Assembly (NCBI GenBank): GCA_018823125.1
Contig: JAHJIW010000010.1
Location: 93,396 to 157,395, forward strand
Length of the DNA stretch: 64,000 bases
Direction: 5' to 3'
Source: Candidatus Margulisiibacteriota bacterium
GTDB lineage: Bacteria; Margulisbacteria; WOR-1; JAHJIW01
Made by a program: the position numbers and the translations under genes. Numbering within the stretch: the stretch's first letter is position 1; every line of letters starts with the position of its first letter. Below are positions 1-64,000 of this stretch, one piece after another. The notes below the pieces were generated by a model. That model made no database searches. It saw nothing but the letters and a program-made list of their open reading frames with translations, and was not told where the DNA came from.

Positions 1-144
1 GAATCAAATTTAGCAATGGATCGGTTAACCTTTGAATCAACTGCACCACTGGATTATACCGTGCTCCTGGAATCCAAGGCAAAAAAACTTGAGCTAAGAT
101 CAGCAAGTAGTATAATCCAAATAAAAAATTTATTAAAAGAATAA
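1..144 (+). CDS. 3' end of an unidentified CDS entering the window
   Basis: Frame 1 is open from base 1 to TAA at 142-144 (ESNLAMDRLTFES...KNLLKE*) and converges on proC; no recognisable motif. Confidence 0.4.
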   Translation, partial: ESNLAMDRLTFESTAPLDYTVLLESKAKKLELRSASSIIQIKNLLKE

Positions 145-164
145 TCAGTGAATACATAATAGAG

Positions 165-962
165 TCATTGACTTAATTCTTGGGACCGCCTGGATGCCGC
201 CGCAACCGCCGCCACCACCATCTCCTGAAATTTTCCTTCTTCTAAAACTTTTAATCCCTCGATCGTCGTCCCACCCGGAGATTTTACCATATCTATCAAC
301 TTTGTGGGTTCGATTTTTGTTTTTTGCAATACGGCAACCGAACCGGCTACGGTTTGCAAGGCTAAAGCTTTAGCGGTTTTTTCATCCAGGCCTAATTTTT
401 TACCAGCCGCAATTAAACTCCGAATAAACAGATAAACAAAAGCCGGCCCCGAGCCGGAAAGACCGGTAACCGCATCCATCATTTTCTCTTCAACAAAGAC
501 TACCGCTCCAACCGCTTCAAATATTTTAGTTACGACCGCGTTGTCACTTTTTTCTTTGCCCAAACCTGAAATCGCAGCCATGCCCGCCCCCACCAAGCTT
601 GGATTATTAGGCATTACCCTAAAAATCTTTTTAGTTTTTAAAGCCGCAGATAAGTGGGTTAAAGTTATGCCGGCCGCAATTGAGACCACTACCTGTTTTT
701 CACTGACTAACGTTTTAATTTCGGCTAAAACTTTATCGATGGCCTGCGGTTTGACGGCTAATAAAATAATATCTGAGGAAGTAACTACGGCCTGGCTTGA
801 CTCTGCAATTTTTACTTTGAGCTTGGTAAGGTCGGCTAACTTGCTTTTATCAACATCGAAAACAATTACGTCTGCAGGAGAAACTAAAGAGGCAGTTAAT
901 CCAGAAATTAGGGCCTGCCCCATTCTGCCGGCGCCAATAACACCAATCTTTCCTATTTCCAA
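165..962 (-). CDS. proC: pyrroline-5-carboxylate reductase
   Basis: IGVIGAGRMG Rossmann motif, LAVKPQ, RVMPN, TGLSGSGPAF, SPGGTT motifs. Confidence 0.95.
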   Translation of the reverse strand: MEIGKIGVIGAGRMGQALISGLTASLVSPADVIVFDVDKSKLADLTKLKVKIAESSQAVVTSSDIILLAVKPQAIDKVLAEIKTLVSEKQVVVSIAAGITLTHLSAALKTKKIFRVMPNNPSLVGAGMAAISGLGKEKSDNAVVTKIFEAVGAVVFVEEKMMDAVTGLSGSGPAFVYLFIRSLIAAGKKLGLDEKTAKALALQTVAGSVAVLQKTKIEPTKLIDMVKSPGGTTIEGLKVLEEGKFQEMVVAAVAAASRRSQELSQ

Positions 963-971
963 AACTTTATC

Positions 972-1421
972 CTATCTTGAGAAAAAAGTATCTTGCGTGC
1001 GCTCTTCGGTAGCTCCGGTGGGTACCACGGCGGATCTCTCCTCGGTATCCACGACCCCAATATTGGAAGGGGTAAAAAGAAAAATAGTTTCACCAATTTT
1101 AGTCATGTGTCCGTCGATAGCGTAAGCGGTTCCGCATACAAAATCAACTAAACGGGTACCTTCGTTTTGTTCTAGATGCTTTAGGTTAATGATCACGGGG
1201 TTGCCGGATCGAAGCTGAGTAGAAATATTTAATGAATCTTCGTAAATCTTAGGTTCGAATAAGATCATTTCGTAATCGAGGCCTTCTCTTTGTTTCCCTC
1301 GTTTTTCGGTGGAACGCAAAACCGAACTTAAATCCATCTGCTTAGCTTGCCCAAAATCTTCTTCTCCCGCTTCCTCTAATCCAATAAATGCTTTTGCCCG
1401 GCTAAAAATTCCATCGCCCAT
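972..1421 (-). CDS. sepF: cell division protein SepF
   Basis: LRSGNPVIINL...RLVDFVCGTAYAIDGH...IFLFTP motif; directly downstream of ftsZ. Confidence 0.9.
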   Translation of the reverse strand: MGDGIFSRAKAFIGLEEAGEEDFGQAKQMDLSSVLRSTEKRGKQREGLDYEMILFEPKIYEDSLNISTQLRSGNPVIINLKHLEQNEGTRLVDFVCGTAYAIDGHMTKIGETIFLFTPSNIGVVDTEERSAVVPTGATEERTQDTFFSR

Positions 1422-1442
1422 ATTTATATCACTCCATTCTTT

Positions 1443-2471
1443 TTATCTGATAAAAGGCGGGAGATCCACACGGTCACTCATGCTGGATGTCCGCACCAGA
1501 GGGATCTCATCCTGGAATCGTTTTTCGGCAGGCTTAAATCCGGTAGCAATTACGGTAATCACAATTTCGCCCTGCAGTTTTTCGTCGATAACCGCACCAA
1601 AAATGATATTGGCATCCGGATCCACGGCGTTATAAATAACTTCGGCCGCATCGTTAACTTCGTATAAGGTTAAATCGGAACCGCCGGTAACGTTAAAGAT
1701 AACTCCCTTCGCTCCGGTGATGGTTTCTTCAAGTAAAGGACTGGAAATTGCTTTTTCGGCCGCTTCTACTGCCCGGTTTTCACCCGAAGCGTAGCCAATC
1801 CCCATCATGGCCGAACCGGCTTCATACATAATAGTACGAACGTCGGCAAAATCTAAGTTAATTAAGCCGGGAACGGTAATTAAATCGGAAATGCCTTTTA
1901 CTCCCTGGCGCAAAACATCGTCGGCAACTTTAAAAGCATCCATAATTGAGGTTTGTCTTTCAACTACTTGTAATAATTTATCGTTTGGAATGATGATCAG
2001 GGCATCGACTTTTTCTTTTAAAAGCGCTACCCCGCTCTCTGCCTGAGAAATACGGATGGGACCTTCAAATTTAAAGGGCTTAGTTACTACCCCGATGGTT
2101 AAAATGCCTAACTCTTTAGCAATTTCAGCTACTACCGGAGAAGAACCAGTTCCTGTTCCGCCCCCCATGCCCGCAGTAATGAAAACCATGTCGGCACCGC
2201 TTAACGCGCGCTTCACTTCTTCTCTGGATTCTTCGGTAGCGCGTTGACCAATTTCTGGATTGGCCCCCGCTCCTAATCCTTTGGTTAATTCGACACCCAG
2301 TTGCAGTTTTTTATCTGCTAAAGAAACTGAAAGGGCTTGTAAATCGGTGTTTATTCCCCAAAATTCTACTCCTTTTACCCCTGCTCCAATCATGCGGTTA
2401 ACCGCATTGGTTCCGCCGCCGCCAATTCCTAACACTTTTATGGTTGCAAAGTTTCTTCCGTTTTCATTCAT
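1443..2471 (-). CDS. ftsZ: cell division protein FtsZ
   Basis: [20 protein letters not shown] tubulin signature, NLDFADV; start placed at ATG 2471 ([12 protein letters not shown]) after a GGGG RBS rather than the ORF-track start at 2531. Confidence 0.98.
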
Positions 2472-2581
2472 GATAAAACCCCGCTTTTTAATTTTTTTTA
2501 TTGTATCACACTCGAATCTGGGACACAACAAATTTCATTCGAGTCGTAGCTGATCCAGTATTGACAAGGGTTTTATAAGAT

Positions 2582-3364
2582 TTACCCTCTAAAACGCACC
2601 ACCGGGGAGTTGGGATACCTTACATCTATATATTTTACCTGATTCCACTGACCGCGCACTTCCTTAAGAATAGTTTCGAGCACATCCATCTTTTCGGTCA
2701 GGTTATTAGCACTGCCGATCTTAACTTTTAAGATATCTTCGATCAAAATACTAATATTATTTTCATCGGACATGTCAACTTGCAGACTAGTTGACTCTAA
2801 AAACTCAGACGAGCGACTAATAGCCACCCTAATCGCAGCAGTAACATCTTGAGCTAAACGATAATCCTCTAATTGTGAAGATTTTATCCCGCCCACCACC
2901 GGCAAATCAGAAACATTCAAGATTGTTACAAAATCATAATCGGTATTGCCCTGCGCTTTTAAAATAACTCCCTCGCGATCAATGACGTGCGCCTCATTAT
3001 CAATCACTACCACCGCAAAAGGAGTCCGTTCAACCACATTAATAATAATCGTGGATGGAAATCGTTTTGAAATTTTTATTTTTCCCAGTTGTTTGATAGC
3101 GGCCAGATTTTCCCGCGGTTTTTTCAAACTAACAAAAAATATATTTTCCCCTAAGGGAATGGTGGCTTTTTCTTTAATTAAAAGCTCATCCACCATCAGT
3201 GAACCTGCCACCTCAACACTGCTAATTCTCCAAATTGGAATCGATAAGAATAACGTAACGATGCATGACAGGGCAAAAAAGTAGACTAAAGTCCAAACTA
3301 TGTACCAACGCAGCGGTCGTTTAATTTTTCCCGCCTTGCGGCGGACAAGGCTTCTTCTTGGCAT
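2582..3364 (-). CDS. ftsQ: FtsQ/DivIB family cell division protein
   Basis: Basic N-terminus, one TM helix, POTRA-like region, KRFPSTIIINVVER and C-terminal YIDVRY; lies between ddl and ftsZ. Confidence 0.85.
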   Translation of the reverse strand: MPRRSLVRRKAGKIKRPLRWYIVWTLVYFFALSCIVTLFLSIPIWRISSVEVAGSLMVDELLIKEKATIPLGENIFFVSLKKPRENLAAIKQLGKIKISKRFPSTIIINVVERTPFAVVVIDNEAHVIDREGVILKAQGNTDYDFVTILNVSDLPVVGGIKSSQLEDYRLAQDVTAAIRVAISRSSEFLESTSLQVDMSDENNISILIEDILKVKIGSANNLTEKMDVLETILKEVRGQWNQVKYIDVRYPNSPVVRFRG

Positions 3365-4311
3365 TAAAGAAGTGCACTCTCCAAAATTTCTACCACTAAC
3401 TCATCAAAAGAAATTCCTGCGTGAGCCGCTTCGGCCGGTAAATCAGACTGATCAGTCATCCCCGGAATGGTGTTAATATCGATTACGTAAGGAACGTGGT
3501 CCTTCCCGACCTGGATATCGACCCGGGACACTCCTCTGCAACCTAATATTTTATGCGCGGCTAAGGCTACCTTTTGCGTTTCTTCATACAATATTTTAGG
3601 AAGGCGGGCCGGTAGAATAAAATCAGTCATCCCCGGCGTATATTTTGCCTCGTAGTCATAAAACTCTTTTTTGGGAAGCAGCTCAAGGATGGGAAGCGCT
3701 CGGGTCTTTTTGCCGCAGCCGATGATTCCAACCGTAACTTCTTTACCGGGAATATATTCTTCGACAAAAACATCCCTGAATTTTTTAACCGTGGAGCGAA
3801 TGATTTTATCAACCACATTCATATCTTTAACGATGGAAACGCCCAGGCTCGAGCCTTCGGTATGGGGTTTAATCACTAAAGGAAAAGGAAAGATTTTTTT
3901 TATTTTATCGATATCCGCGGTGATATTTTCGGGATCAATCACATAAAACTTGGGAGTAGGAATATTGGAAGCCAGCAAAACTCTTTTGGCGGAAACTTTA
4001 TCCATGGCTAACGCCGAAGCCAGCACCCCGGATCCGGTATAAGGAATTTTTATAGTTTCGAGCATGCCCTGTACGGTGCCGTCTTCGCCATATTTGCCAT
4101 GCAATACAATGTAAGCAATTTCTACTTTATTTTTCTTTAACATTTCGGGCAGATCACCGTCAACATCAATCCCCACCACATCAAACCCCTGCCCTTTTAA
4201 GGATTCAAACACCTTGGTGCCCGAGCGCAGTGAAACATCGCGTTCGCCGGAGCGGCCGCCCATCAGCACGGCAATTTTTTTACTTTTGAGGTCTTTTATG
4301 AGGTCGGACAT
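3364..4311 (-). CDS. ddl: D-alanine--D-alanine ligase
   Basis: GGRSGERDVSL, LHGKYGEDG, GSSLGV, YDYEAKY, INTIPGMT. Confidence 0.95.
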   Translation of the reverse strand: MSDLIKDLKSKKIAVLMGGRSGERDVSLRSGTKVFESLKGQGFDVVGIDVDGDLPEMLKKNKVEIAYIVLHGKYGEDGTVQGMLETIKIPYTGSGVLASALAMDKVSAKRVLLASNIPTPKFYVIDPENITADIDKIKKIFPFPLVIKPHTEGSSLGVSIVKDMNVVDKIIRSTVKKFRDVFVEEYIPGKEVTVGIIGCGKKTRALPILELLPKKEFYDYEAKYTPGMTDFILPARLPKILYEETQKVALAAHKILGCRGVSRVDIQVGKDHVPYVIDINTIPGMTDQSDLPAEAAHAGISFDELVVEILESALL

Positions 4312-4318
4312 AGATGTG

Positions 4319-4347
4319 ATTTTATCTTATAGATGACTTAGTTTCAA
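4319..4347 (-). promoter_or_regulatory. sigma70-type promoter of ddl, leaderless geometry
   Basis: TTGAAA-N17-TAAAAT, then 7 nt to the ATG; no SD sequence. Confidence 0.6.
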
Positions 4348-4361
4348 GGTAAGAAAAAAAC

Positions 4362-5531
4362 CTAACGCGACAGGAGTGAACCAATTTTCAAGAAGATTCG
4401 GGCTAATAAGCTTTTCTTAATAGTAATCGCCCCAAAGTTACACATTTCCTGGCAACAGTAACAACCAATACACTTGCCATAATCAAAAGTGGGCCGGCCG
4501 CCAATTAAAGTTATCGCTTTGGCTGCGCAAACCTTAAAACAAGCCCCGCATTGGGTGCATTTACTCTTTTTTAAAACCGGGCGATCCAAAAAGAAGCGGC
4601 GCATAAAAGGAATAAACTTTTTAGGAATCCAACCGGGAAGCATTTCATCTCTTAATACCGAGATATGCTTAAAATCGTGATGAATATTGGATGCCAGCAT
4701 CTCCCCCAAAACTTCGATATTAGCCAGATTAGTTTCGCCCACATTTTTATCTGCCGCTTGTTTTAAAAAATCAAAATCCAATGGTTTTTTACCCACTAAA
4801 CTGGCACAAACCGAATCTACGGCTACGGCATCCCTGCCCGCCACCAGCAGCCCCATCTTTAGCGGTGCTCCGTTGGACGGACCACCCTCTCCTTCCATCG
4901 CCAAAATCGCATCTACAATATTTAAAGTTGGCTTTACGATTCTAACTAAATCCAGGAGCATCAAATTAAAATCATCCTTGTGAGGATATTTAAGATGAAA
5001 CTGCGATTTAATAATGCCCGGAATACAGCCAAAAATATTTTTTACCGCAGCCGTGATCCCGGAATAAACGTGGCTTTTTAACTTTGCTACATTGATAATT
5101 ACATCCGCATCTAAAGCCTCATTTACCAACATCACATTTTTACAAATAAATCCGTCTTTAAATTCTACCTCTCGCCCTCGATTAAAATCGACAAATTGCG
5201 CTCCTTCTTCCTGGCTTACTTTTAATATCCCCGAACCTTCCGCCGCTCTCTTAGGAGATTCAAATCCGGGACTATCCCCCACCCACGCCTCGCCTCCCGC
5301 CTTTTTTACCATGCGAATTAAAGCGCGAATAATTTGAGGATGGGTTACGGAGGCCTTCTCCGGAGGAGCAGCCGTTAAAATATTAGGTTTAATTAAAACT
5401 TTTTGGGAAGGTTTTACAAAAGCGGCGATGCCGCCCAGCTGGCCGAGCGCCTGCCAAAGTGCCGCTTCAACTTTTTCGGGAGAATAATCTTTACATTGAA
5501 CTAAACTTATCGCGGTTTTATTCATGAGCAA
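4362..5531 (-). CDS. DUF362 family protein with C-terminal 2x[4Fe-4S] ferredoxin domain
   Basis: VLIKPNIL, VTHP, KLKSH, AAVKNIFG motifs; CTQCGACFKVC and CIGCYCCQEMC; ATG at 5525 is an alternative start. Confidence 0.8.
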   Translation of the reverse strand: MLMNKTAISLVQCKDYSPEKVEAALWQALGQLGGIAAFVKPSQKVLIKPNILTAAPPEKASVTHPQIIRALIRMVKKAGGEAWVGDSPGFESPKRAAEGSGILKVSQEEGAQFVDFNRGREVEFKDGFICKNVMLVNEALDADVIINVAKLKSHVYSGITAAVKNIFGCIPGIIKSQFHLKYPHKDDFNLMLLDLVRIVKPTLNIVDAILAMEGEGGPSNGAPLKMGLLVAGRDAVAVDSVCASLVGKKPLDFDFLKQAADKNVGETNLANIEVLGEMLASNIHHDFKHISVLRDEMLPGWIPKKFIPFMRRFFLDRPVLKKSKCTQCGACFKVCAAKAITLIGGRPTFDYGKCIGCYCCQEMCNFGAITIKKSLLARIFLKIGSLLSR

Positions 5532-6326
5532 TCAATTTCGCAATTCCTTGATAATTTTTGTGAGCTTTGATTCAAGCTGCAGGTAGTAAGCTAAAAGCGC
5601 CCCACCCCATACCCCTAAAACCGCCACCATCAAAAGCGCCAATTTTTCGGCCCCAACGTACATTTGACTGCTGATCGCAAACCAAATAAACATCAGGCCA
5701 AATAAAAGAATTAAAACTAACGCAAGGATAAAAGTAATATATTTAAGTAATATTTCATTAATTTTAAGAAAATACTCATCGGCTAGCACCAGCGGCCGCC
5801 GTTCGAGGATTTTAGTTAAAATATTGCGCAAACGATACATACTGAGCGCATGGGTCAGCGCCATTAATCCGAAAACAAAAGCTACCAAAAAATATACCGG
5901 GGACAAACTGCGAAAAATCAGCGAAACCGCAATTAAAAAGGAAACGTAAAAAAACAATAGATAGAAATTGATTTTGGTAAAAGCAATTAATTGGGACCGC
6001 GCCGCTTCGGTTTTTTTAACGATGCCCTCTGGTATGTGCCGAGCCACGCTGCCCTCGTAAGTTACGTACCTAATTTTTAAGATGAACCACAGCACGTATA
6101 AAGGAGTGATCACGAAAAAATATATTCCGAGCAGCAGCCAAAGATTAACCCTTAAGATATTGTAAGCCAGAAAAAAGAAAATCAACAAAACAATATTAAA
6201 ACCCACCAGATCCTTGGCAAGGTTGCGGTCCGGGATCAGTTTTTCTCCACAGCTTATACATTGATGCTCAGCCAAAAATCTTTTGGGGATCGGAACCCGG
6301 GTTTTACATTTTGGACACTTCGCCAT
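5532..6326 (-). CDS. hypothetical multi-TM membrane protein with N-terminal zinc ribbon
   Basis: CPKC...CISC followed by about six hydrophobic segments. Confidence 0.65.
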   Translation of the reverse strand: MAKCPKCKTRVPIPKRFLAEHQCISCGEKLIPDRNLAKDLVGFNIVLLIFFFLAYNILRVNLWLLLGIYFFVITPLYVLWFILKIRYVTYEGSVARHIPEGIVKKTEAARSQLIAFTKINFYLLFFYVSFLIAVSLIFRSLSPVYFLVAFVFGLMALTHALSMYRLRNILTKILERRPLVLADEYFLKINEILLKYITFILALVLILLFGLMFIWFAISSQMYVGAEKLALLMVAVLGVWGGALLAYYLQLESKLTKIIKELRN

Positions 6327-6329
6327 AAT

Positions 6330-7706
6330 TTACACCTTTTTGTGTTTCCATTTACCGACTTTAAACCAAAGTATAGTTATTATGCCGTTAACCGAATTGG
6401 CAATTAAAAAAGAAAACCATATGCCCCTTAAACCCATGCTTTTGGATAAAATAACCGCCAGCGGAATTTGAATAACCCACAAAGCAATAAACGTCAGGAT
6501 CAGCGGTGAAATGGTATCCCCCGCGCCGGACATCGACCGCCCCAATACAATCCCAAAAGCAGTAAAAACATAACTGAAAGCGGCAATTCGCATAAAATCA
6601 GTTCCGATCTTAACCACTTCAACATTTGGATTAAACACTCGCATGATGGAAGGCGCAAAGATAAAACCCAGGCACCCCACCATGATCATGAAACCCATAT
6701 AATAAAAAGCGGTGGTCCAGGCACTCCGCTCCGCTCGATCCGGCTTTTGCGCCCCCAAATTTTGCCCCACCAAAATTGCCGAGGCATCGGCCAGCGCAAA
6801 GCCCGGCATCATTAAAACCATAATCAACCTGAAAACCACTCCGTAAGCGGCAATGGCAAAGGTGCCAAACCAGGCCACGATGGCCATTAATATCACTCCC
6901 ATAATTCCGCGCAGGCTCATCTGCAGTGAACTTGGAATCCCGATTTTAATTATCCGATAAAGGTAGTCCCAATTAACTTTAAAATATTTAATGTGCAGGT
7001 GCAGATGTGACCTTCCCCTGAGAAGAATCTCTAATCCAATTGCAACCCCAACTAATTGCGATAGTATGGTGGCCAGCGCTGCCCCTGCCACTCCCATTCG
7101 GGGGAAAGGCCCAATCCCAAAAATTAACAAAGGATCTAAAACAATATTAATCAGCGTGCAAAACATCAAAACCAAAGTGGGCGTTACGGCATCGCCGGAT
7201 CCGCGCAGCACCGCAAAGAAAATAAAAAAGAAAAACACCGAAAACGAACCCAGAAAAATTATCTGAAGATAGGCAGATCCCAAACGCAAAACATCAGGCG
7301 GCGCTCCCAATAACTTCAGCATGCCTCCGGCAAATACATAACCCAACACCGCAATGAAAATTGATCCAAATACACTTATGTTTATAGACTGCGCCGCAAC
7401 CTGCGCCGCCTCCACCGTCTTTTTGGCTCCAATAAAACGGGAAACCATGGCCGTAGTTCCGGTGGCCAGACCGATTACCATAGTAAATAAAATCATCATA
7501 ATTGATCCGGACATAGCAACAGCAGCCAAAGCACTGGGCCCCAGTCTTCCTACCCAGAACATATCAACCAAGTTAAACATAGATTGGAGAAAGTTGCCAA
7601 CCACCAGGGGAAGCGCCAGTATCCAGATGTTTTTTGAAATACTACCGACGGTTAAATCTCTTTTTTGACGGAGCGAAGATAATTTTTGCGCGATGCGTTT
7701 AATCAA
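6330..7706 (-). CDS. MATE family efflux transporter
   Basis: About 12 TM segments; NLVDMFWVGRLG, LRGSGDAVTP, NIVLDPLLIFG, GQNLGA motifs. Confidence 0.92.
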   Translation of the reverse strand: MIKRIAQKLSSLRQKRDLTVGSISKNIWILALPLVVGNFLQSMFNLVDMFWVGRLGPSALAAVAMSGSIMMILFTMVIGLATGTTAMVSRFIGAKKTVEAAQVAAQSINISVFGSIFIAVLGYVFAGGMLKLLGAPPDVLRLGSAYLQIIFLGSFSVFFFFIFFAVLRGSGDAVTPTLVLMFCTLINIVLDPLLIFGIGPFPRMGVAGAALATILSQLVGVAIGLEILLRGRSHLHLHIKYFKVNWDYLYRIIKIGIPSSLQMSLRGIMGVILMAIVAWFGTFAIAAYGVVFRLIMVLMMPGFALADASAILVGQNLGAQKPDRAERSAWTTAFYYMGFMIMVGCLGFIFAPSIMRVFNPNVEVVKIGTDFMRIAAFSYVFTAFGIVLGRSMSGAGDTISPLILTFIALWVIQIPLAVILSKSMGLRGIWFSFLIANSVNGIITILWFKVGKWKHKKV

Positions 7707-7771
7707 AACCCTAATCCTTTTTGGGTATGATTATAACATATGGAGAAATCCTGCGCAGATACAGATAATTG

Positions 7772-8755
7772 CTATTCCGGTATAGTCGGCAGGAAACGAT
7801 CTAATCCTTCTTTCCAGGAAGTCTCCCGGCGATTTACTCCAAAATAAAATCCTACGCCAAGTTGAAATACAAATTGAGCATAGTTGGTACTCCAGCTGCC
7901 TGAACTTAATTTACCAAAATCAATACCCGCTCTTACCGAAAAGGTTAATCGGGGGTCGGTTTTACGTACTCTGCCAGTTAGGGGTTTAGTTATCTCGCCC
8001 TCCAGCAGGATGCGATGTCCAATACCGGTGCCTGATCCGTGGTCTTCTTCGTATATCTTTCGGGAATAATTTCTTCCTCCCGGCACATCTACTTCTTCGT
8101 GAACTTCATTTTCGATCGTAAAATTGTGTCGGTCCAGGGCATAAGAAATCCAGATAGCATGCACATCATCCGGAGGTCCTAATAATTTATCGGCTTCTTC
8201 TACAAAATTAGCCAGGTTTAACCCCGCAAAGAAAATATTTTGCTGGCGGGTATCAATTTGAAAGCACGCTGCAGTAGTCTCATCACTCCCCCAGGAATCT
8301 CTAGAAAGCCGCATTAAAACCGCTTCTTTCTGATAAATGGGAGAAAACTCATGTCCTAAACGAATCTGACCTAAATCAATAAACGCTCTCACGTTAAATC
8401 GGGCAAGGTTAGAAAAATTATGCGGCTGTTCGGTCTCCATAAAAAGATCTGGGGAAAGACCAACTACTCCCTCCCAATATTTATTGGGATTATCAGCATA
8501 GTCCTGTTTCACTGCGTCGTAAGCATCGGGTACTTCACTTGCTCCGCCGGCCGCAAACCCTCCGTGGATTTGAACCCCCACCCCGAATTTCCACCACCCC
8601 AATGGTTTTTGTAAAATCCCGGTTGGAACCTCGCGCTTGTCGGTTTCTGGTTCGGGTACCGGTCGCGGCTCATCCAATCGAAAAGAATTCGGGCGCGAAA
8701 ATTGCATTCGATATTTGGTGGGCGGGACTAAATTTAAAGACGTATCAAAACTCAT
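7772..8755 (-). CDS. hypothetical protein with beta-strand-rich C-terminus
   Basis: 327-aa ORF with strong AGGAGG RBS; alternating aromatic strands (FQLGVGFYFG); no signal peptide seen. Confidence 0.7.
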   Translation of the reverse strand: MSFDTSLNLVPPTKYRMQFSRPNSFRLDEPRPVPEPETDKREVPTGILQKPLGWWKFGVGVQIHGGFAAGGASEVPDAYDAVKQDYADNPNKYWEGVVGLSPDLFMETEQPHNFSNLARFNVRAFIDLGQIRLGHEFSPIYQKEAVLMRLSRDSWGSDETTAACFQIDTRQQNIFFAGLNLANFVEEADKLLGPPDDVHAIWISYALDRHNFTIENEVHEEVDVPGGRNYSRKIYEEDHGSGTGIGHRILLEGEITKPLTGRVRKTDPRLTFSVRAGIDFGKLSSGSWSTNYAQFVFQLGVGFYFGVNRRETSWKEGLDRFLPTIPE

Positions 8756-8767
8756 ATAAATCCTCCT

Positions 8768-8801
8768 AAAAATAAAACCGATCTGCTATGGCATATCGGT
8801 T
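8768..8801 (-). terminator. intrinsic terminator in the 5' leader of the 8755 gene
   Basis: Minus strand: AACCGAT-a-TGC-CATA-GCA-g-ATCGGTT followed by TTATTTTT, then the AGGAGG RBS; no same-strand gene directly upstream. Confidence 0.7.
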
Positions 8802-8811
8802 CTTGATGAAA

Positions 8812-8850
8812 CTCTGTTATTCTTTCGTGCATTCACTTAAAAAATTTCAC
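8812..8850 (-). promoter_or_regulatory. sigma28-like promoter, copy A
   Basis: GTGAAATTT-N13-ACGAAA-N7-AGAG; same spacing as copies B-E, -10 box more degenerate. Confidence 0.6.
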
Positions 8851-8906
8851 TTTTTAAGGGTTTTTTTCTTGCGGCCACACCAAAAATTTGCTAAATTAAC
8901 ACCGCT

Positions 8907-9245
8907 ATGATTGATCATTATTCCTTCGGCCAAATAACCATTGATGGAAAAGCATATACTTCGGATGTCATCATCTATCCGGATCACGTAAACCCAAGCT
9001 GGTGGAGAAAAGAAGGACATAATCTGCAAATTGAAGACTTAACTGAAGTTATCACGGCAAAACCGGATACATTAATTATAGGAACCGGGGCTTCGGGAGT
9101 AATGGATGTCTCAGAAAAGGTAAAACAAGCTATCGCCCAAAAAGGCATAAAATTAATCGTAGAAAAAACCGGAGAAGCCTGTAAAATCTACAACAAGCTA
9201 AAAAGTTCAGGCAAAGTTATTGCGGCGCTACATTTAACCTGCTAA
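8907..9245 (+). CDS. Mth938-like (DUF498/598) protein
   Basis: IDHYSFGQITIDGKAY, WWRKEGH, LIIGTG, AALHLTC C-terminus. Confidence 0.88.
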   Translation: MIDHYSFGQITIDGKAYTSDVIIYPDHVNPSWWRKEGHNLQIEDLTEVITAKPDTLIIGTGASGVMDVSEKVKQAIAQKGIKLIVEKTGEACKIYNKLKSSGKVIAALHLTC

Positions 9246-11027
9246 TTATTGTTCAATCCGGCGCTGCAGCGCATTATATTCTTCTTTAATTTCTTTGGGT
9301 AAATCTTTGCCAAACTTCTTAAAAAACTCGCCTATATTCTCCAGTTCTTTTTTCCATTCTTTTTTATCAACGTGCAGTAGCTGCTGCATAGTTTTTGGAT
9401 CGATATCCAGACCGGTTAAATCTAAGGCATCCGCAGTGGGCACATAGCCAATCGGGGTCTTTTTAGCTTTTCCTTTCCCCTTGCACCGAGCAATAACCCA
9501 CTCTAACACTCTCAAGTTATCACCAAAGCCTGGCCAGATGAAATTGCCGTCTTTATCCTGCTTAAACCAGTTCACGTGGAAAATCTTGGGAGCTTGTTTC
9601 ATTTTTTTACCCATCTTTAACCAGTGTTTAAAATAATCTCCCATGTTATAACCGCAGAAAGGAAGCATCGCCATCGGATCGCGACGGATTTCGCCCTGTT
9701 TACCGTATTGCGCCGCCGTACGCTCAGAAGCCATGGTGGCGCCAACGTAAACCCCGTGCTGCCAGTTTAATGATTCGAAAACTAAAGGTGCTAAGCGGGC
9801 TCTTCTGCCACCAAAAATTATTGCACTAATCGGCACCCCGTGCGGCTGGTTAACTCGATTAGAAACCGTTGGACACTGCTTTAATGGTGCAGTGAAGCGT
9901 GCATTGGGATGAGCTCCATGAACCATTTTTCCTTCTTCGTCCAGCATTCCCGGTCTCCACGCATTACCTTTCCAATCAGTCCCTTCTTCTGGAATATCCC
10001 CGTCCCCACCTTCCCACCAAACGGTTCCGTCCTTTTTTAAAAGAACATTAGTAAAAATTGAATTCTTTTTAACCGAAGCAACTGCATTTGGATTAGTTTT
10101 AGAATTAGTACCAGGCGCCACGCCAAAAAATCCGTTCTCCGGATTAACTGCCCACAGCCTTCCATCCACATCCATTTTCATCCAGGCAATGTCATCCCCT
10201 ACTGTCCAAATCCTATACCCTTTTGCCTTTAGGCCATCCGGCGGAACTAACATGGCCAAATTGGTTTTACCACAGGCACTCGGAAAAGCCGCGGCAATAT
10301 ATTCGATATTTCCGTATGGATCTTCAATTCCCATGATCAGCATGTGTTCGGCCATCCAGTTTTCTTTAGCCGCTAAGTAACTTCCGATACGCAGCGATAA
10401 ACATTTTTTCCCGAGCAACACGTTGCCGCCGTAACCCGAACCAACACTCCAGATAGTATTATCTTCAGGGAAATGCATAATCCAGCGCTTATCAATATCG
10501 AGATCCGCTTTACCGTGCAAACATTTCGTAAACTCGCCGTCTTTTCCTAATACATCCAACACTTCCTGTCCGGCGCGGGTCATAATCAACATATTTAGCA
10601 CAACATAGATACTATCGGTCAACTCAACCCCGATTTTACTGAAAGGCGAACCAACCGGACCCATGGAGAACGGGATCACGTACATGGTGTGGCCTTTCAT
10701 TGAACCTTTAAATATCGCTCGGGCTTTAGCATAAGCATCCTTAGGCAGCATCCAATGGTTGGTAGGCCCCGCATCTCTCTTTTTAGAAGTACAAATTAAT
10801 GTTAGTTTTTCGGTGCGGGCCACATCATTTAAGGCGGTGCGGTGATAAAAACATCCCGGCATTTGTTTCTGATTAAGTTCAATTATTTCGCCGGCTTTAC
10901 AGGCTTCCTTTTCCAGTTGGTGTTTTTGCTTTTCTGATCCGTCGATCCAAACGATTTTGTCAGGCTTACAAAGCTCGGCACATTTTTTTACCCAGGCATT
11001 TAATTTCTTATTTTTTGATTGTGTCAT
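9246..11027 (-). CDS. pckG: GTP-dependent phosphoenolpyruvate carboxykinase
   Basis: GSGYGGN, KKCLSLR, FPSACGKTN, VGDDIAW, NPENGFFGVAPGT, HPNARF. Confidence 0.96.
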   Translation of the reverse strand: MTQSKNKKLNAWVKKCAELCKPDKIVWIDGSEKQKHQLEKEACKAGEIIELNQKQMPGCFYHRTALNDVARTEKLTLICTSKKRDAGPTNHWMLPKDAYAKARAIFKGSMKGHTMYVIPFSMGPVGSPFSKIGVELTDSIYVVLNMLIMTRAGQEVLDVLGKDGEFTKCLHGKADLDIDKRWIMHFPEDNTIWSVGSGYGGNVLLGKKCLSLRIGSYLAAKENWMAEHMLIMGIEDPYGNIEYIAAAFPSACGKTNLAMLVPPDGLKAKGYRIWTVGDDIAWMKMDVDGRLWAVNPENGFFGVAPGTNSKTNPNAVASVKKNSIFTNVLLKKDGTVWWEGGDGDIPEEGTDWKGNAWRPGMLDEEGKMVHGAHPNARFTAPLKQCPTVSNRVNQPHGVPISAIIFGGRRARLAPLVFESLNWQHGVYVGATMASERTAAQYGKQGEIRRDPMAMLPFCGYNMGDYFKHWLKMGKKMKQAPKIFHVNWFKQDKDGNFIWPGFGDNLRVLEWVIARCKGKGKAKKTPIGYVPTADALDLTGLDIDPKTMQQLLHVDKKEWKKELENIGEFFKKFGKDLPKEIKEEYNALQRRIEQ

Positions 11028-11103
11028 AAGTCACCCTTCCCATTTTTTGGTAAACCTTTCCCCTTCCACTGATTGCTAGGGAATTTGCTTTAAAGATATC
11101 ATT

Positions 11104-11133
11104 ATTATACTGATTCTTATATATGTATGTCAA
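11104..11133 (-). promoter_or_regulatory. sigma70 promoter of pckG
   Basis: Perfect TTGACA-N18-TATAAT. Confidence 0.7.
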
Positions 11134-11222
11134 AAGTTAAAATTGGGTGTAAAGATATTCCACCTTATTCCGCTGCAGTGTAAAAAATAGGATCAGCAAC
11201 TTCTTGGAAATTACCGGCTAAA

Positions 11223-14200
11223 TCAATAATAATCTTGCAGCGCTTTTACTTTAAATCCTTTTTTCTTAGTGGCTTCTAAACCACTGACCGTAGCCTGCGC
11301 TCCGGATAATGTAGTAATGATCGGAACCATGTGCATAATTGCCCCGGAACGAATTTTAGTTTCATCAACTTTGGTCCTTTTATCCCCCGGCGTATTTACA
11401 ATAATATGCACTTCATTATTTTTTATCAAATCCAGCACATCCGGACGCCCTTCCCCAATTTTAGCCACCACTTCGATTTCTAATCCATTTTTGCGCAGGA
11501 CTTCGCCGGTACCTTCGGTGGTAACAATCTTATAGCCCAAGGCATCAAAGCTTTTTGCAATGCTGACGATCTTTCTTTTATCCCGGTCATTAACCGAAAT
11601 GAAAACTTTGCCTTCCAAGGGAAGTTTTTGGCCGGCACCAATCTGAGCTTTAATATAAGCTACCCCCAGATCCGGGTCAATTCCCATGACTTCTCCAGTA
11701 GATTTCATTTCCGGACCTAAAATGGGGTCTACTCCCGGAAAACGGTTGAACGGAAAGACTGCTTCTTTAACCGAAAAGTGCTCGGGAACAACTTCTTTAT
11801 CCACTCCGAGCTCTTTCAACGTTTTTCCCAGCATGACTTTAGTTGCGATATTGGCCCACGAAACCCCAGTTGCTTTAGCAATAAAAGGAACGGTTCGCGA
11901 AGCACGCGGGTTTACTTCGAGAACATATAATTTTGAACCCTTGACCGCATATTGAATATTCATCAAACCTTTTACCTTTAATTCTTTAGCCAAAGCATGG
12001 GTAGCTTTGCGGATTTCGTTTAATACAGTTTTACTGAGAGAAAAAGTTGGGATGGCACAGGCTGAATCACCGGAATGGATTCCGGCTTCTTCGATATGCT
12101 CCATAATTCCACAAATCATCGAATCTTCACCATCCGCCACGCAATCAACGTCAACCTCAATTGCATCTTCCAAAAACTTATCAACTAAGATCGGTCGATC
12201 AGGTGAGGCCACCACTGCTTTTTGCATATATTCTTCCAGGTCAACTTCATCGTAAACAATCATCATCGCCCGGCCGCCCAATACGTAAGAAGGCCGCACC
12301 ACTACCGGATAGCCAATCCGGTCGGCAACCGTTTTTGCTTCTTCAAAAGAAATGGCGGTATCATTTTCGGGCTGAGTTAGTTTTAATTTTTTCAATAACT
12401 TTTGAAAACGTTTGCGGTCTTCAGCCATATCAATGGAATCAACTGAGGTTCCCAAAATGGGAACTCCCGCTTCCTGTAAGGAATGCGCCAAATTAAGCGG
12501 GGTTTGTCCGCCAAACTGAACAATTACTCCTTCCGGTTTTTCGGCTTCTACAATGGTTAATACGTCTTCGCGGGTTAGCGGCTCGAAGTACAAACGGTCG
12601 GAAGTATCAAAGTCGGTGGATACCGTTTCGGGATTTGAATTTACCATGATCGCTTCCAGTCCTTCTTCTTTAATCGCGTAAGAGGCATGGACACAGCAGT
12701 AATCAAATTCAATTCCCTGACCAATACGATTTGGTCCACCGCCTAAAACCATAATTTTTCGTTTGTTGCTTGCCCGGCACTCATTTTTTCCCTTATCAAA
12801 AGTCGAATAAAAATATGGTTTTTCGGGACTAACCTCTCCGCCGCAAGTATCAACCAGCTTGTACCCGGCGGTAATGTCTTTTTCTTTTCTTAGGTTATAT
12901 ACTTCAATTTCGCTGGACTTGGTCAAATGCGCAATCTGAATATCAGAAAAGCCCATCCCCTTAGCTTCGGCCAGGAGTTTTAAGGGTAATTCTTTTAGTT
13001 TGTATTTAACCACTTTTCCCTCCATTTCAACGATCTGGCGCATTTGATCCACAAACCAGACATCAATCTTAGAATGATCATAGATTTCCTGATTGGTCAT
13101 ACCTTTCTTGACTGCATAGCGCACCCAGAAAATCCGGTCCGGACCCGGAATGGTTAATTTTTGCTTAATTAATTCAATATCTTCAGAAAGTTCAGGTGGA
13201 ACATCGTTGCCATCGGCACCCAAGCCATAACGTTTATATTCAAGCGAACGAATTCCTTTTTGTAAGGATTCTTTAAAGGTACGGCCAATCGACATCGCCT
13301 CACCGACCGCCTTCATGGAAGTGGTTAAAGTTTGGTCCGCGCCCGGAAACTTTTCAAAGGCAAAGCGGCATACCTTAAACACGCAGTAATCAACCGTAGG
13401 CTCAAAGAAAGTATAAGTTTTGCCGGTAACCTGGTTGACTATTTCATCTAAAGATAATCCAATCGCCAGTTTTGCGGCGACCCGCGCAATCGGAAAACCG
13501 GTGGCCTTGGAAGCCAAAGCCGATGATCGGGATACCCGCGGATTTATTTCAATAACTCTAATTTCCCCGTTAACCGGACTGACAGCAAATTGAATATTGG
13601 TTCCACCGCCGTTAATTCCGGTGGCCCGGATAATTTTTTTACACCAGTTTTCCAGGTTCATAAATTCTTCGGTAGTTAAACTTTGCGCCGGAGCAACTAC
13701 AATTGAATCACCGGTATGAATTCCCATGGCATCCACATTTTCCATCGAAGTAACAATGATCACGTTATCTTTACAGTCGCGAATAACTTCAAATTCAACC
13801 TCTTTCCATCCTAAAACCGATTCTTCAACCAAAACCTGTTTTAAGGGTGAAACTTCCAGCGCATATTCCACGGCTTTCTTTAATTCTTCAACGTTATATA
13901 CGCAGGCACCACCCGCTCCACCCATGGTAAAGGCCGGCCGCAAAATCAGCGGAAAACCCAGTTTTTCTCCGAGCGCCATGCCTTCATCAACTGAAGTGGC
14001 AATGCCGGATTCCGGCACGCCTAAACCAATACTTTTCATAGTATCTTTAAATTTTTGGCGGTCTTCCGCACGTTCAATGGCTTCAGCATCGGCGCCAATA
14101 ACTTCTACGCCGTATTTCTTTAAAATTCCGGCACGGGATAAAAAGAAGCCCATATTTAATCCGGTTTGTCCGCCTAAAGTTGAAAGCAGTGCATCCGGTT

Positions 14201-14444
14201 TTTCTTTTGCAATGATCTTTTCGATAAAGATCGGATCCAGCGGTTCGATGTAGGTACGATCCGCCATTCCCGGATCGGTCATGATGGTGGCCGGATTAGA
14301 ATTAACCAGCACCGTCTCATACCCCTCCTCCCGCAAAGCCTTACAGGCTTGCGACCCCGAATAATCAAACTCACAGGCCTGCCCAATTACAATTGGTCCG
14401 GAACTTATGATTAATATCTTTTTAATGTCGGTTCGTTTTGGCAT
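11223..14444 (-). CDS. carB: carbamoyl-phosphate synthase large subunit
   Basis: MPKRTDIKKILI, GQACEFDYSG, duplicated ATP-grasp domains, C-terminal MGS domain. Confidence 0.97.
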   Translation of the reverse strand: MPKRTDIKKILIISSGPIVIGQACEFDYSGSQACKALREEGYETVLVNSNPATIMTDPGMADRTYIEPLDPIFIEKIIAKEKPDALLSTLGGQTGLNMGFFLSRAGILKKYGVEVIGADAEAIERAEDRQKFKDTMKSIGLGVPESGIATSVDEGMALGEKLGFPLILRPAFTMGGAGGACVYNVEELKKAVEYALEVSPLKQVLVEESVLGWKEVEFEVIRDCKDNVIIVTSMENVDAMGIHTGDSIVVAPAQSLTTEEFMNLENWCKKIIRATGINGGGTNIQFAVSPVNGEIRVIEINPRVSRSSALASKATGFPIARVAAKLAIGLSLDEIVNQVTGKTYTFFEPTVDYCVFKVCRFAFEKFPGADQTLTTSMKAVGEAMSIGRTFKESLQKGIRSLEYKRYGLGADGNDVPPELSEDIELIKQKLTIPGPDRIFWVRYAVKKGMTNQEIYDHSKIDVWFVDQMRQIVEMEGKVVKYKLKELPLKLLAEAKGMGFSDIQIAHLTKSSEIEVYNLRKEKDITAGYKLVDTCGGEVSPEKPYFYSTFDKGKNECRASNKRKIMVLGGGPNRIGQGIEFDYCCVHASYAIKEEGLEAIMVNSNPETVSTDFDTSDRLYFEPLTREDVLTIVEAEKPEGVIVQFGGQTPLNLAHSLQEAGVPILGTSVDSIDMAEDRKRFQKLLKKLKLTQPENDTAISFEEAKTVADRIGYPVVVRPSYVLGGRAMMIVYDEVDLEEYMQKAVVASPDRPILVDKFLEDAIEVDVDCVADGEDSMICGIMEHIEEAGIHSGDSACAIPTFSLSKTVLNEIRKATHALAKELKVKGLMNIQYAVKGSKLYVLEVNPRASRTVPFIAKATGVSWANIATKVMLGKTLKELGVDKEVVPEHFSVKEAVFPFNRFPGVDPILGPEMKSTGEVMGIDPDLGVAYIKAQIGAGQKLPLEGKVFISVNDRDKRKIVSIAKSFDALGYKIVTTEGTGEVLRKNGLEIEVVAKIGEGRPDVLDLIKNNEVHIIVNTPGDKRTKVDETKIRSGAIMHMVPIITTLSGAQATVSGLEATKKKGFKVKALQDYY

Positions 14445-14457
14445 TTTTTATTCCCCC

Positions 14458-15474
14458 CTATACATATTTATAATTAGGATCCAGTTTTGAGCGCTCATCA
14501 ATCGGGAAATACAGGGTGCCTACGCATTGCCCGTCTTTGGTTTGAAATTTTTCAATAGTTTTATCATTTAAATTTTCATGGACAACCTTGACCTTAGTTG
14601 ATACCTGATCAACGCCAAACGAGTGATTCTGCATCGAGATCTCTCCGTTGCCGGTTTTCGGATCAACCACCGGATAATTTACCCCGTGATGACCAACTTT
14701 CATTTTAGAAACCGTGCACCCTAATGCCAGCGCCAAAACACAGGCACCGTTTTGAATTCCGTAAATTGGTATTTCTCCAATTAATTTTTTTACTTCTTCA
14801 ACCGTTTTGGTTAGCCTGGTCGGATCTCCTGGTCCGGAAGAAATCACAACCTGGGAAGGTTTTTTAGCTAATATATCTTCAGCGGTAGTATTATATGAAA
14901 CGACCGCCGCATCCGGATATTTCGCCAGCGTACTATTATTGACTCCCAAATTAATGATTATGGTTTTTGCCTTTGCATCCTGGGACTTAATCTTTAAATG
15001 CTGTACTTCTTTGACTAAATCCGGCACTGCATAGGCTTTGGCTTTTTTTACCAGGCAGTCTTTATCAAAATCGGTAGTAGAAACTATTCCCCGCATCTCC
15101 CCGTTATCGCGGATATATACGGTCACCGCCTGGGTATCAATGCCTTCAATCCCAATCACATTATTTTTTTTCATAAAGTCAGCCAGTGATTCCTTGGCCT
15201 GCCAGTTGCTGTAAATTCTGCTGTTTTCTTTTACAATTAAAGCCGACGCATGGGTTTTATTGGATTCATTACAACGATCATTAATCCCGTAATTTCCAAT
15301 CAATGGGTAACCCATCGACACCAGCTTTCCCCGGTAGGCCGGATCAGTTAATATCTCCTGATAGCCCACTACTTGCGTATTAAATACCACTTCACCCGCC
15401 ACTTCCCCTTCGGCCCCAAAAGAAGTTCCCTTAAAAGTTGTTCCATCTTCTAAAACTAAAATCGCTTTTTTCAT
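14458..15474 (-). CDS. carA: carbamoyl-phosphate synthase small subunit homologue with a degenerate glutaminase site
   Basis: N-terminal domain AILVLEDG, GEVVFNT, GYQEILTDP, YPLIGNYG; canonical GICLGHQ reads GIQNGAC and QYHPE reads LYFPI; start placed at ATG 15474 after AGGGGG. Confidence 0.88.
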   Translation of the reverse strand: MKKAILVLEDGTTFKGTSFGAEGEVAGEVVFNTQVVGYQEILTDPAYRGKLVSMGYPLIGNYGINDRCNESNKTHASALIVKENSRIYSNWQAKESLADFMKKNNVIGIEGIDTQAVTVYIRDNGEMRGIVSTTDFDKDCLVKKAKAYAVPDLVKEVQHLKIKSQDAKAKTIIINLGVNNSTLAKYPDAAVVSYNTTAEDILAKKPSQVVISSGPGDPTRLTKTVEEVKKLIGEIPIYGIQNGACVLALALGCTVSKMKVGHHGVNYPVVDPKTGNGEISMQNHSFGVDQVSTKVKVVHENLNDKTIEKFQTKDGQCVGTLYFPIDERSKLDPNYKYV

Positions 15475-15504
15475 CTTTTTCCGCCCCCTTATAGTAAAAT
15501 GGCC

Positions 15505-15532
15505 AAAAAAAAAGACGTCCTGCGACGTCTTT
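15505..15532 (-). terminator. intrinsic terminator upstream of carA
   Basis: AAAGACGTC-GCAG-GACGTCTTT stem with a run of 9 U, ending about 30 nt before the carA ATG. Confidence 0.8.
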
Positions 15533-15551
15533 GTCAATCTCTAAACCGTTA
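15524..15551 (-). promoter_or_regulatory. candidate ANTAR-binding twin-hairpin RNA site
   Basis: P2 is GAC-AAAGAC-GUC (hexaloop with A1/G4, C-G closing pair) and overlaps the terminator 5' arm; weak P1 UA-ACGGUU-UA lies 6 nt upstream. Confidence 0.6.
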
Positions 15552-15579
15552 TTTTACCAAATTTTTAACCTTAAGTCAA
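15551..15579 (-). promoter_or_regulatory. sigma70 promoter of carAB
   Basis: TTGACT-N17-TAAAAT. Confidence 0.65.
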
Positions 15580-15581
15580 TT

Positions 15582-16010
15582 TCAGACTTCATAAGCCCCT
15601 AAAATCGATTCTGCAACCTGGCGCATTGATTTTCTCCTGCTCATACTCTGTTCCTGCAGCTTTCGATAAGCTTCGGTAGGCCGGATATCAAATTGCGCCA
15701 TCAATATCTCCTTGGCTCGCTCAATAATTTTGCGGTCTTCGAGCTGACGCTGAAGCTCTTTTACCTGCTTTTTAAGCTTAGCATTTTCTAGCTCTAGAAC
15801 GCGAAAATTCGCCTTCTTTTGCTTAGCTAAACTATAGCAGGTTGCCCGGGCATGCCCCTCCATTTTGACCATATTATTTTTAATCAAAGGTATCATCAGC
15901 TGATTAAGCCGGGCGCGAGATATACCCAGTCGCTCCACCAGCTGCCGGCTAAAAGTATACGGATACTCTCTTAAAATATTTATTATTTCTTCCTGGCGGG
16001 AGTTTAACAT
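15582..16010 (-). CDS. winged-HTH + coiled-coil + ANTAR domain regulator
   Basis: N-terminal HTH (RQLVERLGISRARLNQL...ARATCYSL); C-terminal RKIIERAKEILM...EAYRKLQEQSMSRRKSMRQVAESIL ANTAR signature. Confidence 0.85.
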   Translation of the reverse strand: MLNSRQEEIINILREYPYTFSRQLVERLGISRARLNQLMIPLIKNNMVKMEGHARATCYSLAKQKKANFRVLELENAKLKKQVKELQRQLEDRKIIERAKEILMAQFDIRPTEAYRKLQEQSMSRRKSMRQVAESILGAYEV

Positions 16011-16016
16011 AGGGGC

Positions 16017-16046
16017 ATTATAACAAAATCGTCAAGGAATCGTCAA
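16017..16046 (-). promoter_or_regulatory. leaderless sigma70 promoter containing a TTGACGATT direct repeat
   Basis: TTGACG-N18-TATAAT with TGn extension, 6 nt to ATG; TTGACGATT at 16038-16046 and 16027-16035. Confidence 0.65.
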
Positions 16047-16112
16047 TGGAGCACTAGCCTAACTAATCCGGGCCAATTTGATCAGTTTGGAATATATCTT
16101 TAAGCAGGAAAT

Positions 16113-16922
16113 TTAGCCCCGTTTGTGTCTTGTAACATCCCTTACCGTAGCAATAAAAGCCTTGGGTCGCCCAAAAGAATCCTTGATTAAGGCGGCATTC
16201 AATTCCCCGAGAAAGCGTGACCCGTCTTTTCTAAGCAGCGTATAGGTTAAGTTACGCACCAACCCCTCCTCTAAGGTTCTTTCCAGATTTTTTTTAGCTC
16301 TGGCATGGTCCTCTGGAGCAATAAGATCAAAAGCACTTCTACCAATCAGCTCATCAGCACTGCTATAACCATGTAATTTATAGGTTTGCGCAGAAACCTC
16401 AATCACGTGTCCCTCCAGATCAGTAACCGTAATCGCTTCCGGAGAGGTTTTAAGCATGGAGCGATATAATTCTTCAGATTCGGATAACACTTTTTCCGCC
16501 TGCTTGCGCTCTGTAATGTCCATTAACGATAAAAAATAACCAATGATATTTCCTTGTTCGTCTTTGCGGGCTAAAGTAGAAATACTAAAATCAATTATAT
16601 TCCCGCTTTTGGTAACCAGGGTAGATTCCCGGTTTTTCACAAAGCCTTTTTTAAGGGTTTCTTTTTGTACTTCTTCAATCACCCGGGTTTCCGGAAAACA
16701 TTCCGCCAGACTTTGACCAATAATAACGTCGGGGGAATAGCCGAGCAGTTCGGGCAGAGTTTCGTCTACATCTAAAATTACCCCCAGCGGATTAACGTAA
16801 GCCATCGGAATCGGCAGGAATTTCCACATGTCACGAATGTAGCTTTCCAGATCGTAAACATCCTGCTCATATTTTGGGGGCCGATGACGATTATTAAATC
16901 CAGGAAACTTTATATTCATCAT
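16113..16922 (-). CDS. tandem PAS-PAC protein without an output domain
   Basis: Two PAS/PAC repeats (LGYSPDVIIGQSL...LMDITERKQAE; LHGYSSADELIGRS...VRDVTRHK); start uncertain because it overlaps the upstream gene. Confidence 0.75.
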   Translation of the reverse strand: MMNIKFPGFNNRHRPPKYEQDVYDLESYIRDMWKFLPIPMAYVNPLGVILDVDETLPELLGYSPDVIIGQSLAECFPETRVIEEVQKETLKKGFVKNRESTLVTKSGNIIDFSISTLARKDEQGNIIGYFLSLMDITERKQAEKVLSESEELYRSMLKTSPEAITVTDLEGHVIEVSAQTYKLHGYSSADELIGRSAFDLIAPEDHARAKKNLERTLEEGLVRNLTYTLLRKDGSRFLGELNAALIKDSFGRPKAFIATVRDVTRHKRG

Positions 16923-17490
16923 ACGGATCTCCTCGATAAGAACATTTAATTTGCTGACTGCTTACTTCCTTATCCGGAAGTGCAAATTGAATAATGCGGG
17001 AAAAATAACCTTCGATATATTTACAAAAAACCGGCAAAAACTTAATGCCCTCCAACCGGATGTTAACATACTTTTTCTCTTCACTATAATCTGCAATCAC
17101 GAGCTCACCGGCAGAATAGTGTTTGGGCCAATAGAGAGGCGCGGACTTGACAGTCTGCTCTAAGCTGATGAAATAACGCATTAGAATTTTTACCATAAAA
17201 GAAAACTTGGGCGCCATATTGCCCATCGCCTTCACTGCGGCATCATCCCAATTAAAAGTATCCTTAATCACCATTAAGGAAAGACCTCGCAACCCCATCG
17301 GATACCACCCCATAGCCTTAACCTTTTCAAATTCGATCGGATATCCGAGCTGCTTTAAGTTTTCTTCTACTTTTTTTAAGCCTTCTTCCCCATACTTAAT
17401 TTTAAGGTAGGTCGCATCCGTCTGGAAAACTACCCCGCGGACCTCACCCTTCATTTTCATTATATCGTCGGCTTCTTTTTTGGTAAGCAT
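16894..17490 (-). CDS. hypothetical protein, V4R / DUF2378-like
   Basis: GEVRGVVF, WYPMG, YWPKHYSAGEL, YIEGYF, KCSYRGDPYDEYKVSW resembles V4R-type ligand-binding folds; GAGG RBS before ATG 17490. Confidence 0.55.
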   Translation of the reverse strand: MLTKKEADDIMKMKGEVRGVVFQTDATYLKIKYGEEGLKKVEENLKQLGYPIEFEKVKAMGWYPMGLRGLSLMVIKDTFNWDDAAVKAMGNMAPKFSFMVKILMRYFISLEQTVKSAPLYWPKHYSAGELVIADYSEEKKYVNIRLEGIKFLPVFCKYIEGYFSRIIQFALPDKEVSSQQIKCSYRGDPYDEYKVSWI

Positions 17491-17568
17491 AGCAGACACC
17501 TCTATAGCAGCAAAATTATCACATATAACAATTATGTCAAGGATAAAAGCGAGAAAAACCTATTAAAT

Positions 17569-19142
<1,574 letters not shown>

Positions 19143-19154
19143 AAACTTTCCTCC

Positions 19155-20144
19155 TTAGCGTTTGATAAGCTCGTTAAATTTCTTTAGGCGGTTATACTCC
19201 ACCAGCGTCACTAAAGCTTTACTTTCGGTTTTAATGCCACATTCTTCGCAGGCCGCCACCGGATTAAGACCTCCCGGAACTACCAGCCCAACTTTTTCTA
19301 TCCCAACCGGCATACCTAAAACCGGCTCTTCTTCCTTACCTATATATAAGGCCCCGCCAAAACCAGCGGCTTCCGCTTTTTCTAACACTGACTCGACATC
19401 CTGCTTGGATACCGCTGGAATCTCGCGCAGTCCGGCTAATATTTTCCCCGAACCCTTAACGGCATCTCTGACACTGGTCATTTTACTTCTGATAAAAATT
19501 TCATGGGGATCCAAGGTTGACCCCGAATATCTAATTAAATCCGTAAAACGCAACGGTTTTCCCTTTTCGATCTGTAAAATTCCACCAAACTTAGAGTCCA
19601 GCGGAATCGAATGTTTTAATAATATGCCATTCAAGTTAATCGTGCATAAGGAGCCAAAACAAATTTTTCCCTGCGGAACAACCATGTCCCCTACTTCTTC
19701 GCCGGCTTCCGCCACCAATACCCGGTCGCCCATCCCCAATTTTTTCTTAAAAACATCCCGCATGATTTTCAAAGCGCCTTTAAAATCATTTTTATTAAAT
19801 AAAGAAATATTTAATATTACTTTCCCACTTTTTGTATTGAGATCGAAATCCATTAAATAAGCTTTGGATTCAATGCGCGAGCTAACCAAACCTACTTTTT
19901 CTGATACCCAAGCATTAGCTAGTTCTTCTTTTCCCATTTTAGTGATGGTTCTCCCTTCTTTCCAGGTTGACTCAGTTAGCTTTTGTTCATCCATAATTTT
20001 TAAGTGATAGCGCACCGCACGCTCCGTTAAATCGATCCCAAATTCCTTTAGTCGATCAGAAATATCCTTAGACCCCACCGGCTCACTCGACTCAGCGATA
20101 ATTCTTAAAATTGCGCTGGTTTTTCTTTCCATGTCTGCTGTCAT
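19155..20144 (-). CDS. nrpR: NrpR family nitrogen repressor (wHTH + one NrpR/DUF128 domain)
   Basis: ERAVRYHLKIMDE HTH, GRTITKMGKEEL, CTINLNGILLKHSIP, GGLNPVAA; start placed at ATG 20144 after AAGGAG. Confidence 0.88.
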   Translation of the reverse strand: MTADMERKTSAILRIIAESSEPVGSKDISDRLKEFGIDLTERAVRYHLKIMDEQKLTESTWKEGRTITKMGKEELANAWVSEKVGLVSSRIESKAYLMDFDLNTKSGKVILNISLFNKNDFKGALKIMRDVFKKKLGMGDRVLVAEAGEEVGDMVVPQGKICFGSLCTINLNGILLKHSIPLDSKFGGILQIEKGKPLRFTDLIRYSGSTLDPHEIFIRSKMTSVRDAVKGSGKILAGLREIPAVSKQDVESVLEKAEAAGFGGALYIGKEEEPVLGMPVGIEKVGLVVPGGLNPVAACEECGIKTESKALVTLVEYNRLKKFNELIKR

Positions 20145-20153
20145 AAATTCTCC

Positions 20154-20210
20154 TTGACTTACGGCAATCACTTACCGTATAATCATAACTAAGTTTACTG
20201 CAATTGTAAA
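20154..20210. promoter_or_regulatory. overlapping divergent nrpR/gdhA promoters with a TACGG-N10-CCGTA inverted repeat
   Basis: Plus strand TTGACT(20154)-N18-TATAAT(20178); minus strand TTTACA(20210)-N17-TATGAT(20187); inverted repeat at 20160-20179. Confidence 0.65.
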
Positions 20211-20266
20211 GAAATTATTTTTTTCGAGAGGAGGATGCCGTAAAGATCATAAGTTCCAAGTGATAA

Positions 20267-21610
<1,344 letters not shown>

Positions 21611-21631
21611 AAAGTTAACAGGCGCAAAACC

Positions 21632-21671
21632 AAAGAAAAAAGCCTTCGAGAAATCGAAGGCTTTTTCTTTT
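21632..21671. terminator. bidirectional intrinsic terminator after gdhA
   Basis: A-tract, AGCCTTCGA-GAAA-TCGAAGGCT, T-tract, between convergent genes. Confidence 0.9.
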
Positions 21672-21691
21672 ACTCTTGATCCGCGATTTTT

Positions 21692-22120
21692 TTATGAACT
21701 TATCCAAACCACATAGGCTGAATAGAAAAGATAAATGCTAACCAGGATAAGAATAATAGAATATAATTTATAGGCCCCAACTACAAACTCATCCATCTGA
21801 AGCACTGATTTGCCTGCGCTTTTTGACAGCCAATCCAAAAAATTCGGGAAAAATAAATAAAGCAAACCGAAAAACAATAAAACCAGCCAGAAAGGATGCA
21901 GCAAGCCCAGTTCAGAAGACCTGAAAGCCAATAGCGCTATCCAACCCGCCAGAGCAATAAATATAATACCCACAACATATTTATAGGGTTTCAGCAATTC
22001 ATCAAGAGAAAAAATCACCTTATTCCAAAACGCGCAAACTTGCGTTAAATACCTAGGGGCAAACAAAAGCGTTACACCAAAAACCAAAATAAAGATCCCG
22101 GCTGCTAACAAAAAAATCAT
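21692..22120 (-). CDS. hypothetical membrane protein with two similar halves
   Basis: Hydrophobic; FAPRYL...SLDELL and FFPNFL...QMDEFV repeats; AAAGGAGG RBS. Confidence 0.7.
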   Translation of the reverse strand: MIFLLAAGIFILVFGVTLLFAPRYLTQVCAFWNKVIFSLDELLKPYKYVVGIIFIALAGWIALLAFRSSELGLLHPFWLVLLFFGLLYLFFPNFLDWLSKSAGKSVLQMDEFVVGAYKLYSIILILVSIYLFYSAYVVWISS

Positions 22121-22213
22121 CGCCTATTCCTCCTTTATATTATTTAGGATTCTTAGCAAATTATGCCCCCTTTATTTTAATTGTCAAGGCTAAAAAATCA
22201 TCTTCGGATATTT

Positions 22214-23557
22214 TTACAGCGCTTCCAAATACTTATCAATTTCCCAGGGGGTAATTTGCATACGGTAGTCATCAAATTCGGCTAATTTAGCATCACGGAA
22301 ATTATCAAAGGTGTGTTTACCCAGTGCTTCCATGATTACTTCGTCTTTTTCCAATTCTTCCACGGCGCGTTTGATCGAAAATGGCAGCATGCCTACATTT
22401 AATTCGCTTAGCCGTGCCGCATCTAGCTTATATACATCTTCTTCTACCGGAGCAGGAGGCTGCATACCTTTCTTAATGCCGTCTAATCCGGTTTTTAGCA
22501 TCGCGGCAAAAGCCAGATATGGATTACAAGACGGATCCGGGCAACGCAACTCTAACCTTGTTGATTGCTCTCTTCCCGGTGAATATCTTGGGATTCGAAT
22601 TAATGCCGAGCGATTAACCTGCCCCCAACAAACGTATACCGGCGCCTCGTAGCCTGAAACTAAACGCTTGTAAGAGTTAACCGTGGGCGCCACAATCGCC
22701 GTTAAAGCTCGAGCGTGTGCTAACTGTCCAGCTAAATAGTTATGCGCGATTCCCGAAAGCTTATATTTATCGTTAGCGTCAAAGAAAACATTTTTGCCGT
22801 TTTTATCAAACAAAGATTGGTGTACGTGCATCCCCGACCCCGCCTGACCATATAACGGTTTTGGCATGAAAGAAGCATACAGATCGTGTTGAGCCGCAAT
22901 CGATTTAATGACGTATTTTAATGTAATAGTATTATCGGCTGAAGAAAGCGCATCCGAATACCGAACATCAATTTCATGCTGTCCGGGTCCAACTTCGTGG
23001 TGACTCATCTCAGATATCATATTCATATTTTCCAGAGCTAATACAATATCTTCGCGGACTTCAGAAGCTAAATCGCGGGCCGTATAATCAAAATATCCCC
23101 CGATGTCATGCGGTACAGTAGTAATATCACCATTTTGCTTTTTAAACAGATAAAACTCTACTTCAGGACCAGTCATGAATTTATATCCCATCGCTTCCGC
23201 TTCTTTGACTACCCTTTTCAAGATAGAGCGCGGATCCCCTTCAAAAGGTTCACCATCTGGAGTGTGGACATCACAAATAAAACGCGCAGATTTTTTTTCG
23301 GCAGTAGTCCACGGAATAACCCGATAAGTATCCGGGTCGGGGAATAAAATCATGTCAGATTCGCAAATACGCACAAAACCTTGAATGCTGGAACCATCAA
23401 ACCAGATCCCTTTATCTAAAACATCTTCCAGTCTTTCAATCGGGATACTGACACTTTTCATGGCTCCTAAAATATCGATAAACTGCAGAAAAATAAATTT
23501 AATACCATCGGCGCGGGCTTGTTCCAATACTTTTTTCTTAGATAAATTTAATGACAC
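22214..23557 (-). CDS. glnA: glutamine synthetase type I
   Basis: FDGSSIQG, HHEVGPGQHE, FMPKP, GSGMHVH, NSYKRL, RLELRCPDP; GTG start at 23557 after GGAGG. Confidence 0.96.
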   Translation of the reverse strand: MSLNLSKKKVLEQARADGIKFIFLQFIDILGAMKSVSIPIERLEDVLDKGIWFDGSSIQGFVRICESDMILFPDPDTYRVIPWTTAEKKSARFICDVHTPDGEPFEGDPRSILKRVVKEAEAMGYKFMTGPEVEFYLFKKQNGDITTVPHDIGGYFDYTARDLASEVREDIVLALENMNMISEMSHHEVGPGQHEIDVRYSDALSSADNTITLKYVIKSIAAQHDLYASFMPKPLYGQAGSGMHVHQSLFDKNGKNVFFDANDKYKLSGIAHNYLAGQLAHARALTAIVAPTVNSYKRLVSGYEAPVYVCWGQVNRSALIRIPRYSPGREQSTRLELRCPDPSCNPYLAFAAMLKTGLDGIKKGMQPPAPVEEDVYKLDAARLSELNVGMLPFSIKRAVEELEKDEVIMEALGKHTFDNFRDAKLAEFDDYRMQITPWEIDKYLEAL

Positions 23558-23587
23558 GGGTCGACCTCCGTTATTTAAGATTATCCG

Positions 23588-23616
23588 ATTATACAGGAGA
23601 GACAAACGCTAAGCAA
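23588..23616 (-). promoter_or_regulatory. sigma70 promoter of glnA
   Basis: TTGCTT-N17-TATAAT. Confidence 0.6.
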
Positions 23617-23626
23617 GATAGCCTAA

Positions 23627-25120
23627 TTACCGCGATTCTTTAATTGCAGTTATATCGCGGCCATATATATAAACCGAATTGTCTTCAACATAAGGCGAAA
23701 AATCAAACGAAAAAATTCGCTTTGCACATCGATGCTCAACGCCTTTTTTGGCTTTTCTTTCACTGAGCACCGCATCAATTATTTCTTGAATATTTGACGG
23801 AAGAATTTCATCAGCTTTAAATAAATCATTTTTGCTAATAAATTCGACGGTGAAAGGATTCATATACAGCACATTGCCATCCTTATCTACTTTCATAACA
23901 ATATTGGGGTTTTCCTCTGGAAACACAGAAAGTGCTTTAATTTTTTCATCTACCAGTTTGCGCTCGGTAATATCCTGCACTACGCCCAGCATGCGAACCG
24001 CCTTACCTTGTTTATCCCGAAAAATCTTTCCGGTCTCCGAAACCCAGTGACTTTTACCATCCGGCCAAACAATACGGTGTTCGATGGCATATTTTTTATC
24101 TTTTTCGATCGCGTTATTGACCGCATCGACAACCTGCTTACGATCGTCAGGATGAACACAGGCTAAAAATGCTTCGTAAGTCTTTTTAAATTCACCCGGA
24201 TTAAACCCAAACATCGGCTCAATAGTATCCGACCAGATTAAAGTATTGTTAACAATATCCCAATCCCAGGTACCAATATTGGCCACCGCTTGCGCCAGAG
24301 AAAGCCTTTCCTGATTATCCCTTACCTCTTTTTCTGCCTGTTTGCGCTCGGTTAGATCTCTCAAAATTGCCATATCTCCCACAATCTTTCCATCTTCAAT
24401 GATAGGAACGGCCTTAACCTCTACAGATACCCGCGACCCATCTTTTCTGATCATTTCTAACTCATACGGTGGAATATGTTGACCGCGCATGCGAGCAAAG
24501 AAATTTTTTAATGCAATGGCCTTATTCTTTACGTCCAAGATCGGGGCAAACAACACATTCATCCCTTCCAATTCTTCTTTGGGATAGCCCGATTCTTTGG
24601 TTAACTGTTCGTTAATGAGAATTATTTTGCCGAGCCGACTAAAAATCACAATGGGATCACCGGCTTTATCAATGAGATTGCGGTATTTTTCTTCTTTCTT
24701 TAATAAAGCACCTTCAACCTGTTTACGCTCGGTAACGTCGCGGGCTATCCCGACAAGCACTTTTTGTCCTTCGAGCTCAACCACCTTCCCGTTTACCTCA
24801 ATTAGAATCCTTTTGTGATCTTTTCTAATTAATTCGATTTCCTCCGGACCAAAGCTGCCGGTAGTTGTAAATTTTGCAAAAATCATGGCGATTTTTGGTA
24901 ACTGCTCAACTGGAATAATTTTAGTCATGTCCTGATAAGATAACCCTACCAATTCACTCCGCTTATAGCCGGTCATACTTTCAGCGTAATCATTAAACTC
25001 GATTAACTTGCCATTCAAATCGGTCATATAAATTGCATCTTGGGCAGATTCCACAATGGCTTCCAGTTCAATTAGACGACTATGCATCTTTTTATATTCA
25101 TTTTCCGGAATTTCTATCAT
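23627..25120 (-). CDS. multi-PAS protein without an output domain
   Basis: Three PAS-PAC units (RDVTERKQ, RDLTERKQ, QDITERK) plus a terminal PAS-like segment (FPEENPN); no kinase or cyclase motifs. Confidence 0.8.
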   Translation of the reverse strand: MIEIPENEYKKMHSRLIELEAIVESAQDAIYMTDLNGKLIEFNDYAESMTGYKRSELVGLSYQDMTKIIPVEQLPKIAMIFAKFTTTGSFGPEEIELIRKDHKRILIEVNGKVVELEGQKVLVGIARDVTERKQVEGALLKKEEKYRNLIDKAGDPIVIFSRLGKIILINEQLTKESGYPKEELEGMNVLFAPILDVKNKAIALKNFFARMRGQHIPPYELEMIRKDGSRVSVEVKAVPIIEDGKIVGDMAILRDLTERKQAEKEVRDNQERLSLAQAVANIGTWDWDIVNNTLIWSDTIEPMFGFNPGEFKKTYEAFLACVHPDDRKQVVDAVNNAIEKDKKYAIEHRIVWPDGKSHWVSETGKIFRDKQGKAVRMLGVVQDITERKLVDEKIKALSVFPEENPNIVMKVDKDGNVLYMNPFTVEFISKNDLFKADEILPSNIQEIIDAVLSERKAKKGVEHRCAKRIFSFDFSPYVEDNSVYIYGRDITAIKESR

Positions 25121-25147
25121 AATGAATCACCTCATTAGAACAATCCG

Positions 25148-26545
25148 TCACTTAGGCTCCTTTAGGTTTTTAGGTATTGTAAAAATAAATTTACTGCCCT
25201 TCCCATCTCGGCTTTCCACCCAAATTTTTCCCTTATGAAGGTCAATAATATCCTTCGCAATCGGGAGGCCCAGTCCCGTGCCCTCCTTTTGTTCTGCAGT
25301 AATCCGCTCAAATTTATCAAATATTTTTTCAGAATATTCCTGAGGAATTCCCGGACCGCTATCCCAAATCTCAAAACGCACTTCGCCGGCTTTATCTTCA
25401 AGCTTGATCGTAATAGCGCCTTTATCGGGAGTATATTTTATGGCATTATCCAAAAGATTAATTATAACTTCAGTCAGCATGTCTTTATCAGCGAAAATTG
25501 AAATTATATCGGAAGGAGTATCTTTCTTTAGAGAAATTTGCTTCTTCTTAAACTCATTTTTGTTTGTCATCAATATTTCTTCAACAAGATGTCGTATATC
25601 CACGCTTTCTTTTTTCAGCTCGATCTTGCCTGATTCTATCTTGGAAATGTCTAACATATTTGAAACCAAGCGGGCTAGCCGGTCGACATTTTTTTCAATT
25701 GATTTGAGACGGTCTCGCCGTTTTGATCCAATTTTACCCACAGCCCCATCAAGAAGAAGCTCAAGGTACTGTTTGCTGGTTGCCAAGGGACTTAAAAATT
25801 CATGGGAAACATTGGCTACAAAGTCTGATTTTCGCTTATCCATCTCTTTCAACTTCTGATTGACTATTGTCAGTTCCGCCGTACGTTCTTTTACTAATTC
25901 TTCAAGGCGTAGCCGGTATTTCATTAATTCTTCATAAAGCTTGTCTTTTTCTTCCTCCGTCCGCTTGCGCTCGGTGACGTCCGTATCCGCCCCCCTATAT
26001 CCAAGAAGGTTCCCTTTTACATCCAGGATGGGACAACCGCCTGTTTCTAAAAAAACAATGCTGCCATTTTTGTGGACATTGGAATTAATAAATCTTATAA
26101 AGCTTCCCTTCTTCGCAAAAATCTCAAAGATGGCTTTTCTTAATTCCTCTCTTGTCTCAGGGGTAAATAGATCAAAACAATGTTTTTTTCCTACAAGTTC
26201 TTCAGGTTTATAGCCGAGTATTTTTTCTACCACCGGGCTTGCATATGTATATACCGCATTGGCATCCACTTCCCATATCCACTCACCAGCGTTTTCAGCT
26301 ACCTGCTTGAATCGCTCCTCGCTTTTGCGCTGCGCTTCCTCCGCCTGCTTGAGCTCGGAAATATTCTGTAATAACTCCTGCGAGCTAATTTCGAGCGAAC
26401 GCTCAAGCAAACCGCGGTCAATATCTGCTTGTTGGTAAGCATTATTAATTACTGCAACAAGCTCGCTAATTTCCTTGGGCACCAGGTCCACACCGTCATA
26501 AATTTTCTTTAACTGACGTTTTAATAAGCTATGCAGCTCTCCCAT
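25148..26545 (-). CDS. PAS domain sensor histidine kinase
   Basis: PAS-PAC, H-box NVSHEF, N-box NLLDNAIKY, DSGPGI, GTGLGL. Confidence 0.92.
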   Translation of the reverse strand: MGELHSLLKRQLKKIYDGVDLVPKEISELVAVINNAYQQADIDRGLLERSLEISSQELLQNISELKQAEEAQRKSEERFKQVAENAGEWIWEVDANAVYTYASPVVEKILGYKPEELVGKKHCFDLFTPETREELRKAIFEIFAKKGSFIRFINSNVHKNGSIVFLETGGCPILDVKGNLLGYRGADTDVTERKRTEEEKDKLYEELMKYRLRLEELVKERTAELTIVNQKLKEMDKRKSDFVANVSHEFLSPLATSKQYLELLLDGAVGKIGSKRRDRLKSIEKNVDRLARLVSNMLDISKIESGKIELKKESVDIRHLVEEILMTNKNEFKKKQISLKKDTPSDIISIFADKDMLTEVIINLLDNAIKYTPDKGAITIKLEDKAGEVRFEIWDSGPGIPQEYSEKIFDKFERITAEQKEGTGLGLPIAKDIIDLHKGKIWVESRDGKGSKFIFTIPKNLKEPK

Positions 26546-26547
26546 AA

Positions 26548-27687
26548 TTATTCCTCCGCCAACACAGTGATCGTCATGGTCTGGTTGTGCAATTCACATT
26601 TTGCCTGCGGCTTAAAAGGAGCGATCTCCCCGTAAGAATAAAATCCGATCAGGGCCGGGCGTTTACCCAACACCTCACGCACCCCTTCCACCTCTTCCTC
26701 CACTCTCTGGGCCAAGACCAGTTTTCTCCCAACACAGCTGATCAGAATAGCCAGTTCCGCCTCAAAACTCCCGAGGATTTCCCGGCTTACTTTAGCAGCA
26801 CTGAGTGCCCCGTCAATTAAATGGTCAAAATTAGCTTTCATCAGACGAGCGTGAGCCCCTTCCGGGACATCACCGGCAAAGGTCATGCTATCTTCCTGCT
26901 CGCTAACCGATAAAATAGTCCGAACTACAGCTCGATCTTGGTCATTAACGCGGACCTCCAGCGGATAGAGCAGCCCGGTCGCTGGCAGGCCTTTGGCCTG
27001 ATCCCCAAGATATTGTTTGTATAAGCCTAGCGCTGATTTGCCATCTAATTCATACAGGATATTTCCTTTTGACTTTGTGACCTGGCGAAATGGCCCAAAC
27101 GGATCCCAGCCGCCCAAAGAACCATAACCCACTTTTAGATCTTTGCCATAAAACCCAAGAACAGCAACAACCTTTTGTTGCGGCACCTGATCAAAAAATA
27201 CATATGTTTCTTTAAAATTAGCACCATCACCAGCCACCCCCCCGGTAATAGCAACATTTGCCGGTAAATTCTCTGTCAGTCCTCTCACTAATTCACTCCC
27301 ATTCACCACCACACCATCAGAAAGGACAAACAAATGGACCAGACCTTTATGCTCAATAGACTTGGCCAATTTCACCCCTGCCTCATGGCTGTTTTTAACT
27401 TCAGCCATCCCAACTTGAGCGCCCTGGATCTTGGTAGATCCAAAACTTATTGCTGATATAGCAAGATGGTCATCAGTTACTCGTGTATCAAAGATCTCCC
27501 CGGCAGTTGAACAACCCATCAGTTTAGCCTTGGGATAAGCCTTTTTTATCTCCGCCAAGCCCTGTTGTTTTTTCAGCAGCTCTCTCTCGCAAAAGATCAG
27601 CACTAATTGAGCCTTATCTCCCAAACCACCAAGCGGGCCATTTAACCAACCTTTTCTCTCGTTCCAAATATTTTGTTCTATTTTCAC
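26548..27687 (-). CDS. FIST N/C domain sensory protein
   Basis: GCSTAGEI, GGVAGDG, NILYELDGKSAL, ISCVGRKLVL, GFYSYGEI, HNQTMT. Confidence 0.92.
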   Translation of the reverse strand: MKIEQNIWNERKGWLNGPLGGLGDKAQLVLIFCERELLKKQQGLAEIKKAYPKAKLMGCSTAGEIFDTRVTDDHLAISAISFGSTKIQGAQVGMAEVKNSHEAGVKLAKSIEHKGLVHLFVLSDGVVVNGSELVRGLTENLPANVAITGGVAGDGANFKETYVFFDQVPQQKVVAVLGFYGKDLKVGYGSLGGWDPFGPFRQVTKSKGNILYELDGKSALGLYKQYLGDQAKGLPATGLLYPLEVRVNDQDRAVVRTILSVSEQEDSMTFAGDVPEGAHARLMKANFDHLIDGALSAAKVSREILGSFEAELAILISCVGRKLVLAQRVEEEVEGVREVLGKRPALIGFYSYGEIAPFKPQAKCELHNQTMTITVLAEE

Positions 27688-27726
27688 AGGACACCTCCTT
27701 GAATATGCCTGTTGACTTTCTTTTCC

Positions 27727-27963
27727 TTATAATTTTTTATACTTTGGTTCTTTGCCCAGTTCCTTCAACAATTAGTTAACCTCCTTTTCCAACTCCATCA
27801 TCTTAAGCTCGCAGCCAACGGTAGACTTATGAAAGATTTCCAGCTCATCCAGCCGCTTTTTCAATTGTATTTCCGACAGGCGGTACTGGATAATGTGCCC
27901 CAGAAAATCAGCGACTGTATCGATCAGCTTCCTTTCTTCCTTGAGAAAAGGCCCCTCATCCAC
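27727..27963 (-). pseudogene. remnant of the C-terminus of a signalling gene
   Basis: DEGPFLKEERKLI...ELKMMELEKEVN* continues in frame after an internal TAA as LLKELGKEPKYKKL*; no 5' body upstream. Confidence 0.6.
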
Positions 27964-28118
27964 GGTGGGCTTCTCCTCGGATCCGATAATATTCTTCAGA
28001 GATATTAACCACGCGTCATTTTCCCCTTTGCCAAAAAGTATAGCACCAAAAATTTAGTTCGGCACCAGATTTTGTAAAGTTACTTGCTTTCTTTATCCCG
28101 GAATGTTATACGTAAAAT

Positions 28119-28877
28119 ATGAATGAAACTGTAGTTTTAATTCACGGATCAGGTGATTCGGCAGAAATTTGGGGTAAAACAAAAACTTTGCTTGAGAAAT
28201 GCTATAACTGCTATGCCATTTCTTTTTCCAATCCCTACGGTTCCCCCGAAGATCAGGCCCTGGAGCTGGAAAAATTTCTTAAAGATAAAAAACAACCGAT
28301 TAATCTAGTTGCTTTTTCTTTAGGGGGACTAAGTGCCCGGAAATATATCACCAACCACCCCACCGACAACCGCATCAAAAAATTAATTCTGCTCAGTGCT
28401 CCAAACCTCGGCATTCCTGCACTTTATCTTAATTTTGTCCCCGCCGCACTGATAATCATTAGTATTCTAGGATTGATAATTGAAAGAAGTCTATTATTTC
28501 TGCCATTTTTATTAATTGGGGTTGGCATTGAATTATTGTGTTATTTGAGGAAAGCGGTGCTTTTATCGCCATCCGCTTTTGCCATGCGGCCCGATTCTAA
28601 CTTTATTAAAGAGTTAAACCGCCAACATCTTCCCGAACAAATGGAATATATCTCGATACTAGATAACACCAAAGAATTTTGGCATCGATTGGCAAATTAT
28701 TTATTTTTGTATTTTGAAGGTGACGGAGTAATTCCGCTTTCCAGCCAAAAACTATCTCAACGGTGTGTTCCCAACTTCTCTAAAATTCAATATAAAGAAT
28801 TATTAATTGATCTGCCTCATTTTGAAATTCCCTATCAAGCCGGGGAAACTATACTCGATGCCTTAACTCAGCCTTAA
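28119..28877 (+). CDS. alpha/beta hydrolase (lipase/PGAP1-like)
   Basis: VVLIHG, nucleophile elbow AFSLGG, SAPNLG, GDGVIP, PH. Confidence 0.8.
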   Translation: MNETVVLIHGSGDSAEIWGKTKTLLEKCYNCYAISFSNPYGSPEDQALELEKFLKDKKQPINLVAFSLGGLSARKYITNHPTDNRIKKLILLSAPNLGIPALYLNFVPAALIIISILGLIIERSLLFLPFLLIGVGIELLCYLRKAVLLSPSAFAMRPDSNFIKELNRQHLPEQMEYISILDNTKEFWHRLANYLFLYFEGDGVIPLSSQKLSQRCVPNFSKIQYKELLIDLPHFEIPYQAGETILDALTQP

Positions 28878-29265
28878 ATCCGCACTCCGGTAAAAGCTTG
28901 GGCTCTTCAAAGTAGTCTACCAGAGGATAATTTCTACAAATGTTAGGGCGCCAGAAATAATTGCCGCATTTTCCATCGGGTTTAAGATGCTTACAGGTAA
29001 ACGCTAGATAATGATTATTACGATCGATATCTAACAATATAAAATCAAACAACCAGGTTATCCATTTAATCGAAAGTTTAGTAAAAAATGGGCTCTCAAT
29101 TTGTTTGCGGGTCATTTTTAAAAGAATTCTTTTGCAACAGCTACCACATTGCTTACATTTGCCTCCTAAAACCCAATTGGTTTTAAAAAATAGCTTCTTT
29201 AATGAATTTAAGATGAAATTATCCAGAATAACAAAGAGCATTATAAATCTTTTGATGATTTTCAT
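28849..29265 (-). CDS. YkgJ-type cysteine cluster protein
   Basis: CKQCGSCC...CKHL...C..Y..RPNICRNYP. Confidence 0.75.
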   Translation of the reverse strand: MKIIKRFIMLFVILDNFILNSLKKLFFKTNWVLGGKCKQCGSCCKRILLKMTRKQIESPFFTKLSIKWITWLFDFILLDIDRNNHYLAFTCKHLKPDGKCGNYFWRPNICRNYPLVDYFEEPKLLPECGFKAELRHRV

Positions 29266-29268
29266 GGT

Positions 29269-29946
29269 TTACTTTTTTAATCTTTTTTTTATTTTCTCGC
29301 TAGTTAATTCTCTTAGCGCGTCGGCGGCAATCCATTTTGCGGATTTTGAATCAAGTTTTTTTATTTCTCGCGCAGTTACAATGGCTTTTTTATTTAAGTT
29401 TTTGTTTTTTTTGCCAATGGTACGCAGGGCCCAATTGACCGATTTTTTTACGTAATGGCGCCCGTCAGTAGCTTCTTTTTTTATAATTGATAAATATTTA
29501 ATAAAAAGCGCGTCACTGGCAGATTTATCATGAACAACTAAGGTAGACATTAATGCAAAGCCAGCTCTTTTGGCAAATTCCTCTTTGCGTTTAGTCCATT
29601 CTCGTACTTTTTTATGAGCTAGGTCAGTTTTGCGAAACAAATGCATGCAAGCATTGTCGCAAACCGCCCAGTTATCAAAATCTTTAACCCATTTTTCTAG
29701 TAATTTATCATCAACTTTTTTTGGATCCACAATCAGCGGAGCTAAAATTTTAGTTTCGTAAGCGCCAAACTTCCAAAGTTTTTCGGCAAGCTTTTGATCA
29801 ATGCCAATTTTGGCGGCCATAGCTCGAAGTTCGGGAAGCGATACACCATACACCTTTTTGCTAACGATTCCATAGCGGGCCATACCGTCAATACATTCTT
29901 GATTAGTTAAAGATTCGAGTTTTTTGATGATTGATTTGAATTGCAT
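29269..29946 (-). CDS. DNA alkylation repair (AlkD-like) protein
   Basis: YGVSLPELR, NWAVCD, YVKKSVNWALRTIGK, WIAADALREL. Confidence 0.85.
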   Translation of the reverse strand: MQFKSIIKKLESLTNQECIDGMARYGIVSKKVYGVSLPELRAMAAKIGIDQKLAEKLWKFGAYETKILAPLIVDPKKVDDKLLEKWVKDFDNWAVCDNACMHLFRKTDLAHKKVREWTKRKEEFAKRAGFALMSTLVVHDKSASDALFIKYLSIIKKEATDGRHYVKKSVNWALRTIGKKNKNLNKKAIVTAREIKKLDSKSAKWIAADALRELTSEKIKKRLKK

Positions 29947-29949
29947 TAC

Positions 29950-31350
29950 TTACTTAGGGGAATTAACCCACGCATCCATTGCAATCGCAGCTTGTTTTCC
30001 GTCACCCATGGCTGAAATTACGGTCGCCGCACCCCGTACCAAGTCTCCTCCCGAGAAAACACCCGGAATCGAAGACATGCCTTTATCATCCACAATTACC
30101 CCACCCCATTTTTCAGTTTTAATCCGTGGATCTGCATGTGGAATCAAAGGATTAGGCGTTTGACCAATGGCAACGATGATAGTATCAACTTGAATTTTAT
30201 ATTCGGACCCTTCGATGGGAACCGGACGGCGGCGGCCGGAAGAATCGGGCTCACCTAATTCCATTTTTAAGCATTCCATTTCTTTTACCCAGCCGTTTTC
30301 GTCACCAAAAACTTCGGTAGGCGCGTTTAAAAGCACAAATTTAATGCCTTCTTCTTTGGCGCGTTCAATTTCTTCGATACGGGCCGGCATTTCTTTTTCG
30401 GTACGGCGATAAACGATAGTTACTTCATCCGCACCAAGACGTAAACTACAGCGTGCCGCGTCCATGGCCACATTGCCGGCTCCGATAACTGCTACTTTCT
30501 TGCCAATCTTAACGGGAGTCATATATTCGGGGAATTTATAGCCCTTCATTAAGTTAACTCTGACTAAAAACTCGTTAGCCGAGTAGACCCCTTTTAAATT
30601 TTCACCGGGAACGCGCATAAAGCGAGGAAGACCTGCTCCTGCACCTAAAAATACTGACTTATATCCTTCATCAAACAACTGTTGAATGGTAATGGTTTTG
30701 CCAACGAGTACGTCGAGCTGTAAATCTACTCCTAAGCTTTGTATATATTCTACTTCTAGCCTAACAATTTCTTTAGGAAGACGAAATTCGGGAATGCCGT
30801 AGCTTAAAACTCCTCCAGGAAGATGCAATGATTCAAATAATGAAACGGCATAACCTTTACGGGCTAGTTCACTGGCACAAGTTAATCCCGCCGGCCCCGA
30901 ACCTACTACCGCCATTTTAGGGGCGTCGGGCGGCCGGTCTCTGGTCTCTGGTCTTTGGTCTCCGGTCTTCTGCGTTCTTTCCCAATCCGCCGCAAATCTT
31001 TCTAAATAGCCAATCCGAATCGGGGTCCCCTTTTTACCTAGGATACATACCTTTTCACATTGATCTTCTTGAGGACAAACCCGACCACAAATTGCCGGTA
31101 AGGCATTTTTTTCTTTTAGTTTTTTTGCCGCAGCGTCAAAATTTCCTTTAGCAATTTCTAAAATAAAAGCGGGAATATCAATTTCGACCGGACAGCCTTT
31201 AACACAGAAAGGTTTTTTACATTGAATACAGCGCTTAGCTTCGGCTACCGCTTGTTCAGTAGAAATCCCTAAGGCGACTTCTTCAAAATCTTTAATACGG
31301 TTGTCAGCTTCGCGCTCGGGCATAATTCTTTTGTTGATATCGTCAGTCAT
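29950..31350 (-). CDS. nfnB: NfnB/SudA-type (GltD-like) flavo-iron-sulfur oxidoreductase subunit
   Basis: RCIQC..PFCVKGCP, CGRVCPQEDQCE, GSGPAGL, GAGNVAMD, YRR; paired with an NfnA-like gene, no gltB nearby. Confidence 0.8.
   Translation of the reverse strand: MTDDINKRIMPEREADNRIKDFEEVALGISTEQAVAEAKRCIQCKKPFCVKGCPVEIDIPAFILEIAKGNFDAAAKKLKEKNALPAICGRVCPQEDQCEKVCILGKKGTPIRIGYLERFAADWERTQKTGDQRPETRDRPPDAPKMAVVGSGPAGLTCASELARKGYAVSLFESLHLPGGVLSYGIPEFRLPKEIVRLEVEYIQSLGVDLQLDVLVGKTITIQQLFDEGYKSVFLGAGAGLPRFMRVPGENLKGVYSANEFLVRVNLMKGYKFPEYMTPVKIGKKVAVIGAGNVAMDAARCSLRLGADEVTIVYRRTEKEMPARIEEIERAKEEGIKFVLLNAPTEVFGDENGWVKEMECLKMELGEPDSSGRRRPVPIEGSEYKIQVDTIIVAIGQTPNPLIPHADPRIKTEKWGGVIVDDKGMSSIPGVFSGGDLVRGAATVISAMGDGKQAAIAMDAWVNSPK
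30936..30970. repeat. five tandem GGTCTYY heptamers inside nfnB
   Basis: GGTCTCT GGTCTCT GGTCTTT GGTCTCC GGTCTTC, encoding KTGDQRPETRDR. Confidence 0.85.
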
Positions 31351-31352
31351 AA

Positions 31353-32192
31353 CTAGATTTTTACTCCTAAAATCTTACAAACATGTTCTTCGGCTTGTTT
31401 TTCTTCAGTCTTATAAGTTGAAAGGCGGTTTTTTAAGTCCACAAAATCAACTAAATGGCCGTCAAATTCGGGACCATCTACACAACCAAACTTGGTATGA
31501 CCGCCAACAATCACGCGGCAAACACCACACATGCCAGTAGCATCTAACATAATTGGATTTAAGCTCACGATGGTTTTTAAATTAAGCGGTTTAGTAATAT
31601 TGGAAATAACTTCCATCATCGGCACCGGACCTACCGCAAAAACTAAATCCATTTTCACATTGCCTTCGATCATTTCCTTTAAGATATCCGAAACAAAACC
31701 TTTTCTGCCGCAGGAACCATCATCGGTTATGATATGTAATTCGTCGCTTTCTTTTTCGATTTTATCTTTTAAAATTAAAAGGTCGGTGCAACGTGCTCCG
31801 ATGATAGTGATAACTTTATTTCCAACTGCTCGATAAGCTTTGATTGCCGGCAGTATTTCGGCGATCCCCACTCCACCGCCAATTACTACTACGGTGCCCA
31901 ATTTTTTGATATGCGCCGGAGCACCTAATGGCCCCAATAAATTAACTAATTCATCTCCTACCTTCATCGTATCAAGAACTTTGGTAGTAGCGCCAACTTT
32001 TTGAAAAATAATGGTAACTTCACCTTTAGCGGGGTCGGTTTCGGCAATGGTTAGCGGGACGCGTTCGCCTTTATCGCTTACTCGCAAAACCACAAATTGT
32101 CCGGGCTGAGCATTTTTTGCAATCCGCGGAGCCGCAACTTTGATTAAAGTAATGTTATCGGCTAGTTTTTCTTTGTGTAATAATTTAGGCAT
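31353..32192 (-). CDS. nfnA: NfnA/SudB-type FAD/NAD-binding [2Fe-2S] subunit
   Basis: ERVPLTIA, GPLG, GGGVG, DATGMCGVCRV...CVDGPEFD. Confidence 0.85.
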   Translation of the reverse strand: MPKLLHKEKLADNITLIKVAAPRIAKNAQPGQFVVLRVSDKGERVPLTIAETDPAKGEVTIIFQKVGATTKVLDTMKVGDELVNLLGPLGAPAHIKKLGTVVVIGGGVGIAEILPAIKAYRAVGNKVITIIGARCTDLLILKDKIEKESDELHIITDDGSCGRKGFVSDILKEMIEGNVKMDLVFAVGPVPMMEVISNITKPLNLKTIVSLNPIMLDATGMCGVCRVIVGGHTKFGCVDGPEFDGHLVDFVDLKNRLSTYKTEEKQAEEHVCKILGVKI

Positions 32193-32285
32193 AGAAAGAG
32201 TATTTTAGCGCACCCTAGAAGAAAAATCTAGAGAGCATAAGCGATTGACCTTCTCTATAGAAGGAGTAAAATATGATCACAAGCC

Positions 32286-33314
32286 ATGAAAATCAAGTTA
32301 TTCCTAATATTCATCATAGTCTTATTAGGAACGGTATCTTCTTATGCCGAAACCTATACTGCTGACCCATCCCGCATCGGAATTGGAGCAAAGCCTCTAT
32401 CTTTAGGAAAAGCAGTTACTGCCCTACCCGATGACGCTTCCGCCATTTTTGCAAATCCCGCCGGTCTTCCGGATGGCGATAAAATTCGCTTTACCAGTAT
32501 GAGCGGAAAATTAATTGATGAATACGATTACGTTACCGTCGGTGTTTCTCATCCACTTGGTCCGGGCACAATTGGTATCGGCTACGTAAATTTAGGCACC
32601 GGTGATATTCCAATTACTTCGGTTACCGGCAGTGGTACGACTGCCACAATTAGTGTCCTAGATAGTACTGATTATTATTCAACCGCGTTAATCGTATCTT
32701 ACGCCATGGTACTCGATCATTTTCCATTTTTACCAATGATGAAAAATCCCTCCGTCGGCGCCAACTTTAAATTATTGTTCCAGGGATTTTCCAATACTTC
32801 TTCCCTCGAAGGAGCGGCCGGGACCGGCATGGATATGGATATCGGCTCCCAATGGAGTCCGGCTTCCTGGTTAAACTGCGGCATCAACTTTAAAAATATT
32901 TTTCCCGCTAGTTTAGGTGGCAGATTTATCTGGCAAAGAAACAACGTCACCGAAGAAATCCCCATGACCATCAACATCGGCACCAACTTTATTCTTTTAG
33001 GAGATGAAGGGCTTTATTCAGTGGGCGGGCAAGAATTATCTTTTTTAGTTGATTCAGAAATGAGCTGGCGCGAAGTTAGACCCGGTATTTGGCACCTTGG
33101 CACCGAGTGGAAACCAGTCAGCATCTTAGCCATTCGCGGAGGAATTGACCAAAGCGTTTCCGCGGATGACAACGGAGCACCTACGGTAGATAACAATCTT
33201 TGTGCCGGAGTAGGCTTAAATTACCGCGGGTTTTCCTTTGACTACGCTTACCATCGTTTCGGGGATTTAGATATAACCACTTCACACTTCTTCTCGTTGG
33301 GGCTTGAGATTTAA
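32286..33314 (+). CDS. PorV/PorQ-like outer-membrane beta-barrel protein
   Basis: Signal peptide; GAKPLSLGKA...DDASAIFANPAGL; C-terminal FSFDYAY...HFFSLG. Confidence 0.72.
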   Translation: MKIKLFLIFIIVLLGTVSSYAETYTADPSRIGIGAKPLSLGKAVTALPDDASAIFANPAGLPDGDKIRFTSMSGKLIDEYDYVTVGVSHPLGPGTIGIGYVNLGTGDIPITSVTGSGTTATISVLDSTDYYSTALIVSYAMVLDHFPFLPMMKNPSVGANFKLLFQGFSNTSSLEGAAGTGMDMDIGSQWSPASWLNCGINFKNIFPASLGGRFIWQRNNVTEEIPMTINIGTNFILLGDEGLYSVGGQELSFLVDSEMSWREVRPGIWHLGTEWKPVSILAIRGGIDQSVSADDNGAPTVDNNLCAGVGLNYRGFSFDYAYHRFGDLDITTSHFFSLGLEI

Positions 33315-33316
33315 AT

Positions 33317-34057
33317 TTATTTAATTTCAAAAATGGGTGGTGCGGCAGCTTTATGCGCGGAAGCCAACATTCTTTGTTTAACTTTATTACACATGGCAGG
33401 ATTACATTCTTTTTCGTTGCCTTGCTCAATGGCTTCAATAATTTTATCGAGTTCATCGTAAGTAATACCCATTTCACCTTCGTCAGTTTGCCCGTGCCAA
33501 AGCCCCGCCGAAGGATGTTTTTCAATAATTTCTTGAGGAACTCCCAGTTCGATAGCTAAACTGCGAACTTCTTTTTTGAGCAGTCCACCCAGCGGTTCTA
33601 AGTCTACGCCCCCATCCCCATACTTAGTAAAATATCCCATTACAATTTCGCTTTTGTTTCCCGTCCCCACTACCAAATAATTTAATTTATTGGCAAAATA
33701 ATATAAAGCCGTCATACGCAGGCGCGGCCGCAAATTTACCGTAGCTAAGTCTTTATCATCCGGCGAACATTTTTTACCTTCCAACGCATGATAAAAACTA
33801 TTAAGCGTATCATCTAATTTGGCTTCGTAAGTTTCAATTTTAAATTTTTCGGCCAAATCCTTGGCATGCTTAGCATCTTCGGGATTACTAAAACACGGCA
33901 TCAAAAGCCCCAGGGTAGTTTTGGGAAATGCTTTCTTACATAAAACTGCAACGGCAGAAGAATCAACTCCACCCGAAAGACCAACCACGCACCCTTTGGC
34001 TCCAGCAATTTCTACTTTTTCTTTAATCCAGTCTGATATTTTGGTTGGTAAGTTCAT
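33317..34057 (-). CDS. nadE: NH3-dependent NAD+ synthetase
   Basis: GLSGGVDS, NLRPRLRM, GTGNKSE, YFTKYGDG, PSAGLW; no glutaminase domain. Confidence 0.95.
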   Translation of the reverse strand: MNLPTKISDWIKEKVEIAGAKGCVVGLSGGVDSSAVAVLCKKAFPKTTLGLLMPCFSNPEDAKHAKDLAEKFKIETYEAKLDDTLNSFYHALEGKKCSPDDKDLATVNLRPRLRMTALYYFANKLNYLVVGTGNKSEIVMGYFTKYGDGGVDLEPLGGLLKKEVRSLAIELGVPQEIIEKHPSAGLWHGQTDEGEMGITYDELDKIIEAIEQGNEKECNPAMCNKVKQRMLASAHKAAAPPIFEIK

Positions 34058-34155
34058 GATTAATCTCCTTTGGAATCAACCCAACTAGTATTCTAACAAA
34101 AAGAAGAGTTAGCGCAAAGCTGATTTGGCAATCTGAATAAAATCATGACAAAATA

Positions 34156-34193
34156 ATGAAATTTATCAATTAATTATCCGATAACTAAATAGA
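34156..34193 (+). promoter_or_regulatory. sigma28-like promoter, copy B
   Basis: ATGAAATTT-N13-CCGATA-N7-AGA. Confidence 0.7.
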
Positions 34194-34201
34194 AGGAAAA
34201 G

Positions 34202-35155
34202 ATGATTTTTATGCCAAAAATATCAAAATTAAATCGTAATCGAATTGATCTGCATGTTCATTCCACCCACTCGGACGGCAGACTATCGCCGCAAAACATA
34301 TTAAGGCAATGCTCTCAAGAAAGAGTAAATATGGTTGCGCTTGCCGATCACGATCGTCTAACTCCAGATTTACGTGCAGTCGCCCGTTCCTTAGGCATAA
34401 GATTGGTAATTAGCACTGAACTTGGATGCTATAGGAATGATCCTACAAAAATGGAGCACCCTTTACATATATTGGGGTATGGGATAGCTCCTTCTTCAAA
34501 CAAAATATTAAATAAATTAGCGGCCCTCGATGAATCCAGAAGAAATGATTGTTCCAGATTCAGGCAAGCACTGGAAGCTGAAGGGCTGGAAGTCAGAGAA
34601 GAAGATGTATTAAGAGAAGCCAAGGGACAAATCCCGCGGCGCTTCCATTACTCCGGCGCAACCGCAAAAAATCCAAATAATTTTGAACTATTAAGCCGAT
34701 TGTCCCCTGACCCAAAACTTAAATATGCCACTTTACGTCAAATAATGTCCGATTGTGTTTCTCGAACATCCGTATTAAGTCCCGCCGAAGCAACAAATTT
34801 AATCAAAAGCTCCGGCGGTTTTCCGGTTTTAGCACATCCCTGCCATAAATCCGATGGCTGGCCTACTCCAGATTCCCCCGGCTTAGCTGAATTTATCGAA
34901 GAACATTTACCCTTGGGCTTAATCGGGATGGAATGCTACTCTTCCCATCACCAAAGCCACATGATACCGCAACTCATTAAAATTGCTACGGATTTGAACT
35001 TAGCAATAACCGGAGGGACAGATTTTCACGGAAGAGAAGGAGAAAGATTGGGAGCGATAAAATTTAAAGATGTCTCCACTTTTATTGATTTAACCGATGA
35101 TATGCTCAATCCAAGAGGATGTCAGATAATATATTCCGCATCGGATTTAGGATAA
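34202..35155 (+). CDS. PHP-domain metallophosphoesterase (YciV/TrpH-like)
   Basis: DLHVHSTHSDG, DHD, HILGYG, VLAHP, TGGTDFHG. Confidence 0.85.
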   Translation: MIFMPKISKLNRNRIDLHVHSTHSDGRLSPQNILRQCSQERVNMVALADHDRLTPDLRAVARSLGIRLVISTELGCYRNDPTKMEHPLHILGYGIAPSSNKILNKLAALDESRRNDCSRFRQALEAEGLEVREEDVLREAKGQIPRRFHYSGATAKNPNNFELLSRLSPDPKLKYATLRQIMSDCVSRTSVLSPAEATNLIKSSGGFPVLAHPCHKSDGWPTPDSPGLAEFIEEHLPLGLIGMECYSSHHQSHMIPQLIKIATDLNLAITGGTDFHGREGERLGAIKFKDVSTFIDLTDDMLNPRGCQIIYSASDLG

Positions 35156-35157
35156 TT

Positions 35158-35967
35158 ATGCAAGCTCAAATTAACAAAGTTAATAGTTTTAAATTAAATG
35201 TTTTCCCGCGAAAGCTGAGAACCCTAAACCAAACGGTTCAGGTAGAAAAAAGAAGAAACATTCTTTATCTGTTAGCTGACCACGCCGGGAGACCCGGTCC
35301 CGGCCCCAAAGCATACTTGGGCAGCATATGTACAAGAACTGGAAATATTATTTCAACGTTCGGCCGCAGCTCTGCAGTTGACGTTTTATTAGATCACCAC
35401 GGGAAATTACATTTTAAACATGGAGATGATTATTTTGGCCAGCTTGAAGTAGAAGTTATCTTGCCAGAAGAAACCACTTTAACGATGGATGCCATAACCT
35501 ATCAACATCGACCACCCTTAATCAAAAAAATGCACATCGGAAACCCGGAGCAAAAAACACTAACCCTTTCGGTATCCAGCCTCACCCTCTGGAGAGAGGT
35601 TACAACAGAAAATATCCCGGATACACAATTAGGAGACTTCAGTTTAGTTGAACAGCCTTTTCTTTTTGCTTTTGGCTTTGATGGAAAAGTTACCGTTGGC
35701 CAGGGAATTCTTCCACAAAATATAGCGGCGGCATTAGGTAAGCTGCAACAAGAGGTTCCACGTTTTGTTCACCTTACTCAAGAACCAGACCTCGGCGAAA
35801 ATTTCTTATGTCAACACGTCAATTTACCCCGAAGCCAAGTTTCATATTCGATATTGACAAGAGAAGTTCATTTATCCGGATTAAACATTGGCATCCGAGG
35901 CAATATGGACCTTGCCAGTTTTGGCCTACACTGGAATTTGGTTTTCAACTGGGGAGTAAAAGAATAA
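35158..35967 (+). CDS. hypothetical protein
   Basis: Long ORF; ATG at 35158 follows the PHP stop codon; no recognisable motif. Confidence 0.6.
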   Translation: MQAQINKVNSFKLNVFPRKLRTLNQTVQVEKRRNILYLLADHAGRPGPGPKAYLGSICTRTGNIISTFGRSSAVDVLLDHHGKLHFKHGDDYFGQLEVEVILPEETTLTMDAITYQHRPPLIKKMHIGNPEQKTLTLSVSSLTLWREVTTENIPDTQLGDFSLVEQPFLFAFGFDGKVTVGQGILPQNIAAALGKLQQEVPRFVHLTQEPDLGENFLCQHVNLPRSQVSYSILTREVHLSGLNIGIRGNMDLASFGLHWNLVFNWGVKE

Positions 35968-36004
35968 AAAATATCAATTTCCTGAAAAAATATGCCTCCT
36001 GAAA

Positions 36005-36043
36005 GTGAAATTTTTGCACGTGTATTCCGATAAATAAGCAGAG
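36005..36043 (+). promoter_or_regulatory. sigma28-like promoter, copy C
   Basis: GTGAAATTT-N13-CCGATA-N7-AGAG. Confidence 0.75.
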
Positions 36044-36069
36044 ACTTAAAGTCCAAGGTTAGGTTCGAG

Positions 36070-36105
36070 AAGCCGCCAATTTTTTTCTGGCGGTTTTTTA
36101 TTTTT
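36070..36105 (+). terminator. intrinsic terminator in the saccharopine dehydrogenase leader
   Basis: AAGCCGCCA-N9-TGGCGGTTT, continuing as TTTATTTTT, immediately before the AAAGGGG RBS. Confidence 0.75.
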
Positions 36106-36120
36106 AAAGGGGTGGTCCAT

Positions 36121-37452
36121 ATGCCAAAAGTATTAATTATGGGAGCCGGAATGGTTTCGAATCCGCTGGTAAGACACGTCTCAAGACTAAAGGGGTACCG
36201 CGTCACCGTTGCAGACCAAAACTTAAGCGCCGCACAAAGAGTGATTGGAAACCAAAGAAACTGCCGTTCAATCGCCTTAAACGCCACTGATATCGCAGCA
36301 GTAACAAGAGAAGCTAATCAGGCCGATATTGTGGTAAGCATATTGCCTCCGGAATTTCACGTTGGAGTAGCAAAAGCCTGTTTAGATGCCAATTCACATT
36401 TAGTAACCACTTCATATATCTCTCCCGACATGGAAGCCCTGCACGAACAATTTTTACAAAGAGGTCTTCTTTCTTTAAACGGGATGGGACTTGATCCGGG
36501 AATAGACATTCTTTCTGCCATGCAAATAATCCATAGAACCCAGGCCTCAGGCGGAAAGATCACCGGATTTTTCTCCGCCTGCGGCGGACTTCCTGCACCC
36601 GAAGCAAATAATAATCCCTTCGGATATAAATTTGCGTGGACGCCTTCCGGAGTTTTTAAAGCCATGACCAACGGCGCAGTTTATTTAAGAGACGGGAAAC
36701 AAGAATCGATTCCCGCTGATCAACTTTTTGCTAATCCCACGCAACATGTATTTGAAGAAATTGGCACACTCGAAGCCTACCCTAACCGCGACTCGGTTAG
36801 TTTTATTGAAAGCTTTGACCTTCAGGGGGTCAGCAACATGCTGCGCGCTACTTTTAGGTATCCAGGCTGGTGCAGATTCTGGCATAAAGCAGCCCACACC
36901 GGAATATTAAGTTTGGATCCTATCGCGAGCCCTAATTCATTGAGATTCGTGGATTTAACCAGCAGAATCATTGGCGTAAAATCATCGGCCTCTGTACGCG
37001 AAGCGTTTGCCGCAACCATTGGCGAAGAAAAAGATTCTGAAATAGTTGAAATGGCCAAATGGCTGGGACTTTTTTCAACTGACGCTATCCCGACTAGATT
37101 GGATTCACCCTTTGCGGTTATCGTTCATCTGGCCGCCAAAAGAATGAAATATGCTAAAGGTGAAAGAGACATGTCTGCCATGCAGCACGTATTTGATATT
37201 GAAACACGAGACGGAACCCGACAAAGACAAACCTCAATTCTGGTGGATTATGGTATTCCAAACGGCGATTCCTCAATGGCAAGAACAGTTGGATTAACCG
37301 CCGCCATAGGTGCAAAACTAATTGCGGAAGGAAAAATTACTGCCCGGGGAGTTATTTTACCCACTCTTCCAGAAATTTATAATCCAGCAATCGAACAACT
37401 GGAAGATATGGGAATCAAAATGGAACACCGCTTTGAAACCTTAGACGGTTAA
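36121..37452 (+). CDS. saccharopine dehydrogenase (glutamate-forming; Lys9 / AASS-SDH-like)
   Basis: KVLIMGAG, VTTSY, GLDPGID, CGGLPAPE..NNPFGYKFAW, EAYPNRDS, RATFRY, SSMARTVG. Confidence 0.88.
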   Translation: MPKVLIMGAGMVSNPLVRHVSRLKGYRVTVADQNLSAAQRVIGNQRNCRSIALNATDIAAVTREANQADIVVSILPPEFHVGVAKACLDANSHLVTTSYISPDMEALHEQFLQRGLLSLNGMGLDPGIDILSAMQIIHRTQASGGKITGFFSACGGLPAPEANNNPFGYKFAWTPSGVFKAMTNGAVYLRDGKQESIPADQLFANPTQHVFEEIGTLEAYPNRDSVSFIESFDLQGVSNMLRATFRYPGWCRFWHKAAHTGILSLDPIASPNSLRFVDLTSRIIGVKSSASVREAFAATIGEEKDSEIVEMAKWLGLFSTDAIPTRLDSPFAVIVHLAAKRMKYAKGERDMSAMQHVFDIETRDGTRQRQTSILVDYGIPNGDSSMARTVGLTAAIGAKLIAEGKITARGVILPTLPEIYNPAIEQLEDMGIKMEHRFETLDG

Positions 37453-38208
37453 TTATGATGCCGTCGGCCTTTGATTTTCCAGCTCGAATACGGGCGAGGT
37501 AAAAATTGTCATAAAGGCAGAGTCGCCTAAATAAAAATTATTTTCTGGATGGGTCCGGCTGCCGGTCAAACAAATATCCTGCGGATGAAACCAGCTCACA
37601 AACACAAACTTAATGCCCTGCCCCATCAAAGTTTGGATCGTACGCCAAAGTTCAGCCTGCTCATTCAAAAAAGAATCATTAAAATAAAATACCTTTACCT
37701 TAGCCCATCGCAGCTTTAAAAAGGGAAGCTCAATATCTTCTTCGATGTCCCGGATTACTGGGAATAGCCACTGACATTCATCAATAATTATAACTCTCGA
37801 CTTTTTGCCAGCCGCCAAAGTTTCCGCTTTCGTTTTTCTAAAGCACTCTCTTACTACCTGCGAGCTAACTTTCTCCCTGATAAATTCATATACTAGGAGC
37901 CTCTCCCCCATTTTTAAATAAGCGGCTTTTCCTAAATGTTCCACGAGTACCGGTTGAAGCACATTTTGCGCCCAGTATGTTTTACCGATCTTAGTATTAT
38001 TTCTAAAACAGTAATGGCGGTTTCTAACGCTGTCATGATAATGCCGGCCGCTAACATAGATCGATTCATATTTTTTTAGTCGGTCCACCGCCACCTGCGC
38101 GGCTTCACGGGCGGCTCCACGTCTAACTCTGTACACAAAACCGGGAACCAACTGATAATGGCCTTTCTGAATATGAGGACAGACTGGTGCCTTAATTGAA
38201 GTTCTCAT
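37453..38208 (-). CDS. hypothetical protein with degenerate P-loop NTPase motifs
   Basis: NNTKIGKT (Walker-A-like) and VIIIDE (Walker-B-like); ATG at 38208 overlaps the end of the amidohydrolase. Confidence 0.55.
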   Translation of the reverse strand: MRTSIKAPVCPHIQKGHYQLVPGFVYRVRRGAAREAAQVAVDRLKKYESIYVSGRHYHDSVRNRHYCFRNNTKIGKTYWAQNVLQPVLVEHLGKAAYLKMGERLLVYEFIREKVSSQVVRECFRKTKAETLAAGKKSRVIIIDECQWLFPVIRDIEEDIELPFLKLRWAKVKVFYFNDSFLNEQAELWRTIQTLMGQGIKFVFVSWFHPQDICLTGSRTHPENNFYLGDSAFMTIFTSPVFELENQRPTAS

Positions 38209-39784
38209 AAACCACTCCGCCATCAAAAATAGTTAAAAGCGGACGGGTCGATAGTAAATCCGGCGCCGGAATTTTAAAAAAGTCAGGACGCAATACAACC
38301 AAATCCGCAATATATCCGGGCTTTACCGCACCTTCAACTTTTTCGCGGCAGGCAGCATAGGCATTTCCATAAATATATGCCCCAAGCGCCTGCTTTAAAG
38401 TTAAACGCTGGTTAGGATACCAGCCGCCGCGCGGAGTTCCGTCTAACCGCGTCCGCTGGGTCGCAGCAAATAAGCCTTTCATGGGATTGGGGGTTTCAAT
38501 AGGAGCATCTGAACTAAAGGCCAGGGTAACTCTCGCTTCGTACATTTCTCTCATGCGATAAGCGCGGCGCGCTCTTCTTCCCAAAAACTCATTCGCAGTT
38601 GATATATCATCCGGAAGTTGTGACGGCTGCATCGATGCAATAATCCCTAACCAGGCAATACGCCTTAACTCATGGGTTCTTAAAAGTTGCACGTGTTCAA
38701 TCCTTGACCGCAAATTTGGATCAATCGATCGCGAAGCTTCAATGGCATCAATAGCATTTTTATTAGCACGCTCGCCAATGGCATGAATTGCTGCAGGAAA
38801 ACCATGTCTTGCGGACTCAACCACTTCTTCAATTAATTGATCGCGGGGAATCACTTCTTCTCCGCAGGAAAACGTGCCATTGTAAGGTTTAAACGTTAAT
38901 GCGGTTTGCGCTCCCAGCGTACCGTCAGAAATAAATTTTGTTCCCAATACCGAAAATCTATCGTCTTCTTCCACGCGCGCCGCTAAAGCCAGCTCCAGAT
39001 CTCTAAATAAAAATCCCATCCGGATCCTGAAATTTAACTGCCCGTTATCTCTCAAAGACTGATAAGCCGCATATTCTTCTCTTCCGGAAACGTCGCCAAA
39101 ACCAACCCCAAAGGTATGGGTAGAAGTTATGCCTAGCGAAAACATTTGCGGTATGCCAATGCTTAACGCAGCCTTTATGGCCTCCTGATCCGGTTTGGGT
39201 ATATGTGGCTTTACCAGATCGCAAGCTGTCTCCAAAAACACGCCGGTAGGATTACCAGCTGCATCCCTTATAATTTTTCCGCCTTCCGGATCCGCTGTGT
39301 TACGGGTAATTCCAGCTCTCTCCAATACTTCCGAATTAACCCAAAGCAAATGCGAACAATAACTAGTCAAAGCCGTTGGGATTTTTCCGGTTATCGCATC
39401 CAACTCCTGCCGGATCGGGAATCTTCCGCCAAATCTATCTTTATGCCAACCACCGCCCCGGATCCACTGCCCCACATCTAACCCTTCTGTTCTGCCTCTC
39501 ACTGCTTCCAGCATTTTTTCCGGAGTTTTAGCTTCTCTCAAGTCAAGTTGAGTCAGCCTTAATGAGTAATCAACAAAATGAGTATGGCCATCTACAAAAG
39601 CCGGCATGAGGACGGCGCCTTTCAGGTCAACATCGCTCCCCAAACAAGGTGGTGCTTTTCTTTGGGCGGGTCGCACTTCGATAATTCTTCCGTGCTGGCA
39701 TACTACATCACTAAGTCCCCGGTCAAGCCGCGGGGTTTTTGGATGGAAAACGCGGGCATTTCTCAAAACTAATCTACCTGGCAT
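38192..39784 (-). CDS. amidohydrolase family 3 (YtcJ-like) protein
   Basis: PAFVDGHTH, KFISDG, HAIGERA, RIEHVQ, FSSDAP, GYIADLVVL. Confidence 0.88.
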   Translation of the reverse strand: MPGRLVLRNARVFHPKTPRLDRGLSDVVCQHGRIIEVRPAQRKAPPCLGSDVDLKGAVLMPAFVDGHTHFVDYSLRLTQLDLREAKTPEKMLEAVRGRTEGLDVGQWIRGGGWHKDRFGGRFPIRQELDAITGKIPTALTSYCSHLLWVNSEVLERAGITRNTADPEGGKIIRDAAGNPTGVFLETACDLVKPHIPKPDQEAIKAALSIGIPQMFSLGITSTHTFGVGFGDVSGREEYAAYQSLRDNGQLNFRIRMGFLFRDLELALAARVEEDDRFSVLGTKFISDGTLGAQTALTFKPYNGTFSCGEEVIPRDQLIEEVVESARHGFPAAIHAIGERANKNAIDAIEASRSIDPNLRSRIEHVQLLRTHELRRIAWLGIIASMQPSQLPDDISTANEFLGRRARRAYRMREMYEARVTLAFSSDAPIETPNPMKGLFAATQRTRLDGTPRGGWYPNQRLTLKQALGAYIYGNAYAACREKVEGAVKPGYIADLVVLRPDFFKIPAPDLLSTRPLLTIFDGGVVYENFN

Positions 39785-39796
39785 AAAAATTCCCTC

Positions 39797-39833
39797 AAAA
39801 CAGCAAAGCCGATCCTAAAAATTTAGGATCGGC
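39797..39833 (-). terminator. intrinsic terminator between LKR and the amidohydrolase
   Basis: GCCGATCCTAAA / TTTAGGATCGGC stem followed by TTTGCTGTTTT, directly before the GAGGG RBS. Confidence 0.75.
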
Positions 39834-39849
39834 CTGCTAAAATAATAAA

Positions 39850-41283
39850 CTATATATTCACATCGTGTTTATCTTTTAATTCTGCACCGTGTTCAATTAG
39901 TGCGTCCAGCATTAATTGATTATCCGCATACCTTGGAGTAAATTCTCCTCTCCAAACAATAACCGCATTTCTTATCTGCGGCGGAAGTGAATTTCTTCCT
40001 ACAGCAAACGGTTGATTATATTCTGCGCTAGCAATACCTGAAACAAACGGCAAAAGCATACGGCTAAATTCCGCCGCCGAAACTGCCGGCAATTCACAAG
40101 GCATGGTTTCTACTGCGTTAACCGGAATCCCAGTACCGTTCACTCCATAAGTAATTCTACCGGTGCTAGGATTATATACATAAAATGGATTTTCAGGTTT
40201 AGTCCCCGCTAGCGTTCCATGCATCGGACCTTGGCCAGTAGTTGCATTAAATACGTCGCATCCTACATCGCCAATGGCTACCAAACGATTATCCGAGGTA
40301 CTTAACGCCGATGCCATAAGATCTCTCGAGACCAAAGCTGGCTGTCCAGGTTTCCAAAGCGCATTATTCATAAGCAACGTAAAGAGATGCAGATAGCGAC
40401 CCATAGTAGATTCATAAGCCTCGGGATCAGCATCTAAATCTGTTTTTGAACCCGGTCTTCCATCAATCCTCTGGTATCTTCCATTTGGTCCGATTCGGTC
40501 AAACAAAACGCTGTAAACTTCATTTCTCGAAAGCGATTGCAGGGTTGCCGGATCCAGGAGATCGCTGGGCGAAAGGCTTTTTGCTCCGAGAGCATTATAT
40601 ATTTCAAGCGAACCTTGTCCGCAGCGTCCACCACCCGTAAATCCAACAATCATGGGCGGCATACCATCTGGAAGTCCATTCTTTTTAATATCCTTTCCGA
40701 TTTTTCCTAGCTGCGCCTTGATCTGATCAATTGCATCCTCGCCAGAATAATCAAAAGCCTGCCTGACGGATAAAAATGGATTTTCAATTCCCATCACATC
40801 CAATCTTCTACCTAACAGATGTAAAGAATCAGTCATACCTACAATTCCCGCAAACCGGCCAAAAGCAACTAACCTCTCCCCCCTATCATTTGTAATATAT
40901 TCATAATCAACATAAGTTGCTCGGGCATCTACAATATTTTGCAGCATATTCATATTTTCCGGCTGTCCCTTAGTAACATGCCCAAAAAATACATAGACTC
41001 CATTTTCCTTAAAAACATCCGCCGGAATTTGTTTTACCCCAAACATCAATGGTTTCTCCGGACTTAGCTCGGTAACAATGCGGGCACCGGCATCCCGGTA
41101 CGCTTGCGCTGGATAAATCCTGAGTGGAGACCTTTGAACTGTAACTTCTAATGCATGCTGGCCGGTTAATTCCGCAACCGCAGACGGATTTAAAGTTACC
41201 CTTCTTTCATAACGATGCATCACTTCACGCGGGATCTGGACGGTTCTGGCTCTTTTTTGAACTGGTCGTGCTACGCTTGTCAT
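39850..41283 (-). CDS. lysine-ketoglutarate reductase / Lys1-type saccharopine dehydrogenase (AlaDh/PNT fold)
   Basis: YERRV, GVKQ, FFGHVTKGQ, DYEYI...RLVAFGRFAG, GDVGCD, VETMPCELP match the LKR domain of AASS; ATG at 41283 after AAAGGGGG. Confidence 0.85.
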   Translation of the reverse strand: MTSVARPVQKRARTVQIPREVMHRYERRVTLNPSAVAELTGQHALEVTVQRSPLRIYPAQAYRDAGARIVTELSPEKPLMFGVKQIPADVFKENGVYVFFGHVTKGQPENMNMLQNIVDARATYVDYEYITNDRGERLVAFGRFAGIVGMTDSLHLLGRRLDVMGIENPFLSVRQAFDYSGEDAIDQIKAQLGKIGKDIKKNGLPDGMPPMIVGFTGGGRCGQGSLEIYNALGAKSLSPSDLLDPATLQSLSRNEVYSVLFDRIGPNGRYQRIDGRPGSKTDLDADPEAYESTMGRYLHLFTLLMNNALWKPGQPALVSRDLMASALSTSDNRLVAIGDVGCDVFNATTGQGPMHGTLAGTKPENPFYVYNPSTGRITYGVNGTGIPVNAVETMPCELPAVSAAEFSRMLLPFVSGIASAEYNQPFAVGRNSLPPQIRNAVIVWRGEFTPRYADNQLMLDALIEHGAELKDKHDVNI

Positions 41284-41334
41284 ATTAATTCCCCCTTTCA
41301 TTATTATAAGTATATGTTTTGCCAAGATTCCGAT

Positions 41335-43311
41335 TTAGAATGTATCCTTTTTTGCACCTCCTTCAAACTTATCTTTTGTTAATCCCATATTTAATTTTGG
41401 CTTCATGGTCGGAAACAAGATAATATCTCGAATAGAAGCCGAGTTGGTTACCACCATAGCTAACCGGTCAATTCCAATTCCCAATCCACCCGTAGGTGGC
41501 ATCCCAATTTCTAAAGCCTGCACAAAGTTTTCATCAAAAGGATGCGCTTCCTCGTCTCCTTGCCCAGCTCTCACCACCTGTTCTTCAAAACGCAATCTTT
41601 GATCGATCGGATTATTTAATTCCGAAAAGGCATTGGCAATTTCCATTCCGCCAGCCACAAAAGCTTCAAAGCGTTCTACATATTCCGGATCCTCCGGACA
41701 GCGTTTGGCTAAAGGGGTGGTAACCGTTGGATACCGGGTCACAAAAGTGGGTTGAACCAGCTGGCTTTCGGCTAATTCTTCAAAAAGCGTGGCAATGATC
41801 CATCCACGCTGCATGTTATCTTCAAGTTCAATTCCTCTTTCTTCGGCAATGGCTCTTAAACTGTCAACACTGGCTCCCATTACCGATACCCCACCCATCT
41901 GTTCAATTGCAGCCTCCATGGTCACCCTTCTCCAGGGCGGAGCAAAATTTAGCAGCGTTCCTTGATAATCAATTTGATGTTTGCCGCAAACTTCCCTGAC
42001 AATGTGCGCCACCATAGTTTCGGTAATCCACATCATTTGCTCATAGTCAGTATAAGCCCAGTATAATTCCATGGAAGTAAACTCAGGATTATGTTTCTTA
42101 TCAATCCCTTCGTTTCTAAAAATTCTTCCAATTTCAAAAACCCTTTCGTAACCACCGGCAATCAAGCGCTTTAGATCAAGTTCGGTCGCAATGCGCAGGG
42201 TCAAATCCATACCCAAAGCATGTGATGTAGTGACAAAGGGTCGCGCAGCGGCTCCGCCGTGCATTTCCTGCAATATCGGCGTTTCAACCTCCATAAATTC
42301 ATGTCCCCATAAAAACTGGCGCATTTCGCGCACTACCTGACTGCGGGCTCTAAATCTTGCTCTAACCGAAGCATTCGAAGCCAAATGCATATAGCGTTGA
42401 CGCTGCTGAAGCTCGGGATCATCCAGTCCCATATGGGTTCCTTCTTCACTGGTTTTTCCCGGCAGAGGACGAATGGCTGATGCCAGAAGCGTATAATCTT
42501 CTATCCTTAAAGTTAATTCACCGGTCCGGGTATGAAACATGCGCCCTTGCAGCCCTAAAAAGTCACCCGTGATTATTTGTTTTCTAAATAAACCATATGC
42601 TTCTTCCCCAACTTCGTCGCTTTGCATAAAAATCTGAACACGGCCGGACTCATCTTCAATGTGTCCGAAAGAAATTCTTCCCTGTTCTCTTTTTAATACT
42701 AATCGGCCGGCAATCCTGACCTCGGTTGGCAAGGCTCCTCCCTCGCCGATTGCTTCGCACTGACTTCTTAAATCACCAATATGATGGGTCCGGTCATATT
42801 TTGTAGCGCCATAAGGATTAATCCCCTGCTCCAACAAATTTTGCACCCGGGTATACCCTTGAATTACAGTTGGGTTCCAGGTTGCAGGATATGGAGACAA
42901 AATAATGTCTGAAACTCTTAACACAACTTCGCCGCGATGATCATGACTGACATCCCCAATAAAACCAAAATTATCTCCGTTTCCCATAGAAATCCTTAAT
43001 GCATCAATGCTTTGCTGAGGGATAGATCCCTTAGCAAACATAATTTGAATTTCGCCACTTTCATCCGTAACTTTTCCTTGTGATGCTTTATGGATTTTTC
43101 CTTTAATGACTAAATTCCCGATAATTTGAATACCCTGCGGCAGGTTAGCTCCTTGCGGCAGCGCTTCGCACCGGGTTCTCAATTCTGCGACGCTGTGGGT
43201 ACGATTAAAAGTGTTGGTAGAATGGGGCTTAAAACCTCCTCGTATAACAGAATGCAGATTCCCGTATCCCCTAATCCTTGGAGCAGTTGCCTTTGAAGTT
43301 GTAGATACCAT
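41335..43311 (-). CDS. second class II lysyl-tRNA synthetase with a duplicated N-terminal OB fold
   Basis: Motif 1 EVETPIL, motif 2 FRNEGIDKKHNPEF, EIANAFSELN, motif 3 GLGIGIDR; two RTH...DESG.(I/V)QI blocks; ATG at 43311 after AAGGAG. Confidence 0.9.
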   Translation of the reverse strand: MVSTTSKATAPRIRGYGNLHSVIRGGFKPHSTNTFNRTHSVAELRTRCEALPQGANLPQGIQIIGNLVIKGKIHKASQGKVTDESGEIQIMFAKGSIPQQSIDALRISMGNGDNFGFIGDVSHDHRGEVVLRVSDIILSPYPATWNPTVIQGYTRVQNLLEQGINPYGATKYDRTHHIGDLRSQCEAIGEGGALPTEVRIAGRLVLKREQGRISFGHIEDESGRVQIFMQSDEVGEEAYGLFRKQIITGDFLGLQGRMFHTRTGELTLRIEDYTLLASAIRPLPGKTSEEGTHMGLDDPELQQRQRYMHLASNASVRARFRARSQVVREMRQFLWGHEFMEVETPILQEMHGGAAARPFVTTSHALGMDLTLRIATELDLKRLIAGGYERVFEIGRIFRNEGIDKKHNPEFTSMELYWAYTDYEQMMWITETMVAHIVREVCGKHQIDYQGTLLNFAPPWRRVTMEAAIEQMGGVSVMGASVDSLRAIAEERGIELEDNMQRGWIIATLFEELAESQLVQPTFVTRYPTVTTPLAKRCPEDPEYVERFEAFVAGGMEIANAFSELNNPIDQRLRFEEQVVRAGQGDEEAHPFDENFVQALEIGMPPTGGLGIGIDRLAMVVTNSASIRDIILFPTMKPKLNMGLTKDKFEGGAKKDTF

Positions 43312-43333
43312 TTTGTACTCCTTTCTTTTTTTC

Positions 43334-43370
43334 AAAATAAAAAAGCCGTTCCGATTTGTCGGGACGGCTT
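43334..43370 (-). terminator. intrinsic terminator in the LysRS2 leader
   Basis: AAGCCGT-c-CCGA-CAAA-TCGG-a-ACGGCTT followed by TTTTATTTT. Confidence 0.75.
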
Positions 43371-43402
43371 CTTGAACCTTTTATCAAAGATTGGACTTTT
43401 GT

Positions 43403-43441
43403 CTCTAGTAGTATATCGGGAGGTAGTTAAATAAATTTCAC
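43403..43441 (-). promoter_or_regulatory. sigma28-like promoter, copy D
   Basis: GTGAAATTT-N13-CCGATA-N7-AGAG. Confidence 0.75.
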
Positions 43442-43525
43442 TTTTTCTGGGGTTTATTTTGGGGTTAGCGGCCAAATCGAGGATAAAGCATTAAGGGCAC
43501 ATTTTGCCAGTAACTCGTTACATCT

Positions 43526-44800
43526 TCATTTTACACTCGGCAAGGTATTATATCCTTGCGGGATTACATAAATCAAAGGATTTGGCGGCAGGTGTCGTAC
43601 CGCCTCCGCTAAAGCGTCCTGCATATTCGATACGGGGATGATTTGCATTTTCTTAACCTGGGAATGATCCATTTTAGTTAACCAAATAACTTTAAAGGTT
43701 TCGGCTTTTTTAACTGCGGCATAAACGGTATGTTTTGAAATTAAAAATTGGCGCTTTAAGTCTTTAGCAATCGCTTCCGCACTGCCGATTTCAGCCCAGG
43801 CCAAATATTCGGGACGGGGATAGCCCATCTCTGATTCGGCAACTACAATTAAAACCCCACCCGGCTTCAATACGTATGAAGCATTTTCCATCGCCTTATG
43901 CGCCTGTACAAAATCAATATCTTTGGGATGCCCGCCCGCCGAAACAATCACTAAATCGGCTTTCTCCTTAACTGCTACCCGCGCATAACGATCGATAGTT
44001 TCACAACCAGAGAGATGCGCTTTTTCGATATCTCCCGAAAAGACAAAAGACAGCTCTTTATCCTGATTTAATACTACGTTAATAATAAAAGTGGGGACTA
44101 AGAGCTTCGCCGCTTCCAGCATATCCTCGTGCACCGGATTATTGATTAAGTTTCCGGTCACTGCATATTTGCGTTGTCCATGCTCTTTTATTTCGGCTAG
44201 AACAAATTTATGATTATTTTGAATGGTTTCATAAGATGAAATCCCGGGCAATGCCGTTTTGCGTCCTCCGGCAAACCCGGCAAAATAATGATAGGTAATT
44301 CCGCCGATAAAAATGCGCTTATCCGCTTCCACCGCGATCTTATTCATGAAAATTTCATTGCCGCGGGAAGTTTTGCCGATTTTGACCAAATTATTTTTAT
44401 TTTCTGAATCATGATCAAGCAGTTTTACCCGCTTTGCGGCGGCGTTGCCCACAATTTTTTCTTGTTCCGCCCGGGTATGGGAAAGATGAGTGCCTCTGGA
44501 AAAAATTACCGTAATATTTTCATCCGGAACTCCAAATTTATTGAGCTCATCTAACAGCAGCGGCAAAATTACGTCGGTTTTGGTATGACGGGTTTTATCC
44601 GGAACGCAAATGGCAACCGTATCCCCCGCTTTGATAAAATCTTTGAGCGGCGGACTATCAATCGGGCTAGAAAATGACGCGATAATCGACTGCGCCGCGT
44701 TTTTGACCGCGGGCATGGTTTTGCCTTCGAGTTTTCCTAATAATTTTCCCGGAGGCAAGTCAAATGCAACTTCAGCTTTACCGTAGTTTAGTTTAAGCAT
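43526..44800 (-). CDS. larA: LarA family nickel-pincer racemase/epimerase
   Basis: VPDKTR, GTH, DHD, HYFAGFAGGRK, NH, QAHK motifs. Confidence 0.82.
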   Translation of the reverse strand: MLKLNYGKAEVAFDLPPGKLLGKLEGKTMPAVKNAAQSIIASFSSPIDSPPLKDFIKAGDTVAICVPDKTRHTKTDVILPLLLDELNKFGVPDENITVIFSRGTHLSHTRAEQEKIVGNAAAKRVKLLDHDSENKNNLVKIGKTSRGNEIFMNKIAVEADKRIFIGGITYHYFAGFAGGRKTALPGISSYETIQNNHKFVLAEIKEHGQRKYAVTGNLINNPVHEDMLEAAKLLVPTFIINVVLNQDKELSFVFSGDIEKAHLSGCETIDRYARVAVKEKADLVIVSAGGHPKDIDFVQAHKAMENASYVLKPGGVLIVVAESEMGYPRPEYLAWAEIGSAEAIAKDLKRQFLISKHTVYAAVKKAETFKVIWLTKMDHSQVKKMQIIPVSNMQDALAEAVRHLPPNPLIYVIPQGYNTLPSVK

Positions 44801-45885
44801 TAAAAACTGTACCTTAACTTTGCAAAATAATAAGTATTACCTAATAGTCCGGTCGGATCCTGGGTGCTATTAGGATTATACTCCGTTCCGGATGAGCCGC
44901 CCATCGTCAAAGCTCCCAGATAAAAATCAAGATCATTTAAAACATTCCAGGTCCACATCGGATAAATCACAAAGCTTCCGTCATTAGTATTTAAAATATA
45001 GCTAAGTTGAATTTGATAGATATCACCGTATGTTCGGCTGGCTCCCAGATAAAGATAATCACGCGCCAACTGATAAATTGATCCGGTCAGATACGAAGTC
45101 CAGTCATAAGCCGAAACATTGGTAGCACCCAGTCCGTTAAAATAATATTCTCCAATTAACATTACATCGGTTTCAAAAGTATAGTCTGCCCCTAAAATAT
45201 ACCGACTGTATTGCCGGCCGCTGTTTAAAAAGACATTAATATATTCACCCTTAACTCCAATGGTTAAAAGTTCTCCTACAAAATCCCCGCCAAATTGATT
45301 ATCCCCCGCCGAATTCAACTTTACAAAACTGGAAGAGAAATCAAAAAGTCCGGCATTCCCCTTAATTTTAAAAGCAAATTTATCGTTAGCGGGATTTTGC
45401 TGGGCGGTTTGTACAAATTCCATGTACGAAGCCGCCCCTAAAGGCACAATAGCACGGGCGGCACTAATCCCCTCTCTTTCCTCATCCGAAAGAGTTAACG
45501 AAAAAGGGTTAAACACATCGGTTGGGTTCCAGATATAGCCGGTCCCCCACGCGATCCGCTGCCTCCCCACCGTTAAATCCACCATTGGAAAATAAATTTG
45601 GGCATAACAACGATCTAAGCTGTTATATCCCGGGAGCGTAACCAAACTGCTGCCGTCCATCCGGTTATAAACCAGTTCAGTATGGATATATAAGTGGTCA
45701 CCAATTTCGCGCGCAATTCTTAACCGAACTTTATCTAAAGCGGCAACCCGCGGGGCGTCTTTAAACATAACGTAGTCGATCTCAGAACGAATGTATCCGC
45801 CAATATCCCAGTCTTCAGCAAATGAGGCAGAGGCGGCAACCAGCAGCAGTAATAATACAATATAGATTAAATTGTATTTTTTCAT
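44800..45885 (-). CDS. secreted, probable outer-membrane beta-barrel protein
   Basis: Signal peptide; GRQRIAWGTG...PTDVFNP; C-terminal YFAKLRYSF. Confidence 0.7.
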   Translation of the reverse strand: MKKYNLIYIVLLLLLVAASASFAEDWDIGGYIRSEIDYVMFKDAPRVAALDKVRLRIAREIGDHLYIHTELVYNRMDGSSLVTLPGYNSLDRCYAQIYFPMVDLTVGRQRIAWGTGYIWNPTDVFNPFSLTLSDEEREGISAARAIVPLGAASYMEFVQTAQQNPANDKFAFKIKGNAGLFDFSSSFVKLNSAGDNQFGGDFVGELLTIGVKGEYINVFLNSGRQYSRYILGADYTFETDVMLIGEYYFNGLGATNVSAYDWTSYLTGSIYQLARDYLYLGASRTYGDIYQIQLSYILNTNDGSFVIYPMWTWNVLNDLDFYLGALTMGGSSGTEYNPNSTQDPTGLLGNTYYFAKLRYSF

Positions 45886-46661
45886 CCCTTACGTAAATTT
45901 CTCAGTGAAAAAATTCCGGCAGGAAGCTTAACATCCAATTCAATACTATCAATAATAAAGTCAGTTTTACTATCTTTTCTCAACATATTCCGCATGGTCA
46001 TATAAGTTGGATAGTATCGTCCCCCGCCCAGATGATCAACCTTAGTAACCACCATAACTTTTAAGAGTTTTCCGCTTTTAGCATACAATTCTTCTTTTAA
46101 ATACACAAAACGCTCTTTATCAACCCAGAGTTTGACCTTGTAATAAGTAACTTCCTTAACTTTGGCCACTAACTCTACCACATAACATTCGCGGTCCAGA
46201 TATTTTTCGCTGCCCACTAATTTGGCATCATATTTTTTAACCAGCGAGTCCGATTCCATCGAATCTTCGTAGGAAAAATCGGATCCCATCATTGACTGCC
46301 GGAGCATATGCCCGGCAATTTTAATTACCTTCTCTACGCTCGGCAGATACATCCAGAGATTATCTCCGATTTTTAAATATTTAACTCCCTTGTCGCGATT
46401 TGGATATAAAAATTCAGCATAAGCTTTGTCGCTCCCCTCCGAATACATTAACAGTTTTTTTTCTCTCACTGTATCCGCTTCCGGTTTGCCGGTTTTCTCA
46501 TCCACTTCAATCCCGGTTTTGATAATCATGCGCGCGGTCATCTTGGCCGTTTTAAAAAGCATGTTCTGGTCAATTCTTTTAATGATTTCTTCACCCGTAA
46601 TAGCGTTAGCCAAAGAAGCAAAAATAAAAAGAAATAAAATGATAAAACCAATTTTTTTCAT
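45882..46661 (-). CDS. outer-membrane lipoprotein-sorting (LolA-like) protein
   Basis: Signal peptide; LWMYLPS, MMGSDFSYED, ELYAKSGKLLK, IFSLRNL; GGGAG RBS. Confidence 0.8.
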   Translation of the reverse strand: MKKIGFIILFLFIFASLANAITGEEIIKRIDQNMLFKTAKMTARMIIKTGIEVDEKTGKPEADTVREKKLLMYSEGSDKAYAEFLYPNRDKGVKYLKIGDNLWMYLPSVEKVIKIAGHMLRQSMMGSDFSYEDSMESDSLVKKYDAKLVGSEKYLDRECYVVELVAKVKEVTYYKVKLWVDKERFVYLKEELYAKSGKLLKVMVVTKVDHLGGGRYYPTYMTMRNMLRKDSKTDFIIDSIELDVKLPAGIFSLRNLRKG

Positions 46662-46693
46662 ATGCAACTCCCGTCAAAATAATCCAAAAATTA

Positions 46694-47371
46694 TTATACT
46701 ACATACGCCGACAAAGTCTTTAATTTTTCTTCAATTTTAGCTCTGGTTTGTTCGACTTCTTCTGGAGTTAAATTTTCTTTTAGATAAATCGGATCCCCAA
46801 AGACAATAGAAATTTTACTAAACGGCATGGGAATCAGATATTTATCCCAGCGCCACGTTAACTTCAATGCACTTTCGGCACGAATCGTCACCGGCAAAAT
46901 AGGACAGCCGGATCTACTAGCCAAAGTTATTGATCCCGGCTTCATTTTATAAATCGGTCCCGCCGGTCCATCCACCGTAATCCCCAAACCGTATCCATCT
47001 TTCAAGCATTTAAGCGAGATCATCAAATCCCCGATCCGATCAGCCATTTTTCCTTTTTCGCTGATGCGCAATACTTTATAGCCCAACCATTTTGATACCA
47101 ACCCGATAATATCTCCTCGTAAACCCTGAGCGGCTAGGATACAAATTTTTTCTTTACGGAAATAAGGTAAAAGCGAAAACGTGGCTTGATGCCAAATTAC
47201 AAAAATTGCAGGCTGGTTAAGCTCTTTTAATTGATCGAACGCATTTTGGTTGATCGTTTTTATTCTTAAGGTGCAATTTACCAAAATCTTCAGCGTAAAA
47301 AGAAGGGCCGCGCACAGCCGGATATAGATAGTTAAAATTACTTTGATCATGATTGAAAAACCAGTCCTCAC
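46694..47371 (-). CDS. DUF374 / lysophospholipid acyltransferase family protein
   Basis: IFVIWH, ITVDGPAGP, WDKYLIPMPFS; start uncertain (47371 GTG or 47350 ATG). Confidence 0.78.
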   Translation of the reverse strand: MRTGFSIMIKVILTIYIRLCAALLFTLKILVNCTLRIKTINQNAFDQLKELNQPAIFVIWHQATFSLLPYFRKEKICILAAQGLRGDIIGLVSKWLGYKVLRISEKGKMADRIGDLMISLKCLKDGYGLGITVDGPAGPIYKMKPGSITLASRSGCPILPVTIRAESALKLTWRWDKYLIPMPFSKISIVFGDPIYLKENLTPEEVEQTRAKIEEKLKTLSAYVV

Positions 47372-47409
47372 CTGTTATATTCTAAACACTTATTCACGGA
47401 GGTTCAACT

Positions 47410-48930
47410 ATGCAAAAAAGAGCAAGCTGGGGATCACAAATGGGATTTATTTTAGCCGCGATCGGGTCCGCCATCGGCTTAGGAAACATCTGGCGTTTTA
47501 GTTACATGACTTACAAAAACGGAGGCGGAGCGTTCCTGATCCCCTATCTGGTAGCACTACTGATTGTTGGGTTTCCGCTTTTAATTTTAGAATACGGCCT
47601 CGGTCACAAAAAACACGGCGCTTCGTCGCTGGCCTTTGCCAAGATCAGCCGAAAAATTGAATGGCTAGGTTGGTGGATGCCCACTTTTGCCTATTTTGGA
47701 ATTATGCTTTTTTATACGGTAATTATCGGCTGGTGCGTCAACTTTATGATCTACAGCATAAATTTATCCTGGGGAGCAGACCCCGAAGCATTTTTTATTA
47801 AAAACTTCCTGCAGCTTTCTTCATCATCTACTCAAATCGGCAGCTTAGTGTTACCCATTGTCTTTAGTTTGGCCTTCGTGTGGCTGGTTTGCTGGTTTAT
47901 CTGTTTCAGAGAAGTAAACCACGGCATCGAAAAGGCCTGCATAATTTTTATGCCGCTGCTTTTTGTGCTGACTATGGTTTTAATCGGATGGGGATTCACC
48001 TTGCCGGGAGCACTGGAAGGAATTAAATGGTATCTCAAACCCGATTTTTCCAAAATTATGAACTGGGAAGTATGGATGGCAGCTTTCGGACAAATATTTT
48101 TCACCTTAACCCTGAGTTTCGGGGTCATGATCGCCTATGCATCCTACTTACCTAAGAAAACTGACATCGTGCGCAACGCTTACCTCACCGGAATCATCAA
48201 TTGTTTTTATTCTTTCATCATGGGTTTTGCGGTTTTCAGCGTATTAGGCTACATGGCCAATCAAGCCGGCGTTCCGGTCTCGGAAGTAGTAAAATCAGGG
48301 GTAGCCTTAGCTTTTATCGTCTTTCCTAAAGCCATTTCTCAACTGCCGGCATTCAATAATATCTTTGGAATATTATTCTTCGGTACTTTAGTTATTGCTG
48401 GGCTATCCTCAGCAATATCCTTAGTAGAAGCGTTCAGCCGCGCCTTAACCGATAAATTTGACTGGAACCGAAAAACAACCGTACACGTATTATGTGTACT
48501 TGGATTTTTAGGATCGCTTTTATTTGCTACCCAAGGCGGTCTTTATTTTATCGATATTGTAGATCACTTCATTAACTATTACGGATTAGTTTTAGCCGGA
48601 GCACTGGAATGCTTACTGATCGGCTGGGTATTAAAAGCACACGTATTAAGAAATCATATCAACGCAGTTTCAGGGTCACACTTAAATAAGCTCTGGGATT
48701 ATCTAATTAAATTTGTGGTGCCTGCGATTTTAATCATTACGCTTCTTATAAATTTAGTTAAAGAAATCTCCGCACCCTACGAAGGCTATAGTATCGTGGC
48801 AATTTTAATTTTAGGAGTGCTGTGGCTGGTCGGAACCGCCCTCCTGGCACTAATCTTTACCATTCCAAAATGGGAAAAAGCTAAACTGGAGTATAATCAC
48901 TTTGCCGAAGAAGATAAATTATTGGTATAA
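47410..48930 (+). CDS. NSS family sodium-dependent transporter
   Basis: GSAIGLGNIWRF, GGGAFLIPY, AFGQIFFTL, LAFIVFP. Confidence 0.93.
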   Translation: MQKRASWGSQMGFILAAIGSAIGLGNIWRFSYMTYKNGGGAFLIPYLVALLIVGFPLLILEYGLGHKKHGASSLAFAKISRKIEWLGWWMPTFAYFGIMLFYTVIIGWCVNFMIYSINLSWGADPEAFFIKNFLQLSSSSTQIGSLVLPIVFSLAFVWLVCWFICFREVNHGIEKACIIFMPLLFVLTMVLIGWGFTLPGALEGIKWYLKPDFSKIMNWEVWMAAFGQIFFTLTLSFGVMIAYASYLPKKTDIVRNAYLTGIINCFYSFIMGFAVFSVLGYMANQAGVPVSEVVKSGVALAFIVFPKAISQLPAFNNIFGILFFGTLVIAGLSSAISLVEAFSRALTDKFDWNRKTTVHVLCVLGFLGSLLFATQGGLYFIDIVDHFINYYGLVLAGALECLLIGWVLKAHVLRNHINAVSGSHLNKLWDYLIKFVVPAILIITLLINLVKEISAPYEGYSIVAILILGVLWLVGTALLALIFTIPKWEKAKLEYNHFAEEDKLLV

Positions 48931-48936
48931 ATAACT

Positions 48937-49233
48937 ATGCTGCAAAGATTACCTTTATCAGAACTTAAAACCGGTCAATCCGGAACCATTGTCCAATTAA
49001 TTGGGAAACCTAAGCTCCTACAAGATTTTATGACCCACGGCATACGGGTAGGATTGAAAATAAAAATCCAAAAGAGTGTGCAAAACGAAGGTTTTATCCA
49101 CATTAATCTGGGAACCACTAAAGTATCTGTCGACCAGTCAGTAGCAAAATACATTATCGTTAGCATCAATCCATCAAAATCTGAAGACAAAGAAGATTTC
49201 AGTCAGTGGACCATCGATCCGAAAGATATCTAA
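48937..49233 (+). CDS. FeoA-like SH3 protein
   Basis: LSELKTGQSGTIV...GIRVGLKIKI...VAKYIIV. Confidence 0.7.
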   Translation: MLQRLPLSELKTGQSGTIVQLIGKPKLLQDFMTHGIRVGLKIKIQKSVQNEGFIHINLGTTKVSVDQSVAKYIIVSINPSKSEDKEDFSQWTIDPKDI

Positions 49234-49253
49234 CCGAGCCCGCCGCAGGCGGA

Positions 49254-49901
49254 CTAGCGAGTTTCTACTTTGCGCGGACGAATGACCTTGGAGTAGTCTT
49301 TGGGCGGCTGTCTAGTTTCCATTTTGTCTAACTTGCCTTGTTTTTCCAGCTTTTTATAAATCATGTACCAGGCACAATCCTGATTTGGATTTACTTCGCA
49401 TTTGCCGTCGTGTGATCCGCCGCAGGGTCCATTTAAAAGCCGTTTAGAACAACGGGCTACCGGGCAAATGCCTCCGGTTTTTTCCAAAACACAGTCGCCG
49501 CACATCACACACATTTCATAAAACTTACCAATGCGCTTGGTGCGGCCTAAAAAGAGCGAATCCAGCGCCGGAATGACCGGTAGTTCGCTAATATCCGCAA
49601 TGGTTTGTACCCCTGCCCCACATGACAGCACTAAAACCGCATCCGCAGTTTTAAATACCCCGCTCCCAACTTCTTTAAAGTCGATTCGATTTAAGCGGTC
49701 ATCACAGGGCGCCTCTAAAACTTTGGAAGCTAATACTTCTTTACCGGCTTTCTCCAGTTTTTTAACTATGGCGGCTACTTCTTTTTCTCCACCGGTACCG
49801 CAACTAGTGGCACAGCGGCTGCAGCCAAAAACAATAATCTTTTCGGCGCCTTCCAGCGACTTTAAAATTTTTTCAAACTGTTTTTGTTCGGTAATAATCA
49901 A
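49254..49901 (-). CDS. methylenetetrahydrofolate reductase C-terminal domain (MetV-like) protein
   Basis: CATSCGTGG, LSCGAGVQ, CVMCGDC, CPVARCSK.LLNGPCGG, DCAW. Confidence 0.85.
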   Translation of the reverse strand: MIITEQKQFEKILKSLEGAEKIIVFGCSRCATSCGTGGEKEVAAIVKKLEKAGKEVLASKVLEAPCDDRLNRIDFKEVGSGVFKTADAVLVLSCGAGVQTIADISELPVIPALDSLFLGRTKRIGKFYEMCVMCGDCVLEKTGGICPVARCSKRLLNGPCGGSHDGKCEVNPNQDCAWYMIYKKLEKQGKLDKMETRQPPKDYSKVIRPRKVETR

Positions 49902-49903
49902 GA

Positions 49904-51418
49904 TTATTCTTCCTTCGTAAAAACGATATCTTCAGCTTGCTTCGCTTCGGGGCGCATGTGCGGGAATAAAATTACGTCTCGAATGGACGATGAATTGGTC
50001 ATCAGCATCACCAAGCGATCGATTCCGATGCCCAGTCCGCCCGCCGGCGGCATGCCGTATTCGAGCGCATTTAAATAATCCTCATCCATCGATTCGGTTT
50101 CCATATCGCCTTCGGCTTTGCGTTTTAGTTGTTCTTCGAAACGCGCTCTTTGATCCCGGGGATCATTTAATTCCGAAAATGCATTCGCAAGCTCCATCCC
50201 GGCCACCACTACTTCAAAACGTTCTACTAATCTATCATTTCCCCGTTTTTTCTTAGCCAAAGGCGAAGTTTCGATCGGGTAATCGGTAATAAAAGTAGGC
50301 TGAATGATATGGGGCTCGACAAACTTGTCATAAATTAAGTTGATCAGTTTACCTTTGCGCTCTTCTTCGTAGCCTTCGATGCCTTTACCCTTTAAATATT
50401 TATGCAATTCTTCTTCAGATAAATTAATATCGATCCCGGCATGCTCTTTTACTAAATCTGCTAAAGTCATTCTTTTCCAAGGAGCTTTAAAATCTAAATC
50501 AAAGTCTTTATATTTAACTTTAGTGGTGCCTAAAACATCGTTCATTACTTTTTCTACTAAAGCTTCGGTATTTTTCATGACTTCTTCATAGTCAACGTAG
50601 GCTTGATAAGCTTCGAGCATGGTATATTCGGGATTATGTTTGTAGGAGATGCCTTCGTTTCTAAAAGATTTACCGATTTCAAAAACTTTTTCTAAGCCTC
50701 CTACCAAAAGCCGCTTTAAATAAAGCTCGGGAGCAATCCGCATGTAAAGTTTCATGTCCAAAGCATTATGATAAGACTCAAACGGCCGCGCGGCGGCCCC
50801 ACCCGCCTGCACCTGCAGGATCGGAGTTTCCACTTCGATAAAACCTTGATCAATTAAAAACCGCCGAATCGCAGCAATAATGTTACTGCGGATAATGAAA
50901 AGGTCGCGCACCTCTGCGTTGGAAATTAAATCCACGTAACGCTGACGGTAACGAATCTCTTTATTGGTTAAACCGTGCCATTTTTCGGGCAGTGGGTGCA
51001 AAGATTTAGTTAATAAATTGAATTTATTAACCTTAACCGTAATTTCGCCGGTTTTGGTTTTAAAAACATGGCCGTCAATACCAATAAAGTCGCCAATATC
51101 TAGTTTTTGGAAAAGTTTAAAGCGATCATCGCCAATGACGTCTTTTTTAGCGTAAATCTGAATTTTTCCGTCACCATCTAAAATATGACCAAAACAAGTT
51201 TTTCCGTGACCACGCCGGGTGACAAACCGTCCGGCAATGCGTATTTCCTCTTTTGATTCTTCAGTAATATCGTTAAATTTATCTAAAACCTCTTTTGAAG
51301 TATGGGTTCGAGAATAACTATACGAGTAAGGAGTTTCCCCCGCCGCTTCAAATTCCTCAATTTTATCGTAGCGCTGTTTAATCAGTTCGCTTAATTCGGG
51401 GGAATCTTTCTTTTCCAT
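49904..51418 (-). CDS. lysS: lysine--tRNA ligase (canonical class II)
   Basis: Single OB domain, RIAPELYLKR, FRNEG, ELANAFSELND, GLGIGIDR. Confidence 0.97.
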   Translation of the reverse strand: MEKKDSPELSELIKQRYDKIEEFEAAGETPYSYSYSRTHTSKEVLDKFNDITEESKEEIRIAGRFVTRRGHGKTCFGHILDGDGKIQIYAKKDVIGDDRFKLFQKLDIGDFIGIDGHVFKTKTGEITVKVNKFNLLTKSLHPLPEKWHGLTNKEIRYRQRYVDLISNAEVRDLFIIRSNIIAAIRRFLIDQGFIEVETPILQVQAGGAAARPFESYHNALDMKLYMRIAPELYLKRLLVGGLEKVFEIGKSFRNEGISYKHNPEYTMLEAYQAYVDYEEVMKNTEALVEKVMNDVLGTTKVKYKDFDLDFKAPWKRMTLADLVKEHAGIDINLSEEELHKYLKGKGIEGYEEERKGKLINLIYDKFVEPHIIQPTFITDYPIETSPLAKKKRGNDRLVERFEVVVAGMELANAFSELNDPRDQRARFEEQLKRKAEGDMETESMDEDYLNALEYGMPPAGGLGIGIDRLVMLMTNSSSIRDVILFPHMRPEAKQAEDIVFTKEE

Positions 51419-51424
51419 GATGCT

Positions 51425-52135
51425 TTATCCTTTTTCTGCAGCAATCATCTGCAAACCTTTTAGAGTTAATAATTCGTCAATTATATCAAAATTCACTGCT
51501 TTTGATAGCATTCGAGCATATCCTCCGGTAGCCACTACCTTGGCCGGTCCCAACTCATGCTTAAAACGCTTAATTAACTCATTCACTAATCCGATATAAC
51601 CGATGTAAATACCAGCCTTCATGGCTTCGACGGTATCTTTGCCAATAGCCTTATCGGTGTCACTAATCATAATTTTGGGTAATTTTGCAGTTTTATCGTG
51701 CAGGGCATCTCTGGAAATTTCAATTCCCGGAGCAATGGCCCCACCCTGATAAGTCCCATCCTCGGATACCGCACAAAACGTGGTAGCCGTACCAAAATCA
51801 ACTACAATTGCCGGAGCACCATAAAGTTTTTGGGCGGCATACGCATTCACTAACCGGTCGATCCCGATTTCTTTTTTGTTAGTCAGGGCAATTTTCATCT
51901 TAATATCATTATGCTGCACAAAATGCGGCTCGATTTTTAATTTTTCAACTGCCAGATGTTCGATCTCATCTTCGCGGGACGGAACCACGGAAGCAACAAT
52001 AATCTTATCGATCTTTGCCCATTCGGTAACCGGAAGCTTGGAAGGACTCGGCGCCCGCCCGGATCGAACCAGATTCTTCCCGTCAAAAACCCCAAAAGTG
52101 ATCGACGTATTTCCGATATCTAATGCCAATAACAT
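51425..52135 (-). CDS. coaX: type III pantothenate kinase
   Basis: MLLALDIGNT, GIDRL, VDFGTATT, GGAIAPG, ATGG; start at ATG 52135, 7 nt after TATAAT. Confidence 0.93.
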   Translation of the reverse strand: MLLALDIGNTSITFGVFDGKNLVRSGRAPSPSKLPVTEWAKIDKIIVASVVPSREDEIEHLAVEKLKIEPHFVQHNDIKMKIALTNKKEIGIDRLVNAYAAQKLYGAPAIVVDFGTATTFCAVSEDGTYQGGAIAPGIEISRDALHDKTAKLPKIMISDTDKAIGKDTVEAMKAGIYIGYIGLVNELIKRFKHELGPAKVVATGGYARMLSKAVNFDIIDELLTLKGLQMIAAEKG

Positions 52136-52203
52136 GGGTAACATTATAGCTTGGAATGGGCTGGGAGGAAAGCAGGGTTTGGCTAAAATAATTGGCCTAA
52201 AAA

Positions 52204-52242
52204 GTGGAATTTTTAGAGTGAAAGTACGATAATAATGTAGAG
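52204..52242 (+). promoter_or_regulatory. sigma28-like promoter, copy E
   Basis: GTGGAATTT-N13-ACGATA-N7-AGAG. Confidence 0.65.
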
Positions 52243-52253
52243 GTTTCTAGAAA

Positions 52254-52439
52254 ATGAAGAAGATTAAACACGTTAATCACGCCAGTATATTAAAAGGAAT
52301 GGGATTAGGTGCCGCGGCAAGCATTTGTATTCTATTGATGGCAGCCATCGTTAAAACTCCGGTTTCTACTTCGGAAATAACTATTTTACTTTCACTACCC
52401 GTAGCCTTAGGCGCTTTTGTCGGGTACACAGTTACCTAA
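52254..52439 (+). CDS. small two-TM hypothetical protein
   Basis: 61 aa with two hydrophobic segments; preceded by promoter copy E and GAGG; 33-bp convergent overlap with rluD. Confidence 0.55.
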   Translation: MKKIKHVNHASILKGMGLGAAASICILLMAAIVKTPVSTSEITILLSLPVALGAFVGYTVT

Positions 52440-53327
52440 TATTTCTTCAAAATCCTTCGGTAATTTTGCTTCAAATTCAACCAATTGCTTAGTGCGTGGA
52501 TGATTGAACCCAATTTTTCGAGAATGCAGCATTTGCCGATGAGCACCCAGGTCGTTATTGCGTTTTCCGTAAAGTTGTTCTCCAACAATCGGATGTCCAA
52601 TATGATTTAAATGCACTCTGATCTGATGGGTGCGCCCGGTTTTAATCGCAACTTCAAGTAAAGCATACTTATCAAATGTATTTAGCACTTTATAATGTGA
52701 TACCGCTTCCCGATCTGATTTTTCTTCACTCAATACTGCCATTTTTTGACGCGCCACCGGATGACGGCCGTAAAAAGTTTTGATTTCACCGGACATATTT
52801 TTTAACTTGCCATGCACCAGGGCCCAATATACTTTTTGCACGGTGCGGTCCTTAAATTGCTGCATTAAAGCTTCCTGGGCTATATCATTTTTAGCCACGA
52901 CCATCGCACCGGAGGTATCTTTATCTAAACGATGTACAATTCCCGGTCGAACCGTTCCTGAAATGCCGGAAAAATCTTTAATATGGAACATCAGGGCATT
53001 AACCAAGGTTCCATCCCAGTTTCCGACCGCGGGATGCACTACCATTCCCGGAGCTTTGTTAACCACAATGATGTCCTGGTCCTCAAAAATAATATCCAGC
53101 GGTAAATCCTGGGGGATTATATCGATTTCTTTTAAAGGAGGAATCTCATAGGTAACTTTATCGCCAATTTTTAGCTTGTGGCTGGCTTTAGCCGGAGCAT
53201 TATTAACCTGAACCATTTTTTCCTTGATCAGTTTTTGGATGCGGGCCCGCGAAACATCTGCCTGCCCCTGCAAAAACTTATCTAGCCGGATATCGCTATT
53301 TTCTTCTGAAATTATGAATTCTTTCAT
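52407..53327 (-). CDS. rluD: RluA/RluD family pseudouridine synthase
   Basis: S4 domain, HRLDKDTSG, TGRTHQIRVH; ATG at 53327 overlaps the lgt stop (ATGA). Confidence 0.9.
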   Translation of the reverse strand: MKEFIISEENSDIRLDKFLQGQADVSRARIQKLIKEKMVQVNNAPAKASHKLKIGDKVTYEIPPLKEIDIIPQDLPLDIIFEDQDIIVVNKAPGMVVHPAVGNWDGTLVNALMFHIKDFSGISGTVRPGIVHRLDKDTSGAMVVAKNDIAQEALMQQFKDRTVQKVYWALVHGKLKNMSGEIKTFYGRHPVARQKMAVLSEEKSDREAVSHYKVLNTFDKYALLEVAIKTGRTHQIRVHLNHIGHPIVGEQLYGKRNNDLGAHRQMLHSRKIGFNHPRTKQLVEFEAKLPKDFEEILGNCVPDKSA

Positions 53328-54052
53328 GATTTTTTCCTCAGATAAAAGTAAAGCCAAATTGAGATTACTAAACCAATAACCGAAATGATCTGCGCCGAAG
53401 TTAAATTAAACAGCATTTTGGGATTAACACGAATAAATTCGATAAAAAATCGGTAAATATTATAGTAAATCAACCCGATACAAAAGATTTGTCCGTCAAA
53501 TTTCTTTTTGCCCAGCCAGAATAACAAGACAATAAACATGATAAAAGCAATGCCCGATGCATAAAGTTGAGTGGGATGACGCATGCCCGAAAGATAAGGA
53601 AACTTCACCGCCCAGGGAACATTGGTTACGCATCCGTAGCAACAACCGTTAAAAAAGCAGCCGATTCTGCCGATAGCGTAACCCAATACCATTCCGGGAG
53701 TAATTACATCAAAGAATTTCCAAAACGGTATTTTTTTGACAATCAAAAAGATGGCCACAGTGGCCAGACAAAAAACCAGTCCACCCTGAAGTACTAACCC
53801 ACCCCGCCAGATCATAAATGCTTCCCAGAAATTATTTAAATTACCCCAAAAGAAAACCACGTAGAAAAACCGCGCACCCACAATAGAAAAAATGATCACC
53901 AGCGCCGCTAAATCCCAAACTTTTTCGGTATAAAGCCCGTATTTCCTGATCAGATGGATATGGACCGCAATTCCTACAATAAAAGCCAGGGCTACAAAAA
54001 AGCCGTAGGCATGGATATTGATCGGCCCCCAACTAAGCAGTGTAGGATACAT
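53324..54052 (-). CDS. lgt: prolipoprotein diacylglyceryl transferase
   Basis: GARFFYV, GRIGCFFNGCCYG, RHPTQLY, RFFIEFIR. Confidence 0.92.
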   Translation of the reverse strand: MYPTLLSWGPINIHAYGFFVALAFIVGIAVHIHLIRKYGLYTEKVWDLAALVIIFSIVGARFFYVVFFWGNLNNFWEAFMIWRGGLVLQGGLVFCLATVAIFLIVKKIPFWKFFDVITPGMVLGYAIGRIGCFFNGCCYGCVTNVPWAVKFPYLSGMRHPTQLYASGIAFIMFIVLLFWLGKKKFDGQIFCIGLIYYNIYRFFIEFIRVNPKMLFNLTSAQIISVIGLVISIWLYFYLRKKS

Positions 54053-54506
54053 TCTTTTTATCCTTTCTGAACAAAAGCATTAAAATCAAGATAAATATTC
54101 CAATGTTAATAAAGGTATCGGCAAAGTTAAATACCGGCCAAAATCTAAAATCGATAAAATCAACCACAAACCCGCGCGTCAGGCGGTCCAATAGATTTCC
54201 TATACTGCCGCCAAAAATAAAACCCAAAACGATTTGATAAAGCTGGTCGGCCGGAGAAAGTTTAAGGTGAAAAAAGAAAACCACCGCCAAAACTACAATC
54301 CCTGCTCCCAATAAAAACACATTAGAACCTTTTAGAATCCCGAAAGCCGCCCCCGTATTTTGCACGTAGGTCAAATGTAAAATGTTCTTAATTAACGGGA
54401 TAGACTGATTGGGAAACATCTGCCAGACCACTAAGCGTTTGGCGATTTGATCCAGCAAAAAAATCAGCAGGGCTGAAAAATAAAAGAACAGACTGGCTTT
54501 TTTCAT
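54033..54506 (-). CDS. lspA: signal peptidase II
   Basis: QNTGAAFG, GSIGNLLDR, VVDFI, PVFNFAD. Confidence 0.93.
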   Translation of the reverse strand: MKKASLFFYFSALLIFLLDQIAKRLVVWQMFPNQSIPLIKNILHLTYVQNTGAAFGILKGSNVFLLGAGIVVLAVVFFFHLKLSPADQLYQIVLGFIFGGSIGNLLDRLTRGFVVDFIDFRFWPVFNFADTFINIGIFILILMLLFRKDKKNVSYTA

Positions 54507-54826
54507 CTAAGCATTGACTTACCTTCGGAAAGGTAACTGTTGACCATCTCAACAATTTGAGCAATGTAGTAACCAATAAACGGGAGGTCAATCATTTTAG
54601 ATAAGAAAAATAAAACCAGGGCTACGATTACGGTCATGCCTACCGCAATTCCAAAACCGCGGGCGATCCCGGCTAAAAAATTAAACCAGATAAATTTGAC
54701 CGGACGGGAAAACATAGCCGCGTATTCATCAAAACGGGCTTTTTCCATATGCGCCGCAAGTTTCGCAACATTACGGTTCAGATGATGGATTAAGCTTACT
54801 TCGTCTTGCGGTTTTTTCTCAGCCAT
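54503..54826 (-). CDS. DUF5665-like membrane protein
   Basis: NFLAGIARGFGIAVG motif. Confidence 0.7.
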   Translation of the reverse strand: MAEKKPQDEVSLIHHLNRNVAKLAAHMEKARFDEYAAMFSRPVKFIWFNFLAGIARGFGIAVGMTVIVALVLFFLSKMIDLPFIGYYIAQIVEMVNSYLSEGKSMLR

Positions 54827-54851
54827 GTATTTACTCCTTTCGATCCTCGAC

Positions 54852-58930
<4,079 letters not shown>

Positions 58931-58979
58931 TCTAATCCCTCAAATTTGGCTTGATTGTGCGCAAAGAAAGGCTATTTTA

Positions 58980-61121
58980 TCACGAAGGAGAAGCTACCGG
59001 CAAGTAAACGGTGAAGGTGGTCCCCTCGCCAACGATCGAGTCAACCGCGATCGAACCTTTATGTTCCTCAACGATCTTCTGGGTAATCGCTAAACCCAGC
59101 CCGGTACCGGCTTCTTTGGTCGTAAAGAAGGGGTTGAAAATTTCTTTTAGTCTTTCTTTAGCAATTCCCATGCCGGTATCGGTAATTTTTAATGCTACCC
59201 GGGCTCCCATGTCATCCGCTGAGATGGTTAGCTCTCCTCCCCTGCGCATGGCCTGAATCGCGTTACCTACCAGATTTAATAAAACCTGCATCATGCGGTT
59301 TTTGTCTCCCATAACCTGCGGAAGATCCTTGGGAAGCTGTTTTTTAACCGTAACTGAGTTTTTGCGGGCTTCATAACTGGTAACGGTGATCGCCTTATCA
59401 ATCGATTCTTCTAGGTTAAGCGGAATTAGTTTTAACTCGTGCTGCCTTGAATATTCAAGTAGTCCCTCCACAATACTGCGCATGCGGGTAACTTCTTCGG
59501 GCAGCATTTTCATGGTAGTTTCTTTAAACTGGGCATCATCCCACTTAAGCGGCATCATTTGTGAAACGGTTTGAATAAACGCCAACGGATTTTTAAGTTC
59601 GTGAACGATACCGGCGGCCATGGTTCCCAGCGCCGCCATCTTTTCGGATTTCATTATAATGTCGCGGCTCTTCACTTGTTCGTCATATAATATGGAGTTT
59701 TCTAGAGCAACCGCCGCCTGGTTGGATAAGGTACGCAGTAACTCTAAATCATCACTAGTATACCTATCCTGAGATTTCTTATCGCCCAACGCAATGATGC
59801 CAATCAGCTTTCTTCCCAAATGTTTACCTTTTGAAAAGGCTGGAACAATTACCTCGGCCTTAAACTTATCCATCTCCTCTTTTAATTGAATCAGTCGATT
59901 TTTTTCATTCTCAGCCATGCCTTCCGCGCTGATACGATGAACGATCTCATCCCGAATGATCATGTCCTCAGTTTTATTTAACTCATCAATAATGGCATAG
60001 TTTTCGCTGATAGATACTCCTTTGAGATTTTCTACATTACCCACCACCGCCACAATTACGTATCTTTTTGATTTTTCGTTATGGATTAATGCGAGTGCCC
60101 CTTCTAAGCGCATAATTCTGGTTACCAATCGAACAATCAAATCAACTAAACGGTCTAAATTAGTAAGGTGGGCCATCGCTCCTGAAATGTCTTTCAGCGC
60201 CTTCTGGTAGTTATATTTTTTTCTAAAGAAAATCTTGTCGGTTGATTGGGTAATAAACTCCTCGAGCGGTTTAAATCCTACCGCAATGGCAACGGCGGCA
60301 ATAAAAGTTAATACCCAGTTATTAATCGGCAAAATACCTTGTAGTAATGTTCTGGCGGCAATGATTATTCCGGAATATACTGCTGCTACAAAGATAATGA
60401 GCGCGGAGTAAATAATACCTTTGCGGATGATGACTTCGATGTCCATCAAGCGGTGTTTAACGATGGCGTAGGCCATAAAAAAGACTAAAATTAGTGGGCC
60501 TATTGGCCCAATGAATTCCGTTCTCGAATAATGAAAAAATACTGGCAAAAGCAAACTAAAAGTCGCCCCGATACTATAAGCAATTACTAATCCTATTAGC
60601 ACATACTTCAATTGATTTTTTTCTACACTTGAACCAGAAACCCTATATTTCCTGAGAAGATTAAAAAAGCTATAAAGCACAAACACACAAAAATACAATG
60701 CAAAAATTGAATAAAAGAAACCAAAATCAATATATCTTATGCCATGAGTTACTGTAATACCTTTTACATAGAGATTAGTAAAGGAAAGCGAAGTAAAAAA
60801 TAGCCCAATCGCATAAACAAAAATTGTTCTTTTAATATCTATGTGCCCACTACTATTGGGAAAATACCACGAGAACAATACCAAAGTAGGCGGATGTAAG
60901 GAAGCGAAGAAAATTGCTAGTTTATAAGCAAAACTAGGATCGTAAAAAAACAGGGTATGATATTCTAATAATAAATTTGCCCCCGCATATCCAGTTATAA
61001 ATAAGCTTAAAAGAAAGAAAATTCTATTTACAATATTACGAGGACCTTTAATTAATACAAATAAACCAATAGCAAATGACAAAATCGCGGACAAAAATTG
61101 ATAATAAATAATTAGATTCAT
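58980..61121 (-). CDS. 7TM-GAF sensor histidine kinase
   Basis: N-terminal 7TM region, HRLMDI linker, GAF-like segment, H-box HELKNPL, N-box NAIQA, GTGLGL. Confidence 0.9.
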   Translation of the reverse strand: MNLIIYYQFLSAILSFAIGLFVLIKGPRNIVNRIFFLLSLFITGYAGANLLLEYHTLFFYDPSFAYKLAIFFASLHPPTLVLFSWYFPNSSGHIDIKRTIFVYAIGLFFTSLSFTNLYVKGITVTHGIRYIDFGFFYSIFALYFCVFVLYSFFNLLRKYRVSGSSVEKNQLKYVLIGLVIAYSIGATFSLLLPVFFHYSRTEFIGPIGPLILVFFMAYAIVKHRLMDIEVIIRKGIIYSALIIFVAAVYSGIIIAARTLLQGILPINNWVLTFIAAVAIAVGFKPLEEFITQSTDKIFFRKKYNYQKALKDISGAMAHLTNLDRLVDLIVRLVTRIMRLEGALALIHNEKSKRYVIVAVVGNVENLKGVSISENYAIIDELNKTEDMIIRDEIVHRISAEGMAENEKNRLIQLKEEMDKFKAEVIVPAFSKGKHLGRKLIGIIALGDKKSQDRYTSDDLELLRTLSNQAAVALENSILYDEQVKSRDIIMKSEKMAALGTMAAGIVHELKNPLAFIQTVSQMMPLKWDDAQFKETTMKMLPEEVTRMRSIVEGLLEYSRQHELKLIPLNLEESIDKAITVTSYEARKNSVTVKKQLPKDLPQVMGDKNRMMQVLLNLVGNAIQAMRRGGELTISADDMGARVALKITDTGMGIAKERLKEIFNPFFTTKEAGTGLGLAITQKIVEEHKGSIAVDSIVGEGTTFTVYLPVASPS

Positions 61122-61122
61122 C

Positions 61123-62166
61123 TTACCATTTTATTAAATTCGCACCATACATCCATCCTGCCCCAGCAGCTACCAAAAGAACTAAATCGCCTTTTTTGAA
61201 CTTATTTTCTTTATTGGCCATATCTAGAGAGATTGGCAAACAGGCATCTGCAGTATCACCAATATTATCGAAATGAATAATCATTTTTTCATACGGATAA
61301 TCAATATCTTTTGCAAAACGTCGAACAAGTGGCAAAGTTGGCTGATGAGGAATTATCCAGTCTATCTTATCGAGATTATTTTTGCTTTTAGATAAAATCA
61401 TATTTGTTGCCTTCTTCATAAACCTTGGAGTAAGTCCCACAATCAATCTTAAATTTAGATCCCAGAAATGCAATCCATTCTTTATCGTTTCTTCAGTTGG
61501 CCTCATTTTTGAACCACTATCATGTAAAAACAAAGGATTTCTTTTGCCATCGCTACCAATATAACTACAAAGAACGCCCCCGTCATCATTATGGCTTGCC
61601 TTCAAAACCAGCGCGCCCGCACCATCACCAAAAATCGTTGCATTAATGGCTTGTCCCTCAATACATTTGGGATGAGAAAAATCAAGATATGGAGACAATA
61701 CTTCACTTCCAGTTACTAAAGCTGTATTAAAAAAACCATTCTCAATAAATTGAGTAGCAACGGTCAAAGCATGTGCAAATCCTCCGCAACCAGAAAGAAT
61801 GCCTATAGCATCTGCATTTTTTGCTTTTAACAATTCTTGAACCTGACAAGCCATATTTGGGATAGAATAATCAGGTGAAGCGGTTGCCGTAACAATTAAA
61901 TCTAAGTCTTCCGCCTTCATATTGGCAGCATCAAGCGCTCTTTTTGCAGCTTGAGTAGTAAGTTCTGAATTAGTAAAAGCAACCTCATTCGTATCTAAAT
62001 TTCTAACAAAATACCGCGTTTTTACTCCAATGCTTTTTAAATTTTCTTCCAAGTTTATTTGCGGAAAATATTTCTTCATATCTTCTGTAGAGTATTTATT
62101 GGGCGGCAAAAACGATCCCGTTCCAACGATTTCAGCAAACAGCTTTTTATTTATTTCTTTTCGCAA
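61123..62166 (-). CDS. FabH-like (KAS III family) condensing enzyme, atypical
   Basis: GTGSFLP, SGCGGF (Cys), FGDGAGA, PHQ (His), GDTADA at the GNTSAA position, GAGWMYG; TTG start at 62166 after GAGGGGG. Confidence 0.85.
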   Translation of the reverse strand: MRKEINKKLFAEIVGTGSFLPPNKYSTEDMKKYFPQINLEENLKSIGVKTRYFVRNLDTNEVAFTNSELTTQAAKRALDAANMKAEDLDLIVTATASPDYSIPNMACQVQELLKAKNADAIGILSGCGGFAHALTVATQFIENGFFNTALVTGSEVLSPYLDFSHPKCIEGQAINATIFGDGAGALVLKASHNDDGGVLCSYIGSDGKRNPLFLHDSGSKMRPTEETIKNGLHFWDLNLRLIVGLTPRFMKKATNMILSKSKNNLDKIDWIIPHQPTLPLVRRFAKDIDYPYEKMIIHFDNIGDTADACLPISLDMANKENKFKKGDLVLLVAAGAGWMYGANLIKW

Positions 62167-62453
62167 TAATTCTCCCCCTCTCTGCTGCATTTTTGGTTTT
62201 AAAGCACCAAAAACTAAATCAATTATCTCATAAAAATATTCGCTTATCAAGAAACGACAGAAACGACAAGGCAATACGAAAATAATTTTAAAATTCGTCC
62301 GTTCATAAATATAATGCCTTCTCTTAATTGCTAAGAATCATTTAATCAAGAAATAAAACACCCAAATTTTACTATATAATATCCTGAGTATCTTGATAAC
62401 AGCAATAACTTGAGAATTACAGACTAAAAAGAGTATAATAATTAAACTTTAAA

Positions 62454-63515
62454 ATGTTATTTAATCTCATTATTAACACAAGTAAAATTTCTCCTTTTAT
62501 TGCCTTTCTGGTAAGTGCTTTTCTTGGAATATGGATATATTCATATAATCGAAAAAGCATAAAGAATATTCTTTTTGCATTATTTAGCTTTGATCTCGCA
62601 ATTTGGGCACTTTGTTGCTATATACAAAGCAACACAAAAAACTATGGAATCGCTTTATTGTCCGATCAAATACTATATTCCGTAGCAGCTTTTGCCCCAG
62701 CTCTTTTCATTCACTGCATTTCATTTTTTACTCAAAGAGAACGGAAAGGAATAATATCATTTAGCTACCTTCTAGGCTTTATATTTTTCATAATGAATTG
62801 GTTTCCAATTTTCAGATCGGGAGTAGCTCTCAATTTTGGAATGAGGTTCGTAACTATTCCAAACATTGGCTGGTATCTTTATCTTTTAGCCTACTCAATT
62901 ATTATTCTGATTGCTATATTGGATTTAATAAAAGCAATTATCAGTAAAACTGGCAAAGAAAGACAACAATTAATCCATGTCTCATTGGCATTTATAGTTT
63001 TATTAGCCGGAGGACAAAGTTATTTTATATTAATCATTAACAAATTTAATTACTTAATTGATAGTATACTAAATTTATCGTCTTCTATTTTACTCGCCTT
63101 ATATAGCATAATAATTACGCTTATTATCATCCGCCACCGCCTCATGGATATTAACGTTGTTATTAAGAAAGGACTAGTTTACTCAACCATCATCGCCATA
63201 TTTACCGGCCTATACCTCGTCGCTATATATCTAATCAGTCAACTTTTCGGCAATATCCTTGGCGTCGGATCCCTTTGGATTGCAGCAATCTTAATTTTCA
63301 TCTTTGCCCTACTCTTTCAGCCGCTGAAGAACAAAATCAACCAAATTATCGATAAACTCTTCTTCAAAAGTAGTTATGAATATCATACTGCACTAAAAAA
63401 TATCAGCAAAAAGGTTGCCATGGCAACAAATTTAGAAGAGTTAGACAACCTTTTATCTAAAGAAGTAAACTCCATATTAAAAGTGAACCATATAAAAATT
63501 CAAAAATTTATTTGA
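62454..63515 (+). CDS. 7TM receptor-like protein with no kinase domain
   Basis: 7TM region plus RHRLMDINVVIKKG..YS and FFKSSYEY as in the 58980 kinase, but stops before GAF/HisKA. Confidence 0.8.
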   Translation: MLFNLIINTSKISPFIAFLVSAFLGIWIYSYNRKSIKNILFALFSFDLAIWALCCYIQSNTKNYGIALLSDQILYSVAAFAPALFIHCISFFTQRERKGIISFSYLLGFIFFIMNWFPIFRSGVALNFGMRFVTIPNIGWYLYLLAYSIIILIAILDLIKAIISKTGKERQQLIHVSLAFIVLLAGGQSYFILIINKFNYLIDSILNLSSSILLALYSIIITLIIIRHRLMDINVVIKKGLVYSTIIAIFTGLYLVAIYLISQLFGNILGVGSLWIAAILIFIFALLFQPLKNKINQIIDKLFFKSSYEYHTALKNISKKVAMATNLEELDNLLSKEVNSILKVNHIKIQKFI

Positions 63516-63539
63516 GCTGAAAACAATAAGGCTATAAAA

Positions 63540-64000
63540 ATGTATATTCCATTATATATCTACCAGATAATCAACCTACTAAACGCATTATTAAGTTTAT
63601 CAATTGCAACTTTTATTATTTTATACAAGAAATGCACAAAACTAACCGTTCTTTTTTGTTGTTTTGCAATTTCTGTATTTTTTTGGGATTTATTCTTCTT
63701 TCTCGCTTTTCAAACAACAGATTATTCATTATCAAGATTTTTATTTAGAACATGCATGATTGCTGGCACATTAATACTTCCATTGTTTACAGAATTCATT
63801 TACACCTTAGTTAAAAAAGAAATAAAACCAATCTATAGATGGATAAATTTTGGCATTGCAGGCCTAATTATTACAACTATATATTCCAATCTATACGCTT
63901 CTGATGGTGGACCAATTTTGGTCTTTCAATATTGGCCTATTATCGGCATAATGTCCTTCATTCAAATCATTCATTTCAGCATAAACATCTTTTTTTCTCA
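63540..64000 (+). CDS. further 7TM receptor-like paralogue, truncated by the window end
   Basis: Own translation from ATG 63540: MYIPLYIYQIINLLNALLSLSIATFII...FAISVFFWD...; open to the end of the window. Confidence 0.7.
   Translation, partial: MYIPLYIYQIINLLNALLSLSIATFIILYKKCTKLTVLFCCFAISVFFWDLFFFLAFQTTDYSLSRFLFRTCMIAGTLILPLFTEFIYTLVKKEIKPIYRWINFGIAGLIITTIYSNLYASDGGPILVFQYWPIIGIMSFIQIIHFSINIFFS

Follow-up and report, generated by a model that had tools for sequence, protein, structure and literature searches.

A conserved element at the foot of leader terminators in Margulisiibacteriota: a candidate new family of transcription attenuators

Why should an intrinsic terminator stand between a promoter and the Shine-Dalgarno (SD) sequence of the gene that this promoter serves? 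The question is raised by two loci, copies C and D, at the heads of neighbouring operons in the 64-kb stretch of DNA from an uncultivated Margulisbacteria-like bacterium analysed here (the window), where a sigma-28-like promoter is followed by a leader of 60–70 nt, an intrinsic terminator, an SD and an ATG, with no space for a second promoter before the SD. Margulisiibacteriota/Saganbacteria are the non-photosynthetic sister lineage of cyanobacteria, and to our knowledge their gene regulation has never been studied by experiment. A sequence-only reading of the window had described C, D and a third copy, A, as related leaders whose transcripts stop early unless a shared factor or ligand allows readthrough. 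Here we describe which parts of the leaders are conserved, compare them with known systems and weigh different models for their function.

Promoters, leaders and the genes behind them

All sequences quoted in the earlier reading lie at the positions it gave them (Table 1). The motif GTGAAAT-N14-nCCGATAw, with a spacer of exactly 14 nt, is present in all four window copies (A, B, C and D), the -10 element of copy A being CACGAAAG. The sigma-28 consensus has a -10 element GCCGATAA at -15 to -8 and a -35 element xxxAAAx at -36 to -30 (PMC12784957), and the window promoters agree with this FliA/SigD type in the -10, the AAA core of the -35 and the 14-nt spacing, which supports their assignment, made from sequence, to a sigma-28-like alternative-sigma type and fits the alternative-sigma transcripts suggested earlier. 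Transcription is predicted to start at G36041 in copy C and at G43405 in copy D. The promoter motif is phylum-wide and not confined to terminator leaders; copy B, which serves as a control, leads directly to an SD and ATG with the terminator absent. AGAGAC, formerly counted as an ordered leader block, is indeed present in C and D, but AGAG(A/G)G is found downstream of promoters of this type throughout the lineage, and AGAGAC is therefore part of the promoter or start site and not leader-specific.

The transcribed parts of C and D resemble each other with a similarity score of 28, against 15.0 +/- 2.5 in dinucleotide shuffles, 1 of 2000 of which reaches it. Both leaders open with a 5' mini-hairpin (GAC-UUAAA-GUC in C, GAC-AAAA-GUC in D) and end, as had been claimed, in canonical intrinsic terminators just before the SD, with G+C-rich stem-loops, U6AU4-5 tails and compensatory stem changes. 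Since the terminator lies 5–20 nt from the SD and there is no other promoter, the downstream genes depend on the leader promoter and terminator. The gene behind C encodes the domains Sacchrp_dh_NADP and Sacchrp_dh_C, and of the three genes behind D the LysRS-AlaDh_PNT_N pair is kept in relatives.

Copy A, which precedes an orphan gene of 327 aa, did not keep its place among the related leaders. Its similarity to C and D is not significant (reached by 62 and 83 of 2000 shuffles for A-C and A-D), its best local alignment with D is only the TTTTATTTT run, and a search with the C/D covariance model misses it at E<=5; the lack of significant similarity and of a model match places it outside the C/D leader family. 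Judged by sequence, A has the promoter and architecture in common with C and D, and not the leader blocks. A search for homologues of its gene product, by which orthologous leaders might have been reached, found none.

Table 1. Coordinates of the promoters, leaders and genes in the window
Feature	Position	Strand	Remarks
Copy A leader, promoter to U run	8768..8850	-	~40-nt leader
Copy A promoter elements	-35 8850-8844; -10 8829-8822; AGAG 8815-8812	-	
Copy A hairpin to start codon	hairpin 8801-8776; T/U run to 8768; SD 8767-8762; ATG 8755	-	
Winged-helix + ANTAR protein	15582..16010	-	142 aa; Pfam PF03861, E 1.7e-19
Copy B	34156..34204 (promoter 34156-34184)	+	promoter of C/D type; precedes PHP-domain gene
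Copy C promoter	36005..36033	+	GTGAAAT-N14-TCCGATAA; sigma-28-like; sequence, consensus comparison
Copy C promoter elements	-35 GTGAAAT 36005-36011; -10 36026-36033; AGAGAC 36040-36045	+	
Copy C leader RNA	36041..36105	+	sequence, folding, covariance model 45.8 bits
Leader C block 1	36048-36056	+	AAAGTCCAA (RNA AAAGUCCAA)
Leader C core element	36062-36074	+	GGTTCGAGAAGCC (RNA GGUUCGAGAAGCC)
Leader C terminator stem	36070-36096, T/U run to 36105	+	
SD and saccharopine dehydrogenase-like gene	36106..37452 (SD 36106-36115; ATG 36121)	+	SD AAAGGGGTGG
Operon under copy D	38192..43325	-	three genes below
Amidohydro_3 protein	39784-38192	-	
AlaDh_PNT_N protein	41325-39850	-	
LysRS paralogue	43311-41335	-	OB domain duplicated
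Leader D SD and ATG	SD 43325-43318; ATG 43311	-	
Copy D leader RNA	43334..43405	-	sequence, folding, covariance model 47.1 bits
Leader D terminator stem	43370-43343, T/U run to 43334	-	
Leader D core element	43378-43366	-	GGTTCAAGAAGCC (RNA GGUUCAAGAAGCC)
Leader D block 1	43400-43391	-	AAAAGTCCAA (RNA AAAAGUCCAA)
Copy D promoter	43413..43441	-	GTGAAAT-N14-CCCGATAT; sigma-28-like
Copy D promoter elements	-35 43441-43435; -10 43420-43413; AGAGAC 43406-43401	-	

A 13-base element at the terminator foot

The block common to C and D, GGUUC-N-AGAA-R-CC (13 bases), makes up the foot of the terminator on its 5' side. Six members carry it unchanged: window C and D; the loci L251, L255 and L339, whose orthologous LysRS proteins are 65%, 64% and 55% identical to that of the window; and L324, a Margulisiibacteriota MAG, in which it lies in a divergent intergenic region ahead of an unrelated TPR/transglutaminase gene. 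In five of the six, the genes that follow belong to one lysine-related cluster (LysRS, Sacchrp_dh). Conservation of the shared blocks in orthologous loci, on which the earlier proposal was made to depend, is found for the terminator-side block (L251, L255, L339). Members differ freely in the leader upstream and in the apical hairpin, with compensatory changes in the hairpin, and GGUUC, the five element bases outside the terminator stem, is invariant. Among five aligned sequences 97.8% of the cells of the basal terminator stem are paired and three of its nine pairs have changed on both sides. Orthologous LysRS operons at L256, L257/L258 and L259 have the promoter and lack the leader terminator.

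The covariance model and Rfam comparison proposed earlier recovered one more member and left A outside: a model (R1) built without L339 retrieves it at 29.5 bits (E 1.3e-4), compared with 20.5 bits for the best background match, and finds no further member in 1.7 Mb of lineage DNA, and Rfam 15 gives no match at gathering thresholds in the window or the orthologous loci. The best sub-threshold Rfam scores are 22.6 bits for NsiR4 (gathering 40) and 21.7 for rimP (gathering 47), and permissive searches with both leaders and four orthologous loci returned nothing usable. In GTDB genomes the two-block leader pattern has 13 matches, about the chance number, in unrelated taxa and mostly in coding sequence; the element-plus-terminator pattern has 76 matches, of which about 25 are ordinary terminators (Proteobacteria, Firmicutes and others), in agreement with a rough chance estimate, and only L324 is in the right phylum and context. 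No extra copies occur in ~13 kb beyond the window ends in the same genome. Complementarity to a conserved Margulisbacteria sRNA (UCGAAC) exists in copy C alone and was put down to chance.

The position of the element relative to the terminator is fixed, and its distance from the start site ranges from ~23 to ~125 nt, which favours a role in RNA or termination over a DNA operator. A DNA operator was rejected as the main reading on this ground, the element tracking the terminator and not the promoter, and also because the G variant of R spoils the DNA symmetry and retains the RNA pairing. A regulator adjoining the leaders was likewise set aside: no homologue of the 282-aa protein encoded upstream of C precedes the L339, L338 or L252 leaders.

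A possible antitermination mechanism and its candidate factor

As the 13-mer at the terminator foot is conserved in distant relatives, it is probably a new transcription-attenuation switch. In the full model, whose chances we consider about evenly balanced, C and D represent a single new family of cis-acting, promoter-proximal attenuators that are read through with the help of a trans-acting factor, with the ANTAR protein of the window as candidate. A sigma-28-like holoenzyme would initiate at the G of AGAGAC; at 60–70 nt the RNA would form the strong terminator with GGUUC-N-AGAA-R-CC as its 5' foot, and the majority of transcripts would end there, 5–20 nt short of the SD. Readthrough would require the factor, which may keep GGUU paired to ARCC in a mini-hairpin with the loop C-N-A-G-A; this pairing would take four basal terminator pairs and leave the rest of the stem uncoupled from the U tract.

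Whole leaders have energies of -13.7 to -23.8 kcal/mol, mostly from the terminator hairpin (z-scores against shuffles -2.5 for C, -4.9 for D and -4.9 for A). Against the model, leaders that have been truncated are no more stable than shuffles (z 0.0 and -0.5); no self-sufficient antiterminator structure was found by folding the leaders. The GGUU/ARCC mini-hairpin, proposed earlier for C and D as a small antiterminator, can pair in the five aligned sequences and, by eye, in L339. ARCC doubles as the 5' strand at the base of the terminator stem, so the two structures exclude each other in all six members. What speaks against the mini-hairpin is that it shows zero covariation in the alignment. 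In nascent-length folds its probability is 0.46–0.98 in four of six leaders and it is improbable in D and L324; relative to the terminator fold, its 4 bp cost 7–13 kcal/mol in five leaders and 0 in L255. When the mini-hairpin is forced, block 1 (AAAAG-N-CC) pairs with the terminator 3' foot and the U tract, which is partly trivial as any A-rich run can pair with a U tract. Pairing of block 1 with the SD is possible in D alone and was rejected.

Short leaders with a terminator right before the first gene, and a weak antiterminator over the terminator 5' arm that needs a protein, are also the design of the BglG/SacY/LicT RAT, HutP, GlpP and PyrR systems. However, nothing in the sequence of the C/D leaders resembles RAT, UAG repeats or the PyrR box, and no CAT/PRD, HutP or PyrR genes were seen in the window with Pfam. 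The closer comparison is with the targets of ANTAR proteins (EutV/eut, AmiR/amiE, NasR/nasF), which are nitrogen-scavenging operons. In these a 13-nt conserved sequence lies over the terminator 5' foot, its mini-hairpin excludes the terminator and has G as the fourth loop base, and another small hairpin is found upstream (PMC3369931). In the EutV-RNA structure this G is the sole base-specific contact (PMC8934654). The C/D family has counterparts to the 13-nt sequence, the loop G and the upstream hairpin, as well as a possible hairpin that overlaps and excludes the terminator 5' foot in all six members and an ANTAR-domain protein encoded in the genome. The differences are that the C/D loop is a pentaloop, C-N-A-G-A, in place of the ANTAR hexaloop A-x-x-G-x-x, so that A1 is missing, and that the upstream hairpins are unalignable across members, with A-rich loops without G and a linker of 8–21 nt. 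The canonical signature (two hairpins of at least 3 bp with hexaloops bearing A1 and G4) was not found at the expected place in any of nine leaders scanned; no convincing dual motif was present in the window intergenic regions, and 1.8 Mb of lineage DNA yielded none combined with a terminator.

The most concrete candidate for the antiterminator is the wHTH-ANTAR protein of the window. It aligns to the ANTAR domains of EutV, AmiR and NasR, belongs to a lineage-specific family conserved across Margulisiibacteriota/Saganbacteria, and lies within a nitrogen-regulation gene string; unlike known ANTAR proteins, its N-terminus is a winged helix and not REC, NIT or GAF. If it is the factor, the saccharopine/LysRS cluster would be expressed according to nitrogen status. 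A bolder and rather improbable proposal is that this protein or another lineage-specific factor has a new antitermination specificity, reading a single minimal pentaloop hairpin (GGUU-CNAGA-ARCC) and so gating by nitrogen part of a sigma-28-like regulon that includes the LysRS paralogue and the saccharopine enzymes, which would then be under the two-key control of a sigma factor and an antiterminator.

Other explanations and what the element may mean

The terminators may simply be unregulated, ending upstream units and letting a small, constant share of the transcripts of a strong local promoter pass, for low expression; in a bolder variant, complexes that have just left this promoter are better at readthrough than mature ones. 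The window has only four strong intergenic terminators, three of which belong to copies A, C and D; in every case an upstream unit that lacks a terminator of its own (larA string, PHP operon, PEPCK) meets this one first on its strand. This weakens the earlier argument that they cannot just be operon ends, which relied on A having no same-strand gene upstream: the adjoining DUF498 gene (8907-9245) is indeed divergent, but PEPCK (9246-11027), on the strand of A, ends 490 nt upstream. The missing stable alternative structure and the orthologous operons that dispense with the terminator also suit this explanation. Yet it leaves unexplained why 13 foot bases stay invariant amid a drifting hairpin, with GGUUC outside the stem, at 55–65% protein identity, and the divergent intergenic position of L324 indicates that the terminator of the element is not merely an operon end; as for the variant, we know of no mechanism that would carry complexes near their promoter past an intrinsic terminator. 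We consider unregulated termination rather unlikely. It is also conceivable, though unlikely, that sibling trans-acting sRNAs of ~60–70 nt are the real product and the downstream genes live on incidental readthrough, since the same promoter type precedes many free-standing short RNAs of 5' hairpin, linker and terminator in Margulisiibacteriota/Saganbacteria genomes. NsiR4 (RF02677), a nitrogen-stress sRNA of cyanobacteria with a nitrogen-metabolism context (PMC9196836), has a similar build of ~65 nt (5' GAC-loop-GUC hairpin, single-stranded middle, CCGCC...GGCGG terminator), and the sub-threshold likeness of C extends over the 5' hairpin and the terminator. But the central target-binding region is missing in C, the NsiR4 model does not match D or the orthologues, the NsiR4 promoter is NtcA-dependent and of another type, and here an SD and gene follow directly without another promoter. 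Moreover, the leader upstream of the element varies in sequence and, from 23 to 125 nt, in length, and the sole conserved single-stranded seed is the terminator-adjacent block.

The predominance of lysine-related genes behind the element, together with its R, which gives AAR, a lysine codon, in six of six members, raises the thought of a small riboswitch (lysine, saccharopine or related) or of a tRNA-Lys-sensing or LysRS-autoregulated leader, and leader terminators do precede lysine-related/LysRS genes under the lysine riboswitch (L-box) and the T-box leaders of lysS/lysK. Those, however, are multi-helix RNAs of 180–300 nt, of which C and D show none and Rfam finds no match, and what is conserved has neither the size nor the structure of a known aptamer type. 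The R is accounted for by compensatory terminator pairing. By eye, no UGGN partner for the tRNA acceptor end, conserved anticodon-like loop, tRNA-Lys or LysRS anticodon-loop mimic, or leader peptide is conserved; in leader C no AUG, GUG or UUG is preceded by an SD, and starts in D, L251 and L255 lack an SD or lie within a hairpin loop. With one member before a TPR/transglutaminase gene and no aptamer-like structure, the lysine or saccharopine ligand suggested earlier is doubtful, and we regard this class of explanation as very unlikely.

Compared with these, attenuation with factor-dependent readthrough remains our preferred reading. Were the element constitutive, it would be an ordinary expression-tuning terminator of merely local interest. 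What the analysis supplies is a cis element that is concrete enough to test (the 13-mer with its terminator, six members and a working covariance model), a promoter type that is defined and a candidate for the trans factor. Conditional action of the element would add a minimal antiterminator motif of a new kind and tie a regulatory signal to the conserved LysRS/AlaDh_PNT/saccharopine-dehydrogenase cluster. If the ANTAR protein binds it, the accepted rule of ANTAR recognition would broaden.

Promoters and leaders in the window

The promoter motif GTGAAAT-N14-nCCGATAw occurs four times in the window (42% G+C), each time between genes (copies A–D). The sequence-only reading had ascribed these copies to an alternative sigma factor, and their elements and spacing agree with the sigma-28 consensus of GCCGATAA at -15..-8 with an AAA core at -33..-31 (PMC12784957), so that the G of AGAG is the predicted start. 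AGAGAC, regarded earlier as a block shared by the leaders, is present in C and D but belongs to the promoter/start-site motif, since copies of this promoter across the lineage are followed by AGAG(A/G)G. The motif was scanned in metagenomes and in the GTDB collection without the window's own genome, and nearly all the GTDB matches listed fall in Margulisiibacteriota, Saganbacteria or WOR-1 MAGs, several per genome. Most lineage matches stand straight before SD and ATG, and a minority drive free-standing short RNAs ending in terminators. On this distribution the promoter is a phylum-wide type, with nothing special to the C and D leaders.

The order of terminator and SD described earlier for A, C and D holds, and whole leaders fold better than shuffles (z -2.5, -4.9 and -4.9 for C, D and A). 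Only part of the claim of three related leaders stood: C and D, compared over their transcribed stretches, have a similarity score of 28, which one of 2000 dinucleotide shuffles (15.0 +/- 2.5) attained, but A shares the architecture only, its comparisons with C and D not being significant (62 and 83 of 2000 shuffles) and its alignment with D covering just the U run. As judged by alignment, the three leaders amount to two related ones, with A a third unit of the same architecture.

Features of the window and of related loci (L-numbers are loci in related genomes or metagenome assemblies; positions are in the window unless a locus is named)
Feature	Position	Strand	Description
Promoter A	8850-8822	-	short leader, canonical intrinsic terminator, SD and ATG at once; orphan 327-aa protein
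Promoter B	34156-34184	+	SD and ATG directly after promoter, no leader terminator
Promoter C	36005-36033	+	short leader, canonical intrinsic terminator, SD and ATG at once; saccharopine dehydrogenase-like protein
Promoter D	43441-43413	-	short leader, canonical intrinsic terminator, SD and ATG at once; LysRS paralogue with duplicated N-terminal OB domain (LysRS D), AlaDh_PNT_N protein, amidohydrolase
LysRS genes (two)	41335-43311; 49904-51418	-	the former is LysRS D
LysRS-AlaDh_PNT_N cluster	34202-43311		also L252, L253, L255-L259, L339
Nitrogen-regulation gene string	15582-20171	-	NrpR-like, AmtB, PII, 201-aa protein, PAS protein, wHTH-ANTAR, then CarA/CarB
Hairpin in operon D	39806-39835	-	13 bp and interrupted U tract (CUUUGCUGUUUUG); AlaDh_PNT_N/amidohydrolase gap, directly before SD
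Bidirectional terminator	21634-21662		perfect; between convergent GDH and 142-aa genes
PEPCK/DUF498 junction	9245/9246		convergent genes abutting stop-to-stop, no terminator between
HisKA_7TM array	62454-63515; L336 11087-14237		three tandem paralogues at and past the window's right end
L251			LysRS 65% identical to D; same promoter type, leader, exact element, terminator, SD and ATG
L255			LysRS 64% identical to D; otherwise as L251
L339			LysRS 55% identical to D; otherwise as L251
Leader terminators without GGUUC	L162 ~6476-6416 (-); L253 134-238		sigma-28-like promoter, short leader, terminator, SD, ATG
~65-nt sRNA	L218, start ~5843 nt into reverse complement	-	also L145, L157, L168, L170, L179, L192, L198, L201, L207, L217, L226, L244, L245

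Some further features of the window are also listed. LysRS D has a tandemly duplicated N-terminal OB anticodon-binding domain (copies 32% identical, E 2e-25) and shares 46% identity with the canonical LysRS of 504 aa. The hairpin inside operon D may act as a further attenuator, weaker than the one in the leader, or as a stabiliser. The bidirectional terminator is the sole classical intergenic one in the window, and the PEPCK/DUF498 junction implies that PEPCK transcripts run antisense through DUF498 as far as the copy A hairpin. The HisKA_7TM array is broken by one 345-aa gene without Pfam match.

A conserved element at the terminator foot

The proteins nearest to LysRS D come from Saganbacteria/Margulisbacteria (59-60% identity), and nine relatives of D-type LysRS were inspected. 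LysRS adjoins an AlaDh_PNT_N gene in every one, some adding Sacchrp_dh and PHP genes. The sequence-only reading depended on the shared blocks being conserved in orthologous loci, and the exact 13-mer GGUUC-N-AGAA-R-CC, at the 5' foot of the terminator, was found in three of the nine (L251, L255 and L339), in leaders of 45-170 nt. The Saganbacteria operon L253/L254 has the same layout, though its terminator is generic, and in this closely resembles copy A; at the orthologous loci L256, L257/L258 and L259 the promoter is present and the leader terminator absent. Scanning GTDB for element plus terminator gave 76 matches, about the number estimated for chance; one of them, L324 in a Margulisiibacteriota MAG, follows the same promoter type and lies between divergent genes, with a TPR/transglutaminase gene beginning 40 nt after it. 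A covariance model trained on five of the six members (C, D, L251, L255 and L324) scores these at 45-48 bits, as expected by construction. L339, on which the model was not trained, reaches 29.5 bits (E 1.3e-4); the best other score across 1.7 Mb of DNA from the lineage is 20.5 bits, and copy A is not recovered.

Across deep divergence the 13 foot bases are invariant except for N and R, while the apical stem, its loop and the leader upstream have drifted. Compensatory change (three of nine pairs, 97.8% of cells paired) has kept the basal terminator stem, R co-varies with its terminator partner, and GGUUC, five of the 13 invariant bases, lies outside the stem. The element is fixed in position to the terminator, its distance from the start site ranging from ~23 to ~125 nt. 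Such anchoring to the terminator and not the start site, with the 13 invariant foot bases, marks an RNA element that is tied to termination and selected for its sequence, and fits neither an ordinary terminator nor an operator in the DNA. Rfam 15 gave no match for the leader-terminator element, and a full-text literature search returned nothing on gene regulation in this phylum. Judged by these comparisons, the element is real, conserved and previously undescribed.

The wider regulon of the promoter

The LysRS/AlaDh_PNT_N cluster often adds Sacchrp_dh, PHP, amidohydrolase or lysine 2,3-aminomutase genes and is conserved both as a cluster and in the regulon of the sigma-28-like promoter. Of the L162 and L253 leaders, one stands before a 1276-aa protein without Pfam domain and the other before a Saganbacteria MAG's PhzF-LysRS-AlaDh-LAM operon; in the record of the latter the first-gene start is apparently called too far upstream. 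The same promoter also drives a ~65-nt sRNA, absent from the window and conserved across Margulisiibacteriota/Saganbacteria, of the form GGAAG-CCAUAC-CUUUC...GUCGAAC...stem-GCCUGU-stem-U6. It has two hairpins with conserved hexaloops and covarying stems, and could be a protein-sequestering RNA. The GCCUGU terminator loop is also found in other short RNAs outside the window (L063, L122, L215, L238).

Probable attenuation and a candidate factor

The small antiterminator proposed earlier, GGUU paired with AGCC, can form as GGUU/ARCC in every member, and in nascent-length folds of four of the six leaders this pairing is probable. It would take away the four basal pairs of the terminator and leave the rest of the stem detached from the U tract. 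No covariation of the mini-hairpin was seen, and the folding of truncated leaders is no better than that of shuffles. Since the mini-hairpin costs 7-13 kcal/mol relative to the terminator in five of the six leaders (nothing in L255) and could not win unaided, a factor would be needed. Neither a leader peptide nor tRNA-like partner sites nor an aptamer-like fold was found in the leaders, and lysine as a ligand is, for want of such a fold, not supported. We consider the element most likely to be a factor-dependent attenuator.

It is possible that the A, C and D hairpins act as constitutive insulators or dampeners, because each is the first terminator that transcription from an upstream unit would meet on the same strand and the window has only four strong intergenic terminators; such a role may coexist with regulation, but leaves the invariant foot element and L324 unexplained. 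The terminated RNAs could also be sRNAs in their own right, as the lineage makes many short RNAs from this promoter. Copy C bears a weak likeness to NsiR4 (22.6 bits against a threshold of 40), whereas D and the orthologous leaders show none.

For factor-dependent attenuation, the leading candidate by analogy is the wHTH-ANTAR protein of the nitrogen-regulation string, near which GS, GDH and a GltD-like gene also lie. This 142-aa protein combines a winged helix with an ANTAR domain that aligns with those of EutV, AmiR and NasR, and its family (~95 clusters, 50-69% identity) is essentially confined to Margulisiibacteriota/Saganbacteria. Known ANTAR targets carry a conserved 13-nt AGCAANGRRGCUY at the terminator 5' foot, which folds into a mini-hairpin whose fourth loop base is G (PMC3369931); this G is the sole base-specific protein contact (PMC8934654). 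The present element is likewise a 13-mer at the terminator foot, and its pentaloop C-N-A-G-A has the position-4 G; however, the loop has no position-1 A and is not a hexaloop, and the upstream hairpins lack the G. It thus resembles an ANTAR target in concept but, on these features, fails the defining test of that family, and a search of 1.8 Mb of DNA from the lineage turned up no canonical ANTAR target RNA. A factor-dependent attenuator of this kind would be a fresh variety of a well-known form of control, operating by a putative mechanism.

Follow-up and report, generated by a model that had tools for sequence, protein, structure and literature searches.

A lysyl-tRNA synthetase with a second N-terminal OB module, from a rare clade paired with a lysine-ketoglutarate reductase-like gene in Margulisiibacteriota

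The stretch of Margulisiibacteriota DNA analyzed here (64,000 nt, hereafter the window) harbors two genes for class II lysyl-tRNA synthetase (LysRS), both on the minus strand. One is a canonical housekeeping lysS (49904..51418), which codes for a 504-aa protein with a single OB domain and lies in the gene order coaX-lysS-MTHFR-related. The other codes for a LysRS paralogue, LysRS* (41335..43311), and is followed after 49 nt by the gene of a lysine-ketoglutarate reductase-like protein, LKR* (39850..41283, minus strand), homologous to the LKR domain of human AASS. A terminator-like hairpin just after LKR* (39806..39835, minus strand) delimits these two genes as a unit. Beyond it, the minus strand carries genes for an Amidohydro_3 family hydrolase (38192..39784), which also adjoins LKR* in one related locus (L169), and for a small uncharacterized P-loop NTPase (37453..38226) with a Walker A motif NxxGxGKT and a Walker B motif hhhIDE. 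The plus strand carries a gene for saccharopine dehydrogenase (SDH; 36112..37452), composed of Sacchrp_dh_NADP and Sacchrp_dh_C and corresponding to the second half of AASS, which is split here.

The open reading frame of LysRS* is uninterrupted over 41335..43335 (minus strand), with a TTG codon at 43335 as its upstream limit. The best start is the ATG at 43311, preceded at the right spacing by AAAGGAG, the strongest Shine-Dalgarno sequence of the LysRS* starts, and it yields a protein of 658 aa. The public gene call begins at the internal Met109 (about 42987) and predicts 550 aa. As this start falls inside the first OB module, the OB duplication is absent from the annotation. The internal ATG has a Shine-Dalgarno sequence of moderate strength and could yield an isoform devoid of most of that module. 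Misassembly of the locus is unlikely, since the protein was found on four contigs and, at the DNA level, no repeat exceeds 23 nt at 78%.

LysRS* is a complete class II LysRS fronted by a duplicate of the entire N-terminal anticodon-binding module. The extra module, OB1 (42877..43311, aa 1 to about 145), comprises a helix and an OB barrel and is joined by a linker (42850..42891) to the canonical anticodon-binding domain, OB2 (42442..42876, aa about 146-290), in which G202, R203, F215, and Q226 are invariant; the last three constitute the Arg/Phe/Gln triad of class IIb enzymes for U35. The class II catalytic domain (41335..42441) completes the protein, all parts being encoded on the minus strand. 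A Pfam search returned tRNA-synt_2 and two stretches of tRNA_anti-codon, and LysRS* scored well above the cutoffs of NCBIfam TIGR00499 lysS_bact (563.9 bits for a cutoff of 427.6) and NF001756 (654.3 for a cutoff of 468). Over aa 152-639, it is 42-45% identical to bacterial LysRS of solved structure.

We read the conservation of ligand residues from alignments to 1e1o and 19 homologues. The residues that bind lysine, ATP, and Mg in the LysU structures, with their numbering checked by alignment, are all kept in LysRS*: E240, R262, E264, H270, N271, F274, E278, Y280, E414, E421, N424, F426, E428, and R480 (LysU numbering). The ELDLK motif of LysRS* is real; its divergent position corresponds to LysU Y242, and as both Y and H occur there in bona fide LysRS, it is not diagnostic. 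We also considered the extra Gly of VAGGME as an insertion and rejected this, as the same GG is found in the E. coli and Thermus enzymes. LysRS* thus appears to be a catalytically competent LysRS, which would charge tRNA(Lys) with L-lysine. A prior sequence-only reading of this DNA had proposed a second LysRS besides lysS, with intact lysine- and ATP-site motifs. Both proposals were borne out, by the 46% identity between LysRS* and the resident lysS, the lysS_bact score above cutoff, and the retention of all catalytic motifs. Its suggestion of an altered amino acid or tRNA specificity is unlikely, given that all lysine contacts and the anticodon triad of OB2 are conserved.

The same reading had described a tandem duplication of the N-terminal OB module. 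BLASTP of block 1 (aa 26-146 in a 666-aa numbering) against block 2 gave a gap-free alignment of 121 aa with 31% identity (E 5e-25). This match is far beyond chance, and OB1 is a true duplicate. AlphaFold, run with an alignment, modeled OB1 as a helix followed by a five-strand OB barrel (pLDDT 80.8 overall, 80-96 in the barrel), and the best 50 matches of this model in Foldseek were all LysRS N-terminal domains (50/50). The expectation that a domain scan would detect tRNA_anti-codon twice held for the whole protein; OB1 taken alone stayed under the gathering score of PF01336 (18.5 bits, E 0.0019; gathering score, 27).

OB1 is degenerate, as that reading had stated. Of the three anticodon-contact residues that are nearly invariant, two have gone, with Gln78 in place of the Phe, a change that the earlier reading had rightly pointed out, and Asn66 in place of the near-invariant Arg of 'AGR'. 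The Gln of the triad is retained, as are the core Gly, the hydrophobic pattern, and the Asp and Glu positions. OB1 is basic (pI 9.7, versus 5.8 for OB2). Its reading frame is open over 150 codons with an in-frame coding bias, the score of which is the lowest of the three parts of the gene (0.16, versus 0.25 and 0.33 for the other two).

The module is confined to one species, every relative having a single OB domain, and its closest counterparts are N-domains of the LysRS* clade type. In the single-OB relatives, the clade motif YPATWNP(TVIQ) sits at the very N-terminus, and here it is found in the OB1-OB2 linker, indicating that OB1 was added ahead of a complete enzyme. Searches for similar architectures were negative. 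Scanning GTDB genomes with back-translated OB1 revealed no other double-OB LysRS, and phmmer with OB1 against 1.84 billion representatives retrieved solely ordinary or clade-type single N-domains, at no more than 35% identity. In all clade loci, tblastn of OB1 matched their single OB alone, and a metagenome scan yielded three further members of the clade, none of them double-OB. A literature search for a duplicated LysRS anticodon domain returned nothing relevant, and we found no report of a class IIb synthetase in which the anticodon-binding domain is duplicated in tandem.

LysRS* belongs to a small, well-separated clade, for which 5.8 billion proteins yielded about 10 clusters. All of 100 bootstraps recovered the clade as monophyletic; its stem is long, and the lysS of its own phylum is not its sister group. 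Its carriers are the source genome and a few other Margulisiibacteriota/Saganbacteria-type genomes, in some lineages of which it might provide the sole LysRS. The resident lysS represents the vertically inherited copy, as shown by its 76-78% identity to Margulisiibacteriota LysRS and by a coaX-lysS synteny conserved across Margulisiibacteriota. Compared with 222 ordinary LysRS, the clade has Q303 for Y, R526 for D, and T532 for S, all outside the amino acid pocket. These changes turn RYRQRY into RQRQRY, DYP into RYP, and SPLAK into TPLAK, the last forming part of the clade signature TPLAKRCP, and they accompany the N-terminal YPxTWN motif. The sequence-only reading had not noticed this rare clade or its coupling to LKR*, the restriction of OB1 to one species, or the public start inside OB1.

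The gene for LKR* directly follows that for LysRS* in 10 of 10 loci, with gaps ranging from -4 to about 90 nt. In locus L002, the two genes overlap by 4 nt, and such tight translational coupling would also fit a physical LysRS*-LKR* complex. LKR* aligned full-length with the LKR domain of AASS (PDB 8dda/8e8u; E 1e-44, aa 28-470 with 25-463), and this end-to-end homology makes it a putative lysine-ketoglutarate reductase. The LKR* subfamily matches the LysRS* clade in its small size and is delimited by a sharp break in the scores; it shares at most 40% identity with the widespread bacterial LKR-SDH pairs, and no LysRS was found near 80 such ordinary loci. Of 10 loci, 7 have an SDH gene in the vicinity of LysRS*, and in a Saganbacteria locus LysRS*-LKR* is followed by the lysine fermentation genes kamA, kdd, and kamDE. 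In the fungal biosynthesis of lysine, LKR and SDH work in the opposite direction; we assume the catabolic direction at the LysRS* loci. A literature search on a link between LysRS and saccharopine, or on lysine metabolism of Margulisbacteria, found nothing relevant.

Two further neighbors recur beside the pair, though both are absent from several loci: 5 loci encode the P-loop NTPase, and 4 encode a radical-SAM/SPASM-like protein. The NTPase received no assignment from Pfam, NCBIfam, PDB, or PADLOC, and a scan of GTDB genomes for its family gave no match. The recurrence of these two neighbors is not explained by simple lysine catabolism.

Upstream of LysRS*, a G+C-rich hairpin with a T-run (43340..43373, minus strand) ends about 25 nt ahead of the start codon. 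It is not conserved in relatives and is most simply the terminator of the upstream larA-like gene. Apart from this terminator-like hairpin, the region folded no better than shuffled sequences (z-score -1.1). Rfam gave no match at the gathering score, and none that was meaningful at E values up to 10, so that the region is not recognizable as T-box or lysine-riboswitch regulated. In all relatives, the LysRS* gene is found 16-35 nt behind another gene, without a leader. The idea that the extra domain binds the leader at 43406-43335 thus finds no support.

LysRS* shares the order helix, OB, and core with bacterial class II LysRS (E. coli LysS and LysU; G. stearothermophilus LysRS 3a74/3e9h; 9jkl), as well as identical lysine, ATP, and Mg ligands and the anticodon triad, and it differs from them by the complete extra module and the clade-specific changes. 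Like LysRS*, E. coli LysU is a second LysRS in one genome. Its gene lies near cadBA, and LysU is associated with lysine breakdown. Toward the lysine catabolite cadaverine, LysU is reported to have a lower sensitivity than LysS (Brevet 1995, cited in PMC5078493). However, LysU arose by a recent duplication of LysS, to which it is nearly identical, and its partner pathway is decarboxylation, whereas LysRS* belongs to an old separate clade, and its partner is the saccharopine pathway, to which its coupling is operonic. We thus rejected the classification of LysRS* as a recent duplicate of the LysU type, given its identity to the resident lysS and its separate clade. Copies of aminoacyl-tRNA synthetase (aaRS) genes are also found in amino acid catabolic clusters, tyrS in the tyramine and hisS in the histamine cluster (PMC3315439). 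There, as for LysRS*, the aaRS gene lies directly beside a gene consuming the same amino acid, but those clusters are from Firmicutes, involve decarboxylases, and are T-box regulated, whereas LysRS* has no T-box or riboswitch match.

The fusion of an extra OB to a complete synthetase has a parallel in the Trbp111/EMAPII-type (PF01588) appendages of aaRS, which are also present in four LysRS homologues of 640-665 aa (P0030, P0033, P0068, and P0101). In other aaRS, domains of the PF01588 type raise tRNA affinity. The extra OB of LysRS* is N-terminal and is a diverged copy of its own PF01336-like domain rather than a PF01588 domain. Among LysRS paralogues, EpmA/PoxA/GenX and LysX (MprF-LysRS) have been recruited to non-translational lysine transfer. 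LysRS* was assigned to neither: it has two OB modules where EpmA has none, and it scored 218.8 on TIGR00462 (cutoff, 286.9); relative to LysX, it lacks an LPG_synthase_C or transmembrane domain and scored 513 on NF002821 (cutoff, 742). Finally, the LKR and SDH activities fused in AASS are split into separate genes at the LysRS* locus, with an LKR* distinct from the widespread pairs.

From the architecture, homology, conserved residues, clade, and synteny described above, we infer that LysRS* is a genuine lysine-charging LysRS specialized alongside lysine catabolism, with OB1 as a non-specific tRNA- or RNA-binding appendage, a reading to which we assign a probability of about 0.5. LysRS* would be an accessory, non-housekeeping enzyme, co-transcribed with LKR* and usually encoded near SDH. 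Its most likely role would be to keep tRNA(Lys) charged during lysine degradation, possibly through tighter lysine binding or through resistance to inhibition by lysine-derived intermediates. The same logic has been proposed for E. coli LysU with respect to cadaverine and for tyrS and hisS in the decarboxylation clusters. In one species, an intragenic tandem duplication placed OB1 ahead of the complete enzyme. OB1 has retained the OB fold and turned basic, but the Arg and Phe for reading U35 are gone, so that it probably no longer reads the anticodon. It may instead act in cis as a non-specific binder of tRNA, or of RNA, that raises tRNA affinity.

As a singleton without orthologues, OB1 could also be a tolerated appendage without function, the leftover of an in-frame N-terminal duplication, in which case LysRS* would behave as its single-OB relatives do, with translation perhaps starting mainly at the internal Met. 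The single-OB enzymes of the relatives work without it, it has lost key anticodon residues, its coding-bias score is low, and the internal ATG has its own Shine-Dalgarno sequence. We nevertheless consider this unlikely. A module that has diverged to 31% identity with neither a stop nor a frameshift in 150 codons points to long-term selection on the frame, its core Gly, hydrophobic pattern, and Gln, Asp, and Glu positions are kept, its fold is confidently predicted, and the shift to a basic pI looks directional. Moreover, the strongest Shine-Dalgarno sequence is that of the ATG at 43311, and initiation at Met109 would leave an orphan half-barrel.

Two other explanations concern the enzyme as a whole. 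By a logic resembling that of the known systems GluRS/Glu-tRNA reductase, SerRS/PSTK/SepSecS, EpmA/EpmB, and PylSBCD, LysRS* might give activated lysine, as Lys-tRNA or lysyl-AMP, to a non-ribosomal reaction involving LKR*, the P-loop NTPase, and the radical-SAM-like protein, from which a lysine-derived product would arise in a tRNA- or adenylate-dependent manner. An undescribed LysRS*-LKR*-P-loop module, in some cases including the radical-SAM-like protein, would then hand on activated lysine to an enzyme of the dehydrogenase type, or physically gate the flux of lysine between translation and degradation, and OB1 would be an adaptation to that interaction and not to anticodon reading. The strict adjacency of the two genes, their stop and start codons overlapping in places, the apparent co-evolution of two subfamilies of about equal, small size, and the recurrent neighbors are in line with this, and Q303, R526, and T532 could reflect an altered macromolecular partner. 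Both the hand-over of activated lysine and the broader module are nonetheless rather improbable in our view. LKR* aligns throughout with a free-lysine enzyme, the next enzyme of the saccharopine pathway is usually encoded nearby, and the NTPase and radical-SAM genes are missing from several loci. The window contains no dedicated tRNA gene, nor did any of 11 loci have one next to the module, and with the anticodon domain and full charging apparatus kept, a role in ordinary translation would be simplest. Resistance to inhibitors is often conferred by duplicate aaRS genes, and LysRS* might be a self-resistance copy insensitive to a LysRS inhibitor, or else one devoted to stress or to alarmones of the Ap4A type, with OB1 in a regulatory role such as binding its own mRNA. 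Class II LysRS generally make Ap4A in a side reaction, LysU being the main source in E. coli (PMC5078493), and a hairpin with a T-run does precede the start codon. However, no inhibitor biosynthetic cluster is found among the neighbors, nothing in the sequence marks an Ap4A-specialized enzyme, the leader has neither an Rfam match nor excess structure, and the relatives have no leader at all, which makes this proposal very unlikely.

OB1 would be a naturally occurring case in which a domain of an aaRS was duplicated and then put to new use, a feature that automated annotation hid by placing the start within OB1. Of greater importance than OB1 is the strict pairing of LysRS* and LKR*, which would define, within an uncultivated phylum, an unrecognized subfamily of LysRS with a link to the breakdown of lysine. 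The pair would offer a concrete test case for how a cell protects tRNA charging, or diverts an activated amino acid, while consuming that same amino acid.

The reading frame of LysRS*, the second class II lysyl-tRNA synthetase (LysRS) of the window, is open from 43335 to 41335 on the minus strand. Because the TTG at 43335 lies within a T-run and lacks a ribosome-binding site, and AAAGGAG is found 7 nt before the ATG at 43311, 41335-43311 (658 aa) is the best gene model, which bears out the coordinates of the sequence-only reading. The public gene call (550 aa) begins at an internal Met (~42987), leaving approximately 540 nt of "intergenic" sequence before the gene; as this start lies inside the extra N-terminal module, OB1 (42877..43311, minus strand), the domain duplication is invisible in public annotation. 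LysRS* scored above the curated cutoffs of the NCBIfam LysRS models TIGR00499 (564, cutoff 428) and NF001756 (654, cutoff 468) and under those of both the EpmA and the LysX models. It is 46% identical to the product of lysS (504 aa, 49904-51418, minus strand), so that a second LysRS indeed accompanies the canonical one, as had been claimed. The latter is 76-78% identical to Margulisiibacteriota LysRS (60-66% for many WOR-1/Saganbacteria enzymes) and keeps the coaX-lysS gene order of the phylum, which places the organism in Margulisiibacteriota and identifies lysS as the housekeeping gene and LysRS* as an accessory paralogue. This order, coaX (type III pantothenate kinase)-lysS-methylene-THF-reductase-related gene (window 49254-52144, minus strand), is conserved in Margulisiibacteriota (L170, L173); the last of the three has a match to PF02219 (MTHFR) in relatives but, in the window, to the "MTHFR C-terminal" domain PF12225 alone.

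The duplicated OB module of LysRS*, which had been noticed as two OB-like blocks in tandem, is real. Pfam detected the class II core (tRNA-synt_2, 2.4e-85) and the tRNA_anti-codon OB domain in two stretches. Comparison of the first 161 residues with the next 200 by BLASTP yielded a single ungapped alignment of 121 residues (31% identity, E 5e-25). The repeated unit is the entire LysRS N-terminal module, i.e., an alpha-helix, the G-I/F-x-P and xRTH motifs, a second helix and a five-strand barrel. Taken alone, OB1 gave a sub-threshold match to PF01336 (18.5 bits, E 0.0019), as compared with 47.5 bits for the canonical anticodon-binding domain, OB2 (42442..42876, minus strand). In a full-length AlphaFold model without alignment rows for OB1, the order of its secondary structures was that of OB2, with pLDDT of 55-74. 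When 61 aligned LysRS N-domains were supplied, OB1 was predicted to adopt the LysRS N-domain fold at an overall pLDDT of 80.8 (80-96 in the barrel), and all of the best 50 Foldseek matches in the PDB were LysRS N-terminal domains. All that is left of the repeat in the DNA is a 23-nt remnant (78% match, spacing 411 nt, in register with the protein repeat), which argues that the duplication is old and not an assembly artefact. The protein was found on four contigs from several sources, and the codon bias of OB1 is 0.16 in frame versus -0.18 and -0.54 in the two other frames.

In class IIb synthetases, an Arg, a Phe and a Gln touch the anticodon base U35. Alignment of OB1 with 61 LysRS showed that the near-invariant Arg of the "AGR" motif is replaced by Asn66 and the Phe of "GKxxF" by Gln78, the latter being the degeneracy originally noted. 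OB1 is thus devoid of two of the three anticodon contacts; it retains Gly65, Gln89, Asp113, Gly119 and Glu128, and is basic (pI 9.7, net charge +5; OB2 pI 5.8). OB2 keeps all three contact residues (R203, F215 and Q226), which are invariant. The lysine/ATP site is intact, as had been proposed: when mapped onto E. coli LysU, 14 positions are conserved (E240, R262, E264, H270, N271, F274, E278, Y280, E414, E421, N424, F426, E428 and R480). The "ELDLK" reading at the position of LysU Y242 was correct, but the other clade members and the Geobacillus stearothermophilus enzyme have His there, and the position is therefore variable. The "GG" preceding MEIANA is shared with the E. coli and Thermus enzymes. 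LysRS* is hence complete and looks canonical, apart from the additional OB module, which is basic and degenerate.

In a set of 5.8 billion clustered proteins, relatives at 55-65% identity form only nine clusters, of approximately 500 aa each and with a single OB, two of them named Saganbacteria and Margulisbacteria; all other matches are at most 52% identical. In a neighbour-joining tree, all 100 bootstraps support the clade, which has a long stem and is not the sister group of the housekeeping LysRS of Margulisiibacteriota. At positions at least 85% conserved among 222 ordinary LysRS, it carries the substitutions Y to Q303 (RYRQRY to RQRQRY), D to R526 (DYP to RYP) and S to T532, all outside the amino-acid pocket. 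The YPxTWN motif, with which the single-OB members begin, is found in the OB1-OB2 linker of LysRS*, indicating that the enzyme was already complete when OB1 was added at its N-terminus. OB1 is closest to clade-type N-domains (35% identity to fragment P0122, 32% to the L169 protein, 31% to its own OB2) and less so to lysS (25%), which points to a probable intragenic duplication within the lineage. No second double-OB LysRS emerged when one genome of each GTDB species was scanned with a back-translated query, when 1.84 billion representatives were searched exhaustively with phmmer, or when all clade loci were probed by tblastn; screening metagenomes for a motif specific to the clade brought three further full members, all single-OB. 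OB1 is limited to one species, the double-OB architecture being a singleton of one MAG species.

Members of this rare clade are obligatorily adjacent to a gene for a lysine-ketoglutarate reductase-like protein, LKR*. In the window, LKR* (39850-41283, minus strand) lies 49 nt 3' of LysRS*, and its alignment with the LKR domain of human AASS (E 1e-44) spans the full length; the saccharopine dehydrogenase (SDH) part of AASS is encoded separately (36112-37452, plus strand). LKR* directly follows LysRS* in all ten clade loci with enough sequence (window, L002/L003, L004, L005, L166/L167, L168, L169, L174, L175/L256 and L178), at some with overlapping stop and start codons. In contrast, none of the best 80 loci of ordinary bacterial LKR (Bacteroidales, Anaerolineae, Acidobacteriota and others) has a LysRS beside it, SDH mostly adjoining instead. 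The LKR* subfamily (46-72% identical) equals the LysRS* clade in its small size, with a sharp score gap beyond. One relative, P0277 (46% identical; L254 8001-9377, L255 256-1632), lacks LysRS* and adjoins a type II dehydroquinase gene; LKR* thus sometimes occurs without LysRS*, while LysRS* always occurs with LKR*. The clade is a previously undescribed, LKR-coupled LysRS subfamily.

SDH is near the pair in seven of the ten loci, an uncharacterised small P-loop NTPase in five, a radical-SAM/SPASM-like protein in four and an Amidohydro_3 hydrolase in two. In Saganbacteria GCA_016223245.1 (L002 4833-10277), LysRS*, LKR* and the P-loop gene are directly followed by kamA (Radical_SAM + LAM_C), kdd, kamD and kamE, so that there the module is embedded in a lysine fermentation cluster. 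The P-loop proteins (206-257 aa; window 37453-38226, minus strand; L002 4170-4790; L004 11150-11848; L166 6116-6769, minus strand; L174 10703-11410) share Walker A NxxGxGKT, Walker B hhhIDEChW and a conserved VFVSWxHP; they are unassigned in Pfam, NCBIfam, PDB and PADLOC, and a motif scan of GTDB representative genomes found none. The radical-SAM/SPASM-like proteins (390-420 aa, weak similarity) are encoded at L004 4185-5375, L166 6769-7941 and L175 10840-12012 (all minus strand) and at L178 4516-5787; there is none within ~10 kb on either side of LysRS* in the window's contig.

The sequence-only reading held for the LysRS paralogue with its tandem OB and degenerate OB1, but its suggestion of a leader RNA (43406-43335) found no support. 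The region 43311-43530 has no Rfam match and no fold in excess of shuffled sequence (z = -1.1) beyond one terminator-like hairpin, and in relatives LysRS* starts 16-35 nt behind the preceding gene, without a leader. Hairpins flank the two-gene unit on both sides, the one before LysRS* being most simply the terminator of the larA-like gene just upstream (43526-44800, minus strand). This homologue of LarA-family nickel-pincer-cofactor racemases best matches the LarAH10 2-hydroxyacid racemase model, below cutoff (459 versus 540 bits). Elsewhere in the window, a nitrogen-assimilation neighbourhood (17922-23605) with genes for an ammonium transporter, glutamate dehydrogenase and glutamine synthetase adjoins PAS/histidine-kinase and FIST sensor genes, 18-19 kb and 21-22 kb show an unusually high AT skew, and G+C is 30-36% at the right end (60001-64000) and 40-47% in the remainder.

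Most likely, LysRS* would charge tRNA(Lys) and be specialised for conditions of lysine degradation. There are precedents for such a role: LysU was reported, in work cited in PMC5078493, to have a lower sensitivity than LysS to cadaverine, and tyrS and hisS copies are located within decarboxylation clusters (PMC3315439). As a rival, LysRS* might form a tRNA- or adenylate-dependent lysine-modifying module with LKR*, the P-loop protein and the radical-SAM protein, the last two of which accompany the pair at some loci only; an alarmone or resistance role is another. OB1 itself, basic and short of two anticodon contacts, most plausibly would act as a non-specific tRNA-binding appendage, by analogy with the Trbp111/EMAPII-type domains of other synthetases; such a domain (PF01588) is present on some Firmicutes LysRS among the database matches of LysRS*. 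Alternatively, OB1 could be a relic without function, to be weighed against the residues that it retains.

The synteny of LysRS* and LKR* is robust and experimentally testable. Side-by-side LKR and SDH genes occur widely, in MAGs of Bacteroidales, Anaerolineae, Acidobacteriota, WOR-3 and others (L086-L165); tblastn confirmed 509 loci among the GTDB representative genomes, and the saccharopine pathway may be more common among anaerobic bacteria than is usually assumed.
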